64,000 nucleotides of DNA from Candidatus Bathyarchaeota archaeon (GCA_018396405.1 JAGTQD010000002.1:4316-68315), one strand, 5' to 3'. Positions 1 to 64,000 are shown, numbered from the stretch's first letter. Notes: generated by a model from the sequence alone, not told the origin. A program made the numbers and translations.

Positions 1-1353
1 TAAGCGCATTAATCTCTTTGATGCGCTTTCAAGGAACTCTAATGTTTCAATATTCTCAACATCGCCTATATGTTGTGATAGGAAAGCCTTATCGCCCACT
101 ATTAAACACGCGGTATTATTTTTCTCGCCTCCTAAGCCAAGCGCGCCCCATTTAGCCTTAAACTTTAGTCTGACTGGCTCAGGCGCGTATCCCCTCGACC
201 GTCTAATGAAGACAGTTTTACTCCCATGTAGGCGTAGAACGGAATCATCGCACCTATTAGCTATCCGCCTATCATGAAGCAAGAAGTAGTCTACTAGGCC
301 GCGTAATTTCTTAAAGGCTTCCTCCTCATCCTTAATTATTGGCTGGTTTGGTGGGTTAGCGCTCGTCATAACGAAGGCTGGATCTGAGACACCATCGAAG
401 AGCATGTAATGTAGCCCAGTATATGGAAGCATTACTCCAACATTATGTAGGCCTGGTGAAACCAGGTCAGATAGATAATAGTTTTCGCTCTTCTCTAATA
501 GAACTATTGGGCGCATTGGGGAGGTTAATACCATTTCCTCCCATCGGCTAACATTAGCGAATGTTTTTACCGCCTCTAAACTCCTGGCCATTATTGCAAA
601 TGGTTTCTGCCTCCTATGTTTCGCCATCCTGAGCCTTTGGAGCGGCTCATCTAAGAGAGTTGAGGCGGCTATGTGGAAACCTCCGTAACCCTTCACTGCA
701 ACAATATGGCCCTCTGAGACAATTCTCCCAGCCTCCCTAATCGGATCCTTGTGATTAACCATTTTACCGTCAGAGTCCACTAAATATGCCTTTGGACCAC
801 ATTTTGGGCACGCAACGGTCTGAGCGTGGAACCTCCTATTAATTGGATCTATATATTCGGATCTACAAAAATTGCACATCGGGAAGTCGCGCATCGTGGT
901 ATTCTCTCTATCGTATGGAACATCCTCTATTATAGTATATCTTGGCCCACAGTTTACGCATGTTATGAAGAAATAATTGTATCTTGGGTTTGTGGGATCA
1001 CGCATCTCGGCGAGACATTCGTCACATATGGCTATGTCTGGCGGTATAACCGAACCAGATAATTCTGTCTCCTCGGTGCTTTTGTATATTTGAAAGTCCT
1101 CGTAATATTCTTTAGATCCCTCGATCGGCGCAGTTATAACTCCATGTATTCTGGCCAACGGAGGCTTTTTCTCAACAAGGTCTCTTAAAAAGTTCTTTAT
1201 GTCCTGATCCGTGCCATCAACAATTATTTCTACGCATGAATCCCCTCTATTTCTAACGTATCCCCTCAAATGGTTCTTAACAGCAATCCTATATACAAAT
1301 GGGCGGAAACCAACCCCTTGAACTACACCCGTAACAATTATTTTTAAACGCAT
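1..1353 (-). CDS. hypF: [NiFe]-hydrogenase maturation carbamoyltransferase HypF, N-terminal ~451 codons (gene runs off the left window edge)
   Basis: The minus frame is open from position 1 to the ATG at 1351-1353; it is absent from the ORF track because it has no stop in the window. Hand translation gives MRLKIIVTGVVQGVGFRPFVYRIAVKNHLRG (acylphosphatase domain), then PDIAICDECLAEMRDPTNPRYNYFFITCVNCGPRYTII (HypF zinc-finger motifs). Confidence 0.9.
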   Translation of the reverse strand, partial: MRLKIIVTGVVQGVGFRPFVYRIAVKNHLRGYVRNRGDSCVEIIVDGTDQDIKNFLRDLVEKKPPLARIHGVITAPIEGSKEYYEDFQIYKSTEETELSGSVIPPDIAICDECLAEMRDPTNPRYNYFFITCVNCGPRYTIIEDVPYDRENTTMRDFPMCNFCRSEYIDPINRRFHAQTVACPKCGPKAYLVDSDGKMVNHKDPIREAGRIVSEGHIVAVKGYGGFHIAASTLLDEPLQRLRMAKHRRQKPFAIMARSLEAVKTFANVSRWEEMVLTSPMRPIVLLEKSENYYLSDLVSPGLHNVGVMLPYTGLHYMLFDGVSDPAFVMTSANPPNQPIIKDEEEAFKKLRGLVDYFLLHDRRIANRCDDSVLRLHGSKTVFIRRSRGYAPEPVRLKFKAKWGALGLGGEKNNTACLIVGDKAFLSQHIGDVENIETLEFLESASKRLMRL

Positions 1354-1417
1354 AATCAATATTCTATCCTATCCTAAAATCCTAAAAATTATGTTAGGGA
1401 TTATTTATTTTTTGTCA

Positions 1418-2296
1418 CTAAACCCTTTCCAAAATTTTTGTGGGCTTTACTCGCAACTCCTCAAAGCCCAAGTCTTCTGGCTGCATGCCCATGGCTAGGC
1501 CGAGGAGCTGAGTATAATGCAATACTGGGATGTCATACTTCTCGCCGAACATCTTCTCAACCCGCAACTGATTAGCATCATACATTATGTGACAGGCTGG
1601 GCAAACTGTTATTAATGCATCTGCGCCAGCCTCCTTAACATGGAGGAGCTTTTCTCTGACAAGAGAGAGTGAGATTTTATCATCTATAGCAGCTATAGTC
1701 GAGCCGCAGCATTCGGTCTCACCAGCATACTCAATCGGCTTTGCCCCAGTTATACTGATGAGCATTTTTAAAGCCCTCGGGTTCTCAGGATCCTCAAAAC
1801 CAATATACTTCTTTGGTCTCGATAGATGGCATCCACTATGCCCAGCAACCCTAAGGCCCCTCAGCGGCCTAACAATCGTCTTCTTAATATTGTCGAGACC
1901 AACATCCTCTATCAGAATCTGAGAGATGTGCTTAACTTCTATATTCCCCTTAAACTCTAAGCCGTCCTCCTTCAAATGCCTATTAATTTCCTCCCTAAGC
2001 ACCTTATTCTCTTTAAGTATCTTGCCAGTCTTTTTCAGCGTACCAGCACATCCAGGGCATAGGGTTAAAATGTTTAGGCCAACCTTTTCTGCTATGGCAA
2101 GATTTCTTGCAGACAGAGTGAGCATCAGCTCGTGGCTTAGAGGCTCTAGCGGAAGACCACAGCAATTAAATTCTGGCATCTCAACTAATTCCACGCCTAG
2201 CTTATCTAAGACTTTCCTCGCAGAGATCTCGTAGGAAGAGACTCTGTAAGGAATAGCGCAGCCCAGATAAATCAAGTATTTCTGACTCATACCCAT
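1418..2296 (-). CDS. Heterodisulfide reductase subunit B-like protein (two CCG domains), copy 1
   Basis: Two complete CCG-domain cysteine patterns: GCAIP..EFNCCGLP..CPGC and SGCHL..ECCGST..CPAC. The likely start is ATG 2290, overlapping the upstream stop (ATGA). Confidence 0.8.
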   Translation of the reverse strand: MGMSQKYLIYLGCAIPYRVSSYEISARKVLDKLGVELVEMPEFNCCGLPLEPLSHELMLTLSARNLAIAEKVGLNILTLCPGCAGTLKKTGKILKENKVLREEINRHLKEDGLEFKGNIEVKHISQILIEDVGLDNIKKTIVRPLRGLRVAGHSGCHLSRPKKYIGFEDPENPRALKMLISITGAKPIEYAGETECCGSTIAAIDDKISLSLVREKLLHVKEAGADALITVCPACHIMYDANQLRVEKMFGEKYDIPVLHYTQLLGLAMGMQPEDLGFEELRVKPTKILERV

Positions 2297-2844
2297 ACTT
2301 TAGCCTCCCCACCCTTCTTGGGTTCTCCTCCAAGGAACTTTTCAACACCTATATTCCGGAGGATCTTATTTAGGCCCTCAATGTTGACTTTCGGTAGCGG
2401 CGGAAGGCCGAGGGCCTCACGCCTTTTAATCCTTGATTCAGGAATCTCGTAGATGTAGCCAGTTTTAACAAGGGTTCCTAGGAGAACTCTATATACTTCT
2501 GGTATTCGCCCCTCCATTACAGCCATATTCTTTAATACTCTTATCACGCTTGCAACCTCAACTCCCTGGGGGCACCTATCAGTACACGTGAAACATGATG
2601 CACAGAGCCAGAGGAAATCGCTACTTAAAACCTTCTCTCTCAGCCCCAGCTGAGCCATCCTAATAATTTTTCTAGGCCTATATTTATCACTAAACCTTGC
2701 AATTGGGCAATCTGATGTACACGTCCCACATTGGAAGCATTGTAGAAGCTTCTCTCCACCCGGCATCTTAGTGACTTCATATCTAAACTTTGGATCTATC
2801 TTGGAATATGCAGATACGCTTTCTTCCCCGACTGCCTTGGACAA
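2287..2844 (-). CDS. Heterodisulfide reductase subunit C-like 2x[4Fe-4S] protein
   Basis: 185 aa with two ferredoxin-type motifs, CFQCGTCTSDCP and CASCFTCTDRCP. It sits directly upstream of, and overlaps, an HdrB-like gene. Confidence 0.75.
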   Translation of the reverse strand: MSKAVGEESVSAYSKIDPKFRYEVTKMPGGEKLLQCFQCGTCTSDCPIARFSDKYRPRKIIRMAQLGLREKVLSSDFLWLCASCFTCTDRCPQGVEVASVIRVLKNMAVMEGRIPEVYRVLLGTLVKTGYIYEIPESRIKRREALGLPPLPKVNIEGLNKILRNIGVEKFLGGEPKKGGEAKVWV

Positions 2845-2920
2845 TTTTTATCCTCCTACATGAACCTTTTAATTATTTTAATAAAGAAAAGGGGGATAAA
2901 AATGTGCCTATCTCAGCATG

Positions 2921-3817
2921 CTAAGGTCTTCTAGCCCTCTCTGAGAGATTTGTGAGGAGTATCTTTGCCCTCTTTATATTCTCTATTTTTCTCCTACAGT
3001 TTGGGCATATCCTCATCGAATTATAGATGTTATCATGATAATCCTTGTATATTGGAACCTTCTCCTCAACCACACGCTTTAACGCCCACTCTATCTGCTT
3101 CTCTGGGAAGAATGTTCCACCGCATATAGTGCATGAGAGTAAATTGACCTCATTCTCAACCCTAGCTGCCCGTGGGTCGCTTGTCAGCAGATGGTATACT
3201 CCTGTAAGCCTTATTGCCTGAGTGGGACATTCGTCTTGACAGAAGGCGCAGAATGTGCAGTGTCCATAATTAACTCTTATGATCCTCTTCTCCGGCCCAT
3301 CAATAACTTCTATCGCATCGGCGGTGCATATTTGGGCGCAGGCACCACATCCAATACATTTCTCTCCATCAATCTCATGTCTGCCACGAAAGCCCTCAGG
3401 CGTTTTCCAGAATTCCTCCTTCTCCTCGATCTTCACGCCAAGTATGTCGGCTATAGCTTTAATAATTGCTTGTGGGCGGGGCGGGCACCCAGGAATATAA
3501 TAATTGACTGGAATAAGTTTATTCGGCGGGCCGATAATCGGGTAGCCCTTATCGAAGATGTTTTTGGTGATTGAACAGTTCCCTACGGCAACAACTATTT
3601 TTGGCGGATTTATCTTCTCATAAACCTCTAATAGAGCTTTCTCACCCTTGATTGTTCCGGCGCCAGTTAAGATTAAGACATTTGCCTTTTCTGGCTCCTC
3701 GACAACCTCGACACCAAGATTAGCAAGTCCATAGCGTGGGACAAGACATTCTAAAATCTCTACATCACAAGCGTTACATCCAGCCGAGAGGAAACGATAA
3801 ACGGAAATTTTAGCCAT
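2921..3817 (-). CDS. [NiFe] hydrogenase small subunit (NuoB-like, group-4 type) fused to a 2x[4Fe-4S] NuoI-like domain and a C-terminal CxxC..CxxC motif
   Basis: The N-terminal ~135 aa carry GCNACDVE, GNCS and IPGCPPRP (proximal-cluster ligands of short NuoB-type small subunits). These are followed by CIGCGACAQIC and CTFCAFCQDECP, then CTICGG..x37..CPNCRRK. Confidence 0.8.
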   Translation of the reverse strand: MAKISVYRFLSAGCNACDVEILECLVPRYGLANLGVEVVEEPEKANVLILTGAGTIKGEKALLEVYEKINPPKIVVAVGNCSITKNIFDKGYPIIGPPNKLIPVNYYIPGCPPRPQAIIKAIADILGVKIEEKEEFWKTPEGFRGRHEIDGEKCIGCGACAQICTADAIEVIDGPEKRIIRVNYGHCTFCAFCQDECPTQAIRLTGVYHLLTSDPRAARVENEVNLLSCTICGGTFFPEKQIEWALKRVVEEKVPIYKDYHDNIYNSMRICPNCRRKIENIKRAKILLTNLSERARRP

Positions 3818-3833
3818 ACAAAATCACCTCCAA

Positions 3834-4970
3834 TTATCTTAGGGCAATAATCCTCCTCTTCCCGGTCCTGACATCAACAACCGTCACGCGGTCGGTGCAG
3901 GCGAAGCATGGATCAATACTCTCTATCACAGTCCTCGCATTTCCGAGTCTCTCGCCCTTAAGCATCTCAAGTATAGCAAAGTTATTAGCGTATGAAGGTG
4001 TCCTCACCTTGACTCTCTCTGGAATATTTGTTCCATTGGACCTAATATAATAGATTAGTTCTCCACGCGGGGCCTCCACCCTACCAACCTCCTCGCCAAC
4101 TTTAGGCTCACCTGGCTTGACAGATATATCTCCGGGCGGTAGATTGTCAAGTGCCTGCTCAATAATTTTCATGCTCTCATATGTCTCTCTAGCCCTAACA
4201 AGGGCTTTAGCGTGGACATCACCATCCTTCTCAACTATTACCTCGAAGTCAAGCTTATCATAGGCTGCGTATGGATCATCCTTCCTTATATCGCTGGCTA
4301 CCCCAGAACCCCTTAAGGTTGGGCCCACTGCGCCGACTTCTATAGCTTTGTCTCTCGGCAATACTCCCACGCCCTTAGTCTTCTTTGTGAAGACTCCGTT
4401 GTCATCTAATAGTGACATTATGTAGTCTGAGAGAGGCTTAAGAGTCCTCAAAACCCCACGTATTTTCTCAGCCTTCTCTGGCGTAATATCTCTGCGAACC
4501 CCGCCGATAGTATTTATTGCATAGTTAATCCTATTTCCAGTCAGATACTCAAATAAGTCCTGTATTATTTCTCTCTCACCCATTATCTTTGCAAAGGCTT
4601 CATGCTCATGTAAGCTGTGAGCTAGTATGCCAAACCATAGATAGTGGCTGTGTAGGCGCTCGAGCTCCATATATATGCATCGGAGATACTTTGCCCTCTC
4701 AGGAACCTCCACACCCATCAATCTCTCAACTGTCTGAGCATAGCACAGCGTGTGTATCCCGCTACATATTCCACATATCCTCTCCGCCAAGGCAAGGTTC
4801 TGCATGTATGTCCTCGTAGTAAACAGCTTCTCTATACCCCTATGCATATAACCGAGTTCCATCTTAGCATCAATTATCTTATCACCCTCAACGAGAAGCT
4901 CAAAGCGCTCCGGCTCAACTAGCTGCGGGCGGTATGGTCCTATATAAACTTTCTCCGGCATCCAGATCAC
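3834..4970 (-). CDS. [NiFe] hydrogenase large (catalytic) subunit, group-4 / NuoD-like
   Basis: N-terminal metal-site motif RICGICSGIH and C-terminal DPCFACTDR, followed by a 17-aa tail (VTVVDVRTGKRRIIALR). The 378-aa length fits Ech/Mbh-type subunits. The start is GTG 4970 (overlapping the upstream stop) or ATG 4961. Confidence 0.9.
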   Translation of the reverse strand: MIWMPEKVYIGPYRPQLVEPERFELLVEGDKIIDAKMELGYMHRGIEKLFTTRTYMQNLALAERICGICSGIHTLCYAQTVERLMGVEVPERAKYLRCIYMELERLHSHYLWFGILAHSLHEHEAFAKIMGEREIIQDLFEYLTGNRINYAINTIGGVRRDITPEKAEKIRGVLRTLKPLSDYIMSLLDDNGVFTKKTKGVGVLPRDKAIEVGAVGPTLRGSGVASDIRKDDPYAAYDKLDFEVIVEKDGDVHAKALVRARETYESMKIIEQALDNLPPGDISVKPGEPKVGEEVGRVEAPRGELIYYIRSNGTNIPERVKVRTPSYANNFAILEMLKGERLGNARTVIESIDPCFACTDRVTVVDVRTGKRRIIALR

Positions 4971-5839
4971 ACCCCCAATTTCTTAACTAATTGTTGAACA
5001 GGACTCCTATGGAGCTCTATGAGCAACTCTTTGGACGGGACTCCAAACGATAGGGCGAGTAGCTCCATAAGATTTATGCATGGAATATTGAACTGGATTC
5101 CATATGGCCTTAACATTACCTGACCAAGCTCGAACTGTATCATGCATGCTGGGCATGCCATGACCACGGCATCTACCCCCGCGCTGTTGATCCTGCTTAG
5201 CTTCCTGGCTAATCTCTCCTTAAGTGAGAATTCCTCGCTGGCTTGCATGCTTGGGTAGCCGCAGCACATCCGCTCAAGACCATAATCTATTACTTGTGCT
5301 CCAGTCCGCTCAACAATTTCTCTCATCATTTTAGGTTTACGCATTATATCCGCACTCTTATATTCACGGTAAAGGTGGCAACCATAGTGTAATGCGACAC
5401 GAATCTTCTGGGGCTTAACCACTAACTTCTCAATATTGCCTAAACCTACATCTTCATAGAGAACCTCGATCACATGTTTAATATCGATTTTACCCTTATA
5501 TTCCCTTCCATACCTCTTCAAAATATTGTTGACCTTGTCCCTCTTTTCGGCATCATGCTTTAAGATCTCATTTGCCTCGGCTAAGGTTTCATAGCAACCG
5601 TTGCACAGTGTCATCATATTTATGCCTAAGTCCTCCGCTAAAGTAATATTTCTCGCGGATATTACTAGTGCAGCCTCCTCATCTATTAGGCGGGATACCA
5701 CTGGTTCTGGACAGCATGAATAGCCGAGTAATTCAACCGTCTCCACACCAAGCCTCTCAAAAACCTTCCTTGCGGCTACTTCGACATTTGGTAGACGCAT
5801 CGGGATCTGGCATCCAAGGAAGAAGGCATATTTAACCAT
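4967..5839 (-). CDS. Heterodisulfide reductase subunit B-like protein (two CCG domains), copy 2
   Basis: Patterns LGCQIP..YSCCPEP..CNGC and YGCHL..RMCCGYP..CPAC. The gene lies between the NuoC-like and large-subunit genes. Confidence 0.8.
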   Translation of the reverse strand: MVKYAFFLGCQIPMRLPNVEVAARKVFERLGVETVELLGYSCCPEPVVSRLIDEEAALVISARNITLAEDLGINMMTLCNGCYETLAEANEILKHDAEKRDKVNNILKRYGREYKGKIDIKHVIEVLYEDVGLGNIEKLVVKPQKIRVALHYGCHLYREYKSADIMRKPKMMREIVERTGAQVIDYGLERMCCGYPSMQASEEFSLKERLARKLSRINSAGVDAVVMACPACMIQFELGQVMLRPYGIQFNIPCINLMELLALSFGVPSKELLIELHRSPVQQLVKKLGV

Positions 5840-5856
5840 ATCATTCCACCTCCAAA

Positions 5857-6540
5857 CTACTTATACCTAAGCTTCTTTTTCTCCCAATCAAAGCCAGCTC
5901 TTTCACCCATGCCAGACAACTTTATGATACCGTGATACTCGCTTAAGGCCTTCTCATCCGTGAAGGGGAATGGGGCGGATTTTGGTAGACCAGCTTCTTC
6001 ACGTTTCTTCTGGACAAAAGCCGATATAGGCGCCACGCAACCACTCGCCATCAAGGCTTCGGCAACCGGCCTAGCCTTCGATGGTAACACTCCCTCAAAA
6101 GGCTTCTTTAGCGGCCTCTTATCTTCAGGCCAATCTTTAGTCAATATTAGGCCAGCGGGCTCAGGCTCCGGGTGATTGACTAATCTGATACCAAAGAGGT
6201 CTGAGATCTCCCTCTCAATGAAGTTCGCTGCTGGAACAAGGTCAGCTATGGATTCGAGTATTGGATTCTCTTTAGGCCTTATAGTTCTGATCGTTAAGAC
6301 GATACCGTCAATGTGGAAATGATATAAGTATTCTATGTCTAAGCCAGCATCAACAGCGGAGAGCGTCATGAAACGCATATCTCCATATTTGTTCTTTAGG
6401 GCTTCAATAGCCCTTCTAACGGCTTCTGACTTAACATTAGCGAATATTCTCCTCTCACGCTGCCTATAAACCTCTATTAAGTCAGCTCCAAGAATACTCT
6501 TTAAGTAATTCATTATCTCGGACTCGATAGGCGAAGCCAT
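5857..6540 (-). CDS. NuoC / 30-kDa-subunit-like hydrogenase component (EchD/MbhK-type)
   Basis: 227 aa with the NuoC-type signature FIEREISDLFGI and no Cys clusters. It lies within the hydrogenase operon. Confidence 0.7.
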   Translation of the reverse strand: MASPIESEIMNYLKSILGADLIEVYRQRERRIFANVKSEAVRRAIEALKNKYGDMRFMTLSAVDAGLDIEYLYHFHIDGIVLTIRTIRPKENPILESIADLVPAANFIEREISDLFGIRLVNHPEPEPAGLILTKDWPEDKRPLKKPFEGVLPSKARPVAEALMASGCVAPISAFVQKKREEAGLPKSAPFPFTDEKALSEYHGIIKLSGMGERAGFDWEKKKLRYK

Positions 6541-6544
6541 AACA

Positions 6545-7030
6545 CTATACCCCCAAATAGCGTTTTCTATTAAATTCCCAAGCCTCTTTCCTCAACGCAA
6601 CCCTAATGGCTTGCGGAGAGCAGAATTTAGCGCACTTCGGGTCGCCATCACAGAAATCGCATTTTACTGCAACACGCCGCTCAGCATTGAACCATGGGGC
6701 TGAGAGCGGGCAAGTAACTGTACATGTCTTGCAGCCAATGCATCTTATCGGGTTTATTTTAACTAAGCCTGTTATCTCATCTTTTACAGCTGCCTCGTTC
6801 GGGCACGCGGCAACGCAAAGAGGCTCATCGCAATGATGGCAGTATATCGCCTCAAACTCACCAGTCTTATCATCGAATATTATATGGAGGTTAGCCTTTT
6901 CTAAGCCGATCTCCTTGAAGTGCTGGTAAGAACACGCAATCTGGCAGAAGAGGCAGCCAGTACACCTTGTTGGATCATATAGAAGAACCTTTTGCTCAGC
7001 CGTGTTGGTTTTCATGGTCTTTTCCCTCAA
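6545..7030 (-). CDS. Four-cluster [4Fe-4S] ferredoxin (HycB/DmsB-type electron-transfer subunit)
   Basis: Four cluster motifs: CTGCLFCQIAC, CHHCDEPLCVAACP, CIGCKTCTVTCP and CDFCDGDPKCAKFC. It is the first gene of the operon. Confidence 0.8.
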   Translation of the reverse strand: MREKTMKTNTAEQKVLLYDPTRCTGCLFCQIACSYQHFKEIGLEKANLHIIFDDKTGEFEAIYCHHCDEPLCVAACPNEAAVKDEITGLVKINPIRCIGCKTCTVTCPLSAPWFNAERRVAVKCDFCDGDPKCAKFCSPQAIRVALRKEAWEFNRKRYLGV

Positions 7031-7129
7031 ATTTAAATTACATATAATTTAAGTTTGAAGTATTTTAGATTTTCCTTAAGATTGGAAATAGTTAACCTTT
7101 TAATCACTACGTTCATAAAGATTTTGTTG

Positions 7130-7645
7130 ATGTCAATTGAGAGTGAGCTTAAATCTTGGCTGAGTGGTTATCAAAGACTTGTTATTCTCGGGGTCGGCAA
7201 CCCCCTTAGAGGAGATGATTCTCTAGGATTAGCAATCTTAAGAAGAATAAGGGGGAGGCTCCCAAGAAATACTAAAGTAATATATGGTGGCGTAGCTCCT
7301 GAAAATTTTATCGGTAAAATAAGGATGCTTAAGCCATCACATGTTCTCATAATCGACGCAGCCCTCTTCGGCGGAAAACCTGGTGAGGCTAGGCTTATCC
7401 TGCCTGAGCAAATATCTGACATGACCATATCTACACATACCATACCACTCAGCTTACTGGCCTGGCTAATTCAGAGGGAGACTGATGCGAAGATCGCTCT
7501 GCTGGGAATAGAACCAAAAAATCTCGGCTTAGAGGAGGGGGTTAGTCAGGAGGTTAGGGAGGCTATTGATAGGTGTGCCAAGATGTTGATAAACGTAATA
7601 AATGAGTGCTGGAAGAATTCACGTAGCCTAGCCAAAGCGAATTAG
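7130..7645 (+). CDS. hycI: Hydrogenase maturation endopeptidase (HycI/HyaD family)
   Basis: GVGNPLRGDDSLG motif near the N-terminus. I prefer ATG 7130 (MSIESELKSW...) over the TTG at 7055 used by the ORF track. The gene is divergent from the hydrogenase operon. Confidence 0.85.
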   Translation: MSIESELKSWLSGYQRLVILGVGNPLRGDDSLGLAILRRIRGRLPRNTKVIYGGVAPENFIGKIRMLKPSHVLIIDAALFGGKPGEARLILPEQISDMTISTHTIPLSLLAWLIQRETDAKIALLGIEPKNLGLEEGVSQEVREAIDRCAKMLINVINECWKNSRSLAKAN

Positions 7646-8419
7646 CTCGGCTAGGCTCGGTATATAAACGAAAAAGCACACATAAAGGGAGAGAACAAGT
7701 ATTATAATGGAGATTGAGATGAAAAGATAATCTTTCACGCCCATTTTAAGCGTATATAGGTTTGTGCGCTTTTTCGATGCGCCCCAAGCCCTAGACTCCA
7801 TAGCCTCAGCAAGCTCCATGCTCCTCCTTATAGCGCTAACTATGAGGGGTATTAAGATTGGTATATAATTTCTAATCCTCTTTATAAAGTTCCCCCGCTC
7901 AAGCTCTAATCCACGCGCCTTCTGCGCATCCATAATTGACTGCGCTTCCTCAGCCAAAACTGGAACAAATCTTATCGCAGTTATAAATGCAAAGCAGAAT
8001 TCATAGGGCACACCCATCTGTTCGAGAGATAGGCTGAGCATATCCGGCGATGTTGTAGCGAAAAATATTGAGAAGGATTCGACTAGAATTATAAATCTAA
8101 GCGTCATAGCCACTGAACGCTCTATAATTGATAGTAGGGATGGATAACCGCCATAGAAGTAGAGTGATATCATATTTGTGATGAATATCAGCGCTGCAAA
8201 GAACATTGTGCCCCTCATTAAACGTAGCCACTCTCTCTTAACCTTGGCCATTATAACTAATGGAATCTGAGAAAAGAATAATATTAATAATGGTATCAGC
8301 TGACTGAATAATACTGCTATAGCGAATAATATGCATACGTAGATGAATTTGGCCCTTGGATCAATCCTATGTATGGGCGAGGAAATATTTCTGAATCTTA
8401 AACCTTCAAATACGCTCAT
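7628..8419 (-). CDS. ecfT: ECF transporter transmembrane (T) component, EcfT/CbiQ family
   Basis: 263-aa polytopic membrane protein with the coupling motif DAQKARGLELERG. It is immediately downstream of two ECF-type ATPase domains, with a 4-nt overlap. Confidence 0.8.
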   Translation of the reverse strand: MSVFEGLRFRNISSPIHRIDPRAKFIYVCILFAIAVLFSQLIPLLILFFSQIPLVIMAKVKREWLRLMRGTMFFAALIFITNMISLYFYGGYPSLLSIIERSVAMTLRFIILVESFSIFFATTSPDMLSLSLEQMGVPYEFCFAFITAIRFVPVLAEEAQSIMDAQKARGLELERGNFIKRIRNYIPILIPLIVSAIRRSMELAEAMESRAWGASKKRTNLYTLKMGVKDYLFISISIIILVLSLYVCFFVYIPSLAELIRFG

Positions 8420-9144
8420 TTGCCAGCCCTACCGCGAAGATATTCTAGAATAAGGCGTTTAGCCTCGTATACGCCTAAAACCTTTCTTGGAAAACCGAAG
8501 TCATTAAGTCTTATGAATACTTGGGTTATCTCTGGCGGCATTAAAGACGCCTCCTTCACCAAAGTCGGATCAGTGAGCACTTCCCTAGCCTCCCCATCAG
8601 CGATTATCCTGCCATTAGCCATCAAAATAACCCTTGGCTCACACTCGGCAACAAACTCTATATCATGAGTCACAACTATCACAGTTTTACCCTGCTGGTT
8701 TAACTGGATTATAAAGTGTCGGAGCCTTTCCTTCTGATATGCATCCTGCCCTATCGTCGGCTCGTCGAGTATTAGTATTTTTGGATCCCACGCTAGAACA
8801 GAGGCCAAAGCAACCCTCTTCCTCTCCCCGCCGCTGAGCATGAATGGCGAAGTTTTACGATAACGTGTTAAATCTAATAGATTGAGCGCCCAATCAACCC
8901 TCTCTTTAATAGTCTTTTCACTAAATCCAAAGTTTCTTAATGCGAAAGCAATCTCTTCTTCAACTGTCTCGCTGAAGAGCTGATGATCCGGATTTTGGAA
9001 TACAAAGCCCACTTTCCTAGCGAGCTCGGCGACACTAGCGTTCCTCGTATCAACCCCATCCACTAGAACCCTTCCCCTGGTAGGCCTTAATAAACCAATA
9101 AAATGTTTAACTAATGTTGTTTTTCCAGCCCCATTTTGTCCCAT
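8416..9144 (-). CDS. ecfA: ECF transporter ATPase (second ATPase domain); the true 5' end is upstream of the listed Met
   Basis: The track ORF starts inside the Walker A motif (MGQNGAGKTT). The same frame stays open up to 9261 and encodes LIRAEDVYFIYPNGVEALRGVSLSISDGEFVAI, the missing ABC N-terminus, with no ATG/GTG/TTG. Also present: LSGGERKRV signature and ILILDEPT Walker B. Confidence 0.8.
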   Translation of the reverse strand: MGQNGAGKTTLVKHFIGLLRPTRGRVLVDGVDTRNASVAELARKVGFVFQNPDHQLFSETVEEEIAFALRNFGFSEKTIKERVDWALNLLDLTRYRKTSPFMLSGGERKRVALASVLAWDPKILILDEPTIGQDAYQKERLRHFIIQLNQQGKTVIVVTHDIEFVAECEPRVILMANGRIIADGEAREVLTDPTLVKEASLMPPEITQVFIRLNDFGFPRKVLGVYEAKRLILEYLRGRAGK

Positions 9145-9229
9145 TATCGCAACGAATTCCCCATCTGAGATGCTGAGAGAGACGCCTCTTAGGGCCTCAA
9201 CGCCGTTAGGGTATATAAAATAGACATCT

Positions 9230-10084
9230 TCAGCTCTTATCAGATTTAAGCACCCCCACGATCAGGTCAGAGAGCTCTTCTGGGCTTAATGGAGTCCTGC
9301 CAAGATCAACATTATCTTCCCTCAATAAAAGATAGAGCCTAACAACTTTTGGCAATCCAACACCGATTAATTTAACCCTAGCGTCAAGAAAGACCTCTCT
9401 GGGACTGTTATCTAAAATTATGCGGCCCTGATCCATAATAATGACGCGATTAGCGTATCTCACGGCTAAATCCAGCCTATGCTCAACAAGTATAACCGTT
9501 ATTCCCAGCTCCCTATTTAACTGATATATACTTTCTAAGATACTCTTGGCGCTTAGTGGATCAAGAAAAGATGTTGGCTCATCCAGAACAATTATCTCGG
9601 GCTGCATTGCAAGAACCGACGCTATAGCAACACGCTGTTGTTGTCCACCAGAGAGCTCGAAGGGGGCTCTATCCTTCAAATCATATATGCCAGTAACCCT
9701 TAATGCCCAATCAACCCTCCTGTGAATCTCCTCTCTAGGGAGACCGAGATTCTCTAGCCCGAAGGCCACATCCTTCTCTACCGTGAGAGCAAACAGCTGG
9801 TTCTCCGGGTTCTGGAAGACTAATCCAACATGTTTTGCCAGCTCATAAATAGGGTGCTCCCGCGTATTTAATCCAGCGACTATCACATCACCCTCAAGAT
9901 TACCGCCATAAAAATGTGGTATAAGTCCATTAAAGCACCTGCAAAGCGTGGTTTTTCCACATCCACTTGGGCCAGTAATTATGACAAACTCTCCTTTCTC
10001 AATGGTTAGGTTTATATCTTTAATAGCAGGGTTCTCAGCGAAGGGATATGTATACGTCAGGTTTCTCGTTTCAAGTATTGCCAA
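9230..10084 (-). CDS. ecfA: ECF transporter ATPase (first ATPase domain)
   Basis: GPSGCGKTT Walker A, LSGGQQQRVAIA signature and IIVLDEPTSFLD Walker B. 284 aa. Confidence 0.85.
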   Translation of the reverse strand: MAILETRNLTYTYPFAENPAIKDINLTIEKGEFVIITGPSGCGKTTLCRCFNGLIPHFYGGNLEGDVIVAGLNTREHPIYELAKHVGLVFQNPENQLFALTVEKDVAFGLENLGLPREEIHRRVDWALRVTGIYDLKDRAPFELSGGQQQRVAIASVLAMQPEIIVLDEPTSFLDPLSAKSILESIYQLNRELGITVILVEHRLDLAVRYANRVIIMDQGRIILDNSPREVFLDARVKLIGVGLPKVVRLYLLLREDNVDLGRTPLSPEELSDLIVGVLKSDKS

Positions 10085-10227
10085 GGTATAGTTACACCTT
10101 AACTACCCCTACCTTTACTTAAAGTCATATGAAGAACATAGTAATTAAGCTTCTTACATAAATCTCTAAATTATTTATATGTTGAAAGCGGCGGAAACAA
10201 TTTTAAATTCTTCATAGCATATAGTTG

Positions 10228-11229
10228 ATGGTCATCCCTTTGAGGATTAAATGGAAGAATGGACTATCCATAGAATATAAAGGAAATAGAGTAGTCTTCG
10301 ATGCGCAATCTAGGATACTAAATTGTAAAGTCTCATTTGTAACTCATGCACACACAGACCATTCATACTCCTTCAGACTTAATCATATACCAGTAATCTC
10401 CTCCGAGGAAACTATGAGGTTAATCTCAATAGAAGGAGCTAAGACAAGAAAATGGCAACCATTAACAGTGAATGAAAAAGTTAAGATCGGCGACTTAGAG
10501 GTGATACCGCATCCATCCGGCCATATCCTCGGCTCATATGAATTTGAGGTATGCACACCTCATGGGGTAGTTCTATTCACGGGTGATCTTAATACTAGGG
10601 AGGGAAGAATTGTGAAGCCAGCTGAACCAATAAGATGTGATGTGCTGATTATAGAGGCGACATACGGATCTCCAGAATTCATATTTCCATCAGATAGAGA
10701 GGTTGGTGATGAGATGATTAGATGGGCATACAAGGTTTTAGGCGAAAATAAGATTCCAGTATTTCAGGCAGATGCCATTGGAAATTCCCAGGAAATCATA
10801 AGAATTTTTAACGAGAACACAAATATGCCGGTTATATCACATTGGAGGGTTTCAAAAGTCAATAAGGTTTACGAACATTATGGTCATAAAATAAAGTATA
10901 TTGATATTAACTCGGGGGAAGCTTCCGAGGTAATCTCCTCAGCAAACACCGTGATTGTATCTCCAAAGAAGCTGGACTTGCCTTCTAATCATAGGTTTGT
11001 TTCGGCGATAGTTTCAGGGTGGGCCCTTAAATTTAGGGGTGCAGCCTTCCCCCTAAGCGATCACGCAGACTTCCCCAGCCTACTAAATTTCATCAGAGAT
11101 TGCAGCCCAAAAATAGTCTTAACATATCATGGCGGCGCATTCAATGAAATCCTGGCAAAATACATTGAGAAGAAAATGGGGATAAAATCTTACCCAGCTA
11201 ATCTTACACCAATAACCTTCCCAATTTAA
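10228..11229 (+). CDS. Beta-CASP family metallo-beta-lactamase-fold nuclease (function unassigned)
   Basis: HAHTDH (HxHxDH), SGHILGS, FTGD, IIEATYG (motif A), LSDHAD (motif B) and TYHGG (motif C). An ATG at 10228 directly follows the TTG at 10225. Confidence 0.7.
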   Translation: MVIPLRIKWKNGLSIEYKGNRVVFDAQSRILNCKVSFVTHAHTDHSYSFRLNHIPVISSEETMRLISIEGAKTRKWQPLTVNEKVKIGDLEVIPHPSGHILGSYEFEVCTPHGVVLFTGDLNTREGRIVKPAEPIRCDVLIIEATYGSPEFIFPSDREVGDEMIRWAYKVLGENKIPVFQADAIGNSQEIIRIFNENTNMPVISHWRVSKVNKVYEHYGHKIKYIDINSGEASEVISSANTVIVSPKKLDLPSNHRFVSAIVSGWALKFRGAAFPLSDHADFPSLLNFIRDCSPKIVLTYHGGAFNEILAKYIEKKMGIKSYPANLTPITFPI

Positions 11230-11253
11230 AGGCAAAAAATTATAATCTAGGCT

Positions 11254-12270
11254 TTATTGGCGCTGGCAGCCTTTTAGCTTCTCCTTAAGTATTTTAATGG
11301 CATATTTAAAGGCTGTTTCAAGGTCTCCGGTTCCATTAACCCCCGCAGACGTTGTATGCCCGCCGCCCATGCCATGAAGAAGCTCGCCGAGCGGCTTCGC
11401 TATATCTCTGCCAAGATGTATACCAGTTTTATTATAGAATTCATTGCTAGATCTCATGCTAATCAATAACTCACCCTTATCCTCTGAGCCAACGATGGCG
11501 ACATCCGCGCCAACATCAACAAGCATCCTTGCAGCCGAAGCCTGAAAGGATCCAACATGGGAGAAGGCTATGATCCAACCATAAATCCTCATCGTTTTCA
11601 TCCTTTTACATGCCTTAAGCCTAGCTATGCGCTCCGAAATATCCATTGGCACCATCAAGATTTGTAGTGCTTCTTGAACGTTTACTCCCAATTCCACGAT
11701 CTCCGTGATTACTTTAAAAGTGGATGATCTAGCTAAGAGAAAATGCCTAGTGTCGAAAGCTATCCCTAAGAGCAGAGCCTCAGCTACATCCTTTGAGGGT
11801 TTACTTCCAGCCTCTTTAAATAGATCATAAATTATCTCGGATGTAGCCGAAACATCCTCTCTGCATATACATAGAGACGCTATCTTCTCAGTTTCTGGGT
11901 GAGGCGCGTGATGATCGATCACAATTAGGGGTAGCGATAACTCGCATATACGTTTACCCCACTCACCCAGCTGGCGTATGGTATTAGTATCTAACATAAA
12001 GATTACATCAAATTTATTAAAGTCAGGCTCACTGTTAGTAACGTCCACCAAGAATCTTTCTAAAATAGCCTTTGAAACCTTACTCACACTTTCTGGCGCG
12101 GCTATCGTGACCTCTATGCTTGGCTTAAACTGTTTCAGTAAGTTAGAGAGGGCATACGACGAGCATACAGCATCGGGGTCAGCGTTCTTGTGACATAGAA
12201 TGAGAATGCGCCCCGCATTTCTCTCCTCAAGGATATTCATTATCTCTCTAAAAAAGTCCATTTGCCTCAT
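11254..12270 (-). CDS. DHH/DHHA1 family phosphoesterase (NrnA/RecJ-like)
   Basis: Motifs HKNADPDAVCSS, FMLDT, VIDHHAPH and GGGHTTSAG. Confidence 0.8.
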   Translation of the reverse strand: MRQMDFFREIMNILEERNAGRILILCHKNADPDAVCSSYALSNLLKQFKPSIEVTIAAPESVSKVSKAILERFLVDVTNSEPDFNKFDVIFMLDTNTIRQLGEWGKRICELSLPLIVIDHHAPHPETEKIASLCICREDVSATSEIIYDLFKEAGSKPSKDVAEALLLGIAFDTRHFLLARSSTFKVITEIVELGVNVQEALQILMVPMDISERIARLKACKRMKTMRIYGWIIAFSHVGSFQASAARMLVDVGADVAIVGSEDKGELLISMRSSNEFYNKTGIHLGRDIAKPLGELLHGMGGGHTTSAGVNGTGDLETAFKYAIKILKEKLKGCQRQ

Positions 12271-12273
12271 TCC

Positions 12274-12594
12274 CTAATTCTCTGAGGTTTTCTCAGACCT
12301 AATCTTACTAAGATACTTTTCAATGGCCTCAAATGCCGCCTTTATAGAGCCATTCGCAATCTCCTGAACATCAACATTCTTGCAGAGGGGAGAAAGATTT
12401 ATCTCGACTTCGATGCTAACGTTTAAGACATCAAGACTCTCTAAATCAATAGAAATATATAGGTCTGAAACATACTCCCTCTTAACCTTAGAAAATATAT
12501 ATCTTCTTGCAGCCTCCTCAGCTACCTCACAAATCTCCTCCAGCTTTTCATAAGTTAAAGAGGAAATCGGCAGCCCGTCCAAGCATGGCACCAC
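12274..12594 (-). CDS. Small conserved-looking archaeal protein of unknown function (possibly DUF3194-like)
   Basis: 106-aa acidic ORF packed between the prefoldin beta gene and the DHH phosphoesterase gene. No motif recognised; the family guess rests on size and neighbourhood only. Confidence 0.35.
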   Translation of the reverse strand: MVPCLDGLPISSLTYEKLEEICEVAEEAARRYIFSKVKREYVSDLYISIDLESLDVLNVSIEVEINLSPLCKNVDVQEIANGSIKAAFEAIEKYLSKIRSEKTSEN

Positions 12595-12608
12595 GGTTAG
12601 CGTGAGGT

Positions 12609-12971
12609 TTAGGCTTGCGTCATTGGGCGCAGGTCTTTCTGGAGTTTTTCCTGAAGCTCCTTTATTTGGCTTCTAAGTCTCTCCTCCTGCTTAGTTAAAA
12701 CTGAAACCCTCATCGTAGCAAGCTCTTTCCTCTCAGTAAGCTCGCTAGTAATTCTAGCCTTATCCGTCTTAATTAACAATGAGCCAATAGACTTATAGAT
12801 CACAGCGTCATCAGGTGCTTTCTCAAGCTCACTAAGCGCCCTATCAATCTCAAGAATTTCTAGATCTAGCTGCTGCTTCTGCGTTAAAATTGTTTGCAAT
12901 GTCTCCTGTAGCTGTTGTAGTCTGAGGAGTCTCTCTTGGACAGCTGGCGGTAATTGGACTTCACCACTCAT
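12609..12971 (-). CDS. pfdB: Prefoldin beta subunit
   Basis: 120 aa with two heptad coiled-coil arms flanking a central beta-hairpin region (VIYKSIGSLLIKTDK). Confidence 0.8.
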   Translation of the reverse strand: MSGEVQLPPAVQERLLRLQQLQETLQTILTQKQQLDLEILEIDRALSELEKAPDDAVIYKSIGSLLIKTDKARITSELTERKELATMRVSVLTKQEERLRSQIKELQEKLQKDLRPMTQA

Positions 12972-13051
12972 CTTCTATCACCACTACAATCTAAATAATC
13001 CAATTTAATATTTGAGTTGATGCAATTAAAGGTTTCCAAAAGGGCATTAAC

Positions 13052-14407
13052 TTATAATGCCGAGCACTTTGCCCAAAAATCTTCTGGCTGTATTATTCTA
13101 AATCCAGCCCACTTTTTCTCTAAATTGTATCGTGAGAATGGTTTCGTCAAATGTCTCTCTGATCTCGGCGGCGCAATATATAAGCCTGGTCTAATATCCC
13201 TCTCAGCCTTAACAGCTACCTTTGTAAGGTTTGCTCCATGAAAACCACACTTATAACATTCAAATCCCTTACCCTTCCCCATAGATTTCATCCTTTTGCC
13301 GCAGACTGGGCAGAGCGGGTTCTGAAAAACTATTTTCTCAGCGAGGCTGATAACCTCAATCTTCTCAACATTTATTGTCATGGGATTAATGCTTGAGGGT
13401 GGTCGGACGCCACCATAAATCTTAACTATATCACCCTCGATTAGCTCACTAGCTATTTTTCTGAGGCTCCCTCCCTGCTCATACACCGCGCAGTCTACTG
13501 CTCCAGAATCATCCTTAATACGGAATATTACATGCCCGCCAGGAATAATCCTCGGCGTGCCCTCAACTCTCCCCTGAACTATTACTGGATGATATGGCTT
13601 AACATCCTTTATCGAGTAGACGGTTTTTAGGTGCGCATCTGTCCCATGATTCGTCCTGAAAATAACCCATCGATCTATCGGCTCATATATACGGATCATT
13701 TCATGCGCCAATTTAACTGCCTCAGGACTCTCCCCCCTAATACCATAGAGCACAGGATCCGGTCCTCTAGGCGTTATTAGTATTCTACCAGTTTCTGGAT
13801 CAACATTATTGAATGTTAGATTGCCCATCTTTCTATCCATCTCTATAACAGATGACTCATCAATCTTTCTGGGAGTCCCCCAATTCTCCCTCCTTCTATA
13901 GGCTATTAGCTCAAAAGTATGGTCTCCATCTAAAGTTTCACCTATAGCGGCGAGACCACCGATTATGCCGAGCCCCTCTTTATAGCCGATAGCCTCAGCC
14001 CCAAATCTCCTGATCAGTTTGAGAGCCTCTCCTTTTCCCACTATTCCCTGAATAGTCCTCTTGGCAAAGTCTCTAATCTCCTGCGGAACCTCACCTCGCA
14101 GAAAAACTATTCCTGGATCCGTTCCTTCATATTCGAGGTCAGAGTTTTCTTCCACAACTTCGATCACCGCCTCCTTTATATCACTGTAGATGCTATCCTC
14201 ACATGAGACCCTCAGGCAGAGTGCACCATTCCCGCGGGTCTTCCAAGGAACGTTCGGATTTAATCTAATTAAGTTTGGGTAATCGATAAATTGAACGTTC
14301 ATCTCGGACAACTTCTCAATTATAAGTGCCGCAACATATGTTGTACACCCCATCCTAGGCGAGTCAGTGTCATCAAAACCTATATGCACCATGATCCTAG
14401 CGCACAT
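13052..14407 (-). CDS. tiaS: tRNA(Ile2) 2-agmatinylcytidine synthetase TiaS
   Basis: N-terminal HIGFDDTDSPRMGCTTY, which is TiaS-typical, and a C-terminal Zn ribbon CPVCGKRM..CYKCG. ~450 aa. Confidence 0.8.
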   Translation of the reverse strand: MCARIMVHIGFDDTDSPRMGCTTYVAALIIEKLSEMNVQFIDYPNLIRLNPNVPWKTRGNGALCLRVSCEDSIYSDIKEAVIEVVEENSDLEYEGTDPGIVFLRGEVPQEIRDFAKRTIQGIVGKGEALKLIRRFGAEAIGYKEGLGIIGGLAAIGETLDGDHTFELIAYRRRENWGTPRKIDESSVIEMDRKMGNLTFNNVDPETGRILITPRGPDPVLYGIRGESPEAVKLAHEMIRIYEPIDRWVIFRTNHGTDAHLKTVYSIKDVKPYHPVIVQGRVEGTPRIIPGGHVIFRIKDDSGAVDCAVYEQGGSLRKIASELIEGDIVKIYGGVRPPSSINPMTINVEKIEVISLAEKIVFQNPLCPVCGKRMKSMGKGKGFECYKCGFHGANLTKVAVKAERDIRPGLYIAPPRSERHLTKPFSRYNLEKKWAGFRIIQPEDFWAKCSAL

Positions 14408-14421
14408 TTAATAATTAACCT

Positions 14422-14820
14422 CTAAGAAATCTCCTTTTTGAAGATTGTTCGTGAGAATAATATAAGCACAGTGAGCGCCGCCGCTATAACTGCTAGTATA
14501 TAGTCTCCGATGCCTAATGCTAAGCCTATCGCCGAGGTCACCCAGAGGCTGGCTGCAGTAGTTATCCCCACAATTTTCTCCCGCTCGGCAATTATCGCCC
14601 CAGCACCTATAAAACCGATTCCAGCAACTATGCCAGCAGCTATCCTGGCTGGATCCAAGCTGAATCTAAGAGAGACTATTGTGAAGAGACAGGATCCTAA
14701 GCAGACAAGCATATGCGTTCTTAGGCCGGCTGGTTTATGAGCCCTCTCCCTCTCAAACCCAATAGCCAACCCCAGGATAACCGCCAAAATTAGACGAATA
14801 ATTTGATCTATTAGACTCAT
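14422..14820 (-). CDS. MgtC/SapB family membrane protein (membrane domain only)
   Basis: GFERERAHKPAGLRTHMLVCLGS motif and 4 hydrophobic segments. 132 aa. Confidence 0.75.
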   Translation of the reverse strand: MSLIDQIIRLILAVILGLAIGFERERAHKPAGLRTHMLVCLGSCLFTIVSLRFSLDPARIAAGIVAGIGFIGAGAIIAEREKIVGITTAASLWVTSAIGLALGIGDYILAVIAAALTVLILFSRTIFKKEIS

Positions 14821-15023
14821 ATTAATAACATCCTCTTAACACCAAAAAATACTTAGCGTTTCATCACCTCTCACGTTTCCAAAAAATAAAGAGGGGTGGG
14901 TAACATTAATATACTCTTTTAATGAAAGTTTATTTTTGGCCGGATGAAGAGAAGGCATTTAATTGATTGATGATAGGTCAGAGTTAAACTGACGGCAAAT
15001 AAATTTTGATTTCACCACGCAGT

Positions 15024-15269
15024 TTATTCTCTCTTCATTTCCTCGATGACTATCATTGTTAATGTTGACCTGACCTTATTTAATCTACGAATTTTCCATG
15101 TAACTATATCCTTAAGTTTCTCCATAGAGTCGGCCTTAACCTTGGCAACTATGTCATAAACTCCATAAACACTATAAGCTTCTTCGACACCTTCAACCTT
15201 TTTAAGCTCATTTAAGACTTCTCCTTCTGATCCAATCTCAGAATTTATTAATACAAAGGCTACTGGCAT
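15024..15269 (-). CDS. Stand-alone Lrp/AsnC ligand-binding (RAM) domain protein
   Basis: 81 aa. The EGVEEAYSVYGVYDIVAKVKADSMEKL pattern is typical of AsnC-type RAM domains, and there is no HTH. Confidence 0.7.
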   Translation of the reverse strand: MPVAFVLINSEIGSEGEVLNELKKVEGVEEAYSVYGVYDIVAKVKADSMEKLKDIVTWKIRRLNKVRSTLTMIVIEEMKRE

Positions 15270-15344
15270 CCCAGTCCCTCAACACTATATAGAAAACTTA
15301 TAATATTAAAGCCTTTCCTTAATTTCTGGTAAGGAGGACTCTTA

Positions 15345-16877
15345 ATGGCCGTAGCCAATGAAAAGGTTATAACAACCAAAGAGATGCGTGCGCTAGACAT
15401 AAATGCTGAATACTTCGGCATCTCTAGACTCCAGCTGATGGAGAATGCTGGGAGGTGCGTTGCTGAGGAGGTAGCGTCCCGCGCTGGGCAACGTGATATT
15501 AGAATTGCCGCCTTCTGCGGTCTTGGTGGAAACGGGGGGGATGGATTTGTCGCAGCTCGCCATCTGATTTGTATGGGATTTAAAGTTAATGTTATACTTG
15601 CTGGCAGGGCGTCAGATATAGTCAATGAGGAGGCGAGAAAAAACTGGGAGGCTTTAAGCAGCCTCCACAGGCTACTTAATATCATTGAAGTTTACGATTC
15701 ATCGCTTATCCCAGATGTTAAAGCAGACATTGTAATAGACGCTCTCCTAGGGATAGGTTTAGAGAGACCCCCACGCCCGCCAATATCCTGGCTTATAAGG
15801 AAAATTAATGAGATGGATTCTTATCGGGTTGCAGTTGATGTCCCAAGTGGACTAAACTCAGAGACAGGGGAGGTCTTAGGCGAGGCTGTTAAAGCTCACT
15901 TAACAGTCACATTCCATAAGGCTAAGCCAGGATTGTTAAAGGCGAAAGAATACGTGGGCGAGTTAATTGTCAGGTCAATTGGGATCCCGGAGGAGATAGA
16001 GACATTTGCTGGGCCGGGCGATGTTTTAATGGTCGTAAAGCCCAGGCCCCCAGAGGCTCATAAAGGGGACTTCGGCCGACTCCTCGTGATTGGTGGCAGC
16101 GAAACCTTTAGTGGGGCACCAACCCTAGCGGCTTTAGCAGCATTGAGGGCTGGGGTAGACTTAGTTTATATAGCTGCTCCACGCGAGACCGCATATGCTA
16201 TTTCCTCAATATCACCAGACATAATAACACTTAAGCTTGAAGGCGATCATTTAAGCACACGAAATCTCTCAGTGATAAGAAGCTACATGGAAAGAGCCAC
16301 GGCTATTGTGCTTGGTCCAGGTTTAGGTCTCCATAAAGAAACGCAGGAGGCTGTTAAAGAGATAATAGAGGAGGCTGAGAGCAAGAAGATTCCAATTTTG
16401 CTGGATGCCGATGGACTCAAGGCTTTCGCAACCTTTAAACATAGTCTTAAAACGTCCGCTGTTCTAACACCACACGTTGGCGAATACGCAATTCTAACTG
16501 GAGAAAAGTTGCCAAGTAAACCTGAGGAGAGAGCTGAATACATAAAAAGACAGGCTAAGCAACTTAATGCGGTTATACTATTAAAGTCACATGTAGATAT
16601 AATTTCAGATGGCACTAGAGTAAAATTTAATTTTACCGGGAACCCAGGTATGACCGTTGGTGGCACAGGGGACGTTCTTTCCGGGATAGTTGGCGCTTTT
16701 CTGGCGCAGGGTTTTGATCCCTTTGAGGCAGCTGTAGCCGGAGCGTTTATTAACGGTGCTGCTGGGGACTTCGTGAAGAGTGAGAAGGGCTATCATATGG
16801 TTGCTTCAGACCTGCTTGAATGGATCCCCAAAGTGATGAATGATCCTATGAGTCACATTAAAGTAAAGGGGGCTTAA
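15345..16877 (+). CDS. nnr: Bifunctional NAD(P)H-hydrate repair enzyme Nnr (epimerase + ADP-dependent dehydratase)
   Basis: N-terminal YjeF_N domain (GLGGNGGDG) fused to a carbohydrate-kinase-like domain (GTGDVLSG). 510 aa. Confidence 0.85.
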   Translation: MAVANEKVITTKEMRALDINAEYFGISRLQLMENAGRCVAEEVASRAGQRDIRIAAFCGLGGNGGDGFVAARHLICMGFKVNVILAGRASDIVNEEARKNWEALSSLHRLLNIIEVYDSSLIPDVKADIVIDALLGIGLERPPRPPISWLIRKINEMDSYRVAVDVPSGLNSETGEVLGEAVKAHLTVTFHKAKPGLLKAKEYVGELIVRSIGIPEEIETFAGPGDVLMVVKPRPPEAHKGDFGRLLVIGGSETFSGAPTLAALAALRAGVDLVYIAAPRETAYAISSISPDIITLKLEGDHLSTRNLSVIRSYMERATAIVLGPGLGLHKETQEAVKEIIEEAESKKIPILLDADGLKAFATFKHSLKTSAVLTPHVGEYAILTGEKLPSKPEERAEYIKRQAKQLNAVILLKSHVDIISDGTRVKFNFTGNPGMTVGGTGDVLSGIVGAFLAQGFDPFEAAVAGAFINGAAGDFVKSEKGYHMVASDLLEWIPKVMNDPMSHIKVKGA

Positions 16878-16895
16878 ACGGCTGAGGTTTTTGGT

Positions 16896-17723
16896 TTGAT
16901 AGAGGTTAATCTTCTCCTCCCCCTTTCGCTCTTCGTTGTGATCGCCCTATCTATCTCCTCATATAGAAAGGTTGGGAAGAGATTAAAAGAAGCCTTTGGA
17001 GACAAAAAGATTAGTATACGTGAAGCAATAATCATGGTTATTTTTATGGGGATCCTCGTCGTAGTGATTAGTCTGATACCGGATTACGCTATCCAAATAT
17101 TATTCATCGCAGTCTTATCATATAGCCTTTTCATCTTCACATATCTCTTCTTAAGGAAAATACTCATATCGGTTATTCCACCCACAATATTTACAATAAC
17201 TTTTATGTTGCTAAACTATTTTCTGATGGATAACATTTTAGCAGTCATCCTCATCACAAATATCTTCTCAGCGACATTTGCGATCATTATTACGACTCTC
17301 ATAGGCCCCTTATTTTCGTGGAGGGTGATTATAGCCTTTGCAGCGCTATTGACGGCGATGGACATTATTCATGTTTTCATAACGGGTTATATGGTTGAAG
17401 CTGCTGGCAGGGCGATTAGACTCGGCTTACCCCTAATGTTCCTGCTTCCAAGGCTCCCTTCCATGAGGGGAGTTACGGTGCTCGGTTTAGGCGATGTATT
17501 CCTATCAGGTCTCTTCTCAATCCAAATGACATCCAAATATAGTCTTAGAGCAGGTCTTTTAACGGCAGCATCAATAAGCATGGTCTTCCTAGTCTTCGAT
17601 GTAATAGTATCAAACTTCATACAAAATGCTGGAGCCTTCCCAGCAACTCTATTAGTTTTATTAGGCTGGTCTCTGGGAATGATCCCACATATTCTTAAGA
17701 GGAAAGAAAAGAAAGTTGCATAA
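16896..17723 (+). CDS. Presenilin/signal-peptide-peptidase-like intramembrane aspartyl protease (GxGD type)
   Basis: Polytopic 275-aa protein with TAMDIIHVF (first Asp), VLGLGDVFLSG (GxGD) and a PAL-like FPATLLV. TTG start. Confidence 0.65.
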   Translation: MIEVNLLLPLSLFVVIALSISSYRKVGKRLKEAFGDKKISIREAIIMVIFMGILVVVISLIPDYAIQILFIAVLSYSLFIFTYLFLRKILISVIPPTIFTITFMLLNYFLMDNILAVILITNIFSATFAIIITTLIGPLFSWRVIIAFAALLTAMDIIHVFITGYMVEAAGRAIRLGLPLMFLLPRLPSMRGVTVLGLGDVFLSGLFSIQMTSKYSLRAGLLTAASISMVFLVFDVIVSNFIQNAGAFPATLLVLLGWSLGMIPHILKRKEKKVA

Positions 17724-17732
17724 AATACTGCT

Positions 17733-18935
17733 CTAAGCTATATTTTCCTCTATGAAGGCCTTTAGTCTTCTTAAGCCTTCCTTAATGGTTTCCTCGGAGG
17801 CGGCATAGGAGAATCTTATATGCTCGCCCTCACCTATATTCTTATGCCCGAAATGTATATCTGATAGAACAGCCACACCAAATTCATAAAGTAACCGCTT
17901 CCTGAAATCCTCCGAATCATTTGCGCCCACAATCTTACATGCCTCAGTAACGTTTGGCCAAACGTAGAAGGCTCCTTTCGGCCTAACACATTTAATGCCT
18001 TCAATAGAGTTTAATCCATTAACTATGAGATCCCTCCGCATCTTAAATCGCTCAATCATTCTCTTCGAGTCATCTTGAGGTCCTGTCAGGGCTGTTAAGG
18101 CAGCATACTGATTTGGATGCGGAGCACATGAGTCTGTATTCGTCACCCACCTAGTTAGATACTCAGCAAGCTTTGGGTTTGTTGCAAACCCTATTCTCCA
18201 GCCTGTCATAGCATAAGTCTTTGAGACACCATCAACGATAATTGTTCTCTCCTGCATTCCATCTATCGATGCTATACTGACAAACTCACCGTCATAAACC
18301 ATTTGGGAGTAAACCTCATCCGAAAAGACCCATAGGTTCTCATGCTTCTTAACTATATCAGCTATCTGCTCAAGAGTATCTTTGTCTAAGACACCTCCAG
18401 TCGGGTTATGGGGCGAATTTAATATCAAAAGCCTTGTTCTTTCATTAATCAATTTCTCGAGGTACTCAACGTCTATGCTAAAGTTCCTGCTTTCAAGTAT
18501 TGGTAGTGGAACTGGCACTGCGCCATAAGCCCTTATAAGAGATTCATATATCGGGAAACCTGGGTTTGGATATATAACTTCATGCCCGACTCCTGGGTCG
18601 GTAACAGTCAATATTGTGTATCCAATGAACGGTTTAGCTCCACATGCTACAACGACCCACTCTGGCTTAACGTCTATACCCCTAGTCCTAGAGAAAAATT
18701 CGGCGATAGCTTCTCTAAGCTCCGGTATTCCAGGCGATGGAGTATACCCGGTCTTCCCCATCTTTATAGCCTTTATCGCCCCCTCCTTTATATACTCTGG
18801 TGTATCAAAGTCTGGCTGCCCAATACAGAAGTTCATTATACTCTTACCTTTACGAGTTAGATCCTCAACTTCCTTTAGGACAATAAAGGCGGTTTCAGTT
18901 CCTAGATGCTTAGCCCTCTCCGAGACCTGCGGCAT
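17733..18935 (-). CDS. Class I/II pyridoxal-phosphate aminotransferase (aspartate aminotransferase-like)
   Basis: NSPHNPTGG and the PLP-lysine motif SKTYAMTGWRIG. 400 aa. Confidence 0.85.
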   Translation of the reverse strand: MPQVSERAKHLGTETAFIVLKEVEDLTRKGKSIMNFCIGQPDFDTPEYIKEGAIKAIKMGKTGYTPSPGIPELREAIAEFFSRTRGIDVKPEWVVVACGAKPFIGYTILTVTDPGVGHEVIYPNPGFPIYESLIRAYGAVPVPLPILESRNFSIDVEYLEKLINERTRLLILNSPHNPTGGVLDKDTLEQIADIVKKHENLWVFSDEVYSQMVYDGEFVSIASIDGMQERTIIVDGVSKTYAMTGWRIGFATNPKLAEYLTRWVTNTDSCAPHPNQYAALTALTGPQDDSKRMIERFKMRRDLIVNGLNSIEGIKCVRPKGAFYVWPNVTEACKIVGANDSEDFRKRLLYEFGVAVLSDIHFGHKNIGEGEHIRFSYAASEETIKEGLRRLKAFIEENIA

Positions 18936-19073
18936 GCCGATCCCTCATCATCCTAATATTGTTCCCAAAATCCCAACATTAATACGATCTTCCTCATAAA
19001 ACTTTCCCTTTCCCCATTTTTCAATTAAGTTTATCTAGCCTCATGCTTTGAAATCTTCTAATTAGGGGTCATT

Positions 19074-19358
19074 ATGTTAAGATCGGAGTATAAGGCTGAA
19101 GGAGGCAAGCTTATAAAGGTTCAGCTTAGTAAAGAGGATAATCAAATAACCTTTATAAAGATTACTGGCGACTTCTTTATGCATCCAGAGGATCTTATTG
19201 AGGATCTTGAGAGATCCCTTATAGGTTGCACGATAGATGAAGAGACTATTATAGAGAGGATAAAACGATTTATAGAAGAGAGAGAAGTAGCCTTGTTGGG
19301 CGCGACCCCGGAAGATTTTGCTAAGTGTATAGTTCGGGCGGGTGGTGGCGGTGGTTGA
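19074..19358 (+). CDS. lplB: Lipoate-protein ligase accessory subunit (LplA C-terminal domain, LplB)
   Basis: 94 aa. GKLIKVQL..ITFIKITGDFFMHPED resembles the LplA C-terminal domain. It overlaps the downstream catalytic-domain gene, as in split archaeal LplA/LplB. Confidence 0.7.
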   Translation: MLRSEYKAEGGKLIKVQLSKEDNQITFIKITGDFFMHPEDLIEDLERSLIGCTIDEETIIERIKRFIEEREVALLGATPEDFAKCIVRAGGGGG

Positions 19359-20121
19359 GGTATGGAGACTACTCGATACTGGGCTTAGAGACGCATATTA
19401 TAATATGGCATTAGATGAGGCTATAGCCATAGCTAGATCGAAGAAGCTTGTGCCGAATACAATACGCTTCTTTAGATGGGAGCCGTCAGCCGTCTCCATA
19501 GGGTATTTCCAAAGCATGGAGGAGGAGGTTGATATCGAGGCATGCAATAGGCTTGGCATAAACTATGTTAGGAGAAGAACTGGCGGTGGAGCTGTTTATC
19601 ACGATAGGGATGGAGAATTAACATATAGCATCGTCGTGGATGAGGAGCACCCATTAATATCAAGGGATCTACAAAAGACATATGAAGTCCTATGCTCCGG
19701 GTTAGTTAGAGGTTTAAGGAGTTTAGGTGTTCCAGCAGAGTTCCGGCCTATAAATGATATAGTTGTCGAGGGAAAGAAGATCTCCGGAAACGCCCAGACA
19801 AGAAGTATGGGCGTCGTGCACCAGCATGGCACAATATTACGTGACGTAAACCCAAATCTCATGTTTACTGTGCTGAGGGTTCCGAGTGAGAAAATCAGAG
19901 ACAAAATGATAAAATCTGTTGAAGAGAGAGTGACTTCTATAAATAAATACCTTAAAAGAGAAGTAAGCTTTGACGAGCTAAAAAGGGCTCTAATAAGAGG
20001 GTTTGAAGAAGCCTTTAACATTAGGCTAGCCCCAGGAGAAGTAACGGAATACGAGGAAAATCTCGCCATAAAGCTTAGAGACGAAAAATACTCTACACGA
20101 GAATGGAACTTTAGAAGATAA
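19342..20121 (+). CDS. lplA: Lipoate-protein ligase A catalytic subunit
   Basis: RRRTGGGAVYHD and the GKKISGNAQ lysine motif. GTG start region 19342-19351. Confidence 0.85.
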   Translation: MVAVVEVWRLLDTGLRDAYYNMALDEAIAIARSKKLVPNTIRFFRWEPSAVSIGYFQSMEEEVDIEACNRLGINYVRRRTGGGAVYHDRDGELTYSIVVDEEHPLISRDLQKTYEVLCSGLVRGLRSLGVPAEFRPINDIVVEGKKISGNAQTRSMGVVHQHGTILRDVNPNLMFTVLRVPSEKIRDKMIKSVEERVTSINKYLKREVSFDELKRALIRGFEEAFNIRLAPGEVTEYEENLAIKLRDEKYSTREWNFRR

Positions 20122-20164
20122 TGGCCTAAAGTCTCTCCTGTTCTTAGAAGATTATCTTTCCTCC

Positions 20165-20824
20165 TCACTTTTTCTTCATCTCGTCAATGGCTTCAAGTAT
20201 TTTTTTGACGATTATCTCTGGGGGGATCGTTAGATCCTCGCAGTAAATGTCCCTTAAAATCTTTTTCTCCCTATAGTAATTTATTAATGGCTCCGTGTTT
20301 ACCCTATAGACTTTTAGGCGCTCTCTTATAACTTCGGGCTTATCATCCTCCCTCTGATATAATTCGCCACCACATACATCACATATCTCGTCAACTTTTG
20401 GTTTCAATGTGAGTCGATTATATATCGCCCCACAAATTTTACATATCAGCCTATTAGAAAGGCGCTGGATTATTAATTCGTCCGGGACGACGAGATTTAT
20501 GACCAAATCAATCTTAAAATTCTCTTCAAGAAACTTTGCTTGACCAATTGTTCTTGGAAATCCGTCGAGAATGAAACCCCTCTCTGCGTCAGGTTTTTGA
20601 AGTCTCTTCACTAAAAGGCTAATAATTATATCATCTGGGACTAATTCACCCCTCTCAACATACTGCTTAGCAATTCTTCCAACCTCAGTTTGCATCCTTA
20701 TTTCTTCACGAACAAGGTCGCCAGTAGATATATGCGGCACACCAAGTATACCTACAAGCCTAGAGGCATAAGTTCCCTTCCCAGAGCCAGGTGGACCAAA
20801 AATTATCATTCTCATACCTATCAC
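20165..20824 (-). CDS. adk: Adenylate kinase (long type with Zn-binding lid)
   Basis: GPPGSGKGT P-loop, and a lid with CKICG..x..CDVCGGELYQRED. Confidence 0.9.
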   Translation of the reverse strand: MIGMRMIIFGPPGSGKGTYASRLVGILGVPHISTGDLVREEIRMQTEVGRIAKQYVERGELVPDDIIISLLVKRLQKPDAERGFILDGFPRTIGQAKFLEENFKIDLVINLVVPDELIIQRLSNRLICKICGAIYNRLTLKPKVDEICDVCGGELYQREDDKPEVIRERLKVYRVNTEPLINYYREKKILRDIYCEDLTIPPEIIVKKILEAIDEMKKK

Positions 20825-20951
20825 CTACTTTTATAAACTATAAAGAGCAAATTAATGTAAAACCTTTTCATCAAATTGTTAATCAAATTTAATGAGGTCG
20901 AAAAGAATCGTCATAAATATATAAATATGGGATCAAAATATTTTAGTTAGG

Positions 20952-21221
20952 ATGAAGATGGCTAGGAGAACTCAAAAAGACGCCCAACAAACGCGCAACG
21001 CCATTGTGGTTCTCCTCCGCAATACTACATGGAAGTGCGGCAAGATCGAGCGGCTCATAGTAGAGTACCTTCAAAATAGGTTGAGGAAATATGGGGTAGC
21101 GCACTCTTCGATAGGCGAAATGGCCCAATACTTTAATTTTAATGGAAAGCAGAAGAGCGAATTATTCGATGCTCTGAAGAGACTAGAGAAGAGATATATA
21201 GTGGAGATTAAAGGACTATAA
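20952..21221 (+). CDS. Small hypothetical protein, possible winged-helix DNA-binding fold
   Basis: 89-aa basic ORF. SSIGEMAQYF..ELFDALKRLEKRYIVEI resembles a helix-turn-helix followed by a wing. No family recognised. Confidence 0.35.
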   Translation: MKMARRTQKDAQQTRNAIVVLLRNTTWKCGKIERLIVEYLQNRLRKYGVAHSSIGEMAQYFNFNGKQKSELFDALKRLEKRYIVEIKGL

Positions 21222-21292
21222 CTCCTATCTCTTTATTTTTTAACTTATGATCTTGTATAATGTAGTAGTATCTAGCATAAGGGGTATATAAG

Positions 21293-22210
21293 GTGTCATC
21301 TACAAGTACTGATTGTTGCAAGCATATGTTGAAAGTAGCTTCTTCTGAGGGCGTATCAATATATTGTCCAGAAAAGGGAAGGTTCTCATTCTTTAACAGC
21401 CCATACCCGGCGCATAAGGCTTATGCAGCCATCGACATATATCCATGCAGAGACTTTGGCTCAGTTGCACCATCACCGGTCTCTGGAGAAGTAAAAGAGA
21501 TACGGAGGGTAGCATGCCCGGAAAAAAGCAGCTTTAAAAGCTCAGCATATGATTACGTCATCCTCCTACAAAGTTTAGAAAATCCAGGAAGGTGGATCAA
21601 AATATTACATTTAGAACCGCTCATAAAAGTGGGAGATATCGTTAATGTTGGGGATAATTTAGGAACCCTTTTAAGATCCGGGTTCTTTGATTATTGGACT
21701 GATCCGCATATTCACGTTGAGATAAGAGAACCCTCTGACCCGATACGCGCCAGGGGAGGATTCAGAATTAAAAGGGAGATTTTTAGCTCTCTTGACGCTG
21801 ATGAGTTAGAGGAGCTACATGGTGTAATCGTTGAATCAAAATCAGAATACGCATTAATGCTTCTGGATATAGAGTTAAAATATGGAATTCCTGTCAAAAT
21901 TGGTGAAGAAACTGGATTTATTGATGGTGGTATTCCACATTATGGCTTTTTTGGAGTTCATATATTTTCTGCTGAGGCTCTTAGTAGCAGTCTAGTTAAG
22001 TTCTGTAATGCGGATATTGGCGTCATAGAGCATATTTATTCAGATGCGTGTATCGCCCGATGCACCAACAAAGTTTTTAGAGTGAAAGGTTCACCTGTAA
22101 AACTCTCATTATATCTCTATTTATCAAAGCCTCTAGTGAAAATCATCCCAAACGATGCTAAATTAAGACTGGAGAAATTTGAGGAGGTTTCAGTAGTAGC
22201 CTCTGATTGA
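21293..22210 (+). CDS. Hypothetical protein with a LytM/M23-peptidase-like core
   Basis: AIDIY..APSPVSGEVKEI..LHLEPLIKVGDIVNVGDNLG..DPHIHVEIRE follows the order and spacing of M23 barrel motifs (metal Asp, G-x-V strand, HxH). No signal peptide. Confidence 0.4.
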   Translation: MSSTSTDCCKHMLKVASSEGVSIYCPEKGRFSFFNSPYPAHKAYAAIDIYPCRDFGSVAPSPVSGEVKEIRRVACPEKSSFKSSAYDYVILLQSLENPGRWIKILHLEPLIKVGDIVNVGDNLGTLLRSGFFDYWTDPHIHVEIREPSDPIRARGGFRIKREIFSSLDADELEELHGVIVESKSEYALMLLDIELKYGIPVKIGEETGFIDGGIPHYGFFGVHIFSAEALSSSLVKFCNADIGVIEHIYSDACIARCTNKVFRVKGSPVKLSLYLYLSKPLVKIIPNDAKLRLEKFEEVSVVASD

Positions 22211-22290
22211 TTAAGAAAATGGCTTTAACACAACACTATTAACCAAAAGATATTTTGCCTAGAAAATATCTTATTAAGTGAGGGAAAAGC

Positions 22291-22497
22291 ATGCCCTACT
22301 GCCCTGAATGTGGGGGCGAAATGCTTTACATGAGCCGAGTAAAGCAATATGTATGCAAGGATTGCGGTCTCTCATTAACTTTACAAGAAATTATTGAAAT
22401 TAGGGAGAAATCGAGGGGTAGCCAAGAGAGCGATGAGGACGAGAAAAGAAAAATTAGAAAAGAATACCTAGCCTGGTGGCTTTCAAAAAAGCGGTAA
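22291..22497 (+). CDS. Small Zn-ribbon protein with a Lys/Glu-rich tail
   Basis: CPECGG..x14..CKDCG in the first 30 aa. 68 aa. Confidence 0.5.
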   Translation: MPYCPECGGEMLYMSRVKQYVCKDCGLSLTLQEIIEIREKSRGSQESDEDEKRKIRKEYLAWWLSKKR

Positions 22498-22554
22498 ACC
22501 ATTGTTCATGATAAGAGTAAATAACATCGAAAAGATTAGTGAATGATGTTCATC

Positions 22555-23424
22555 CTAAATGGTAGTATTGCCTATTTCTGGAGCCTTTGGATACGAGCCT
22601 AAAATTTTAACGAAGAGTGCGTTAGCCTTTAATCCTTCAAGGGCTTCAGCGCATTTAGCTTCGGTTCTATGTCCCTCAAAATCTAGATAGAAGTTGTATT
22701 CCCAAGGCTTCTGTCTAGTCGGTCTCGACTCTATTTTAGTCAGATTTATCCCACGCGATGCAAACTCTCCCAGCGCCCTATATAACGCTCCTGGAACATG
22801 CCTTGTTGAGAATATTATCGATGTTTTATCGTTTCCTGTCGGCGGCGCGTCGAATGTTGAAAGGATAAAGAATCTAGTATAATTATTCGGGTTGTCCGCT
22901 ATATCCCTAGCTAAAATCTTCATGTTATAGATTTCTGCACATCTCTCACTTGCTATTGCAGCGGCATCGAGCATCCCACGTTCCTTAATCAACTTAACGC
23001 TCCCAGCAGTATCATAAGTGGAGATTAACTCACATCCAAGTCTCTCAAGAAAATTTCTACATTGCCCAAGGGCCTGTGGATGCGAAAAAATAACCTTGAT
23101 TGAACCAAAATCTACGCCTGGATTAGCTATTAGGCAATGAACTATTTTCAGTATCACTTCACCGCAAACTTTAACGTCATGCTCAAGGAATAGGTCATAA
23201 ACCTGCGTTACACTTCCTTCAAGGGAATTTTCTACTGGGACAACTCCAAACTCCGTTTCACCACTCTCAACACGCCTGAATACGTCTATAAAGCGCTTAC
23301 ATGGGACTGGCTGAACATCTTGCCCAAAAAATTCATAGATGGCGCTTTCGCTGTAAGCTCCTATCTCCCCCTGAAAGGCAACTTTAACTGGTCTTTTAAG
23401 ATTCTTAACCCAGCTGACGTGCAT
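22555..23424 (-). CDS. pheA: Prephenate dehydratase with C-terminal ACT domain
   Basis: FQGEIGAYSE, NYTRFFIL and TKIESRPTR motifs. 289 aa. Confidence 0.85.
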   Translation of the reverse strand: MHVSWVKNLKRPVKVAFQGEIGAYSESAIYEFFGQDVQPVPCKRFIDVFRRVESGETEFGVVPVENSLEGSVTQVYDLFLEHDVKVCGEVILKIVHCLIANPGVDFGSIKVIFSHPQALGQCRNFLERLGCELISTYDTAGSVKLIKERGMLDAAAIASERCAEIYNMKILARDIADNPNNYTRFFILSTFDAPPTGNDKTSIIFSTRHVPGALYRALGEFASRGINLTKIESRPTRQKPWEYNFYLDFEGHRTEAKCAEALEGLKANALFVKILGSYPKAPEIGNTTI

Positions 23425-23545
23425 ACTTAATATTTCGCCTCAGCTGAACGGCAAACTAAGATAAAGTATTCATGGAATTAATAAGTATTTTTAGTTAATG
23501 CCGAAAAACGCGGCCATAAAGCTTATGGGCAAAAAGGTTAAATAG

Positions 23546-23569
23546 TTACGCCTGTTAGTATAGGCGTAA
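23546..23569. other. Perfect 8-bp stem / 8-nt loop palindrome 21 nt upstream of the L15e start
   Basis: TTACGCCT-GTTAGTAT-AGGCGTAA, read directly from the sequence. Function unknown. Confidence 0.5.
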
Positions 23570-23589
23570 AAGTTTACGGGTAGGTTGTC

Positions 23590-24090
23590 TTGGCCTATAA
23601 ATATATGAGTGAAGCTTGGAGAAAGTCTCACGAATCTTATGTAGCCGAAATTATGCGTCAGAGAGTTATCGAGTGGCGTAAGGAGCCATCTATAGTTAGG
23701 ATCGATAAACCAACTCGAATCGATAGAGCTAGAAGACTCGGTTACAAGGATAAGCCCGGCTTCATTGTTGTGCGCGTTAGAGTTAGGAAAAGTGGCTTCA
23801 GGAAGGAGAGACCGAATTCTGGTAGAAGGCCTAAAAGCATGGGGGTGACTAAATATAAGCTGGCTAAAAGTATGAGACTCATAGCCGAGGAAAGGGCTGC
23901 TAGGAAATTCCCAAACCTTGAGGTTTTAAATTCCTATTGGGTTTGGGAAGACGGGCGCCATAAATGGTTTGAAGTGATAATGGTTGATAGAACCCTACGC
24001 CCAGAGGTTCAGCTCGGGAAGGGTAGGGGTAGAGTTTTTAGAGGATTAACGATGGCGGGAAGAAAAGTTCGCGGCCTGCTCGCTAAATAA
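23590..24090 (+). CDS. rpl15e: 50S ribosomal protein L15e
   Basis: [62 protein letters not shown] matches L15e along its whole length. TTG start. Confidence 0.9.
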
Positions 24091-24108
24091 GTGGCTGGCC
24101 GATAAATT

Positions 24109-24663
24109 TTATGGGAGAAATACTGCTGCGGCTATAACTGTTGTCCAGAGACCGTCCTTATGCCCCTCGGCTGATTGACATATATGTGTCGTCTTAAAGA
24201 TCTTGCCGCTGGCTTTATATACCTTCTTTCGCTCATCCCATGCCTTCTCTGGATCAAATTCTATTCCAAGACTCGTGGCAAGCATTGTTGCCGCAAGGTC
24301 TTCAGCATACTCACCAGCCTTCTTTGCAGTCTCTCCGAAGGAGTGGTGCTCAGATAAATAACCATATCCATTATCATCTTTTGGTATGGCTAATCCGACA
24401 GCCGCTGCGATTAAGCGGTTTGGCTCATTAGTCTCGTTCTTCGCCATGACCACATAGGTTACTTGACCCGGCTTTAACAATTTGAGCCCCTCTTCTCTCG
24501 AAATTATCTTGCAGCCCGGTGGGAAAATACTTGATATGCAAACCAAGTTGCACTTCTCTATCCCAGCGTCTCTCAATGCTAGCTCATATGATATTAATCT
24601 ATCCTTGTGTATCCCCACACCCTTCGTAAAGAACATTTTTGTAGGGATTATGCTCATCTCCAT
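24109..24663 (-). CDS. pdaD: Pyruvoyl-dependent arginine decarboxylase proenzyme
   Basis: [19 protein letters not shown], where the Ser-Ser is the self-cleavage site context. Size is ~180 aa. Confidence 0.75.
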
Positions 24664-24870
24664 AACAGTAAAAATTTAAGAAAAACTTTTAAGTTTTTTC
24701 TCGTTAAAAATGCCTAGGTAAAAATGCCGCAATATGATAAAAAGCGGTAAAATGGTTTCCGTGGGAAACTTAAGACGAGTAAAGCGTTATAGAAGCCGAT
24801 GGAAAACTCGAAAAACTTAAAGGTTAAAAGATCGTTGTAAGAAAACGGTATATAGTAGAGTGGCTGGTGG

Positions 24871-25326
24871 ATGAAGAGTAGAATTGCATATGTAAATTTA
24901 AGTTTTTTTGCCCATGCGACGGAAGACCAAGAAAAAGTTCTTGCGGCCGCTAGAAATCTATTTCCTTCAGGCTACGCAGATAAAGTGACGTTTAGTAGAA
25001 GCAAGCTTAATGGTGAATATAATAATCCTATAATCTTTTTTAAGGCTCAGGTAAGGGAGCCTGAGATAATTAGATCACTGTTACTTAATATATCATCGAA
25101 TCTCCCATTAACCGATAAAGAAAACTTAACCAGACATTTGAATCTGCACTTAGATGGAGGCAACCTTTACCTCAGATTTGATAAGCAAGAAGCCTACAGA
25201 GGAAGATTTAAGATTTGTATGGCTGATCCAATAAGGATACATATAAGATTTAAGACGTCGGATCCTAAAGAAATTAGAGAAACTTGCCGAGAAATAGGGC
25301 TCTTATATGAAGAGGGTATACGCTGA
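24871..25326 (+). CDS. Predicted RNA-binding protein of the exosome/RNase P superoperon (COG1325-like)
   Basis: 151-aa ORF immediately upstream of, and overlapping, the Rpp30 gene. That is the position this family occupies in the conserved archaeal superoperon. The call rests on context plus size only. Confidence 0.5.
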   Translation: MKSRIAYVNLSFFAHATEDQEKVLAAARNLFPSGYADKVTFSRSKLNGEYNNPIIFFKAQVREPEIIRSLLLNISSNLPLTDKENLTRHLNLHLDGGNLYLRFDKQEAYRGRFKICMADPIRIHIRFKTSDPKEIRETCREIGLLYEEGIR

Positions 25327-26035
25327 TCTACATTTACGCCCACCTTCAGGTCGAATAGAAGATATAAAGTTTTTGATAGAGAGGGCATCTAGCCTTGGTT
25401 ATAGTATTGTTGGATTAACCTTTCCGCCAGACATAGATAGGGAAACGATTAAGGCCTTGCAGAGAGAGTTTTCAAATATAGATTTGGTCACCAGAATAGA
25501 TTTATCGCCGAAAAATGCGGGGGAATTATTAAAGCTCTTGAGTAAAGTTAGATGGAAGTTTGAGATAGTAGCCGTAGAATGTGCGACGAGAGAAGTTGCT
25601 TTACAGGCCGCTAAGGATCGGAGAGTCGACTTAATATTTTTTGCGCTGGAAGACCCGAAAAAACATTTTTTCGGGATCTCTGAGGCTAAGCTTGCCTCTG
25701 AAAAAAACGCAGCCTTAGAAGTTAACATGTCGCCAATACTTTATTTAACCAGCCCCTCTAGAATTAACCTTCTTAGAGTTTTACGGAGAGAGGCATTGAT
25801 AGCTAAGAAATATAATGTGCCGATAGTTATCTCAAGCGGGGCAAGTAATCCATACATGCTTAGGAGACCGGAGGATTATGCTTTTCTAGCTTTTCTCATA
25901 GATCTAGATTTTCACAGCGCTAGGCAGGCGCTCTCAGAGAACCCGAGAACTATAGTTGAGCGGAATAGAAAGAAGTTAAGTGAAAATTACGTATGTTCAG
26001 GGGTTTATATTGTGAGGAGGGGGGAGGACTGCTAA
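25307..26035 (+). CDS. rnp3: RNase P protein component 3 (Rpp30 homolog)
   Basis: 242 aa. Starts VYADLHLRP, has TIM-barrel-like alternating pattern, and sits directly upstream of Pop5. Confidence 0.75.
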   Translation: MKRVYADLHLRPPSGRIEDIKFLIERASSLGYSIVGLTFPPDIDRETIKALQREFSNIDLVTRIDLSPKNAGELLKLLSKVRWKFEIVAVECATREVALQAAKDRRVDLIFFALEDPKKHFFGISEAKLASEKNAALEVNMSPILYLTSPSRINLLRVLRREALIAKKYNVPIVISSGASNPYMLRRPEDYAFLAFLIDLDFHSARQALSENPRTIVERNRKKLSENYVCSGVYIVRRGEDC

Positions 26036-26370
26036 CTAAAGCTAGACGACGCTATATACTGGCTAAAATTGATGCCAAGAAGATCCCGCGTAAAAAGGAT
26101 TTTGAAAACACTTTATGGCATAGCCTCACCAATTTGTTTGGTGAGTATTGCGCAAGCCAAGCAGACTTATCTTTAATTGAGTATAACGAGGAGATGGGCT
26201 ACGCCATAGTCCGCTGCTCCCATACGGTACTCCCGAATGTTCGGGCGGCGATTGCAGCGATAACAAAAATTAGTAATGAGGAGGTGGCAGTCCATACGCT
26301 TTTAGTTTCGGGAACGCTGAAGACGCTGAAGAGAAAGATGACCTGTATTCTTGGGGGAGAAAAGAAATAA
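25993..26370 (+). CDS. rnp2: RNase P protein component 2 (Pop5 homolog)
   Basis: RRRYILAKI..GYAIVRCSH..VLPNVRAAIA pattern. ~125 aa, overlapping the rnp3 3' end. Confidence 0.75.
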   Translation: MFRGLYCEEGGGLLTKARRRYILAKIDAKKIPRKKDFENTLWHSLTNLFGEYCASQADLSLIEYNEEMGYAIVRCSHTVLPNVRAAIAAITKISNEEVAVHTLLVSGTLKTLKRKMTCILGGEKK

Positions 26371-26425
26371 ATTTGACCCATCTACTTACGCATTATTTAG
26401 AATAAAAATTTAGTGAGATGCGGTT

Positions 26426-27124
26426 ATGGAGAAGGAGCAGCTGATCGATAAGGAGATCGCCATGGATTTCATGTTACTTTACGCTCTTGCCAAAATAGGC
26501 GCATATCATGAGCCAATAAGAATCTCAACAGTCTCGTTTGCTAAAAAAATCGGGTTATCTCAGCAGAGCGCATCAAGGCACTTAATAAGCCTAGAGAAAA
26601 GGGGGCTCATATATCGGTCTATAGGTAAAGAGGGGAGCTTAATCAGAATTTCTAAGGCTGGAGAAGACCTCCTTAGGGAGATATATCTTAACTTAAATAT
26701 GATCTTTGAGAGAAAGCCGCATTCTATACTGATCGAGGGGGAAGTTTTCAGCGGGCTTGGTGAAGGAGCCTATTATGTATCCCAAGAAGGATATAGAAGA
26801 CAGTTCATAGAGAAGCTGGGTTTTGATCCATATCCCGGAACACTAAATTTAAGGATAATTGATGGAAAGGGCATTATGCAAAGAGCCTCCTTAGATGCTT
26901 ATCCGGGAATAGAGATTAAGGGCTTTAGAAATAAGAGCAGAACTTATGGGATGGTTAAATGCTTTTTTGCTATGATTAATGGACGCGAAAGGGGAGCTGT
27001 TGTTCTCGCCTCAAGGAGCCATTATGGAAAAGATACATTGGAGATAATATCCCCAGTATATCTTCGGGAGAAACTGGGACTAAAAGATGGAGATAGAATT
27101 AAGGTGGAAATTTTCATTCAATAG
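26426..27124 (+). CDS. ribK: Winged-HTH fused to CTP-dependent riboflavin kinase (RbkR-type regulator/kinase)
   Basis: N-terminal wHTH (ISTVSFAKKIGLSQQSASRHLISLEKRGLI) plus a C-terminal archaeal RibK core (EGEVFSGLGEGAYYV..GFDPYPGTLNL). Confidence 0.8.
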   Translation: MEKEQLIDKEIAMDFMLLYALAKIGAYHEPIRISTVSFAKKIGLSQQSASRHLISLEKRGLIYRSIGKEGSLIRISKAGEDLLREIYLNLNMIFERKPHSILIEGEVFSGLGEGAYYVSQEGYRRQFIEKLGFDPYPGTLNLRIIDGKGIMQRASLDAYPGIEIKGFRNKSRTYGMVKCFFAMINGRERGAVVLASRSHYGKDTLEIISPVYLREKLGLKDGDRIKVEIFIQ

Positions 27125-27143
27125 AGAATAGTAGGCTAAAAAC

Positions 27144-27380
27144 TTATTTTTTCGCCAGTTGTATAAGGCGCTTTCCTTTTGTTAGGGATGATACAAGGAT
27201 TAGGCCAGTAATCTCCATCCGCATTATAGTCTTATTTAACTCATTGAAGCTTATATCCTTGTATCCATAAGTGTTTCTTAACATCTCAAGAAGCTCCACG
27301 TCTGTTAGGGAGTTCTTCTTTTCAAGTATTTCAAGTATCGTTATGTGGAGAGGCTGAGGTCTCCATACTTTCGTCGCCAT
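27144..27380 (-). CDS. Small hypothetical winged-helix-like protein
   Basis: 78-aa ORF with ILEILEKKNSLTDVELLEML..ITGLILV. No family recognised. Confidence 0.4.
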   Translation of the reverse strand: MATKVWRPQPLHITILEILEKKNSLTDVELLEMLRNTYGYKDISFNELNKTIMRMEITGLILVSSLTKGKRLIQLAKK

Positions 27381-27402
27381 CTTCCACTAGCACGCCCACG
27401 CC

Positions 27403-29604
<2,202 letters not shown>

Positions 29605-29659
29605 TTATCATTCTTAGTTAAATAGTTTCTCGGATATAAGTATTAGCGCGTAAACTCCT

Positions 29660-29929
29660 CTATATCCTTCTTACCATGACAGTTTGTATATCGCTTACAT
29701 CACTTATCTCTTGAATTCTCTTCTCAACCTCATCCAACCCACCAGATAGATCTTCCGGCAATACTACATGCGCTATTAGGGCTACCAAGCCAAACGCTAT
29801 CGGTTCCTCCTCAAACTTATAAATAGAGGCATAACTAGGCAGCGCGCTCCTAATCTTCTCCTTTAAGGCATCCAAGTTGACATCTATGTCCGCAGGAAAT
29901 ATTTTTAGAGAGACTACAACCCTAGCCAA
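29660..29929 (-). CDS. Translation elongation factor aEF-1 beta
   Basis: 89 aa. MARVVVSLKIFPADIDVNLDALKEKI and the C-terminal VSDIQTVMVRRI are typical of aEF-1beta. Confidence 0.85.
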   Translation of the reverse strand: MARVVVSLKIFPADIDVNLDALKEKIRSALPSYASIYKFEEEPIAFGLVALIAHVVLPEDLSGGLDEVEKRIQEISDVSDIQTVMVRRI

Positions 29930-30041
29930 TCTTAAACCTCCCTGTAATGCTCACTAAATACTACCTCGAAATATTTTAAAGTTGCGCTATAAATCAAAAT
30001 AATCTTATGGTGTCGTTTACCTACATTATGGGGCACTTTGC

Positions 30042-31277
30042 ATGAACGTAGAGGATGCGGAGATCGCCGTTATTGGCGCAGGTCCCTCCGGGTTAATTGC
30101 GGCCCATGAGGCTTCACGGAGGGGGGTAAAGGTAATAGTTCTAGAGGAGCATGGGGAGATAGGACTACCATGCCACTGCGCTGGCCTTTTGAGCATTAGC
30201 GGACTTAAGAGGATAGGGGTGCCATGCAGCGGAATATATGTGCTTAATATGATTAGAGGGGTACGCTTCTTCTCACCATCAAATATTTCGCTCTCAGTCG
30301 AGTGGAAAGAGCCGATCGCATGCGTCGTCGACCGCCATATCTTCGACCTATTTTTAGCTGAGAAAGCCTGTAAGAGTGGTTCACTTATAAAATTGGGGTT
30401 AAGGGTGGATTGGGTTAAGAGGGATGGGGATAAATGGCTTTTAGGTACTGGTGGCAGAGGTAGGGTGAGGGCAAGACTATTAATAGACGCTGAGGGGGCG
30501 GCGCCAAAGATACCACGCATGCTCGGAATAAGAACTCATGATACTAAAAAACTCCTAAAAGGGGTTCAGATAGACCTTCGCGCTCCCGACTTAAACCCAG
30601 ATCACGTTGAAGTATACTTGGGAAGAAAAATCGCTCCGGGTTTTTTCGCGTGGGTGATACCGCTGAATGAAGAAGTCGCGAGGGTTGGGCTTGCATGCAA
30701 CGCCTCCGACGTAGGAGGGAGGCTGCTTAAATTCATAAAGAGGCGGTTTAGCATATCTCCACAAGACCGCTCGAGATTTCTTAGATATTATGCGGGTTTA
30801 ATTGTTGCATGCGGCCCAATTAATCGGTCTTATGGGGACGCTTTATTGATAGTTGGTGATTCAGCTGGGCATACTAAGCCAATAAGTGGGGGCGGCGTCA
30901 TATTTGGCGGAATCGGCGCAAAGATAGCTGGAAAAGTTGCCTCAAAGGCTATTATAAGCGGTAAAATCGGGGGAGATTTTCTCAAAACATATGAGAGAGG
31001 GTGGAGATCAATTGTGGGAAAGGAGATTAAGATGGCACTTTTAATCAGAAAAATCCTTAATAATCTTTCCGATAAAGACTTGGATAAGATTTTTTCAATA
31101 GCCATAAAGGAGGGGGTTGGCGAGGATATTATTGCGGAGGAAACGGATATAGATTATCAAGCAACAGCGCTAATAAAAGCCCTAAAATGGAAGACCTTGA
31201 TTTTTTTGCCAGCAATCTTTAGAGCGCTCTTCGCCAGCATAATTGGATTGGAAAAACAATATAAAATATATAAATGA
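30042..31277 (+). CDS. Geranylgeranyl reductase family FAD-dependent oxidoreductase
   Basis: VIGAGPSGL dinucleotide-binding motif, LLIDAEG and GDSAGHTKPISGGG. 411 aa. Confidence 0.75.
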   Translation: MNVEDAEIAVIGAGPSGLIAAHEASRRGVKVIVLEEHGEIGLPCHCAGLLSISGLKRIGVPCSGIYVLNMIRGVRFFSPSNISLSVEWKEPIACVVDRHIFDLFLAEKACKSGSLIKLGLRVDWVKRDGDKWLLGTGGRGRVRARLLIDAEGAAPKIPRMLGIRTHDTKKLLKGVQIDLRAPDLNPDHVEVYLGRKIAPGFFAWVIPLNEEVARVGLACNASDVGGRLLKFIKRRFSISPQDRSRFLRYYAGLIVACGPINRSYGDALLIVGDSAGHTKPISGGGVIFGGIGAKIAGKVASKAIISGKIGGDFLKTYERGWRSIVGKEIKMALLIRKILNNLSDKDLDKIFSIAIKEGVGEDIIAEETDIDYQATALIKALKWKTLIFLPAIFRALFASIIGLEKQYKIYK

Positions 31278-31337
31278 GTAAACCCCCATTATGGATTAAC
31301 AATTTGGGGTGTAAAACAATTGAGTAGAAAACCCTCA

Positions 31338-31499
31338 ATGCCCGTATGCACATCATGCAATAGAATAATACCGCCTGGAACAAATGCTGTCTCATTTCCC
31401 TGCCCGAATTGTGGCGGTATAATAATATGGCGTTGCTCAAAGTGCCGGCAGTTTAGACGGCAATACAAATGTCCAAAATGCGGCTTCACAGGACCTTAA
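31338..31499 (+). CDS. Double Zn-ribbon protein (DUF1610/COG2888-like); missed by the ORF track because it is under 60 aa
   Basis: Hand translation: MPVCTSCNRIIPPGTNAVSFPCPNCGGIIIWRCSKCRQFRRQYKCPKCGFTGP, with four CxxC pairs and a TAA at 31497-31499. An in-frame TTG at 31320 is an alternative start. This family commonly accompanies aEF-1beta in archaea. Confidence 0.7.
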   Translation: MPVCTSCNRIIPPGTNAVSFPCPNCGGIIIWRCSKCRQFRRQYKCPKCGFTGP

Positions 31500-31638
31500 C
31501 AGCATTCTTGGAAGGTTTCTGCCTCTAAGCCAGCTAAGATCAGCACATGAGAAAAATTGTAAGTTTGAGCATAAGTTCTATTAGAGACTAGGAAAAATGC
31601 TTCTCCGCTTTAATAGAGGCATTGAAATCTCTAAAAAA

Positions 31639-33066
31639 TTAAAGCCATCCTGTTAGGTCTCTCTTTAATTTCTTTGGGTTTAAGACAAGTTCTAGGAACT
31701 TGTCTCTGATTGGCTCGTAAGCTTCTTTAAAGAATCTCTGCTGATCAAGTAATGTTTCTTTACTGAAACACTTGAGATATTCTATTGCTGTTTGCCAAGC
31801 CTTTTCATATCTTACTACGCTCTCTATTGGCCTAGCTATCTGCCTATCATAGTCCTCCGGCCTTTGCACCTCATCGCCTATTGTAAACCAGCCGTCTTTA
31901 GTCATAAACGCCGCTTCATCTCCTATTCGAATCAACTCAGCTCTGCCCAAGCTAACCTTAGCGTATACGTTATCCCTTCCCTTCACAAGCTTTTTTGGGG
32001 CTACTTCTTTACCGCGTTTCTTTGCCCAAGCATAGAAGATCGCCCTATTTAGCCCGAAGGACTTAGCCCTCTCCAAGTCACCAGTTAAGAGGTAGTATCT
32101 GGCCGCTTGAAGTAAACCCATGACCTGAAAGCGCCCTATCTTACCCTCACGCACGACCTCCATTTCTGTCTCCTTTTCCTCAGGCTTCTGCGCGGTTGGA
32201 GCAGATATTACGGTTTTGACGGTTGCCTCTCCCATGCCAGACCAACCTCTGTATCCACCAATCACTCTAATTGCCTCCAGGGCAGCTGAATCACCTTCGG
32301 CTTCCTCATAAATTCTCCAATCGCGGTTGTGCTTAAAGCTCTCCGGATTAGCCCATTCGAGTTCGAAGGAATCTATCTCATCGGGCTTGAAGCAAACGCA
32401 GCATAATTTCCTTCTTCTATGCAGCGAAAGGGGTGCTGTAAAGACCCTCTTTAAATCAATTGTGTTCTCGACTTTAACGCTCTTAAACCTTGAAATCACA
32501 TCCAATATCTTCTCCCTACACCGATCTAAAACTAAATCTACTAGCGAGTATGCTATATCCAGCGGATTATATTTCTGTAGAGCCTCATTTGAGAAGCATT
32601 TTTCATGCACGTGGATGTGTGCTCCCTCACCGCTCCACTTAATGAAAACGGATTTAACTATACCAAGCCTCTCAAGATCATCAATTATTATTCTAGCAGC
32701 TTCAATGACACCTTTCCATTCATTTAGTTCGCCATCAATATCCCATATTGGCGAGGTATACGCTATGTTAGATGGATCCTCAAGACTAGATTTACCCAGT
32801 AAATTCTTGTAAATGTTGATTGAACCATAAATGGATCTTGGATGAAGCCCGCCAAAATGCTTCAATAAATCTAAAATGTCCTGTGGGCTATTAACGCTTA
32901 GGGGGCTGCCATCCCTCCGGTATCTTAGAAAGACCCTGCTGCCCATGGCCCCGCCTTCAAGGGCAATCCACCTACCCCTACAGTAATCGGCGATCTCATT
33001 CCTAACGAACTCGTCCAAATAGTATGCGGCTGCAAAATCCCCAGGCATAAAAACCATAACACCCAA
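31639..33066 (-). CDS. Archaeo-eukaryotic primase (AEP/PriS-like) catalytic protein with ~190-aa C-terminal extension
   Basis: AEP motifs in order: PIWDIDGE (DxD), KWSGEGAHIHVH (SGxGxH), TIDLKRVFTAPLSLHRR (Asp plus R..P.S.H). The upstream SIYGSINIY resembles the PriS Y-S-x-x-x-Y region. Confidence 0.7.
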   Translation of the reverse strand: MGVMVFMPGDFAAAYYLDEFVRNEIADYCRGRWIALEGGAMGSRVFLRYRRDGSPLSVNSPQDILDLLKHFGGLHPRSIYGSINIYKNLLGKSSLEDPSNIAYTSPIWDIDGELNEWKGVIEAARIIIDDLERLGIVKSVFIKWSGEGAHIHVHEKCFSNEALQKYNPLDIAYSLVDLVLDRCREKILDVISRFKSVKVENTIDLKRVFTAPLSLHRRRKLCCVCFKPDEIDSFELEWANPESFKHNRDWRIYEEAEGDSAALEAIRVIGGYRGWSGMGEATVKTVISAPTAQKPEEKETEMEVVREGKIGRFQVMGLLQAARYYLLTGDLERAKSFGLNRAIFYAWAKKRGKEVAPKKLVKGRDNVYAKVSLGRAELIRIGDEAAFMTKDGWFTIGDEVQRPEDYDRQIARPIESVVRYEKAWQTAIEYLKCFSKETLLDQQRFFKEAYEPIRDKFLELVLNPKKLKRDLTGWL

Positions 33067-33170
33067 AAAGAAAATGTGGGAATAAGAGAAACATAAATTA
33101 TCGCTGTGGAAAAATATGCATGAATATATGATTAGATTATATTATCCTCTATTCGCTATTTAGGAGGTCT

Positions 33171-33941
33171 CTATACGTTGAGTCTGCCGCAGTCTGGGCA
33201 TTTAGGGTTCCTCTTAATCTCTATTATGCTGAAATCCATATAGAATCCATCATAAAATAAGAGCTTATTCTTCAGCAAATTCCCCACTCCAACCAAGTAT
33301 TTTATTGCTTCTGTCGCCTGGATCGAGCCTATCGTCCCAGCTACCGGGCCCAAAATTGGAAAGATGTTACGTTTAGGTGGTGCTGATATTATGCATCTTA
33401 AGCACGCTGTCTCTCCAGGTATTATTGTTGTTGCCTGCCCCATGAGTCCATGGACTGCTCCATGGAAGAACGGTATCCTTTTCTCTATACAAGCTCTATT
33501 GAGGGCGAACCTCGCCTCATAATTATCGAGAGCATCAACAACAGCATCTACACCATCAACCAGGGTCAAAGCATTCTCATCGGTTATTTTTTCATCATAT
33601 ACCTCAATATTTATCGTTGGATTTATTTGCGAGAGCTTTTCGCGTGCAGACTCAATCTTCTTCCTCCCAATGTCCCTATCCCAATGAAGGAGCTGACGAT
33701 TTAAGTTATCAAGCTCCACGATGTCTGGATCAATTATTCTGATTGTCCCGACTCCGGCGGCGGTCAAGTAGACTGATATTGGGAAGCCTAATCCTCCAGC
33801 CCCGGCCACCAATATCGTTGCTCTCTTTAATCTTCTCTGGCCAACCAGGCCGAAACCATCTATACGGATCTGCCTATCATATCTTACCAAATCATACTCC
33901 GTTAGCTCCGTGGGCTTACTCGACATAATGACGCTCCTCAA
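33171..33941 (-). CDS. ThiF/MoeB/UbaA-type E1-like adenylyltransferase
   Basis: VAGAGGLG Rossmann motif, RQ..motif NLNRQ, and Zn site CLRC..CPDCG. Confidence 0.8.
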   Translation of the reverse strand: MRSVIMSSKPTELTEYDLVRYDRQIRIDGFGLVGQRRLKRATILVAGAGGLGFPISVYLTAAGVGTIRIIDPDIVELDNLNRQLLHWDRDIGRKKIESAREKLSQINPTINIEVYDEKITDENALTLVDGVDAVVDALDNYEARFALNRACIEKRIPFFHGAVHGLMGQATTIIPGETACLRCIISAPPKRNIFPILGPVAGTIGSIQATEAIKYLVGVGNLLKNKLLFYDGFYMDFSIIEIKRNPKCPDCGRLNV

Positions 33942-33948
33942 CGTTTAC

Positions 33949-34386
33949 TCATTTATCTATGATCTTTTTTATATTATTAATTTCGTTCGGATCTGGGCTT
34001 TTCACAGAGAGCCATGCATCAAGTATTTCCTTTCCAACCTGTGGGGTTGTTAGTCTACCGCTTATGGCTAGAACGTTGGCGTCATTCCATAATCTAGCCC
34101 CTTTCGCTGTCTCCGCATCAAAGCATAAAGCTGCCCTAACGCCCCTAACCTTATTTGCCGCTATAGAGACGCCTGTTCCCGTATAACATATTACTATTCC
34201 GAAATCTGATCTTCCTTCTGCGACATCATTTGCTACGGAGAAGGCTATGTCTGGCCAGGGCTCAACCCTACCACTAACTAGAGCGCCATAAGCCCTAACC
34301 TCAAAGCCCCTCCTTTTTAGCTCCTCTAGGAGGGTTACCGCCACCGGATATAAATCATCCGACCCGATGGAAACCTTCAATCCCAC
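33949..34386 (-). CDS. rpiB: Ribose-5-phosphate isomerase B (RpiB/LacAB family)
   Basis: CYTGTGVSIAANK active-site region. 145 aa. Confidence 0.8.
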   Translation of the reverse strand: MGLKVSIGSDDLYPVAVTLLEELKRRGFEVRAYGALVSGRVEPWPDIAFSVANDVAEGRSDFGIVICYTGTGVSIAANKVRGVRAALCFDAETAKGARLWNDANVLAISGRLTTPQVGKEILDAWLSVKSPDPNEINNIKKIIDK

Positions 34387-34437
34387 TCCCTAATCATGAA
34401 TTTCAACATAAAGGGACATAAATTTTTGCTAGCTAAC

Positions 34438-35652
34438 TCACTCGTATCTTAAAGCCACTGCTGGCGGAACTTTTGAGGCCTTATATGCTGGTAGGATCCC
34501 GCCGACTAGCCCAACGGCTATTGTGAGCAGAAGGGTCTGTATTATTAAGCTTGGCGTTATTTTCGGGCTTAACACGAGGGATAATTCAAGACCGCTTATG
34601 GTTAGACCCCTGAGGGATAGGAAATGGGCTCCGACAATCCCAAGCAGTATTCCCGCCAAGCCGCCGATTAGACTCATCATTATAGATTCAAGGAGGATTA
34701 GCAGTAGAATCTGGCTGCTCGTGTATCCTATAGCCTTCATTACACCTATTTCACGCGTTCTCTCCATAACAGATGTTATCATAGTTGCCGCGACGCCAGC
34801 TATAGCGACAGCAAAAGCCGAAAGCGATGTTGAGAAGTTTATGAAGTCTATTGCCATGGTAACGCTTGAAATAGCTTCGGCTATCGCGCTGAAAGCTATA
34901 ACCTGAAGTCTATCTTCATACCTATTTCTTAAAATAGAGACAACATCTCTAACCATTGCTGGATCCCGGGCAAGCACGAATATTCCAGACCAGTCCCTCA
35001 TTCCCAGAATCTTCCTGCCAGCCTCCGGATGTAGGAACACTGTTGAGTCCGGGTCAACTATTAATGCTCCACCATATTCCTTAAGGATGGCGCCGATCTT
35101 AACGTTCACGTTCTTCTTTCCCATTATAGTGCCCTCCTCAATTTTCGGAACTACCAGCGTTATGACGTCGCCAAGCATAAAATACTGTTCTCCAGAGTCC
35201 TTAAAGGCGACTTTTTTACCAATTATGGCGCTGAGTGTCCCGGAGGGGATGGATCCCTCCATTATTTCCAGGCTTCCAATGGCCTCAAAGAGCAACTTAT
35301 AATCTATAGCGAAGACGGAGATCCTAACCTCATCGGAGCCTCTTTTAAGCAGGGCCTGAGTAGAGTAGAAGGGCTCGGCCCTCATCACCTCTGGCATAGA
35401 TCTTATAAAGCTAAGATCCTCTTCACTCAACCTATAGTTTTCTCTGGGGAAAACGGCTATCGCGTTCTGCCCTAAGGATGTTATCCTCTCCACAATATAG
35501 TCGGAGTAGCTACGCACAACGGAGCTCATCATAACCATGACTAATGGGCCTATGGATATGCCAATTATCGTGAGAACAGCCCTAGTCTTCCTCTCCTTCA
35601 AGGCTTTAGTTGCAAGCCTTATAAAGTCTATGAAGAGCATGTAAAGCGCCAT
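34438..35652 (-). CDS. ABC transporter permease, FtsX/MacB type
   Basis: N-terminal TM segment, a large extracytoplasmic domain, then a C-terminal 3-TM FtsX domain (GVMKAIGYTSSQI). Last gene of the ABC operon. Confidence 0.8.
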   Translation of the reverse strand: MALYMLFIDFIRLATKALKERKTRAVLTIIGISIGPLVMVMMSSVVRSYSDYIVERITSLGQNAIAVFPRENYRLSEEDLSFIRSMPEVMRAEPFYSTQALLKRGSDEVRISVFAIDYKLLFEAIGSLEIMEGSIPSGTLSAIIGKKVAFKDSGEQYFMLGDVITLVVPKIEEGTIMGKKNVNVKIGAILKEYGGALIVDPDSTVFLHPEAGRKILGMRDWSGIFVLARDPAMVRDVVSILRNRYEDRLQVIAFSAIAEAISSVTMAIDFINFSTSLSAFAVAIAGVAATMITSVMERTREIGVMKAIGYTSSQILLLILLESIMMSLIGGLAGILLGIVGAHFLSLRGLTISGLELSLVLSPKITPSLIIQTLLLTIAVGLVGGILPAYKASKVPPAVALRYE

Positions 35653-35666
35653 TATATTCGCCCCAA

Positions 35667-38504
35667 CTACGATTTATTTGTTGAGCGGGCTTTTAAAACC
35701 CTATAGATGAGGATGGATGCTACCGCCAGGAACACTATAACCGCCCCAACCACGATCCATGTCTCAACGCCCAGCCTCCTTTCTTGTGGCGGTGCCGCTG
35801 GGATCTCGGGCTGCACCTCAATTTTAATGGGCATCTCTTTCGAGAATTGCTGGTTGAAGGGGTCATAATACTCTATTGTTAGGGTTCCAACCTCACCCTT
35901 TTCAGGAACTTCTATTCTAAATGCCATTTCGTCTGATGGCGCGATATCCCCTATCAGAGTCCACGTGCTAGTATCTCCGACTGTAAAGGTGGCCTTCACT
36001 CTATAGGCTGTTGATGAGCCGAAATTAACGATAATGCCACTTATAGTTGTAGAGGAGTACTTACTGACAGCGCTAATATCCTTGATAAGAAGATCTATAA
36101 ATGGCTCAACAATAACGGTTATCGTATTATTGAATCTTTTGATGGCCCCGCTGGGGTCTCTATAAATAATTGATATGAGTAATGGAGTTGGCCCATAAGT
36201 TATAACTGTTGTTCCGCCAGCCTGCCTTATAAATCCAAGCGGGTTATAGGCTAATGTTAATGGGATGCTAAGCTTCTCGCTAGCATTGATCCTCTCCCTA
36301 TATATAACTGAGGGCGAGGCTATTAGGAGCGGCATCTCTTGATATGGGGCAACGCTTATATAAACGTCATATAATGGTGATGAACCAATATTCTCTACTG
36401 TTAGGGAAGTATTCGTGAAGCGGCTTCTAACATTTATGATACCATTCATCTTAATCTCTAAATACCCAGTTCTACCCAACACGGCTACTGGAATCTCCAG
36501 CTCAACAGACCTCTTTGCACCCCACTGATCAATGTAAGAGAGACGCCCATTAAACGCGTGAACGCCAAGATCAACATCTAGTATGTTAAGGTGGGCTGAG
36601 AACATTAGTATATCTCCTCGACTAAAAGTCCGCGTCTGAGCTACCTGAGCTGTCTGATAAGCCTTTAAGTACTCGCTTATAAATGTGCTTAAGTCCTGGG
36701 CCCCTAATTGGGGTAGAGTTGAGGGTGGACTTACAGTAGATGGAGGGATCTTCACGAATGTTGAGTTATCTGCCACGTTAACAAACCCGTTGGGGAGGTT
36801 TATCTCGAGAACAGCCCCCTTCATACTATCAACAAGGTTATTTCTTACAAAGATTAGGAGGTGTGACCCATACGTGTTCGGGCCAACGGACCCCTCATAC
36901 CAGCTGGCGCTAATAAACTCCACAGCTTCTCTATCATCGTTAACAATTATTTCTAGGCTGAACTTTTCTGTGCACCTAGTTCCTGGCCCGCCGGACTGCA
37001 ATATAAAATCTGCTGTAAGCTCGGCTCTATATTTACCAGGCTTAACATCCCCAACAGTTACAGTGAATGATGCTGGGAATGTGCTTAGGCTTCTAATCGG
37101 CCCATCTACATACGCCCTTGCAACTCTCTCGCCCATTGAAGACATGTTCTCTGGAAGGTTTAAGTAGAGTATTATCCCGCTCACTGGGAAAGGCGCCCTA
37201 TTAGCAATAACGACTTGGAATGATGCGTTCTCCGTCCTTGGAAAAACGTTATAGTTGTTCTGCCAGCCATAGCTGACAAGCTCAAGATAGCTGGCTGCCG
37301 CCGGATACCTTTCAATCGGCAGATTAATAATAAAGTCTCTAGTAACCTCTATACTTGTTCCAAACTCCTCAAAGATATATTTTGCCCGAATATTAAGTTT
37401 GACCTCGCTAACGTCCCTATTAATATCGAAATAGAGCGTTACATCAGAGTATGAGCCTGGGGTTAACCTAGCGATCTCCAATACCTCAGACCCCTTTATC
37501 GGCTTAAGACTCTCTGAGGTGACTTCGATGAGCGCGCCAACAATATCATATCGCCCATTATTTATGAAACGTAGCGTTAATGGGGTGTATCGTGATCCAG
37601 CGTATGCCGGAGATGGTATTTGCGAGCCCCAGTAAACCGAGACCAGCGATAGATTAGGCAGATACATGTGCGGGCTCTCGACAACTACACTAACCTTCAG
37701 GTCCTGCTCCCCAATGAATGATGACCCAGAAACAATTCTAACAAAAGATGTCTTAAGGGGGATATCAATACAGCCAGGGCTGACCCCCTCATCAACGTCA
37801 ACCGTTATATCTATATAGCAGGAGCCGCCGGAGGCTATCCCACTATCATAGGTTCCAGATAAAGCTCTAATATTGAAGCCGCTTGGGGGGGTTGGAGTAA
37901 TCATTACGCTACCTAAGGGTTCTGGTAGCCTATTGGTTAGAAATACTCTAATCGTCACGCCCCTCGCCGAGGGAAGCAGCGGGGCGGGAGAACCCCGATA
38001 AAGCACCGAGACCGATGAGACTATTATTGGATATTCTTTCGGAGCCTCTTCAACATCAAATTGGATATATATGGTTGCAAAATTGTATTGTAATTTGCCC
38101 CCCACCATTATTGAATACTCTGCATAAACAATAGCATCGTATGTTCCGGCAGGAGCGTCCTGTGGGACTGATATCCCGGAAAAGCGTATAGTGAACCTTT
38201 CTCCATCGCCAACCGCGCGAACGTTCGCTCTAGGCTCTCTCACAATGAAGCCTTCTGGGAGCTCTATCCTAAATCTCGCTTCCGTTATCTCGGATCCAAC
38301 GTCATTCTCCAACACGATATATAGGTTCGTGTTAGCTGAGCCCGGGTAGGATGCTGGATTAAGATAGGCTTCAATGAACTTTATTGGTTGCCCGCTTTGG
38401 CTTGGAGAACCACGTGTAGTATATAAAATTGACAGCGGCTCTGCTAGAAGGAAAGTGATCAGAGCAATAATAATTAATATCCTTTTAATGCCCACTAGAC
38501 ACAT
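35667..38504 (-). CDS. Large (945 aa) secreted, C-terminally membrane-anchored protein built from repeated beta-sandwich (CARDB/NEW3-like) modules
   Basis: N-terminal signal/anchor and a C-terminal TM plus basic tail (WIVVGAVIVFLAVASILIYRVLKARS). At least 6 recurrences of an x-N-x-G/R..(9-12)..L/V-x-L/V-P-x-G-F pattern, e.g. FLTNRLPEPLGSVMITPTPPSGFN, VRNNLVDSMKGAVLEINLPNGF, VENIGSSPLYDVYISV. Confidence 0.6.
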   Translation of the reverse strand: MCLVGIKRILIIIALITFLLAEPLSILYTTRGSPSQSGQPIKFIEAYLNPASYPGSANTNLYIVLENDVGSEITEARFRIELPEGFIVREPRANVRAVGDGERFTIRFSGISVPQDAPAGTYDAIVYAEYSIMVGGKLQYNFATIYIQFDVEEAPKEYPIIVSSVSVLYRGSPAPLLPSARGVTIRVFLTNRLPEPLGSVMITPTPPSGFNIRALSGTYDSGIASGGSCYIDITVDVDEGVSPGCIDIPLKTSFVRIVSGSSFIGEQDLKVSVVVESPHMYLPNLSLVSVYWGSQIPSPAYAGSRYTPLTLRFINNGRYDIVGALIEVTSESLKPIKGSEVLEIARLTPGSYSDVTLYFDINRDVSEVKLNIRAKYIFEEFGTSIEVTRDFIINLPIERYPAAASYLELVSYGWQNNYNVFPRTENASFQVVIANRAPFPVSGIILYLNLPENMSSMGERVARAYVDGPIRSLSTFPASFTVTVGDVKPGKYRAELTADFILQSGGPGTRCTEKFSLEIIVNDDREAVEFISASWYEGSVGPNTYGSHLLIFVRNNLVDSMKGAVLEINLPNGFVNVADNSTFVKIPPSTVSPPSTLPQLGAQDLSTFISEYLKAYQTAQVAQTRTFSRGDILMFSAHLNILDVDLGVHAFNGRLSYIDQWGAKRSVELEIPVAVLGRTGYLEIKMNGIINVRSRFTNTSLTVENIGSSPLYDVYISVAPYQEMPLLIASPSVIYRERINASEKLSIPLTLAYNPLGFIRQAGGTTVITYGPTPLLISIIYRDPSGAIKRFNNTITVIVEPFIDLLIKDISAVSKYSSTTISGIIVNFGSSTAYRVKATFTVGDTSTWTLIGDIAPSDEMAFRIEVPEKGEVGTLTIEYYDPFNQQFSKEMPIKIEVQPEIPAAPPQERRLGVETWIVVGAVIVFLAVASILIYRVLKARSTNKS

Positions 38505-39240
38505 AGCCCCCCGAAATCTTATTTAGTAGGGATTCTTTTGGATCAGCATAATATTGACCAATTATTGTTCCATCCCTGATAACATATATCTTCTCCATAC
38601 AATTCGCGATCTCCGGATCATGCGTCACAACTATTATCGAGTGCCCCTCCTTATTGAGCTTTAGGAATGTTTCAACGACAATTTTGGCTGAAGCCCTATC
38701 CAGGTTTCCCGTCGGCTCATCGGCGAGGATTATTAGAGGATTGCCGACAATGGCCCTGGCGATCGCAACCCTCTGCTGCTGGCCGCCGGAGAGCTGATTA
38801 GGCTTCTTTCTCAGCCACTCTAATTCTCCACCGACCTTAAGAAGAGCCTCCTTAACCATCTCAGCCCTAACGCTCCGCGGGAGACCCTTAGGTATCAATG
38901 GCAGCTCAATATTCTCAAAGACGGTTAGCCTGTTAACTAGGTTGAATGTTTGGAAGACGAAGCCGATCTTCGCGTTCCTGAGATAGGCAAGCTCCTTATC
39001 ACTCATCTTTGAGATATCCCTCCCCTCAAAGTAGATCTTTCCGCTCGATGGTCTATCTAAAAGCCCTATCATGTTAAGTAGCGTTGTTTTGCCTGAGCCT
39101 GAGGGGCCCATTATTGCGACAAGGTCACCCTCATATATTTTAAATGAGACTTCCTTGAGCGCAACCGTGTGGATCTCCCCAACCCTATACTCTTTACTGA
39201 CATTTGCAAGCTCAACTAGTATTTTCGGGGAGGGGGTCAT
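38485..39240 (-). CDS. ABC transporter ATP-binding protein (LolD/MacB-type)
   Basis: GPSGSGKTT, LSGGQQQRVAIARA and ILADEPTGNLD. It overlaps the downstream 945-aa gene by 20 nt. Confidence 0.9.
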   Translation of the reverse strand: MTPSPKILVELANVSKEYRVGEIHTVALKEVSFKIYEGDLVAIMGPSGSGKTTLLNMIGLLDRPSSGKIYFEGRDISKMSDKELAYLRNAKIGFVFQTFNLVNRLTVFENIELPLIPKGLPRSVRAEMVKEALLKVGGELEWLRKKPNQLSGGQQQRVAIARAIVGNPLIILADEPTGNLDRASAKIVVETFLKLNKEGHSIIVVTHDPEIANCMEKIYVIRDGTIIGQYYADPKESLLNKISGGYVSSGH

Positions 39241-39279
39241 CCATTATCGCCTTAGAGAATATATTGGAAGCCGATATAT

Positions 39280-39921
39280 ATGAATCCAAAATATTTAAGA
39301 CATGGACCTATAAAAATTTTCTTGGATATGGACGAAGACAAGATCACAAGGTCTATGAGGGAGCAGCTAAAGAGGGGCTATCTCAAATTGGCGATCTTGT
39401 ATACGCTTTTAAAGGGCCCCGCACATGGTTATGAAATGCTTAAAAGGATTAAAGAGAACACGTTAGGCTTAATTTCTCCAACAGCTGGTTCCCTCTATCC
39501 GGCTCTAAGGGATCTTGAGGAGAAGGGGTTTATTGAGGGGGAGTGGTGTGGTGGGAGGAGGAGAATGAGAGTTTATAGGATAACTGAGAGGGGTAAAGAG
39601 ACGTTTAAGGAGGTTGTGAAGGGGCATTTTAGTCTCGCCTCAGCAATTAGAAAATGGTTACTTGAACAGCTCGCCCCAATACACTCTATAGAAGGACTCG
39701 ATCTCTCTTCTGGCATCATCCCCCGCGCAATAAAAATGCTATTATTGGATGGGGAGGTATCAGAGAGAGATAAGATTGAATTCTTAAAAGAATTCAGAGA
39801 GTATCTCAAGAAGGCTAGTGGAATTATAAGTAATCTCATAGCAAATGTTGAGAGCAGACTCATGGAGCTAGAGACAAAGGCTGCGAATAAAACGACAACA
39901 CAAGCTGCTGAAGGAAAATAG
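39280..39921 (+). CDS. PadR family transcriptional regulator with extended C-terminal helical domain
   Basis: LKLAILYTLLKGPAHGYEM..GSLYPALRDLEEKGFIEGEW..RVYRITERGKE. Divergent from the ABC operon. A TATA-like GAATATATT lies ~25 nt upstream of ATG 39280. Confidence 0.85.
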   Translation: MNPKYLRHGPIKIFLDMDEDKITRSMREQLKRGYLKLAILYTLLKGPAHGYEMLKRIKENTLGLISPTAGSLYPALRDLEEKGFIEGEWCGGRRRMRVYRITERGKETFKEVVKGHFSLASAIRKWLLEQLAPIHSIEGLDLSSGIIPRAIKMLLLDGEVSERDKIEFLKEFREYLKKASGIISNLIANVESRLMELETKAANKTTTQAAEGK

Positions 39922-39960
39922 TATATTTTTCGCTCAATTTATATTATTACAGGATTAATT

Positions 39961-40917
39961 ATGGAGAGGGAAGCGCTCCAGCCGCTTAGACCAGAGATTA
40001 TTAGAATGTATTATAAGCAGGGCTATAGGCTCGTTGGTAAACATCTCCATAGCGCCGTTAAGATATGCTACTGGACTAAGGAGAGCCTAAGGTCTGGGAG
40101 AGTTTGCTATAAGGAGCTATGGTATCCTCCAGTTCAGAGTCATAGGTGCATGCAAATGACACCATACATTGGATGCAATTGCCACTGCTTACACTGTTGG
40201 AGGGTTCACTCTGGTGATAGGGAGGGGCTCGTCTGGAGGGAGTTTCCATTAAGCCTTGAAGAATTTGATGAGCCAGCTGAGATCATAGAGGAGATGATTA
40301 AAAAGAGGATGGAGTTGCTCTCTGGCTGGAGAGGGAATGAAAGGGTTGATAAGAGGAAGCTTGAGGAGGCTTTAAGGCCAACGATGATGACTATGAGCTT
40401 GACTGGTGAGCCTACGCTATATCCATGGATCTCAGAGCTGACCGAGGAGGCTGGCAAGAGAGGGATGATAACATTCCTTGTCACAAATGGCACTATGCCT
40501 GAGACCTTAGAGAGAATTAATAAACTGCCATATCAGCTGTATATCAGTATCCTCGCTCCAGACAAGAATACATATATAAGGCTCGCCAGGCCTTTAATCA
40601 AGGACGCATGGGAGCGCTTGAATAGAACATTAGAGATCCTCCCAAGCCTTAACACGCGTAGAGTTTTGAGGTTTACGATGATTAAGGGCTTCAATATGAC
40701 GAATATTGGGGGATACGCCAGAATAGCCAAGGTAGCTAAGCCAGATTATATCGAAGTTAAAGCATATGAGTGGGTCGGCCAAAGCCGCGAGAGACTCCCA
40801 AAAGAAGCTATGCCATACATGGAAGATATAGAAGATTTCGCAAAACAGCTAGCAAATCTAACTGGATATGAAATTAAGGGGAAATATAAACCGAGCGGCG
40901 CAATCCTTCTGGCATAA
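39961..40917 (+). CDS. taw1: tRNA 4-demethylwyosine synthase Taw1/TYW1 (radical SAM)
   Basis: HRCMQMTPYIGCNCHCLHCWR (radical-SAM CxxxCxxC in the Taw1 context) and LSLTGEPTLYP. 318 aa. Confidence 0.8.
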   Translation: MEREALQPLRPEIIRMYYKQGYRLVGKHLHSAVKICYWTKESLRSGRVCYKELWYPPVQSHRCMQMTPYIGCNCHCLHCWRVHSGDREGLVWREFPLSLEEFDEPAEIIEEMIKKRMELLSGWRGNERVDKRKLEEALRPTMMTMSLTGEPTLYPWISELTEEAGKRGMITFLVTNGTMPETLERINKLPYQLYISILAPDKNTYIRLARPLIKDAWERLNRTLEILPSLNTRRVLRFTMIKGFNMTNIGGYARIAKVAKPDYIEVKAYEWVGQSRERLPKEAMPYMEDIEDFAKQLANLTGYEIKGKYKPSGAILLA

Positions 40918-41017
40918 TACCGCTCAAAGCATAGTGGAAGCGTAAAGCGTAATAATAGGAAACTAAAACTAATTCTAATTTAGAAAAACAACTCTGTTTT
41001 AATTAAGGTGGGCTGAT

Positions 41018-41296
41018 ATGGTGGGCAAGAAAAAGCTCCAAGAGTATGAGGAGAGGATTAAGCAGGCTTTGGTCATACTCGGTCAAGTTTCAGAGGATAC
41101 TACGACCCCAAGAAACATTAGAAGAACCGCTAAGGAAGCCATGGATATTCTACAATCGACGCAGTATACTCTTGCTGTCAGGGCCTCAAACGCGATATCC
41201 GTTATAGATGAGATTCTGCAAGACCCTAATATGCCGCCGTATACTAGAGTGAAGCTCTGGAATGTCATGAGCTTACTGGAGGGGATAAAAGATTAG
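41018..41296 (+). CDS. UPF0147-family small archaeal protein
   Basis: 92 aa with TTPRNIRRTAKEA and QDPNMPPYTRVKLWNVMSLLE, as I recall them for UPF0147. Not verifiable here. Confidence 0.55.
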   Translation: MVGKKKLQEYEERIKQALVILGQVSEDTTTPRNIRRTAKEAMDILQSTQYTLAVRASNAISVIDEILQDPNMPPYTRVKLWNVMSLLEGIKD

Positions 41297-41323
41297 CGCT
41301 AAAACCCTTGGAGCTGATTTTTG

Positions 41324-42379
41324 ATGGCGAAGCGCGAAGCTATGCTCTATGAAAGGATTGGGAACAATAAGGTTAGATGTAACCTCTGCGCCCGTAGATG
41401 TAATGTGCCTGAGGGAGGCTTTGGCTTCTGCAATGTTAGGAAAAATGAGGGAGGGGTTCTTTATTCACTTAATTATGCTAAGGCATGCGCCGCAAACGTA
41501 GACCCGATTGGAAAGAAACCCCTCTCACATTTTCATCCAGGCGCACTAGTGATGTCCATAGCTACTGTGGGGTGTAATTTTAGATGTCAATTCTGTGATA
41601 ATTGGACTATAAGCCAAGAGAGGGATATAATTGGCAGGGATTTCCCACCAGAGGAGGTTGTTAATGCATCTATTGAGCATGGCTGTCATGGTATAAGTTA
41701 TACGTATACCGAGCCAACAATTTTCTTTGAATATGCATATGATACGGCTGTGCTAGCTCACAAGCATGGACTATTCAACACCTTTGTTACAAATGGTTAT
41801 ATGACTCCTGAAGCCATCGAGAAGATTGCACCATACCTGGATGCTGCAACAGTTGACTTTAAGGGTGGAGGTGATCCAGAATTTTATAGGAAGTATTCTA
41901 TGGTACCCTCGGTCGAGCCGATATTCGAGTCCCTGAAGGAGATGAAGCGGCATAATATACATATTGAGGTAACAAACCTCGTTATACCGAAGATTGGGGA
42001 TTCCCTTGAGAGAATAAAGGATCTTGCCACGTGGATTAGAAATAATCTTGGTGAGGATACACCAATCCATTTACTGCGCTTCCACCCAGATTATAAAATG
42101 ACTGATATACCATCAACAGAGATAAGAACCCTTGAAAAGGCTTATGAGGCTGCTAAAGACGCTGGATTAAATTATGTCTATCTAGGTAATGTTCCAGGGC
42201 ACAGGTATGAGAATACTTATTGTCCAAACTGTAATGAACTAGTAATAAAAAGGTTTGGATTTGAAATAACGAAATGGAATTTAACAGAAGACATGCGGTG
42301 CCCAAAGTGCGGTAAACAGATATCCATAAAAGGAAAGTTCCATAGGAGCGGTCTCTCTTTCCCATATTCTATAATATAA
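41324..42379 (+). CDS. AmmeMemoRadiSam-system-type radical SAM enzyme
   Basis: VRCNLCARRCNVPEGGFGFCNVRKN, VDPIGKKPLSHFHPG and GCNFRCQFCDNWTISQ, plus a C-terminal CPNC..CPKCG. Confidence 0.8.
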   Translation: MAKREAMLYERIGNNKVRCNLCARRCNVPEGGFGFCNVRKNEGGVLYSLNYAKACAANVDPIGKKPLSHFHPGALVMSIATVGCNFRCQFCDNWTISQERDIIGRDFPPEEVVNASIEHGCHGISYTYTEPTIFFEYAYDTAVLAHKHGLFNTFVTNGYMTPEAIEKIAPYLDAATVDFKGGGDPEFYRKYSMVPSVEPIFESLKEMKRHNIHIEVTNLVIPKIGDSLERIKDLATWIRNNLGEDTPIHLLRFHPDYKMTDIPSTEIRTLEKAYEAAKDAGLNYVYLGNVPGHRYENTYCPNCNELVIKRFGFEITKWNLTEDMRCPKCGKQISIKGKFHRSGLSFPYSII

Positions 42380-42425
42380 TTATCCTCGAGAAAATGCTGT
42401 AAGTGGCGGCTTTCCCCATCATAAA

Positions 42426-42731
42426 TCATGTTCTGCGCCCCCATTGGTACCGATGGCTTATATCTAGCACCATTATCTCAATAATTAATGAAGAAAGAAG
42501 CAATATTGTCAATATAACTGCTGCAGATATCTCAACGATTTTCCTCAGAATCTCTTTCTTTATACGTCTTTCAGCCATAATTATTATGCCAGCCAAAGCA
42601 TGTAAGTATGCTAAGGAAACCGTTAAAATTCTTAAAAGCCTATCTACATGGATCCTTCTGGGCTCTGGAATTATTTTTACTTCTGGAGCTAGCATCTGGT
42701 ATCCGCTGAATAAATATATTGAGGACAGCAC
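42426..42731 (-). CDS. Possible small 2-3 TM membrane protein (uncertain; it overlaps a competing plus-strand ORF)
   Basis: GTG start. Its composition (E/K/R/I/L with two hydrophobic helices) is more protein-like than that of the S/T/I-rich plus-strand ORF 42403-42819. The frame opens right after the nitroreductase stop. Confidence 0.25.
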   Translation of the reverse strand: MLSSIYLFSGYQMLAPEVKIIPEPRRIHVDRLLRILTVSLAYLHALAGIIIMAERRIKKEILRKIVEISAAVILTILLLSSLIIEIMVLDISHRYQWGRRT

Positions 42732-42808
42732 TATTAAGGGTATTGAGGATAGCTCGACGATTAGTACGGATAGCTTTAGCAGGGTGGGATCTCTTAACCA
42801 TCCTTATA

Positions 42809-43627
42809 TTACCTCTTAGATAGAATATACTCCCAAATGTCTTCAAAGGATATTTTAGGTGGACTCCTCGGGATGCCTATAGGAATGATATACATGGGCT
42901 TCTCTTCTGGTTTAGCATCAATAATTTTAGATACACTTTCGTCGTGAAAAGCTCCGACAACTACAGCACCATATTTAAGAGCCGTAGCAATGAGATAAAT
43001 GTTCTGTCCCACATGCCCAACCTCCATTGGGACATATCTAGTTCTACCCCTCTCCCCATAAATTACTGTTGTCCTCTCAAAGACTGCACAAATAATAATG
43101 TTTAGTGGCGCCTCGCCAACCCAGCTCTGGCCCAAGGCTGCCTTCATCAGCTCCCTTCTATAATCGCCTCTCTTAACCAGCAGTAGGGTATGGCTGTCCG
43201 GGTCATATTTGTAAATCCCTTCACAAAGGAAGACTTCATTAGATCTCACGCCTTTATAGCCTATTGCAGCATATATTTCTAGGGGGTATGTTGCGCCAGC
43301 GCTGGGCGCTGCCCTGAGACCACGCTTAGGCTCAGTTATGCCATATGCAGCCCACAAGATCATCGCTAAGTCATTTAGGTTTACGGGATCATCAGTATAC
43401 TCTCTAATGCTCCTCCTTAAAAGTATCGCCTCCTCAACAGTTAATTCGCTGACCTTTCTTGGTAATGGTAGAAGAATCTTCTCATCAGATATTACCTGCG
43501 TATCCACGCTAATTTGGCGCTCAGTTAAAGTGATGGGGGCAATAATATATGTGACTATGATGTATGCGGCAGTGGATGTAATTAAAATTAGTGAGAGCGT
43601 CCAAACTAATTTCTGCAACTTGAACAA
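42809..43627 (-). CDS. SagB-type nitroreductase-family dehydrogenase with N-terminal membrane anchor
   Basis: N-terminal TM LVWTLSLILITSTAAYIIVTYII, then LRRSIREY, RAAPSAGATYPLEIY and YKYDPDSHTL (SagB/ThcOx-type pattern). Confidence 0.7.
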   Translation of the reverse strand: MFKLQKLVWTLSLILITSTAAYIIVTYIIAPITLTERQISVDTQVISDEKILLPLPRKVSELTVEEAILLRRSIREYTDDPVNLNDLAMILWAAYGITEPKRGLRAAPSAGATYPLEIYAAIGYKGVRSNEVFLCEGIYKYDPDSHTLLLVKRGDYRRELMKAALGQSWVGEAPLNIIICAVFERTTVIYGERGRTRYVPMEVGHVGQNIYLIATALKYGAVVVGAFHDESVSKIIDAKPEEKPMYIIPIGIPRSPPKISFEDIWEYILSKR

Positions 43628-43718
43628 TAAATAGGCCTCCCAATCTTCTAAAAACTTTCCCTAAATCAACTATAAATACTTAAATAATATCCTAAACCTT
43701 TTTTCTTTTTGAGAAAAA

Positions 43719-44810
43719 ATGTGGTACATTTTTAGGAGAGATGCCCTGGAAGTCCTCCATGATAAGAAGGCTAGGGCTAGCTTAGCGAGATATTTTGCTG
43801 TGATGGGTGATGAGAAGCCAGCGAAATTTATGATTGCAAAGAGACTTCCAGCAAAATTCGATGAGAACGAGCCCCTTAAGGACTTATGGATCAAGCATGA
43901 GAGGTTAACTGAAGACTTCTATAGGATTCAAAACGAGATAGATTCCGGGAAGATGGATCTAGAGGATATGGAGACCCCAGAGAAATCATACTTAGACCTT
44001 AAGATTACTATAGCAGGTAAGATTCTAGAGCACTGTCACCTCTGCAATAGACGATGTGGAGTGAACAGGCTAAGAGGCGAGCTGGGCTATTGTAGGTGTG
44101 GTACACAAATAACGGTTTCCTCAATATTTGAGCATTTAGGCGAGGAGCCTGAGCTAGTTCCCTCAGGAACAATATTTACTATGGGCTGCACAATCCGGTG
44201 CCTCCACTGCCAAAATTGGACGATATCCCAGTGGTTTGAGAGCGGGGAAGTATATACTCCTGAGCGGCTAGCCTTAGCTGTCGAGCGGCTGCGTAAGAGC
44301 GGCTGTAGGAATGCTAATCTCGTTGGTGGTGAGCCAACCCCATGGCTTGCGCAGTGGCTTGAGACTTTTAGGCACGTGAACGTAAATATTCCTGTAGTAT
44401 GGAACTCAAACTCATATTATAGCGAGGAGACAGCGAGACTCCTAGCTGGTTTTGTCGACATATATTTATTAGATTTTAAGTATGGCCCCTTTGATTGCGC
44501 AAAGAGGATCTCTGACGCCCCAAGCTATTGGGAGGTGTGCACTAGAAATCATCTTTATGGGAAAAGGTATGGCGAGCTAATTATAAGGGTTCTTGTCTTA
44601 CCAAACCACCTTGAGTGCTGCACAAAATATATTCTTAATTGGATTGCAGAGAATCTTGGGAGGGATACGAGGACTAACGTTATGTTCCAGTATAGGCCGG
44701 AGTGGAGGGCCTATGAGGTGCCGGAGCTAAGTAGGCGATTGAATGCTAAGGAGATGGAAAGGGCAATAGAGTTAGCCAGAGAGGCCGGGTTAACAAACTT
44801 TATAACGTGA
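43719..44810 (+). CDS. PflX-like radical SAM protein (pyruvate formate-lyase activase homolog, function unknown)
   Basis: CHLCNRRCGVNRLRGELGYCRCG and GCTIRCLHCQNWTISQ. Confidence 0.75.
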   Translation: MWYIFRRDALEVLHDKKARASLARYFAVMGDEKPAKFMIAKRLPAKFDENEPLKDLWIKHERLTEDFYRIQNEIDSGKMDLEDMETPEKSYLDLKITIAGKILEHCHLCNRRCGVNRLRGELGYCRCGTQITVSSIFEHLGEEPELVPSGTIFTMGCTIRCLHCQNWTISQWFESGEVYTPERLALAVERLRKSGCRNANLVGGEPTPWLAQWLETFRHVNVNIPVVWNSNSYYSEETARLLAGFVDIYLLDFKYGPFDCAKRISDAPSYWEVCTRNHLYGKRYGELIIRVLVLPNHLECCTKYILNWIAENLGRDTRTNVMFQYRPEWRAYEVPELSRRLNAKEMERAIELAREAGLTNFIT

Positions 44811-44812
44811 AT

Positions 44813-45772
44813 TTACTTTAGAATCCCTACCAGTCTATATTTGTTTAAATCTAATTCCTTCTCAACCATCCAGGAATAATCTAGGTCAACCGATGTTATC
44901 TCATCACCTTGTATGCCAACCATTCTCTTCCTCTCCCCAGTAAGCAGTAGTTCAACCGCCCTATAACCAAAATGGCTCGCAAGTATGCGGCTCTTAGCCG
45001 TCGGAGATCCACCCCTCTGAATATGCCCAAGAACGGTTAATCTCACCTCCTGCCCAGTCTTCTGAGCAATATAGTTTGCCACATACCGACTGTCTCCAGC
45101 ACCCTCAGCCATAACAACTATTGATGAAATCTTCCCAGCCCTTCTATCCTCCACGATTACTTTACAAACCTCATCTAGATCCACCTTAACCTCGGGTATT
45201 AAGACAACCTCTGCCCCGCCAGCTAAACCGACCTCTAGGGCTATGAAGCCCCTCTTCCTCCCCATAACCTCGATAACAAATGTCCTCTCATGGGACGTTG
45301 CAGTATCCCTTATCTTATCTATCGCGCTTACCGCAATATTCACTGCGGTATCGAAACCAATTGTCTCATCAGTTCCGGCGACATCGTTATCGATTGTTGC
45401 TGGCACCCCAATTATTGGTATTCCACTAGCCCTATAAAGCCTACTTGCACCCCTGAAGGTTCCATCTCCTCCAATTGCCACTAAACCCTCAATCCCAATG
45501 CTCTTCATGAACTCGGCGGCCCGCTGTATGCCCTCATCAGTTTTAATCTCCTCGCAACGGACGGATCTAAGTATTGTTCCACCGAGATTTATTATTCCCC
45601 CGACAGAGCGCCTATCTAGTATACGGTACCTACCCTCAATTAGACCTGCATAGCCCCTTTCAATGCCTATAACCTCTAACCCATGATATATTGCTGAGCG
45701 AACAACAGCCCTTATGGCAGCATTCATTCCAGGAGCGTCTCCACCAGCTGTTATAACGCCTATCCTTTTCAT
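44813..45772 (-). CDS. pfkA: PfkA-family 6-phosphofructokinase (ATP-type residues)
   Basis: GGDAPGMNAAIR, IGGDGTFRGA, GVPATIDNDV, MGRKRGF and GHIQRGG. The likely start is MKRIGVITAGG at 45772 rather than the track Met at 45814. Confidence 0.85.
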   Translation of the reverse strand: MKRIGVITAGGDAPGMNAAIRAVVRSAIYHGLEVIGIERGYAGLIEGRYRILDRRSVGGIINLGGTILRSVRCEEIKTDEGIQRAAEFMKSIGIEGLVAIGGDGTFRGASRLYRASGIPIIGVPATIDNDVAGTDETIGFDTAVNIAVSAIDKIRDTATSHERTFVIEVMGRKRGFIALEVGLAGGAEVVLIPEVKVDLDEVCKVIVEDRRAGKISSIVVMAEGAGDSRYVANYIAQKTGQEVRLTVLGHIQRGGSPTAKSRILASHFGYRAVELLLTGERKRMVGIQGDEITSVDLDYSWMVEKELDLNKYRLVGILK

Positions 45773-45851
45773 TTTATACACCATCTGAGCTAAAATAAGG
45801 GCTATTCCAAACACTTAAACTAAACGCTAAATGATAAAAAAGAGGGAGGGG

Positions 45852-47447
45852 CTATTTTATAAAAGCCTTAATTACTCTTGCAATTATTGGCGCCTTAATC
45901 TTCAGTCGCCCACTCCTATAATCCATAATCATCGACTTTAAATCATAGCCGTATTCCTTCCTACATATGTCCATATATTTTGAAGCTTCTCTAATCCCAT
46001 AGGATACAATCATCTTTAACCCACTCTTAATAAGAGAGCTCTTTATACTCATCTCGCACCACTCCTCAAATATATTATTTATCCACATGAAGTTATGCTC
46101 CCAGCACTTGAATATCAGCTCCGCATGTCTCGGTGTTACATCCTCAAGCTTAAACGACTTTGACTTCTCCTTTAACCCGCCCATAGACACAAAGAATAGT
46201 GGGACAATTATGCTCTTAAATGGGCGCAGCTTCTCGATAAGATCAATCGTTTGCTCAACATCTTTTTCCTCCTCGCCGGGCAGTCCGAGAATTATCGTCC
46301 CGCATGGAACCCAATTATTCTCATTCAATACCTCAAAAGACCTCAAAACGACATCCGGCCAATCTTCAGGAGCAAACGGCTTACACTTCCCCTTCATATG
46401 CTTTTCAACAAGCCTTGGGCTGCCGGTTTCGATTCCGGTTTGCCCACTAATCCATCGATTGCTACTAAGGTTCAATAGGCTAGATAACTCTTCAATCAGG
46501 TCTGGTGCGCTTAAGACAGATGCTAGGGCGAAGTGGCTTATTCCAATCCTCTCGACGCCCGGATAACCCTTAACGCTCCTGAAGAGCTCGATAACAGCCT
46601 CCCTGTTTATTTCCAGACCCCTAGCACGATACCTTAATATATCCTCCGCGTGAAGCAGCGGTTGTCTACCAGCCTTAATGTTAACCTCAACCTCCTTTAA
46701 AATATGCTCAATCGGCCTGCACCTGAAGCGCTGGAGTGTTGGGACACAAAAGTCGCATCCACGCCCACACCCTCTTGCAATCTCGACTATGCCATCTATG
46801 GTCGCCCCCCTAATTATTGGAATCTCCTCAGTCTCGACAACCTCACCATAGACAACCCCAGGCAGATCTTCACCACGGATTGCCTTCTCAAAGAGCGGGC
46901 CAGCAACCTTCTCGCCCTCACCGATAACAACCGTGTCTATGCCAAGCTCCCTCCTAATGCTTTCATCCTCAAGCTGCCATGCACCTGCCCCGCCAACAAT
47001 TATCCTTGGCTTAAATCTTTTGACCGCTGGGTGATTAAGGATTTCGCGGAATTTTATCGCCATATAGGCTTCTCCACCAAAGATTTCTGTAAAGGTTGTT
47101 GTCGCTGGGCCGATGCCTAATGGGTCATTCTCCGTTATCCCGAGGACTTTCGTGTTTGACCCAATGACTTTATCTAGGTGCTCTGGGTGGGCGACTATGA
47201 CCTCCTCCCTCTTAAAGCCATAATCCAGCAGGGCTGCCTCTATCTTTCTAGTTCCATAGGGTGCTACGGCGGCTGAACCATCAGGATTAACCTTAACTGG
47301 CGGGCAGAATATTCTAAAATAAACTCTGTCGGGAACTAGACCCTTCGGGACACATGCACTAAACCCCAAAAACATCGCCCCGCCGTATTCGCTCATCAGG
47401 GTTCTATCAGCAGTTAAGACAATTGGATAGCCCATAGGCCCGCCCAT
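45852..47447 (-). CDS. Radical SAM protein with N-terminal Rossmann/B12-binding-like domain
   Basis: ARGCGRGCDFC cluster motif preceded by a ~230-aa alpha/beta domain. The likely start is at 47447 or 47435 (MGGPMGYPIVLTADRTLMS), which avoids overlap with the divergent map gene. Confidence 0.7.
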   Translation of the reverse strand: MGGPMGYPIVLTADRTLMSEYGGAMFLGFSACVPKGLVPDRVYFRIFCPPVKVNPDGSAAVAPYGTRKIEAALLDYGFKREEVIVAHPEHLDKVIGSNTKVLGITENDPLGIGPATTTFTEIFGGEAYMAIKFREILNHPAVKRFKPRIIVGGAGAWQLEDESIRRELGIDTVVIGEGEKVAGPLFEKAIRGEDLPGVVYGEVVETEEIPIIRGATIDGIVEIARGCGRGCDFCVPTLQRFRCRPIEHILKEVEVNIKAGRQPLLHAEDILRYRARGLEINREAVIELFRSVKGYPGVERIGISHFALASVLSAPDLIEELSSLLNLSSNRWISGQTGIETGSPRLVEKHMKGKCKPFAPEDWPDVVLRSFEVLNENNWVPCGTIILGLPGEEEKDVEQTIDLIEKLRPFKSIIVPLFFVSMGGLKEKSKSFKLEDVTPRHAELIFKCWEHNFMWINNIFEEWCEMSIKSSLIKSGLKMIVSYGIREASKYMDICRKEYGYDLKSMIMDYRSGRLKIKAPIIARVIKAFIK

Positions 47448-47539
47448 AATATAATTAATATTGTAGGTAAAGTATAAAAGATTAAAGTGATCTAGTGACG
47501 GATGGGGGGTTGCTGATAAGTTTCTCCTCTCATAGTTCA

Positions 47540-48445
47540 TTGTCCGATGATGTACTTGAGAAATATATTCGTGCTGGTAGGATAGCTGCTAAAGTTAGGG
47601 AGAAGATAAAAGAAGTTGTTGAAGAGGGTATGCCGCTTATAGAGATCTGCGAAGCCGCTGAGGGCATGATCAGAGAGCTTGGCGGTGAACCAGCCTTTCC
47701 ATGTAACGTATCCGTAAATGAGGTTGCCGCTCACTACACATCGCCCCCAAATGACAAACGCATTATACCTGAAGGCTCCCTAGTAAAGGTTGACATAGGG
47801 GTCCATATAGATGGCTATATCGCTGATACAGCTACGACAATATGCTTCAACCCGGAGTATGAAAATATTGTTTATGCTGCTGAGAAAGCTCTTGAGAGCG
47901 CTATAAAGGTTATGCGGCCAGGAGTAATGATCTCTAAAGTTAGTTCTGAGATACAAGCAGCGATCGAACAGTATGGATTTAAGCCAATATACAACTTGTG
48001 TGGCCATGAGGTTGGTCGCTACCAAATCCACGCCGGAAAATCGATACCAAATGTATCGCATTTCTCCATTGAACGTATACGTCTTGGAGGGGTATATGCG
48101 ATAGAGCCATTCGTTACATTAAGGAACGCTGCCGGGAAAGTTGAGGAGGGCTTCGAGAAGCATATTTTTAGGCTTGTGAAAACGAAAGGTTCCTTAAAGA
48201 ATGCGGAGGCGAAAAATCTTCTTAGGGTAATTGAGGGAAACTTTAAGACACTACCCTTCGCTGAAAGGTGGCTGAGCAAGATTTATGGGAATAACGAAGT
48301 TTATAAGAGGGCACTTTCAGAGCTCTTATCCTCTAAGCATATAATGGCTTACCCTGTTTTTATTGAGGTAAGCAGAAAACCTGTTGCCCAAGCTGAACAT
48401 ACAGTATATGTGGGCGAGAAAGATATTTTAGTGCTAACTGCCTAA
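47540..48445 (+). CDS. map: Methionine aminopeptidase, type 2 (archaeal)
   Basis: VAAHYTSPPND, VKVDIGVHIDGYIADTA, GHEVGRYQIHAG and AQAEHTV. I propose the TTG start at 47540 (MSDDVLEKYIRAG), giving ~301 aa. Confidence 0.9.
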   Translation: MSDDVLEKYIRAGRIAAKVREKIKEVVEEGMPLIEICEAAEGMIRELGGEPAFPCNVSVNEVAAHYTSPPNDKRIIPEGSLVKVDIGVHIDGYIADTATTICFNPEYENIVYAAEKALESAIKVMRPGVMISKVSSEIQAAIEQYGFKPIYNLCGHEVGRYQIHAGKSIPNVSHFSIERIRLGGVYAIEPFVTLRNAAGKVEEGFEKHIFRLVKTKGSLKNAEAKNLLRVIEGNFKTLPFAERWLSKIYGNNEVYKRALSELLSSKHIMAYPVFIEVSRKPVAQAEHTVYVGEKDILVLTA

Positions 48446-48861
48446 ATGCCATTTTTATTATTATGTTGCTCAGAACCCCGTTCCTCATCTTTAACTTCCC
48501 TGAATATTGAATATATTAGGAGACTACCCCCACACTTTGGGCACGCGCCCATCTCCTTTAAAACATAGTCTCCTTTTTCAAACTCCCTCGCGGTTATGTA
48601 ATCGCAGCTCATGCATCTTATTGTAGTTATTGTTCTCTGGCTCTCAGAAAAGATGTCTTTTGGCTTTTTAATGATTTGCAGGAGAAGGTAAACTGATAAC
48701 AATATTGTGCCCAAACCCAAGGCTATACTTAAAGGATTAAATCTTCCGTAGGCTATATACTCACCTATACCCGAAAAGATTTCAACCAAGGCTACAGCTA
48801 ATATTAAAACGATAACTATTAGAAGGATTGAAATTCTACTAATTCTGCCTCTCTTATCCAT
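48442..48861 (-). CDS. Membrane protein with C-terminal cytoplasmic Zn-ribbon (unknown function)
   Basis: Two TM helices, then CMSCDY..x..CPKCGG. 139 aa. Its start lies 18 nt downstream of the upstream gene's stop. Confidence 0.5.
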   Translation of the reverse strand: MDKRGRISRISILLIVIVLILAVALVEIFSGIGEYIAYGRFNPLSIALGLGTILLSVYLLLQIIKKPKDIFSESQRTITTIRCMSCDYITAREFEKGDYVLKEMGACPKCGGSLLIYSIFREVKDEERGSEQHNNKNGI

Positions 48862-48879
48862 TAGTATCCTCCAGTTCTT

Positions 48880-50007
48880 TTATTGGGATATTCCAATAGT
48901 ATTGCCTATACCAGCAATTATGACTGTATCGCCCTCCACAGTATTTTCACGAATAATTCTCTTGATCCTCCCTATAGCCTCCTCAACCCCATCAACTATT
49001 TCCTTCCTCATGGTGGATATCACGTCCTCAATACCCTCTTTAATTAATATCGCATAAAATGGAACCCCATATTTGGTGGCGATCTCTTCAACCTTATATT
49101 TATCAACCCCCGGACCACCTATAGCTGCGCCAACACCCTCAACAACCTCACCAGTCTTCTCGCCCTCAAGCTTCTGTGCGGCGTCAATTATAATCATGAG
49201 CGCAATCCTTCCCTCTTCCTCCTCCAGAATCTGCTTTATCGCCTCACCGGGCTTTCCAACATTTCCGCCTGGCCCCTTAGCCTTTATCACGTAGGCCCTT
49301 CTACCCTCAATCTCCACCTCGCTTACAACGGTATTTGACGCTATGAGTCTCTTCGGTTTACCATACATTAATCTTGCAGCTACTAGAGCCCCAGCCCCAT
49401 CCCCTATGGGCTGACCGAGCGTAAACGCTCTTAAAGCTCTAATAAAGGCTTCTGACTCCCTCATTATCAATGGCAGAAGCATCTGGATTTGTAAAATTAT
49501 ATAGAAGCTTAAGGTTTTCTTTCCCATTAAATAATAGTGCCTTACTATTTTATAGATTTGATTTAATGCTAGGGCAGCCTCTAAAACATTCGTCAAATTA
49601 TTTATTTGTGTTTCATCAGCATTTGGCACTATTCGCTTAACTTCATCCTTAAGTTTGAATTCTCGGACATCTATTATATGCTCTAATCTTCTAATTACGC
49701 CAGTAGGGTCTAAGGTCACTGGATCGATATCTACATGCTCAAGTAGACGATCTACCCTGGTCTCCAAATCCTCTACTGGTTTACCCACCTCATTTATCGC
49801 CGAGATAGCCATTTGCCGCCCTTTATCCCTCATAACCTTAAGTTTGCGCAGGGAGCCCTCAATCTCCCTTAACATAAGTACTGTCTGTATACGTTGCCCA
49901 TAAATCCAGATAACTATGAGAGCGATTATCCAAATAAGTTGAAAGATCCATCCAGCATCCTGTGTAGCTCCCTGCGCTATACTAAATGCCAGCACTTCCA
50001 TAAACAT
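48880..50007 (-). CDS. Membrane-anchored protein of unknown function (possibly DUF1512 family)
   Basis: 375 aa with an N-terminal TM (WIFQLIWIIALIVIWIY), a long helical region and a Gly-rich C-terminal domain (KGPGGNVGKPGE..GAAIGGPGVDKY). The family name is recalled, not verified. Confidence 0.4.
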   Translation of the reverse strand: MFMEVLAFSIAQGATQDAGWIFQLIWIIALIVIWIYGQRIQTVLMLREIEGSLRKLKVMRDKGRQMAISAINEVGKPVEDLETRVDRLLEHVDIDPVTLDPTGVIRRLEHIIDVREFKLKDEVKRIVPNADETQINNLTNVLEAALALNQIYKIVRHYYLMGKKTLSFYIILQIQMLLPLIMRESEAFIRALRAFTLGQPIGDGAGALVAARLMYGKPKRLIASNTVVSEVEIEGRRAYVIKAKGPGGNVGKPGEAIKQILEEEEGRIALMIIIDAAQKLEGEKTGEVVEGVGAAIGGPGVDKYKVEEIATKYGVPFYAILIKEGIEDVISTMRKEIVDGVEEAIGRIKRIIRENTVEGDTVIIAGIGNTIGISQ

Positions 50008-50094
50008 CCATATATCAACCTTTTTGAAAATAAGAGAACATAATAATAAAATTTTAGGAAAGATCTCCCAAAAATCATTAAGACTATGCCATTT

Positions 50095-50424
50095 TCATCT
50101 CTTGTATCTTTTCTCCCTCTCCATTTTCTCCATTATATTACGCCACTCACTCTTACTTAAAGATTTTATATTTGACTTTGATTTACACTGAGAGTCATCT
50201 AATTGGCGATACTTATTTATATTTCTATAAAAGGTCTGATAATCAATTTTATTATTCTGCAAGTCTATCATATTTTGATTCAGGTATTTCTTAACCTCTG
50301 GGTCATCTGTCTTATCATAAGCTTCTGAGTATGCAAGATAAGCGGCTTGAAGCTGAAAATTTTCCGGATTTTTTAAAATGATCTTCCTATCCGGAAACCC
50401 TTCCTCCAAGTTTTTCTCACACAT
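50095..50424 (-). CDS. Hypothetical Lys/Asn-rich protein in an AT-rich patch
   Basis: 109-aa ORF with no motifs recognised. It is the only long ORF in the interval. Confidence 0.35.
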   Translation of the reverse strand: MCEKNLEEGFPDRKIILKNPENFQLQAAYLAYSEAYDKTDDPEVKKYLNQNMIDLQNNKIDYQTFYRNINKYRQLDDSQCKSKSNIKSLSKSEWRNIMEKMEREKRYKR

Positions 50425-50483
50425 ATCACTTATCTCATTTTTTCTTTTTAAAGCTAGCGCTTAAATGGCTATATTATTTTTGA

Positions 50484-51137
50484 TCATTTGGTAACCGTTA
50501 GAACCCTTATATAATCTCCTACGTCAGCACAGCTATCCGCAGCATTCTCCATATAATCAGCCAAGTCTTTTAAGATCAATAATATTGATGGGCTGATTTT
50601 GTCGCCACATTTTAGCAACATGGATTTTATCTTGATGTGATGCTTATCTATCTTATTTTCCTCCTCTTCAACCTTAATGGACATCTCCCTAGCTTTTTCA
50701 GGGCTCTCTGTGAGCAGCCTTAAGCTCTCCTTAAGTGTTAACGCGCACTTAGAGAGGTTAGATGCCATGTCCAGAAAATTCCTTAAGATATCACTAGGTA
50801 TTTCATGGTCTAAGAGAATTAGTATGCTTCTTGCGGAGTCTTTAACGAAGTCTGCCATCTGGTCTAAACGCTTAACTAGATGCATTATGTCTTCTCTATC
50901 TCTCGGCGGCAAAATGCCTCTCGTTAGCTCTTCAAAGACGGTTCTTCTAAGATAATCAATCTCCTCCTCAACCGAAAATAATCTCTCTATAATAGTTTTT
51001 GCCCCCTCTTTATCACCAGTAAAAACAGCTTTAAGCGCTCTATCAAGATCATTTACTGTATCAAGAGCTAATGTCATCTGGCGATAAGATATCTCAAGAA
51101 CCTTATCTTTCCTCCTTTTCTCAAACCACCGCTCCAT
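50484..51137 (-). CDS. DUF47 / PhoU-like helical regulator (TIGR00153-type)
   Basis: 217-aa all-helical protein. The N-terminal KDKVLEISYRQM and EEEIDYLRRTV..L patterns resemble PhoU-related DUF47 proteins. Confidence 0.55.
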   Translation of the reverse strand: MERWFEKRRKDKVLEISYRQMTLALDTVNDLDRALKAVFTGDKEGAKTIIERLFSVEEEIDYLRRTVFEELTRGILPPRDREDIMHLVKRLDQMADFVKDSARSILILLDHEIPSDILRNFLDMASNLSKCALTLKESLRLLTESPEKAREMSIKVEEEENKIDKHHIKIKSMLLKCGDKISPSILLILKDLADYMENAADSCADVGDYIRVLTVTK

Positions 51138-51189
51138 ATATATGGGCTCCTCAATTCAATATTTTAATCTTTCTTTCTTTATCTTAATC

Positions 51190-52275
51190 TTATTCAATAG
51201 ATATCGCCTTCTCTAATCCCTCTTCTGGGTAGGGGTATAGAAGAAGGAATTTTTGTGGCAGAAAAACATTTATACTATCCCCAACGCCGAGGTTAAGAAA
51301 CCTTGAAGATAAGGGCACTTTCGCAGAAATTGTGATTCCATTCTCTGCTAAAATTTCGTATCGAATTGAGTTTCCAAGAAAGAATTTGTTTTTAATCGTT
51401 CCCCTTAACGCCCCTTTAGAGCGAACTTTCTTACTCACCTGGACAAACTCAGGCCTTATGGCCACAACAACCTTTTTTGAGTTTGGGACAATCTTACATG
51501 CACTATAGAAAACACTCCCATTAATGTCTATCTTAACATAATTATTTTCTTCGCCTACCACCTCCCCTTCGAGGAAATTTGCCTCACCAACAAAATACGC
51601 CGTGAATAGATTTTTGGGGCGGAGATAGAGATCTAGGGGGGTGCCAACCTCAACTATTCTGCCAGATCTCATAACAACTATCCTATCAGCGATAGACATG
51701 GCCTCCTCCTGATCATGTGTCACATGAATTGCTGTTAGGCCAAGGTCTTTAATGAGCCTCCTAAGCTCGCCCCTCAGTACCTTTCTAACTTTAGCATCAA
51801 GAGAGCCGAGGGGCTCATCAAGCAATAGTAAATGTGAGCCTGAGATTAGGACTCTAGCAATAGCAGCCTTTTGCCTTGCTCCACCACTAAGCTCTTCTGG
51901 ATAGTTTCCAATCCTTTCGTGAAGACCCAGCATACTAATTATTTCTCCGATGAGAGCCTTAATGTTGGCGATTTTATAGCCTTTAACAAATGGTCCATAA
52001 CAAATATTGTCATAGATATTCATGTGGGGAAAGAGGGCTATCTCCTGAAAAACATAACCAATGTTTCTTTCCTCTATTGGAAGATGATTTACGCATTTAT
52101 CGCCTATATAAATCTCACCCTCATCTGGTTCAACAATACCAGCGATGCACTTTATCATGGTTGTTTTTCCGCAGCCGCTCGGCCCGATTATGCATAAATA
52201 CTCCTTGTCTTCGACTTGAAGATTAATGCCATCCAGCGCGACTACGTCACCATACCTCTTTGTCACATTAATCAA
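51190..52275 (-). CDS. ABC importer ATPase with C-terminal TOBE/MalK-like regulatory domain (PotA/CysA/FbpC type)
   Basis: GPSGCGKTT, LSGGARQKAAIARV, LLLDEPLGSLD and HVTHDQEEA. 361 aa. Confidence 0.85.
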   Translation of the reverse strand: MINVTKRYGDVVALDGINLQVEDKEYLCIIGPSGCGKTTMIKCIAGIVEPDEGEIYIGDKCVNHLPIEERNIGYVFQEIALFPHMNIYDNICYGPFVKGYKIANIKALIGEIISMLGLHERIGNYPEELSGGARQKAAIARVLISGSHLLLLDEPLGSLDAKVRKVLRGELRRLIKDLGLTAIHVTHDQEEAMSIADRIVVMRSGRIVEVGTPLDLYLRPKNLFTAYFVGEANFLEGEVVGEENNYVKIDINGSVFYSACKIVPNSKKVVVAIRPEFVQVSKKVRSKGALRGTIKNKFFLGNSIRYEILAENGITISAKVPLSSRFLNLGVGDSINVFLPQKFLLLYPYPEEGLEKAISIE

Positions 52276-52291
52276 GCGAACCTGCGGAATG

Positions 52292-53404
52292 CTACATCAC
52301 CTCTAGCTCCCTATAGAGGCCGAGCGCGGGATATGGATATACTCTTAAATCTTCAGGGCTAATTTTAAGATAGACTCTTTCACCAATACTGAATTTCCCA
52401 ATAGCGTTTATTGTTGGCATCTTAGAGTTAACCTTATCGCCATTATCTAATAGTATTGTATAGGAGATAAAGTTGCCTAGAAAGCTAGCATTTATAATGA
52501 CTCCGGGAAGGAGATTAATTTCTTCTCTCTTTTTTGTCGCCTTTAAAATCCTACTCTTCTCCTCCCTCACCATCACAACAACTCTATCGCCAACAGACCT
52601 ATCAACATTATTAGTGCGTAGGAGAAGACCATTCCTTAATTGAACCCATGAGCCATACTGATCCACATCTATTACAAATCCATCAAAAAAGTTTGATTCA
52701 CCAATAAAGTGTGCGACAAAAACGTTTTTCGGCTCATTATAAACTTGTAGTGGAGTTCCCTCCTGCTGTATTTCTCCATTCCTCAATACAATTATTCTAT
52801 CAGCGACCACCATAGTCTCCTCTTGGTCATGCGTTACATGAATAGTTGTTAAGTTATTCTCTTTCGCGATCTTTCTGAGGTTATATCTTAGCTCAACTCT
52901 AAGCCTAGCATCTAATGCGCTGAGAGGCTCATCTAAAAGCAAGATTTTAGCTCCACTTGCAAGCGCCCTGGCGAGGGCTAGGCGTTGCTGCATGCCCCCA
53001 CTTAATTCATGCGGGTAAGATCTTGCTCTCCAGGCAAGTCTCATCATCTCAAGTATCTGCATAGAAATTTTGTATGCCTCCTTAACATCAATTCCTCTTG
53101 AAAGTGGGCCGAAGGCAACGTTCTCAAGGGCTGTTAAATGGGGGAATAGAGCGTAGTATTGGGGGAGATAGGCTATATTTCTCTCATATGGCGGGACATC
53201 ATTTACAAGTTTACCATCAATATAAATTTCCCCCTTATCTGGCTTAATTATTCCAGCGATAAGTTTAAGTAATGTTGTCTTTCCGCTCCCAGTCGGCCCT
53301 AAAATACATATATATTCTCCATCATGTATAGTCATGCTTAGGTTTTTGATAGCGACGATATCACCATACCGTTTAGTAACATTCACTAGTTTTATAGTTG
53401 GCAT
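52292..53404 (-). CDS. ABC importer ATPase with C-terminal TOBE/MalK-like domain, second copy
   Basis: GPTGSGKTT, LSGGMQQRLALARA, LLLDEPLSALD and HVTHDQEET. 370 aa. Confidence 0.85.
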   Translation of the reverse strand: MPTIKLVNVTKRYGDIVAIKNLSMTIHDGEYICILGPTGSGKTTLLKLIAGIIKPDKGEIYIDGKLVNDVPPYERNIAYLPQYYALFPHLTALENVAFGPLSRGIDVKEAYKISMQILEMMRLAWRARSYPHELSGGMQQRLALARALASGAKILLLDEPLSALDARLRVELRYNLRKIAKENNLTTIHVTHDQEETMVVADRIIVLRNGEIQQEGTPLQVYNEPKNVFVAHFIGESNFFDGFVIDVDQYGSWVQLRNGLLLRTNNVDRSVGDRVVVMVREEKSRILKATKKREEINLLPGVIINASFLGNFISYTILLDNGDKVNSKMPTINAIGKFSIGERVYLKISPEDLRVYPYPALGLYRELEVM

Positions 53405-53407
53405 AGG

Positions 53408-55096
53408 TTACCTTCTCCTTCTCTCCACCAGCCTTAGGGCTAAAAGAATTATAAATGAAGAAATCATGTAAAGTCCAGCGCCAAGAGCCTTCTGAGCATC
53501 CGCCACCTCTACATCCTTAATCCAGCTGACAAGTAGGATCGGAAGAGTCCAAAACTCCCGTGATCTTGCAACAGCCTTAGCAGCCCCTGTTTCGCCTAAT
53601 GCTCTTGTAAAGACTAGAATGGCTCCTGAAAGAACCGAGTATTTTGTGAGTGGAAAGATTATTCTCCGAAAGACCGTAAAGGGTTTGGCGCCAAGAGTGC
53701 TAGCAACGTCTTCGATCTCTTGAGGAATGCTCTCTATTGCCGCCGCCATAGATGCTACAAAATAAGTATATGTTATGGTCGTGTGGGATAAGAGGAGAAC
53801 CCAGAAGTCATGTAATGAGGCATACTTCTCCCAAAAGAGTCTTAGGGATATTCCAAGGGCGATTGAGGGAACAATTATCGGGATGTTAACTATAGCCCTT
53901 AGGATTGAAGATACCACACCCATTTTTCTTCTTGCAATAATTATGGCCATCGGTAACCCAAAAATAATGTTTAGTAACGTTGCTAATGAGCCTATCATAT
54001 AGGATATAATCATGCTGCGCCAATAATCTCCCCATGAACTAGAACTAAAGATTGTGGGATTTGAACTTCCGCTAATAATGGCTTTAAACATTGGGAAGAC
54101 TAGAAAGATTGATGGAAGGATAACAATTAATAGGAAGATTAAAAGAGACGAAGTGTTACGAAATCTAACCGCTTTTGGAGAGCTTAGTCTCCTCTCAAGG
54201 GATGGAAAAACCCGCTTTATCGGGAACCTTATCTTAGGGGCTAGCAAACTTATTAAGAAGAATATTACTATTGACACCAGTATCAGCATTAAACTCACGT
54301 ATACTAACATCCCATTCTTAACATCGCTTGAAATCTCTCTCTCAGACATCTCCATAAGCCTGAAAAGAAAAACTGGTCCATTCTCCCAAGAGCCAGCAAC
54401 CATTACTGTCGCCCCTGTCTCTGAGAGAGAGCGGGCGAACGCCAAGAGGTATGAGACTATTATGCCCGGCTTAAGCAGTGGCAAAGTTATCGTTCTGACC
54501 GCCGTCAATGGCCGTGCGCCAAGTGTTCTGGCAGCAACCTCATAAACCTCTCTATAATTAAGTAATTCTCCAACCATAACTCTAACTATTACTGGATATG
54601 AGAAGACGAAGTGGAGTAGGAGGACTAGCGGGAAGCCTGGTGGAACCAATGAGTCAACCCCGAAGAGTGACGGTAATCCGCCGCTACTGCTCCAAAAGAG
54701 GAATAACGAGTATCCTAATGCTGCTGTTGGCATTAGGAAAGGTATGTCTACAAGGGTGTCTATAAAGTGCGCGGCTCTGCTTCTTGATCTAACTATAAAC
54801 CATGCTAGAGGTAGGGCGGCTGCTAAGTCCAGAGCTGAGACTATGAATGCCGTAATAAATGACTGAAGTATGGCATTATTTGCTCTGCTCATTAATAGTG
54901 GCTCATGCATCACCTCATAAATATACCCAAAATTCTCAATGATGCCTACAAGTGGTGGAAGCAAAATAAACGTGAAAAAGAAGATTAGTGAAAGAGTATA
55001 TGTAAAGAGCTTTACCGATCCCTTAGATGAAAGTTCGTCAAGTTTTTTGACCAATGGGCTACTCTTTCCAGCCTTTAATCTTCCTTCCAACACCAT
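53408..55096 (-). CDS. Fused double-domain ABC importer permease (FbpB/ThiP-like)
   Basis: 562 aa, ~12 TM segments. Two EAA-type loops: ARSLSETGATVMVAG and TRALGETGAAKAVAR. Confidence 0.8.
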   Translation of the reverse strand: MVLEGRLKAGKSSPLVKKLDELSSKGSVKLFTYTLSLIFFFTFILLPPLVGIIENFGYIYEVMHEPLLMSRANNAILQSFITAFIVSALDLAAALPLAWFIVRSRSRAAHFIDTLVDIPFLMPTAALGYSLFLFWSSSGGLPSLFGVDSLVPPGFPLVLLLHFVFSYPVIVRVMVGELLNYREVYEVAARTLGARPLTAVRTITLPLLKPGIIVSYLLAFARSLSETGATVMVAGSWENGPVFLFRLMEMSEREISSDVKNGMLVYVSLMLILVSIVIFFLISLLAPKIRFPIKRVFPSLERRLSSPKAVRFRNTSSLLIFLLIVILPSIFLVFPMFKAIISGSSNPTIFSSSSWGDYWRSMIISYMIGSLATLLNIIFGLPMAIIIARRKMGVVSSILRAIVNIPIIVPSIALGISLRLFWEKYASLHDFWVLLLSHTTITYTYFVASMAAAIESIPQEIEDVASTLGAKPFTVFRRIIFPLTKYSVLSGAILVFTRALGETGAAKAVARSREFWTLPILLVSWIKDVEVADAQKALGAGLYMISSFIILLALRLVERRRR

Positions 55097-55291
55097 TATA
55101 CTTCCGAGATCTACTTTTTAATTATCTAGAGTTTTCCTCCATTATATATTTGTCATACATTTTCCGATGCTTAAAGCTTTTTAATGGGCTTTTTGGAGAA
55201 CCATAATTAAATTTTATGTCTGGTCGTCTGAAGAAACTTATAGAAATGGTTGCACCAGTAAATTTGAGAAGAGACTTGAGTCTCAGGGAGA

Positions 55292-55963
55292 GTGGGTTTG
55301 AGGCCAGAATCCTATTTGAGTGAGGAGTATGGAACATTCTCAATGGTTGCAAGGTGCCCAGAGACCTTAGCCTTAGGCGTCTGTGTAGCCTCTGGATCGC
55401 TTGCTGTTGGAAGCGTTGTCCCCCATATAGAGCCGGGTGTTGGGGCGTTGGCTGTTCAGGGATACACGAACTTCTTTCATGGAGTTAATGGGCTACGGCT
55501 CCTGCGCGAGGGGCGCTCACCACAAGAAATTGTGGAAATATTGTTAAGGGAGGATAGTTTAAGAGAGAAGAGGCAGATAATAATCATTGACTCGTTTGGT
55601 CGAAGGACCGCATTTACTGGAAGAGAGACACCTGAATGGAGCGGTCATGTTATCGGTGAGAATTATGTTGCCGCTGGCAATCTATTAAGGTCAAGCCGAG
55701 TCCTAGAGGAAATGGTAATTGCGTTCGAGGAGAGTAGGGGCGAGTGGCTTGCCGAGAGACTTATGAGGGCGTTAGAGGCTGGGGAGAGTGCTGGGGGAGA
55801 TAGGAGAGGCAGCCGCTCCTCCGCCCTAATGGTTGCTGAGAGGAAACCGATACATGAATCGCGCCCCATAATAAGCTTGAGGGTCGACTTACATAAGGAG
55901 CCCGTTAAGGAGTTACGCAGAATATTTGAGTCTTATAAGGATTGGCTAGGGTTGTTTCGTTGA
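55292..55963 (+). CDS. DUF1028 family (Ntn-hydrolase-fold) protein
   Basis: GTFSMVARCPETLALGVCVASGSLAVGSVVPH matches the MTFSIVARDP..GVAV.S start typical of DUF1028. The start is uncertain (GTG 55292, TTG 55298 or TTG 55316). Confidence 0.7.
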   Translation: MGLRPESYLSEEYGTFSMVARCPETLALGVCVASGSLAVGSVVPHIEPGVGALAVQGYTNFFHGVNGLRLLREGRSPQEIVEILLREDSLREKRQIIIIDSFGRRTAFTGRETPEWSGHVIGENYVAAGNLLRSSRVLEEMVIAFEESRGEWLAERLMRALEAGESAGGDRRGSRSSALMVAERKPIHESRPIISLRVDLHKEPVKELRRIFESYKDWLGLFR

Positions 55964-55985
55964 CACATCTTGCCACCAATGTTTT

Positions 55986-57068
55986 TTATCTTTCCCGCTT
56001 CCCCTCTATAAACTCTTCAAACCACTTCTTTGCAACAGGGTCCTCTACCTGAACGGGCGGGTGCTTGAAAGCATATGCTGAGACGCTGATTAAGGGTCCA
56101 GCTATACCTCTATCTAGGGCTATCTTGGTTGCCCTTATAACATCAATAACTATGCCAGCGCTGTTAGGCGAATCGAAGACCTCTAGGGTAACCCATACTC
56201 TCACTGGCTGGTCACCGAAATTCCTGCCTTTAACATAAATGTAGCACACTTTCTTATTTCCTAAAAATGGTATATAATCTGATGGACCAATTTTAACTGG
56301 GAAATCATATGGAACTAGGCTTGTGACAGCTTCCGTCTTACTTATACGCTTAGATTTCAGTCTCTCCTCCATAGTCATGTTTTGGAAATCTGTGTCTCCT
56401 CCAATATTAAGCTGGTAAGTTTCATCTATCTTGACTCCTCTCTCAACAAATAATCTGACGATTTCTCTGTGCAGTATTGTTGCGCCTATCTGGCTCTTTA
56501 TATCGTCGCCGGCAACTGGTAATCCAGCTTTTTCGAACTTCGTGATCCATTCTTTATCGCTAGCAATGAACTCTGGGATGCAGTTGATGAAGGCGCATCC
56601 AGCTTCTATAGCTGCCTGCGCATAGAATCTTGTAGCCTCATAGCTCCCAACTGGCATATAGTTAACGAGGACATCGGCCTTACTCTTCCTAAGGATGTCA
56701 GCGACATCAACTGGCTTAATCTTCTCTATAGAATACACTTTAAAGGCTTCTCTCATATGTGGCCCTACGCCATCTAATATCGGTGCTGGCAGAACCTTAA
56801 CTCCAAGATTTGGGAGGGAGTCGACGAATCTTGGACAGCAATTTGGTTCGACGAAAATTGCCTCGCTGAGATCTCTACCAATCTTTAATTCATTTACATC
56901 GAAGGCGGCAACAAACTTTATGTCCCTGACATGGTATCCGCCGAGATTAACATGCGCCAGTCCAGGGATAAAGTCTGTCTCCTTCGCATCCCTATAATAA
57001 TATACGCCCTGGACTAAAGCAGAGGCACTATTACCCACACCCGCAATTGCAACTCTGATCTCAGCCAA
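55986..57068 (-). CDS. myo-Inositol-1-phosphate synthase (archaeal short type)
   Basis: IRVAIAGVGNSASALVQGVYYY NAD-binding N-terminus and GDDIKSQIGATILHR. 360 aa. Confidence 0.8.
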   Translation of the reverse strand: MAEIRVAIAGVGNSASALVQGVYYYRDAKETDFIPGLAHVNLGGYHVRDIKFVAAFDVNELKIGRDLSEAIFVEPNCCPRFVDSLPNLGVKVLPAPILDGVGPHMREAFKVYSIEKIKPVDVADILRKSKADVLVNYMPVGSYEATRFYAQAAIEAGCAFINCIPEFIASDKEWITKFEKAGLPVAGDDIKSQIGATILHREIVRLFVERGVKIDETYQLNIGGDTDFQNMTMEERLKSKRISKTEAVTSLVPYDFPVKIGPSDYIPFLGNKKVCYIYVKGRNFGDQPVRVWVTLEVFDSPNSAGIVIDVIRATKIALDRGIAGPLISVSAYAFKHPPVQVEDPVAKKWFEEFIEGKRER

Positions 57069-57170
57069 AAGCCACAGCCACCCTCCTTTTTCTTACCGAC
57101 CTATTTATATCCAAATCCAAAAAGTTTATAAGATTTTCTTCATCCATCAAACAATATTAATTAATAATGC

Positions 57171-57614
57171 ATGTCTCTATATGAGATATGTATGAGTGAG
57201 GAAGAATTAGAAAAGCTGAGAAGGAGAAAACTTGAGGAGCTTATGCGGGATATGCAGAAGAAAAGGGAAGTGAAAAATGCCCCTATCAGCGAACCGATTA
57301 AGGTTACAGATTCAAACTTCAATGAGGTTATAAGAAGTAGTAGTCTTGTCGTCATCGACTTCTGGGCTCCCTGGTGCGCGCCATGTAGAATGATGATCCC
57401 AATAGTGGATGAATTAGCCAGGGAGTATGCTGGCAAAATTCTCTTTGGGAAGCTAAATGTTGATGAGAACCAGAGGGTGCCAGCGGAATATCAGATAATG
57501 GGTATACCGACTTTCCTAATCTTTAAGGATGGAGCCCTAGTTGAGAGACTTGTCGGTGCAATCCCAAAAAATGTGTTTAAGCAGAAGCTTGACAAATATA
57601 TAAGGGAAGACTGA
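57171..57614 (+). CDS. trx: Thioredoxin (CAPC active site) with charged N-terminal extension
   Basis: VIDFWAPWCAPCRMM, GIPTFLIF, and an N-terminal ~35-aa EEELEKLRRRKLEELMRDMQKKRE helix. Confidence 0.85.
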   Translation: MSLYEICMSEEELEKLRRRKLEELMRDMQKKREVKNAPISEPIKVTDSNFNEVIRSSSLVVIDFWAPWCAPCRMMIPIVDELAREYAGKILFGKLNVDENQRVPAEYQIMGIPTFLIFKDGALVERLVGAIPKNVFKQKLDKYIRED

Positions 57615-57690
57615 AGGTTTTGGGAAATTAGGTCAGCGAAGTAGTGTGCGGAGGGAAGACAAATATTTTAGGCTTATATGGGAATCATAG

Positions 57691-59904
<2,214 letters not shown>

Positions 59905-59960
59905 AGTAAAATAACATAAAAAATATAAAAATTTCAAAAAATATTCATAGAAGTTAGGGA

Positions 59961-60050
59961 GCCTCGGTGGCCTAGGCTGGTTAGGGCACCGCCTTGGTAA
60001 AAGTTCCAGAAAGGCGGGGGTCGCGGGTTCAAGTCCCGCCCGAGGCTCCA
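59961..60050 (+). tRNA. tRNA-Thr (anticodon GGU) with a ~12-nt intron 3' of position 37; CCA encoded
   Basis: Hand-folded structure. Acceptor GCCTCGG/CCGAGGC. D arm GCCT-AGGCTGGTTA-GGGC. Anticodon stem CCGCC/GGCGG with loop TTGGTA|A. T arm GCGGG-TTCAAGT-CCCGC. Discriminator T plus CCA. Insert at 60000-60011. Confidence 0.85.
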
Positions 60051-60065
60051 GTTCTCCGGGTTTAA

Positions 60066-60305
60066 GTCCCTTTCCATATCCCTCCTTTTAAGTCTTCGTG
60101 TACAGAGTCTAGTATAACTGCGGATATACATGATGTTAAGGGGAGGCTTGAGACTGCTAGGTCTAGGCTGGGCCAACTGCCTCATAGCGGAGTGCTGCTG
60201 TCCTCCCTAGATCACCTAGAGAGCTTAGATTTCTCTAAAGTCAGGGTCCTGAAGTATGCTACGAGCCTATACAGGATATTTAAACCGCTGACATTTATTT
60301 CCTAG
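60066..60305 (+). pseudogene. Start-less 79-codon open frame next to the tRNA (possible gene remnant)
   Basis: The frame is open from 60066 to TAG 60303-60305 and reads ..DIHDVKGRLETARSRLGQLPHSGVLLSSLDHLESLDFSKVRVLKYATSLYRIFKPLTFIS. There is no ATG/TTG, and the only GVG-type start is a late GTG (~38 codons from the end). Confidence 0.25.
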
Positions 60306-60355
60306 GATCTATACCGATGCCCTTAAATTATTGAGGGAGATTAACATCACAATGA

Positions 60356-60655
60356 TTGATTTTCAGCTGCATTCTCCTTAAATATTCATTTATTCACTAT
60401 TATACATCTTGGTGGTGTGGTTTGCCATGCCATTTTATCCGGTTCGGCCCATTCGGATTCGGCCTTAGTATTTGGGGCCCGGAGTGGTGGCCTTACTGGA
60501 TCGATGTAGAAAGAACCGTAGATGAAGTAATTTTAACGCTAAGGATCCCTAGAGACCTCAAGAAAGAGGATATCAAAGTCGAATTTAGGGAGGGGCAGCT
60601 CAGAATAAGATTCCCGAGAAGAGGTGGGGAGTGGGAACCAATAAAAATAGAATAG
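60356..60655 (+). CDS. Truncated Hsp20/alpha-crystallin-like small protein
   Basis: The C-terminal IDVERTVDEVILTLRIPRDLKKEDIKVEFREGQLRIRF matches the first half of an alpha-crystallin domain (DV.E..de..v...lPg.kkEDI.V....g.L.I). The N-terminal part is W/F/P/G-rich. Only TTG starts are available (60356, or codon 23). Confidence 0.45.
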   Translation: MIFSCILLKYSFIHYYTSWWCGLPCHFIRFGPFGFGLSIWGPEWWPYWIDVERTVDEVILTLRIPRDLKKEDIKVEFREGQLRIRFPRRGGEWEPIKIE

Positions 60656-60820
60656 CTCTTAAACGCCAAAGCAAAATGATCCGGCATACATAAACTTTCA
60701 TCCACGCCTGGAAAACTTCTCTTAAAGAGGTAGCTTTTGAGAATGCTGAACTTAGATTCTAGATAAAGAAGATGAGGGAATATAAGTGGGACGCTTAGGA
60801 CAAAGTTTCGGTAATTCTGA

Positions 60821-62182
60821 TTATGGTAGTGGTAGTGGGAATATTACTTCATGTGTAGGCTTTACGTCTGGGTCTGGTGAGCGGACAATTTCCATCTTTA
60901 AATTGCCCTTTTCATCAAGAGTCCATTGGGCGACGAAAAATATTCCTGGGCTGCAGTGCCATTCGGGTATGAATTTCACTCTACCGCGACCCATTGTAAT
61001 AATATCAACCTGCGAGAAAGCCTCATTTATCTTCTCCGGCTCTAAGCTTCCCGCGAGCTCTATAACCGCGCATATTGTCTCGATGAAGAAGTATTGGCAT
61101 AAAGCCTCTGTCCAGGGCTTACCAGTCTCTTTAGTCCATTCTTCAGCCAGCTTCATATTTGTTCTACCAGCCCTTTCAGAATAAATACTCTTATAAGGCA
61201 GAGATGGATGCCATGGATTAAATGGGTCCGCTAAACCTACTGCTAGCTTCGGGTCGCCTATTGCCACCACATCCTCGTAGTTTTTAAGGGCCCTTCCATC
61301 TAAGACCATTTTGGGCTTCCACCCCAGCGTATATGCCTGCCTCCACATAACTGCAAAATCTGCTCCAACGGATAATCCCCAGAGAATCTCTGCCCCAGCA
61401 TCCTTCCATTCGCGGATTATTGGTGTGAAATCCATGGTTCCAGGGGCGTACTGGCCTAGGCGCCTCTCTCCGCCGACAACAACATAGCCCGCCTCCGTTA
61501 AGATCTTTGAGGCAAGATCATACCAAGTCCTACCATCAGCGTCATCTGGGGCAAAAAGCGCAACCCTCCCATTAGTCCTCTCACGAAACATATTAGTGAA
61601 CCATATGTAGTTGCCTAGGCAACTATATCCTGGTTTACCAGCCCTAGGATCACCTTCAGGAACCGGAGTAATAACTACTGGACATGCGCCCCACGCATAC
61701 TTATATGGACCCGAGGACCACCAAACCTCAAAGATTCCATCTACTAAAGCTGGGATTTTATATTTGTCGGCTACGCGTGAGACGGGGATGCTGGCTACAG
61801 GTGGGCCTCCATAGGTGAGAAGTAGATGGACCTTATCTTGAAGTATTAATTGTTCGGCTAAAAGCGATGATTTTGTAGGGTCACTTGAATCATCATATTG
61901 TATTAACCTAATTTGGAGCCTACGGCCTCCCACCATTACACCTCCGATTTTATTGACGTCCTCAACGGCTTTCCTCATAGCCCAGGCAGCTGGCTGCCCA
62001 TATGCGGATAGCGATCCAGTTAACGAGATTATGTTTCCAATTCTTACCTCCTCTAATTCTTTAGGACCAAGGTAAGTATATGTTAGGAATCCGAGAATTG
62101 CAGCAACAACTACGATAGCAACGATCAAGAGCACCTTAACACGAAAAGCTATACCTCTTCGATCCATAAAGGGACCACCCAA
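60821..62182 (-). CDS. ABC transporter substrate-binding protein (branched-chain amino acid / Peripla_BP_6-like), membrane-anchored
   Basis: N-terminal anchor VKVLLIVAIVVVAAILGFL, then a type-I periplasmic binding fold pattern (IGNIISLTGSLSAYGQP..). No adjacent permease or ATPase genes. Confidence 0.65.
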   Translation of the reverse strand: MGGPFMDRRGIAFRVKVLLIVAIVVVAAILGFLTYTYLGPKELEEVRIGNIISLTGSLSAYGQPAAWAMRKAVEDVNKIGGVMVGGRRLQIRLIQYDDSSDPTKSSLLAEQLILQDKVHLLLTYGGPPVASIPVSRVADKYKIPALVDGIFEVWWSSGPYKYAWGACPVVITPVPEGDPRAGKPGYSCLGNYIWFTNMFRERTNGRVALFAPDDADGRTWYDLASKILTEAGYVVVGGERRLGQYAPGTMDFTPIIREWKDAGAEILWGLSVGADFAVMWRQAYTLGWKPKMVLDGRALKNYEDVVAIGDPKLAVGLADPFNPWHPSLPYKSIYSERAGRTNMKLAEEWTKETGKPWTEALCQYFFIETICAVIELAGSLEPEKINEAFSQVDIITMGRGRVKFIPEWHCSPGIFFVAQWTLDEKGNLKMEIVRSPDPDVKPTHEVIFPLPLP

Positions 62183-62617
62183 AATTATACTCTCCTAGAA
62201 ACCAATAAAAGCTTTTTTACTAAGGGAAAATCTCTTTATAAGAAAATCGAGTTCTTCTGAAGGAGCGATAATAACCAGCACCCGCCGAACTCCTGTTTTT
62301 CAAGCAGTTTCTCTGCTGCATCAGCCACAGCTATCCTCTCTAGTGAAAATTTAATTGCAATGGAGATCTGAGCAAATTTGTTGATGTTTTTGTTCGGTAG
62401 TTAACGCAGTAAAGAGCTGAAGACTTTTTATGATAACATAAAAATAATGGGGATAAGATCTAGACTATGAGACTATACGCTTGGCTACTGCGCTAAAGAT
62501 AGAACAAAAGAAGTAATATCCAATGACGAGACCTTTGATGAAACGATACTAAAAGAAAATTCGCTAAAATTAGTCAGCATTACAGAAAAAGAAAGAGCAT
62601 ATAAAATATGCTTAACC

Positions 62618-62902
62618 TCAGGATCCCCGCATTCTCCTCATTTTGGCTTCTATTTTTGCAATTTTTTCTTCCCATTCCGAAACCACAAATTTTTGTCTAG
62701 AAAAGGCGAAGTGGAAAGCTAAGCCGATACCCCAACCAGCTAACACAAACGGAAACCACAGGTACCCCGGGCTTGTATAGAGATTTATAAAAGTCAAGAA
62801 GCCATTTATAATAATGTAGGCTATGAGGTGTGCTATAAATGCCCTATTAGCCTCCTCTATCTCCAGCTCCCTCCACGCCCTTTTAAAATCCTCCAAGGAC
62901 AT
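62618..62902 (-). CDS. 2TM-domain small membrane protein
   Basis: 94 aa with two adjacent TM helices (FIAHLIAYIIINGFLTFINLY / WFPFVLAGWGIGLAFHFAF) flanked by charged helices. Confidence 0.55.
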   Translation of the reverse strand: MSLEDFKRAWRELEIEEANRAFIAHLIAYIIINGFLTFINLYTSPGYLWFPFVLAGWGIGLAFHFAFSRQKFVVSEWEEKIAKIEAKMRRMRGS

Positions 62903-63086
62903 TAAATTAAGCCACCCTTTTACTATTTTTAGTCAATAGTTACATAAGTCTTTAAACCTTTTGATCCTTACGCTGTTTCCTGTGCTCTTTAGGGTGCTTC
63001 TTAATCCTAGCATAGTTAGTTATTATGGGATATTGATAAGTCCGAAGCGTATAAGCGAGGGAGGACATATAAATTAGCGTGAAAAA

Positions 63087-64000
63087 TTAGTGGGTATTCA
63101 AGCGCGCACGTTTGGTCATTATCGCCAATAAGAAAAACATAAGGCAGCAAAAGGTTAACCAGAGACCTGTGGCTGTCCAGCCCAGTGAGTAAGTGATGTA
63201 GCCTGTTATTGGTCCGGTTGCTATTGTTCCAACATAGTAGGCAACCGTGAATAAACTTGTAGCTGAGGCTATTTCTGCTCTTGTAACGGAATCTTGGACG
63301 AAAGCGAGTATGAGGGGGAAGCCTCCGGAGCCTGCTACACCATAAATTATGCTAGCTATGGCCGCAGAGGTGAAGTTCGCTTCAATTAAGTTGAGGTTGA
63401 ACATGAAATAAGTGATCGAAGCTAACGAGAGGCCCATAAGGCATAGAAACGGCTTTCTGCCATACCTATCACTTAGGAGAAGAATTATTGGAGTTACCAT
63501 AAATATCGACCAAGTTTGTATTGACATTAGGATGCTGGAGAGAAGGGGGTCGAAGTGAATTGCCGATGTTAAATAGGTAGGGTAGAAACTTGTAACTGAA
63601 AAGAAGGTTAATGATTGGAAAACGCCCATAAGGCAACCTAACAACACATTTCTATTCCTCAGGATGGATAGGAGGCTTTCATCCTTAACATCTACATTAG
63701 ACTTGACTAGCGCTCTCGTATCAGGTTTTAACGTTAAAAGAATTATTATTAATGTGAGAAAGCCCAGCAGCCCAAAAATATTTAAAGGTAGTCTCCAGCT
63801 TCCTGACCAGATTCGGATCAAGGTTGCGAAAGGGTAAGCCCAGAGGAGACCGAGAATATACATGTTTCCTGCAATGGCCGTTAAAAAACCTCGTTTTTCA
63901 ACGAAGAGAGTTCCAATAATAGAGTAGTACGCAACGTTCCATACGCCTTGGCCTATCCCCATGCAAACCCTATAGAGCGATATATCCCATGCCGATGATG
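63087..64000 (-). CDS. Major facilitator superfamily transporter, C-terminal ~300 codons (5' end beyond the right window edge)
   Basis: At least 8 hydrophobic helices and a loop SDRYGRKP (MFS motif-A-like). The frame stays open upstream of the track Met through position 64000. Confidence 0.7.
   Translation of the reverse strand, partial: SSAWDISLYRVCMGIGQGVWNVAYYSIIGTLFVEKRGFLTAIAGNMYILGLLWAYPFATLIRIWSGSWRLPLNIFGLLGFLTLIIILLTLKPDTRALVKSNVDVKDESLLSILRNRNVLLGCLMGVFQSLTFFSVTSFYPTYLTSAIHFDPLLSSILMSIQTWSIFMVTPIILLLSDRYGRKPFLCLMGLSLASITYFMFNLNLIEANFTSAAIASIIYGVAGSGGFPLILAFVQDSVTRAEIASATSLFTVAYYVGTIATGPITGYITYSLGWTATGLWLTFCCLMFFLLAIMTKRARLNTH

Follow-up and report, generated by a model that had tools for sequence, protein, structure and literature searches.

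Can a group 4 [NiFe] hydrogenase encoded with HdrB- and HdrC-like proteins, and beside no membrane subunit, work in the cytoplasm, and what would it then reduce? This question is raised by a cluster in a hot-spring Bathyarchaeia genome, which we examined within a stretch of 64,000 nucleotides (64 kb; hereafter the window). Open reading frames (ORFs) and Pfam and NCBIfam assignments define seven co-oriented genes, all on the minus strand and spanning 1418-7015, in the order four-cluster ferredoxin, NuoC-like subunit, HdrB1, [NiFe] large subunit, NuoB::NuoI, HdrC and HdrB2. The features are as follows:

7055-7645, plus strand: divergent HycI-type maturation endopeptidase (TIGR00142, 133 bits against a cut-off of 119)
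6545-7015, minus strand: four-cluster ferredoxin subunit of the HycB/HydN/DmsB type, 156 aa from ATG 7015
5857-6540, minus strand: NuoC-like subunit (Complex1_30kDa) with an HdrC C-terminal tail, hereafter NuoC'
4967-5839, minus strand: HdrB1, two CCG domains (PF02754 twice; TIGR03288, 285 bits)
3834-4961, minus strand: group 4 [NiFe] large subunit, 375 aa (Complex1_49kDa and NiFeSe_Hases)
2921-3817, minus strand: NuoB::NuoI fusion (Oxidored_q6 and 2x[4Fe-4S])
2845-2920, minus strand: intergenic gap of 76 nt, with T-runs and then an A/T-rich stretch (direct reading of the sequence)
2287-2844, minus strand: complete HdrC, 2x[4Fe-4S] and its own C-terminal tail (TIGR03290, 2.4e-34)
1418-2296, minus strand: HdrB2, two CCG domains (PF02754 twice; TIGR03288, 292 bits)
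1-1353, minus strand: N-terminal 451 codons of hypF, an open translation that continues beyond the window edge

All seven minus-strand ORFs listed in a preliminary description of this DNA are present where it placed them, its subunit inventory agrees with the Pfam and NCBIfam assignments, and the flanks that it named, hypF and the maturation protease HycI, are borne out. The HypF translation has an acylphosphatase start and four CxxC motifs, hypC and hypD come after hypF outside the window according to the annotation of an identical contig (L001), and gene callers start hycI at 7082 or 7130. The ferredoxin ORF (6545-7030) reaches TTG 7030, and ATG 7015 is the more likely start. Two gene overlaps had been described: that between hdrC and hdrB2 (2287-2296) is real; the other (4967-4970) probably is not, because gene callers start the large subunit at ATG 4961, with a GGGGG ribosome-binding site upstream, and the closest 120 large-subunit homologues among the matches listed are all 373-381 aa long. 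The T-runs and A/T-rich stretch in the 76-nt gap between nuoB::nuoI and hdrC are a possible terminator and promoter junction, and there may therefore be two transcription units; the same position is the 3' end of a five-gene core in the relatives L007, L008, L090-L093 and L171. The arrangement recurs on 17 contigs of this species from independent sources, as well as in several other species, and thus reflects neither chance nor an assembly artefact. Purifying selection is strong on all seven genes (dN 0.04-0.31, dS saturated, dN/dS ≤0.12 wherever computable).

The large subunit matches Complex1_49kDa (7.5e-70) as well as NiFeSe_Hases and contains both RICGICSGIH and DPCFACTDR, the latter followed by a 17-residue C-terminal tail; its L1 and L2 cysteines are invariant in 23 homologues. 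Its assignment to group 4 holds, since the best solved relatives are MbhL (9.5e-78) and HycE (9.7e-73) and hydrogenases of groups 1-3 align over the N-terminal ~95 residues only. The NuoB::NuoI fusion carries Oxidored_q6 at residues 14-124 and Fer4 at residues 148-204, and the HycF family NF009053 matches residues 140-291. It thus comprises a proximal [4Fe-4S] cluster, a HycF-like 2x[4Fe-4S] domain and a Cys-rich C-terminal extension, with all cluster cysteines invariant in six orthologues; the extension (residues 220-290) has a counterpart only in Ehd-type NuoI. The ferredoxin subunit (Fer4_11, 1.3e-13) has 16 Cys in four CxxCxxCxxxC-like groups, and its gene stands first in the cluster in all window-type and Ehd-type relatives. 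The predicted catalytic core is therefore complete, with a large subunit, a NuoB-type proximal cluster, a NuoI-type cluster pair, and its own HycI and hypFCD.

No transmembrane segment was predicted in the seven products by a hydropathy scan used in place of TMHMM (Kyte-Doolittle, 19-residue windows, threshold 1.6); the maximum of 1.54, against 2.83 for the neighbouring CbiQ, agrees with the earlier impression that none contains a hydrophobic helix. The statement that no membrane subunit is encoded in cis also stands: tblastn of the whole 64-kb window with queries from relatives returned no NuoH or antiporter homologue, nor any of HdrA or MvhD, and the remainder of the window is annotated as housekeeping genes. 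Transmembrane proteins adjoining the relatives' clusters are unrelated transporters (MFS, ZIP, YeeE, ECF).

Both HdrB proteins carry, as the preliminary description had it, two complete CCG cysteine patterns (C-X31-CC-X33-35-C-XX-C), which in HdrB1 comprise cysteines 10, 42, 43, 79, 82 and 154, 192, 193, 229, 232. HdrB1 matches methanogen HdrB (8rvu_b) over its full length (E=4.2e-77), and its gene invariably lies between nuoC' and the large-subunit gene; HdrB2 matches the same chain at 3.7e-72, and HdrC, with two CxxCxxCxxxCP motifs, matches 8rvu_c at 7e-33. A feature overlooked earlier is the HdrC-tail fusion on the NuoC-like subunit. Beyond the Complex1_30kDa domain (residues 35-149), the ~78 C-terminal residues (~150-227) are homologous to the C-terminal tail of HdrC: residues 160-225 match 118-183 of the HdrC chain 5odc_C (E=1.3e-4), a profile from 11 NuoC' orthologues matches HdrC 106-183 (E=6.8e-11), and BLASTP relates the tail to that of the window's own HdrC (E=0.004). 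This tail is likely to be a tether for HdrB1.

The relatives form a graded series, from an Ehd type with NuoH and an antiporter-like subunit through a Drh-like type with NuoH only to the window type with neither. The order in L088 and L012 is Fd-antiporter-NuoC'-HdrB-large subunit-NuoH-NuoI-NuoB, L089 has this order minus the antiporter, and in the window type NuoB::NuoI stands where these relatives have NuoH-NuoI-NuoB. The five-gene core without membrane genes was found at 16 non-redundant loci (about 14 Bathyarchaeia or unassigned, 3 Hadarchaeia-like); NuoH and antiporter are both absent from L007-L010, L090-L093, L170 and L171, and a four-gene form without the ferredoxin occurs in L011, L033 and L094. 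Conservation of gene order thus extends to five genes, not to the seven grouped earlier: the core recurs, but HdrC-HdrB2 is absent at most window-type loci, and the accessories vary (HdrC-HdrB2 in the window, HdrA-MvhD in one relative, TusA-YeeE-DsrEEH in another sublineage). More than 120 large-subunit clusters (90% identity) share at least 74% identity with the window copy, the named ones being nearly all Bathyarchaeia; in the remaining relatives, at 45-52% identity, NuoH directly follows the large subunit in almost all. In a neighbour-joining tree of the relatives, with no named reference sequence from HydDB, Drh or Ehd among them, the large subunits of the membrane-free type group as one clade (169/200 bootstraps; 200/200 for its Bathyarchaeia part), which joins the Ehd-type clade with weak support (52/200).

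The architecture had not been recognised as described; however, HdrB-linked group 4 hydrogenases have been published as Drh of Methanocella (Lyu & Lu 2015, as cited in PMC6046458), Ehd of Methanomethylicia (Borrel 2019, as cited in PMC9723716), and also as Ehe, Ehg and an 'Ehd-like' clade with Bathyarchaeia among its members (PMC9723716). All are known from genomics only, and hdrB has also been noted within 'fpo-like' operons of hot-spring Bathyarchaeia (PMC8407382). Drh of the Methanocellales ('disulfide-reducing hydrogenase' or Ech-Hdr-like complex) resembles the window type in its group 4 Ech-like core, the hdrB in its cluster and the lack of an antiporter. Direct H2:heterodisulfide reduction without ion pumping is already proposed for it, on genomic and transcriptomic evidence only (PMC6046458, PMC9723716). 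PMC6046458 also lists the M. conradii enzyme as drhB, C, D, E, F, G, H plus hdrB and calls it 'membrane-associated'; the presence of drhB implies, by Ech nomenclature, that Drh retains a NuoH-like B subunit. Compared with Drh as described, the window type lacks NuoH, has NuoB fused to NuoI and has HdrC-HdrB2 in addition; the Bathyarchaeia locus L089, with NuoH kept and no antiporter, looks like a Drh-grade intermediate. In the Ehd type the genes follow the same order (Fd, NuoC', HdrB, large subunit), NuoC likewise ends in an HdrC tail and NuoI is likewise extended; its loci L088 and L012, however, have NuoH and an antiporter-like subunit, for which ion pumping is proposed, and both are absent from the window type. 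Ehe (Culexarchaeia) and Ehg (Nezhaarchaeia) are likewise HdrB-associated group 4 enzymes, with exchangeable accessory modules (GcvH, HdrA, MvhD, FdhA); unlike the window type, they have an antiporter subunit and a membrane-bound form according to their descriptions (PMC9723716, PMC12700198). Similar modular variation is seen among the window's relatives (HdrA-MvhD in L170, GcvH in L171), and CdhA, SdhA and FdhA are all missing from the window cluster. Methanogen MvhAGD-HdrABC is also a soluble H2-dependent HdrBC system (HdrB 1e-72 to 1e-77, HdrC 7e-33), but its hydrogenase belongs to group 3c, the window holds no HdrA, MvhD or MvhG, and one window HdrB is putatively attached not by a full HdrC but through the NuoC::HdrC-tail chimera. 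The classical group 4 enzymes (formate hydrogenlyase, Mbh and Ech) have in common with the window type a NuoB-, C-, D- and I-like core, a HycI-type protease, a HycF-like NuoI and a HycB-like four-cluster adaptor ferredoxin; HdrB, however, is found in none of them, and each includes NuoH-like and antiporter-like subunits in the membrane. We found no description in the literature of a fully membrane-free, NuoB::NuoI-fused form; judged by its sequence, the cluster is a soluble variant of an already named kind of enzyme (Drh/Ehd), and this form of it is new.

We therefore read the cluster, with moderate confidence, as a cytoplasmic derivative of HdrB-associated (Drh/Ehd-type) group 4 [NiFe] hydrogenases that has lost the membrane arm; the enzyme is most likely a cytoplasmic H2:disulfide (or sulfane-sulfur) reductase. 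H2 would be oxidised at the NiFe site, and its electrons would run along the NuoB cluster and the NuoI pair until they reach the two non-cubane clusters of HdrB1, a subunit that the HdrC-like tail of NuoC' would keep attached to the complex; the step from NuoI to HdrB1 we infer from subunit neighbourhoods in complex I and Mbh. The substrate reduced by HdrB1 would be a disulfide or else a carrier of sulfane sulfur or persulfide, and no ion translocation would take place. In formate hydrogenlyase, HycB is the adaptor to a second redox module, and the HycB-like four-cluster ferredoxin may likewise connect a second, exchangeable module, here HdrC-HdrB2. The electron path from H2 to HdrB suggested earlier is thus a reasonable reading; the accompanying label 'non-bifurcating, no HdrA' is uncertain, for it fits the 64-kb window, which has neither HdrA nor MvhD, but not L170, where the same seven genes are followed by hdrA-mvhD.

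L170 also speaks for an unlikely alternative, that the cluster supplies the H2-oxidising module of a bifurcating HdrABC-type enzyme in which the group-4-derived hydrogenase replaces MvhAG; HdrC-HdrB2 would form its high-potential branch, while the bifurcating flavin and the reduction of ferredoxin would come from an HdrA (with MvhD) whose gene lies elsewhere. In this relative (58% large-subunit identity), the genes directly after Fd-NuoC'-HdrB-large subunit-NuoB::I-HdrC-HdrB encode HdrA, MvhD (FlpD), an FAD/FeS protein and another HdrA-like protein, an argument for bifurcation in at least some members. The window's HdrC (44% identity) and HdrB2 (40% identity) are orthologous to the L170 pair; HdrB2 scores 227 bits with the HdrB that precedes hdrA there, against 177 bits with HdrB1. 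MvhD-HdrA genes also lie 3-6 kb from the cluster in L171 and L008, and Ehg of Nezhaarchaeia is described with HdrA and MvhD (PMC9723716, PMC12700198). However, neither protein has a homologue in the window or beside the cluster in L009, L010 and L001-L004, the HdrC-HdrB2 pair is wholly dispensed with at most window-type loci, and the putative tether of HdrB1 to the hydrogenase core itself needs no HdrA.

Sulfur-relay genes beside the cluster in a sister sublineage were also overlooked earlier. They bear on the substrate, which might be protein-bound sulfane sulfur (TusA/DsrE persulfides) or a lipoyl disulfide (GcvH/LbpA-like) instead of an organic heterodisulfide, although we consider this improbable. 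On this reading, H2 would drive the reduction of sulfur compounds in the cytoplasm, following sHdr logic in the reductive direction; sHdr systems are characterised by two HdrBs together with a sulfur relay. In the sublineage with 74-75% large-subunit identity, the cluster is directly adjoined by genes for TusA, a YeeE-type sulfur transporter, two DsrE proteins and DsrH, downstream in L008 and upstream in L171 and L091, and this linkage has therefore outlived a rearrangement. Neither HdrB reaches the CoB-CoM equivalog cut-off of TIGR03288 (285 and 292 versus 345 bits), a GcvH-like gene lies 2 kb away in L171, and GcvH is encoded in the Ehe cluster of Culexarchaeia (PMC9723716). On the other hand, the association is confined to one sublineage, no homologue of TusA, DsrE, YeeE or GcvH was found in the 64-kb window, whose lipoate ligase (19-20 kb) is 12 kb off the cluster and may be housekeeping, and both HdrB1 and HdrB2 are very near methanogen HdrB (E about 1e-72 to 1e-77).

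To our knowledge, all characterised group 4 hydrogenases are membrane-bound, and the complex might still dock on NuoH/antiporter-like subunits encoded elsewhere (e.g. Fpo-like) and conserve energy as proposed for Ehd. Such docking seems very unlikely. Separate fpo-like operons are reported in 22/35 hot-spring Bathyarchaeia MAGs (PMC8407382), and in L011 a complete membrane-bound group 4 set is encoded 2 kb away from the soluble-type cluster, but that set has its own NuoB, C, D and I. Moreover, the nuoH slot of the sister forms, between the large subunit and nuoI, is deleted here and NuoB is fused to NuoI; the N-terminus of the fused NuoB domain is ~9-13 residues shorter than the free-standing NuoB of relatives; the soluble clade has other residues at eight positions whose conservation is 85-100% among 70 membrane-bound and 8 Ehd-type large subunits; and the membrane genes are absent at all 16 non-redundant window-type loci, from at least two archaeal classes.

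There is little to recommend a mainly H2-evolving role, with electrons from reduced ferredoxin entering via the four-cluster subunit and HdrB as an alternative acceptor or regulatory site: H2 evolution is the direction of most group 4 hydrogenases, including the nearest solved relatives (Mbh and FHL), and the cluster has a HycB-like ferredoxin subunit, but standard potentials would make H2 formation by thiol oxidation thermodynamically impossible, and no accessory subunit is more constant across the family as a whole than HdrB. The directionality of Ehe was left unresolved in PMC9723716, whereas Methanocella Drh is up-regulated in low-H2 syntrophic growth, a better fit with H2 uptake (PMC6046458).

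If the cluster does encode a cytoplasmic H2:disulfide or sulfane-sulfur reductase, the enzyme would be a thiol-regenerating or sulfur-reducing H2 sink and not an energy-converting complex.

All seven minus-strand open reading frames of the cluster (window positions 1418-7015) were found, and both Pfam and NCBIfam agree with the subunit inventory that the preliminary description had drawn up by eye. In gene order, followed by the two flanks, the features are:

Minus strand, start probably at ATG 7015: Fd, a four-cluster ferredoxin with 16 Cys (Pfam Fer4_11)
Minus strand: NuoC', a NuoC-like subunit (Pfam Complex1_30kDa)
Minus strand: HdrB1, full length with two CCG domains (methanogen HdrB match 4e-77; 285 bits against TIGR03288)
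Minus strand, start at ATG 4961: [NiFe] large subunit with RICGICSGIH and DPCFACTDR motifs and a 17-residue C-terminal tail (Complex1_49kDa and NiFeSe_Hases)
Minus strand, up to the gap at 2845-2920: NuoB::NuoI, a NuoB domain fused to a NuoI/HycF-like 2x[4Fe-4S] domain (Pfam, NCBIfam)
Minus strand: HdrC with two [4Fe-4S] clusters (Pfam/NCBIfam)
Minus strand: HdrB2, full length with two CCG motifs (methanogen HdrB match 4e-72; 292 bits against TIGR03288)
One flank: hypF, whose N-terminal 451 codons lie inside the window before the gene runs off it; hypC and hypD lie beyond the edge
Other flank: a HycI-type protease scoring over the TIGR00142 cut-off (NCBIfam)

Neither HdrB protein reaches the 345 bits set as the equivalog cut-off of TIGR03288, and specificity for CoM-S-S-CoB is therefore not assigned. 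The start of the large subunit is almost certainly the ATG at 4961, which gives 375 aa as in the homologues, so the overlap at 4967-4970 described previously is probably not real. The seven products contain the complete set of cysteine ligands expected for all clusters; the L1 and L2 motifs (RICGICSGIH and DPCFACTDR) are invariant among 23 homologues of the large subunit. In six orthologues of NuoB::NuoI, NuoB Cys 14, 17, 81 and 111 and the eight cysteines of the NuoI part are likewise invariant. The maturation features of group 4 are also present, namely the C-terminal tail of the large subunit, the HycI endopeptidase and the adjoining hypF/hypC/hypD. For all seven genes dN was 0.04-0.31 with dS saturated, and dN/dS did not exceed 0.12 where computable; they are under strong purifying selection. 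The conserved ligands and these ratios rule out a pseudogene or relic. The window, which derives from a Candidatus Bathyarchaeia MAG, is identical to contig JAWBUV010000004.1 of GCA_038840795.1, the same large subunit is present on 17 contigs (NCBI, ENA, JGI), and an assembly chimera is ruled out by the occurrence of the arrangement on 17 independent contigs.

A transmembrane segment was found in none of the seven products: in a 19-residue Kyte-Doolittle window, judged against the usual threshold, the top value was 1.54, compared with 2.83 for the neighbouring CbiQ. Searches of the 64-kb window by tblastn, with queries from relatives, gave no match to NuoH or antiporter-like subunits, and together with the hydropathy values this bears out the proposed lack of a membrane arm in cis. 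The same searches gave no match to HdrA or MvhD in the 64 kb, in agreement with the annotation, and none to GcvH, TusA, DsrE, DsrH or YeeE beyond the cluster's own HdrC/HdrB genes. The remaining window genes are housekeeping in nature (an ECF transporter module, TiaS, prefoldin, RNase P subunits, CDC48, radical-SAM enzymes, ABC transporters and lipoate-protein ligase). The ECF-type module (7628-10084; CbiQ/EcfT and two ABC ATPases) lies directly beside hycI and is kept in the related loci L009 and L010; it showed no S component for substrate binding, so that uptake of Ni or Co is no more than speculation. Four radical-SAM genes are clustered within 8 kb (39961-47540), one with a wyosine-formation domain and one encoding 562 aa.

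The assignment of the large subunit to group 4, also made in the preliminary description, is well founded: its best solved relatives are Pyrococcus furiosus MbhL (9.5e-78) and Escherichia coli HycE (9.7e-73), followed by NuoD-type proteins, whereas matches to group 1-3 large subunits are confined to the first ~95 residues (group 1 at ~1e-15), which argues against an affiliation with group 3c (Mvh). Subgroup placement within group 4 is based on PDB and NCBIfam similarity and on a neighbor-joining tree of 143 large subunits from unlabelled relatives. In this tree, the Bathyarchaeia window-type clade was recovered in 200 of 200 bootstraps, and a wider membrane-free clade, which adds Hadarchaeia-like sequences, one NC10 bacterial sequence and two further representatives, in 169 of 200. 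The soluble and Ehd-type clades are joined in the best tree, but in only 52 of 200 bootstraps. Eight alignment positions that are 85-100% conserved in 70 membrane-bound and eight Ehd-type large subunits are replaced in the soluble clade. These eight clade-specific substitutions, along with an N-terminus of the NuoB domain that is ~9-13 residues shorter, weakly suggest the loss of a NuoH interface.

Two subunits depart from the usual group 4 form. By homology, the NuoC-like subunit is a NuoC::HdrC-tail chimera, its residues ~150-227 being homologous to the C-terminal tail of HdrC. A phmmer search of the PDB with this tail hit 5odc_C (residues 118-183, E=1.3e-4), a profile of 11 NuoC' orthologues hit HdrC 106-183 (E=6.8e-11) and two more HdrC structures, and the window's own HdrC was matched by BLASTP (E=0.004). 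The ferredoxin domain of HdrC is missing from the tail, which contains a single Cys. In solved HdrABC structures the HdrC tail reportedly packs on HdrB, which makes the chimera a plausible tether for HdrB1; the HdrB1 gene always directly follows that of NuoC'. Second, NuoB and NuoI form one polypeptide, atypical for group 4. At the C-terminus of its NuoI part is a Cys-rich extension (residues ~220-290) that Ehd-type NuoI also has and ordinary group 4 NuoI lacks.

Relatives were collected from GTDB species representatives, metagenomes and contig look-ups; two scans yielded at least four and at least five close window-type loci, and all counts of such loci are lower bounds. The relatives (given L numbers here) form a graded series. 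Ehd-type loci, found in a Thermoprotei archaeon (L088) and in Asgardarchaeum (L012), carry NADHdh and Proton_antipo_M genes in the order Fd, antiporter-like, NuoC', HdrB, large subunit, NuoH, NuoI, NuoB. L089 (Bathyarchaeia) has this order minus the antiporter, with NuoH kept. The window type consists of Fd, NuoC', HdrB, large subunit and NuoB::NuoI with zero membrane genes, and occurs in the window and at least L007-L010, L090-L093, L170 and L171; every one of these loci with a taxon on record is from Bathyarchaeia. Additional contigs from the same species as the window are L001-L004. Among the matches listed, a four-gene form without Fd is present in the Hadarchaeia-like L011, L033 and L094. 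HdrB1 lies between nuoC' and the large-subunit gene in the window, L007-L012, L033, L088-L094, L170 and L171, and the nuoB::I fusion is present in the DNA of L008 and L091. Nearly all relatives at 45-52% identity have NuoH straight after the large subunit as well as NuoL/M/N-like genes. NuoH and antiporter are absent from all window-type loci among the matches listed, and the transmembrane neighbours of these clusters are unrelated transporters (MFS, ZIP, YeeE, ECF). Two 'NuoH-like' flags were false positives, Pfam identifying a YeeE sulfur transporter in L008 and an MFS transporter in L033, and a 5-TM neighbour in L094 is a ZIP transporter.

Several other loci were observed in these scans. 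In a Hadarchaeales MAG (L011:253-10759), a complete group 4 set of the membrane-bound type (NuoL, NuoB, NuoC, large subunit, NuoH, NuoI) is followed 2 kb further downstream by a soluble NuoC'-HdrB-LSU-NuoB::I set, and the two types thus coexist side by side. The bacterial member of the membrane-free clade, from an NC10 bacterium MAG (L014:7164-12753), has a 633-aa large subunit with a ~300-aa N-terminal extension. Its neighbours are a 407-aa protein with a four-cluster ferredoxin at its end and two proteins of 232 and 545 aa without a Pfam match; neither HdrB nor TM proteins were found in this interval. One Bathyarchaeia contig (L013) encodes at 10163-15216 a 333-aa group-4-like large subunit, a NuoI-like protein and an FrhB-CBS fusion with no NuoH nearby, and at its left end (1-748) the first genes (Fd, NuoC') of a cluster of the window type, beside hycI and hypFCD. 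A 'Methanomicrobia archaeon' contig (L087:1966-11727) contains a formate-hydrogenlyase-like group 4 cluster with two antiporter-like genes and NuoH and without HdrB, in which a molybdopterin enzyme directly precedes the same kind of four-cluster Fd.

Genes beside the core differ between loci, and the conserved unit is therefore five genes. Among the matches listed, HdrC-HdrB2 follows the core only in the window and its own sublineage (L001-L004, L009, L010) and in L170. Of the seven-gene operon proposed earlier, the core of five holds as a conserved unit, and HdrC-HdrB2 is a lineage-specific elaboration. The 3' limit of this core in the relatives coincides exactly with a 76-nt gap (2845-2920) between nuoB::I and hdrC, where T-runs (TTTTTATCCCCCTTTTCTTT) precede a TATA-like stretch rich in A/T; from these features, hdrC-hdrB2 may be a separate transcription unit. 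In L170 (10375-17146; 58% large-subunit identity), the same seven genes are directly followed by HdrA, MvhD(FlpD), an FAD/FeS protein and a second HdrA-like protein, and another group of MvhD and HdrA-like genes is located upstream in the opposite orientation. This locus favors the alternative of a wholly bifurcating complex, in which the hydrogenase works with an HdrA from another part of the genome; we regard this as unlikely for the window, where 64 kb contain neither HdrA nor MvhD. In a sublineage at 74-75% large-subunit identity, TusA, a YeeE-type sulfur transporter, DsrE, DsrE and DsrH adjoin the core, downstream in L008 (12231-14546) and upstream in L171 (2611-4941) and L091 (7-631), with GcvH-like, SfrB-like, MvhD and HdrA genes a few kb away; among the matches listed, sulfur carriers lie beside the cluster only in these three loci. 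The block suggests a link to a sulfur relay, absent from the window. The three loci likewise speak for a substrate other than an organic heterodisulfide, such as a lipoyl protein or the persulfide form of TusA or DsrE, again with a low probability for a window that has none of these carriers. Lipoate-protein ligase genes (Lip_prot_lig_C, LplA-B_cat) are present at 19000-20121, 12 kb from the cluster, and could be relevant if the HdrB substrate were a lipoyl protein, the window being without a GcvH-like gene. Both alternatives are compatible with the soluble architecture.

The architecture had initially been thought undescribed, and in this respect the preliminary description has to be corrected: HdrB-associated group 4 hydrogenases (Drh, Ehd, Ehe, Ehg, Ehd-like) have been published from genomics, and electron delivery from a group 4 hydrogenase to HdrB, which is the core of the idea, has been put forward before. 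Drh, a 'disulfide-reducing hydrogenase' of Ech-Hdr-like type in Methanocella, was called membrane-associated, and drhB-H and hdrB were up-regulated in syntrophic coculture (PMC6046458); it has no antiporter and may use H2 to reduce heterodisulfide without translocating ions (PMC9723716). The latter paper, citing Borrel et al. 2019, gives Ehd of Methanomethylicia as a proposed membrane-bound enzyme with HdrBC and antiporter. That paper adds Ehe (Culexarchaeia), Ehg (Nezhaarchaeia) and an 'Ehd-like' clade containing Bathyarchaeia sequences (PMC9723716; related, PMC12700198 and 10.1101/2022.08.18.504445), and hdrB was also noted inside 'fpo-like' operons of Tengchong hot-spring Bathyarchaeia (PMC8407382). 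In the full-text literature searched, we found no description of the form without NuoH, the NuoB::NuoI fusion or the NuoC::HdrC-tail chimera, which does not prove its absence elsewhere.

Compared with these systems, the window cluster shares an hdrB inside the hydrogenase cluster beside the large subunit with Drh, Ehd, Ehe and Ehg, but the window type lacks the NuoH of Drh (whose gene list includes drhB) and both the NuoH and the antiporter of Ehd, Ehe and Ehg. With classical group 4 enzymes it has in common the NuoB-, NuoC- and NuoI-like subunits, the L1/L2 motifs and HycI maturation, whereas their NuoH-like and Mrp/NuoL-like antiporter subunits are absent in cis. Like HdrABC, it possesses a two-CCG HdrB and an HdrC with two [4Fe-4S] clusters; the HdrA flavoprotein with its bifurcating FAD is absent from the 64-kb window, unlike L170 with HdrA and MvhD in cis. 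The sHdr-like sulfur-oxidising systems cluster two HdrB, two HdrC and HdrA with TusA/DsrE/LbpA carriers, in contrast to the two HdrB, one HdrC and one HdrC tail of the window, which has no HdrA, TusA, DsrE or GcvH/LbpA.

An H2:disulfide function of the cluster, as proposed in the preliminary description, is plausible, and the enzyme may be non-bifurcating. H2 would be oxidised at the NiFe site. From there electrons would reach the non-cubane clusters of HdrB1 by way of the NuoB cluster and then the NuoI pair; HdrB1, kept in place by the HdrC-like tail of NuoC', would reduce a disulfide or sulfane-sulfur substrate. In formate hydrogenlyase, HycB connects formate dehydrogenase; by analogy, and given the molybdopterin enzyme directly before the same Fd type in L087, the HycB-like Fd might link a second, exchangeable module, which in the window would be HdrC-HdrB2. 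The ~270 mV between H2 and heterodisulfide would not be stored as an ion gradient in an enzyme with no membrane arm. Supply of a membrane partner in trans is improbable, and a mainly H2-evolving enzyme seems equally doubtful. A bolder reading, tentative and given slightly less than even weight, is a previously unrecognised, wholly cytoplasmic group 4 subgroup in Bathyarchaeia and Hadarchaeia, possibly with an NC10 offshoot, which would have lost the complex-I-like membrane arm, fused NuoB with NuoI and docked HdrB through NuoC::HdrC-tail, serving as a plug-in H2 module for HdrC-HdrB, for HdrA-MvhD (bifurcation) or for a TusA/DsrE relay.

Textbooks present group 4 hydrogenases as relatives of respiratory complex I, and membrane attachment is treated as part of their definition. 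A clade conserved under purifying selection that has lost NuoH and the antiporter would show that the peripheral arm can function as a free-standing soluble enzyme, which keeps the NiFe site, fuses NuoB and NuoI and gains HdrB via the NuoC::HdrC-tail chimera. The series from Ehd (pumping) through Drh-like (anchored) to the window type (soluble) would be a natural example of modular loss. To our knowledge, none of Drh, Ehd, Ehe and Ehg has been purified, all being known from genomics; a conserved membrane-free clade with such fusions would be notable and experimentally attractive to the specialist, as a small object without a membrane part (five to seven subunits) on which biochemical or structural work on HdrB-linked group 4 hydrogenases could begin. 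Hot springs and anoxic sediments harbour abundant Bathyarchaeia, which as far as we know are without methyl-coenzyme M reductase, and the cluster has a bearing on the H2 and thiol or sulfur metabolism of these archaea.
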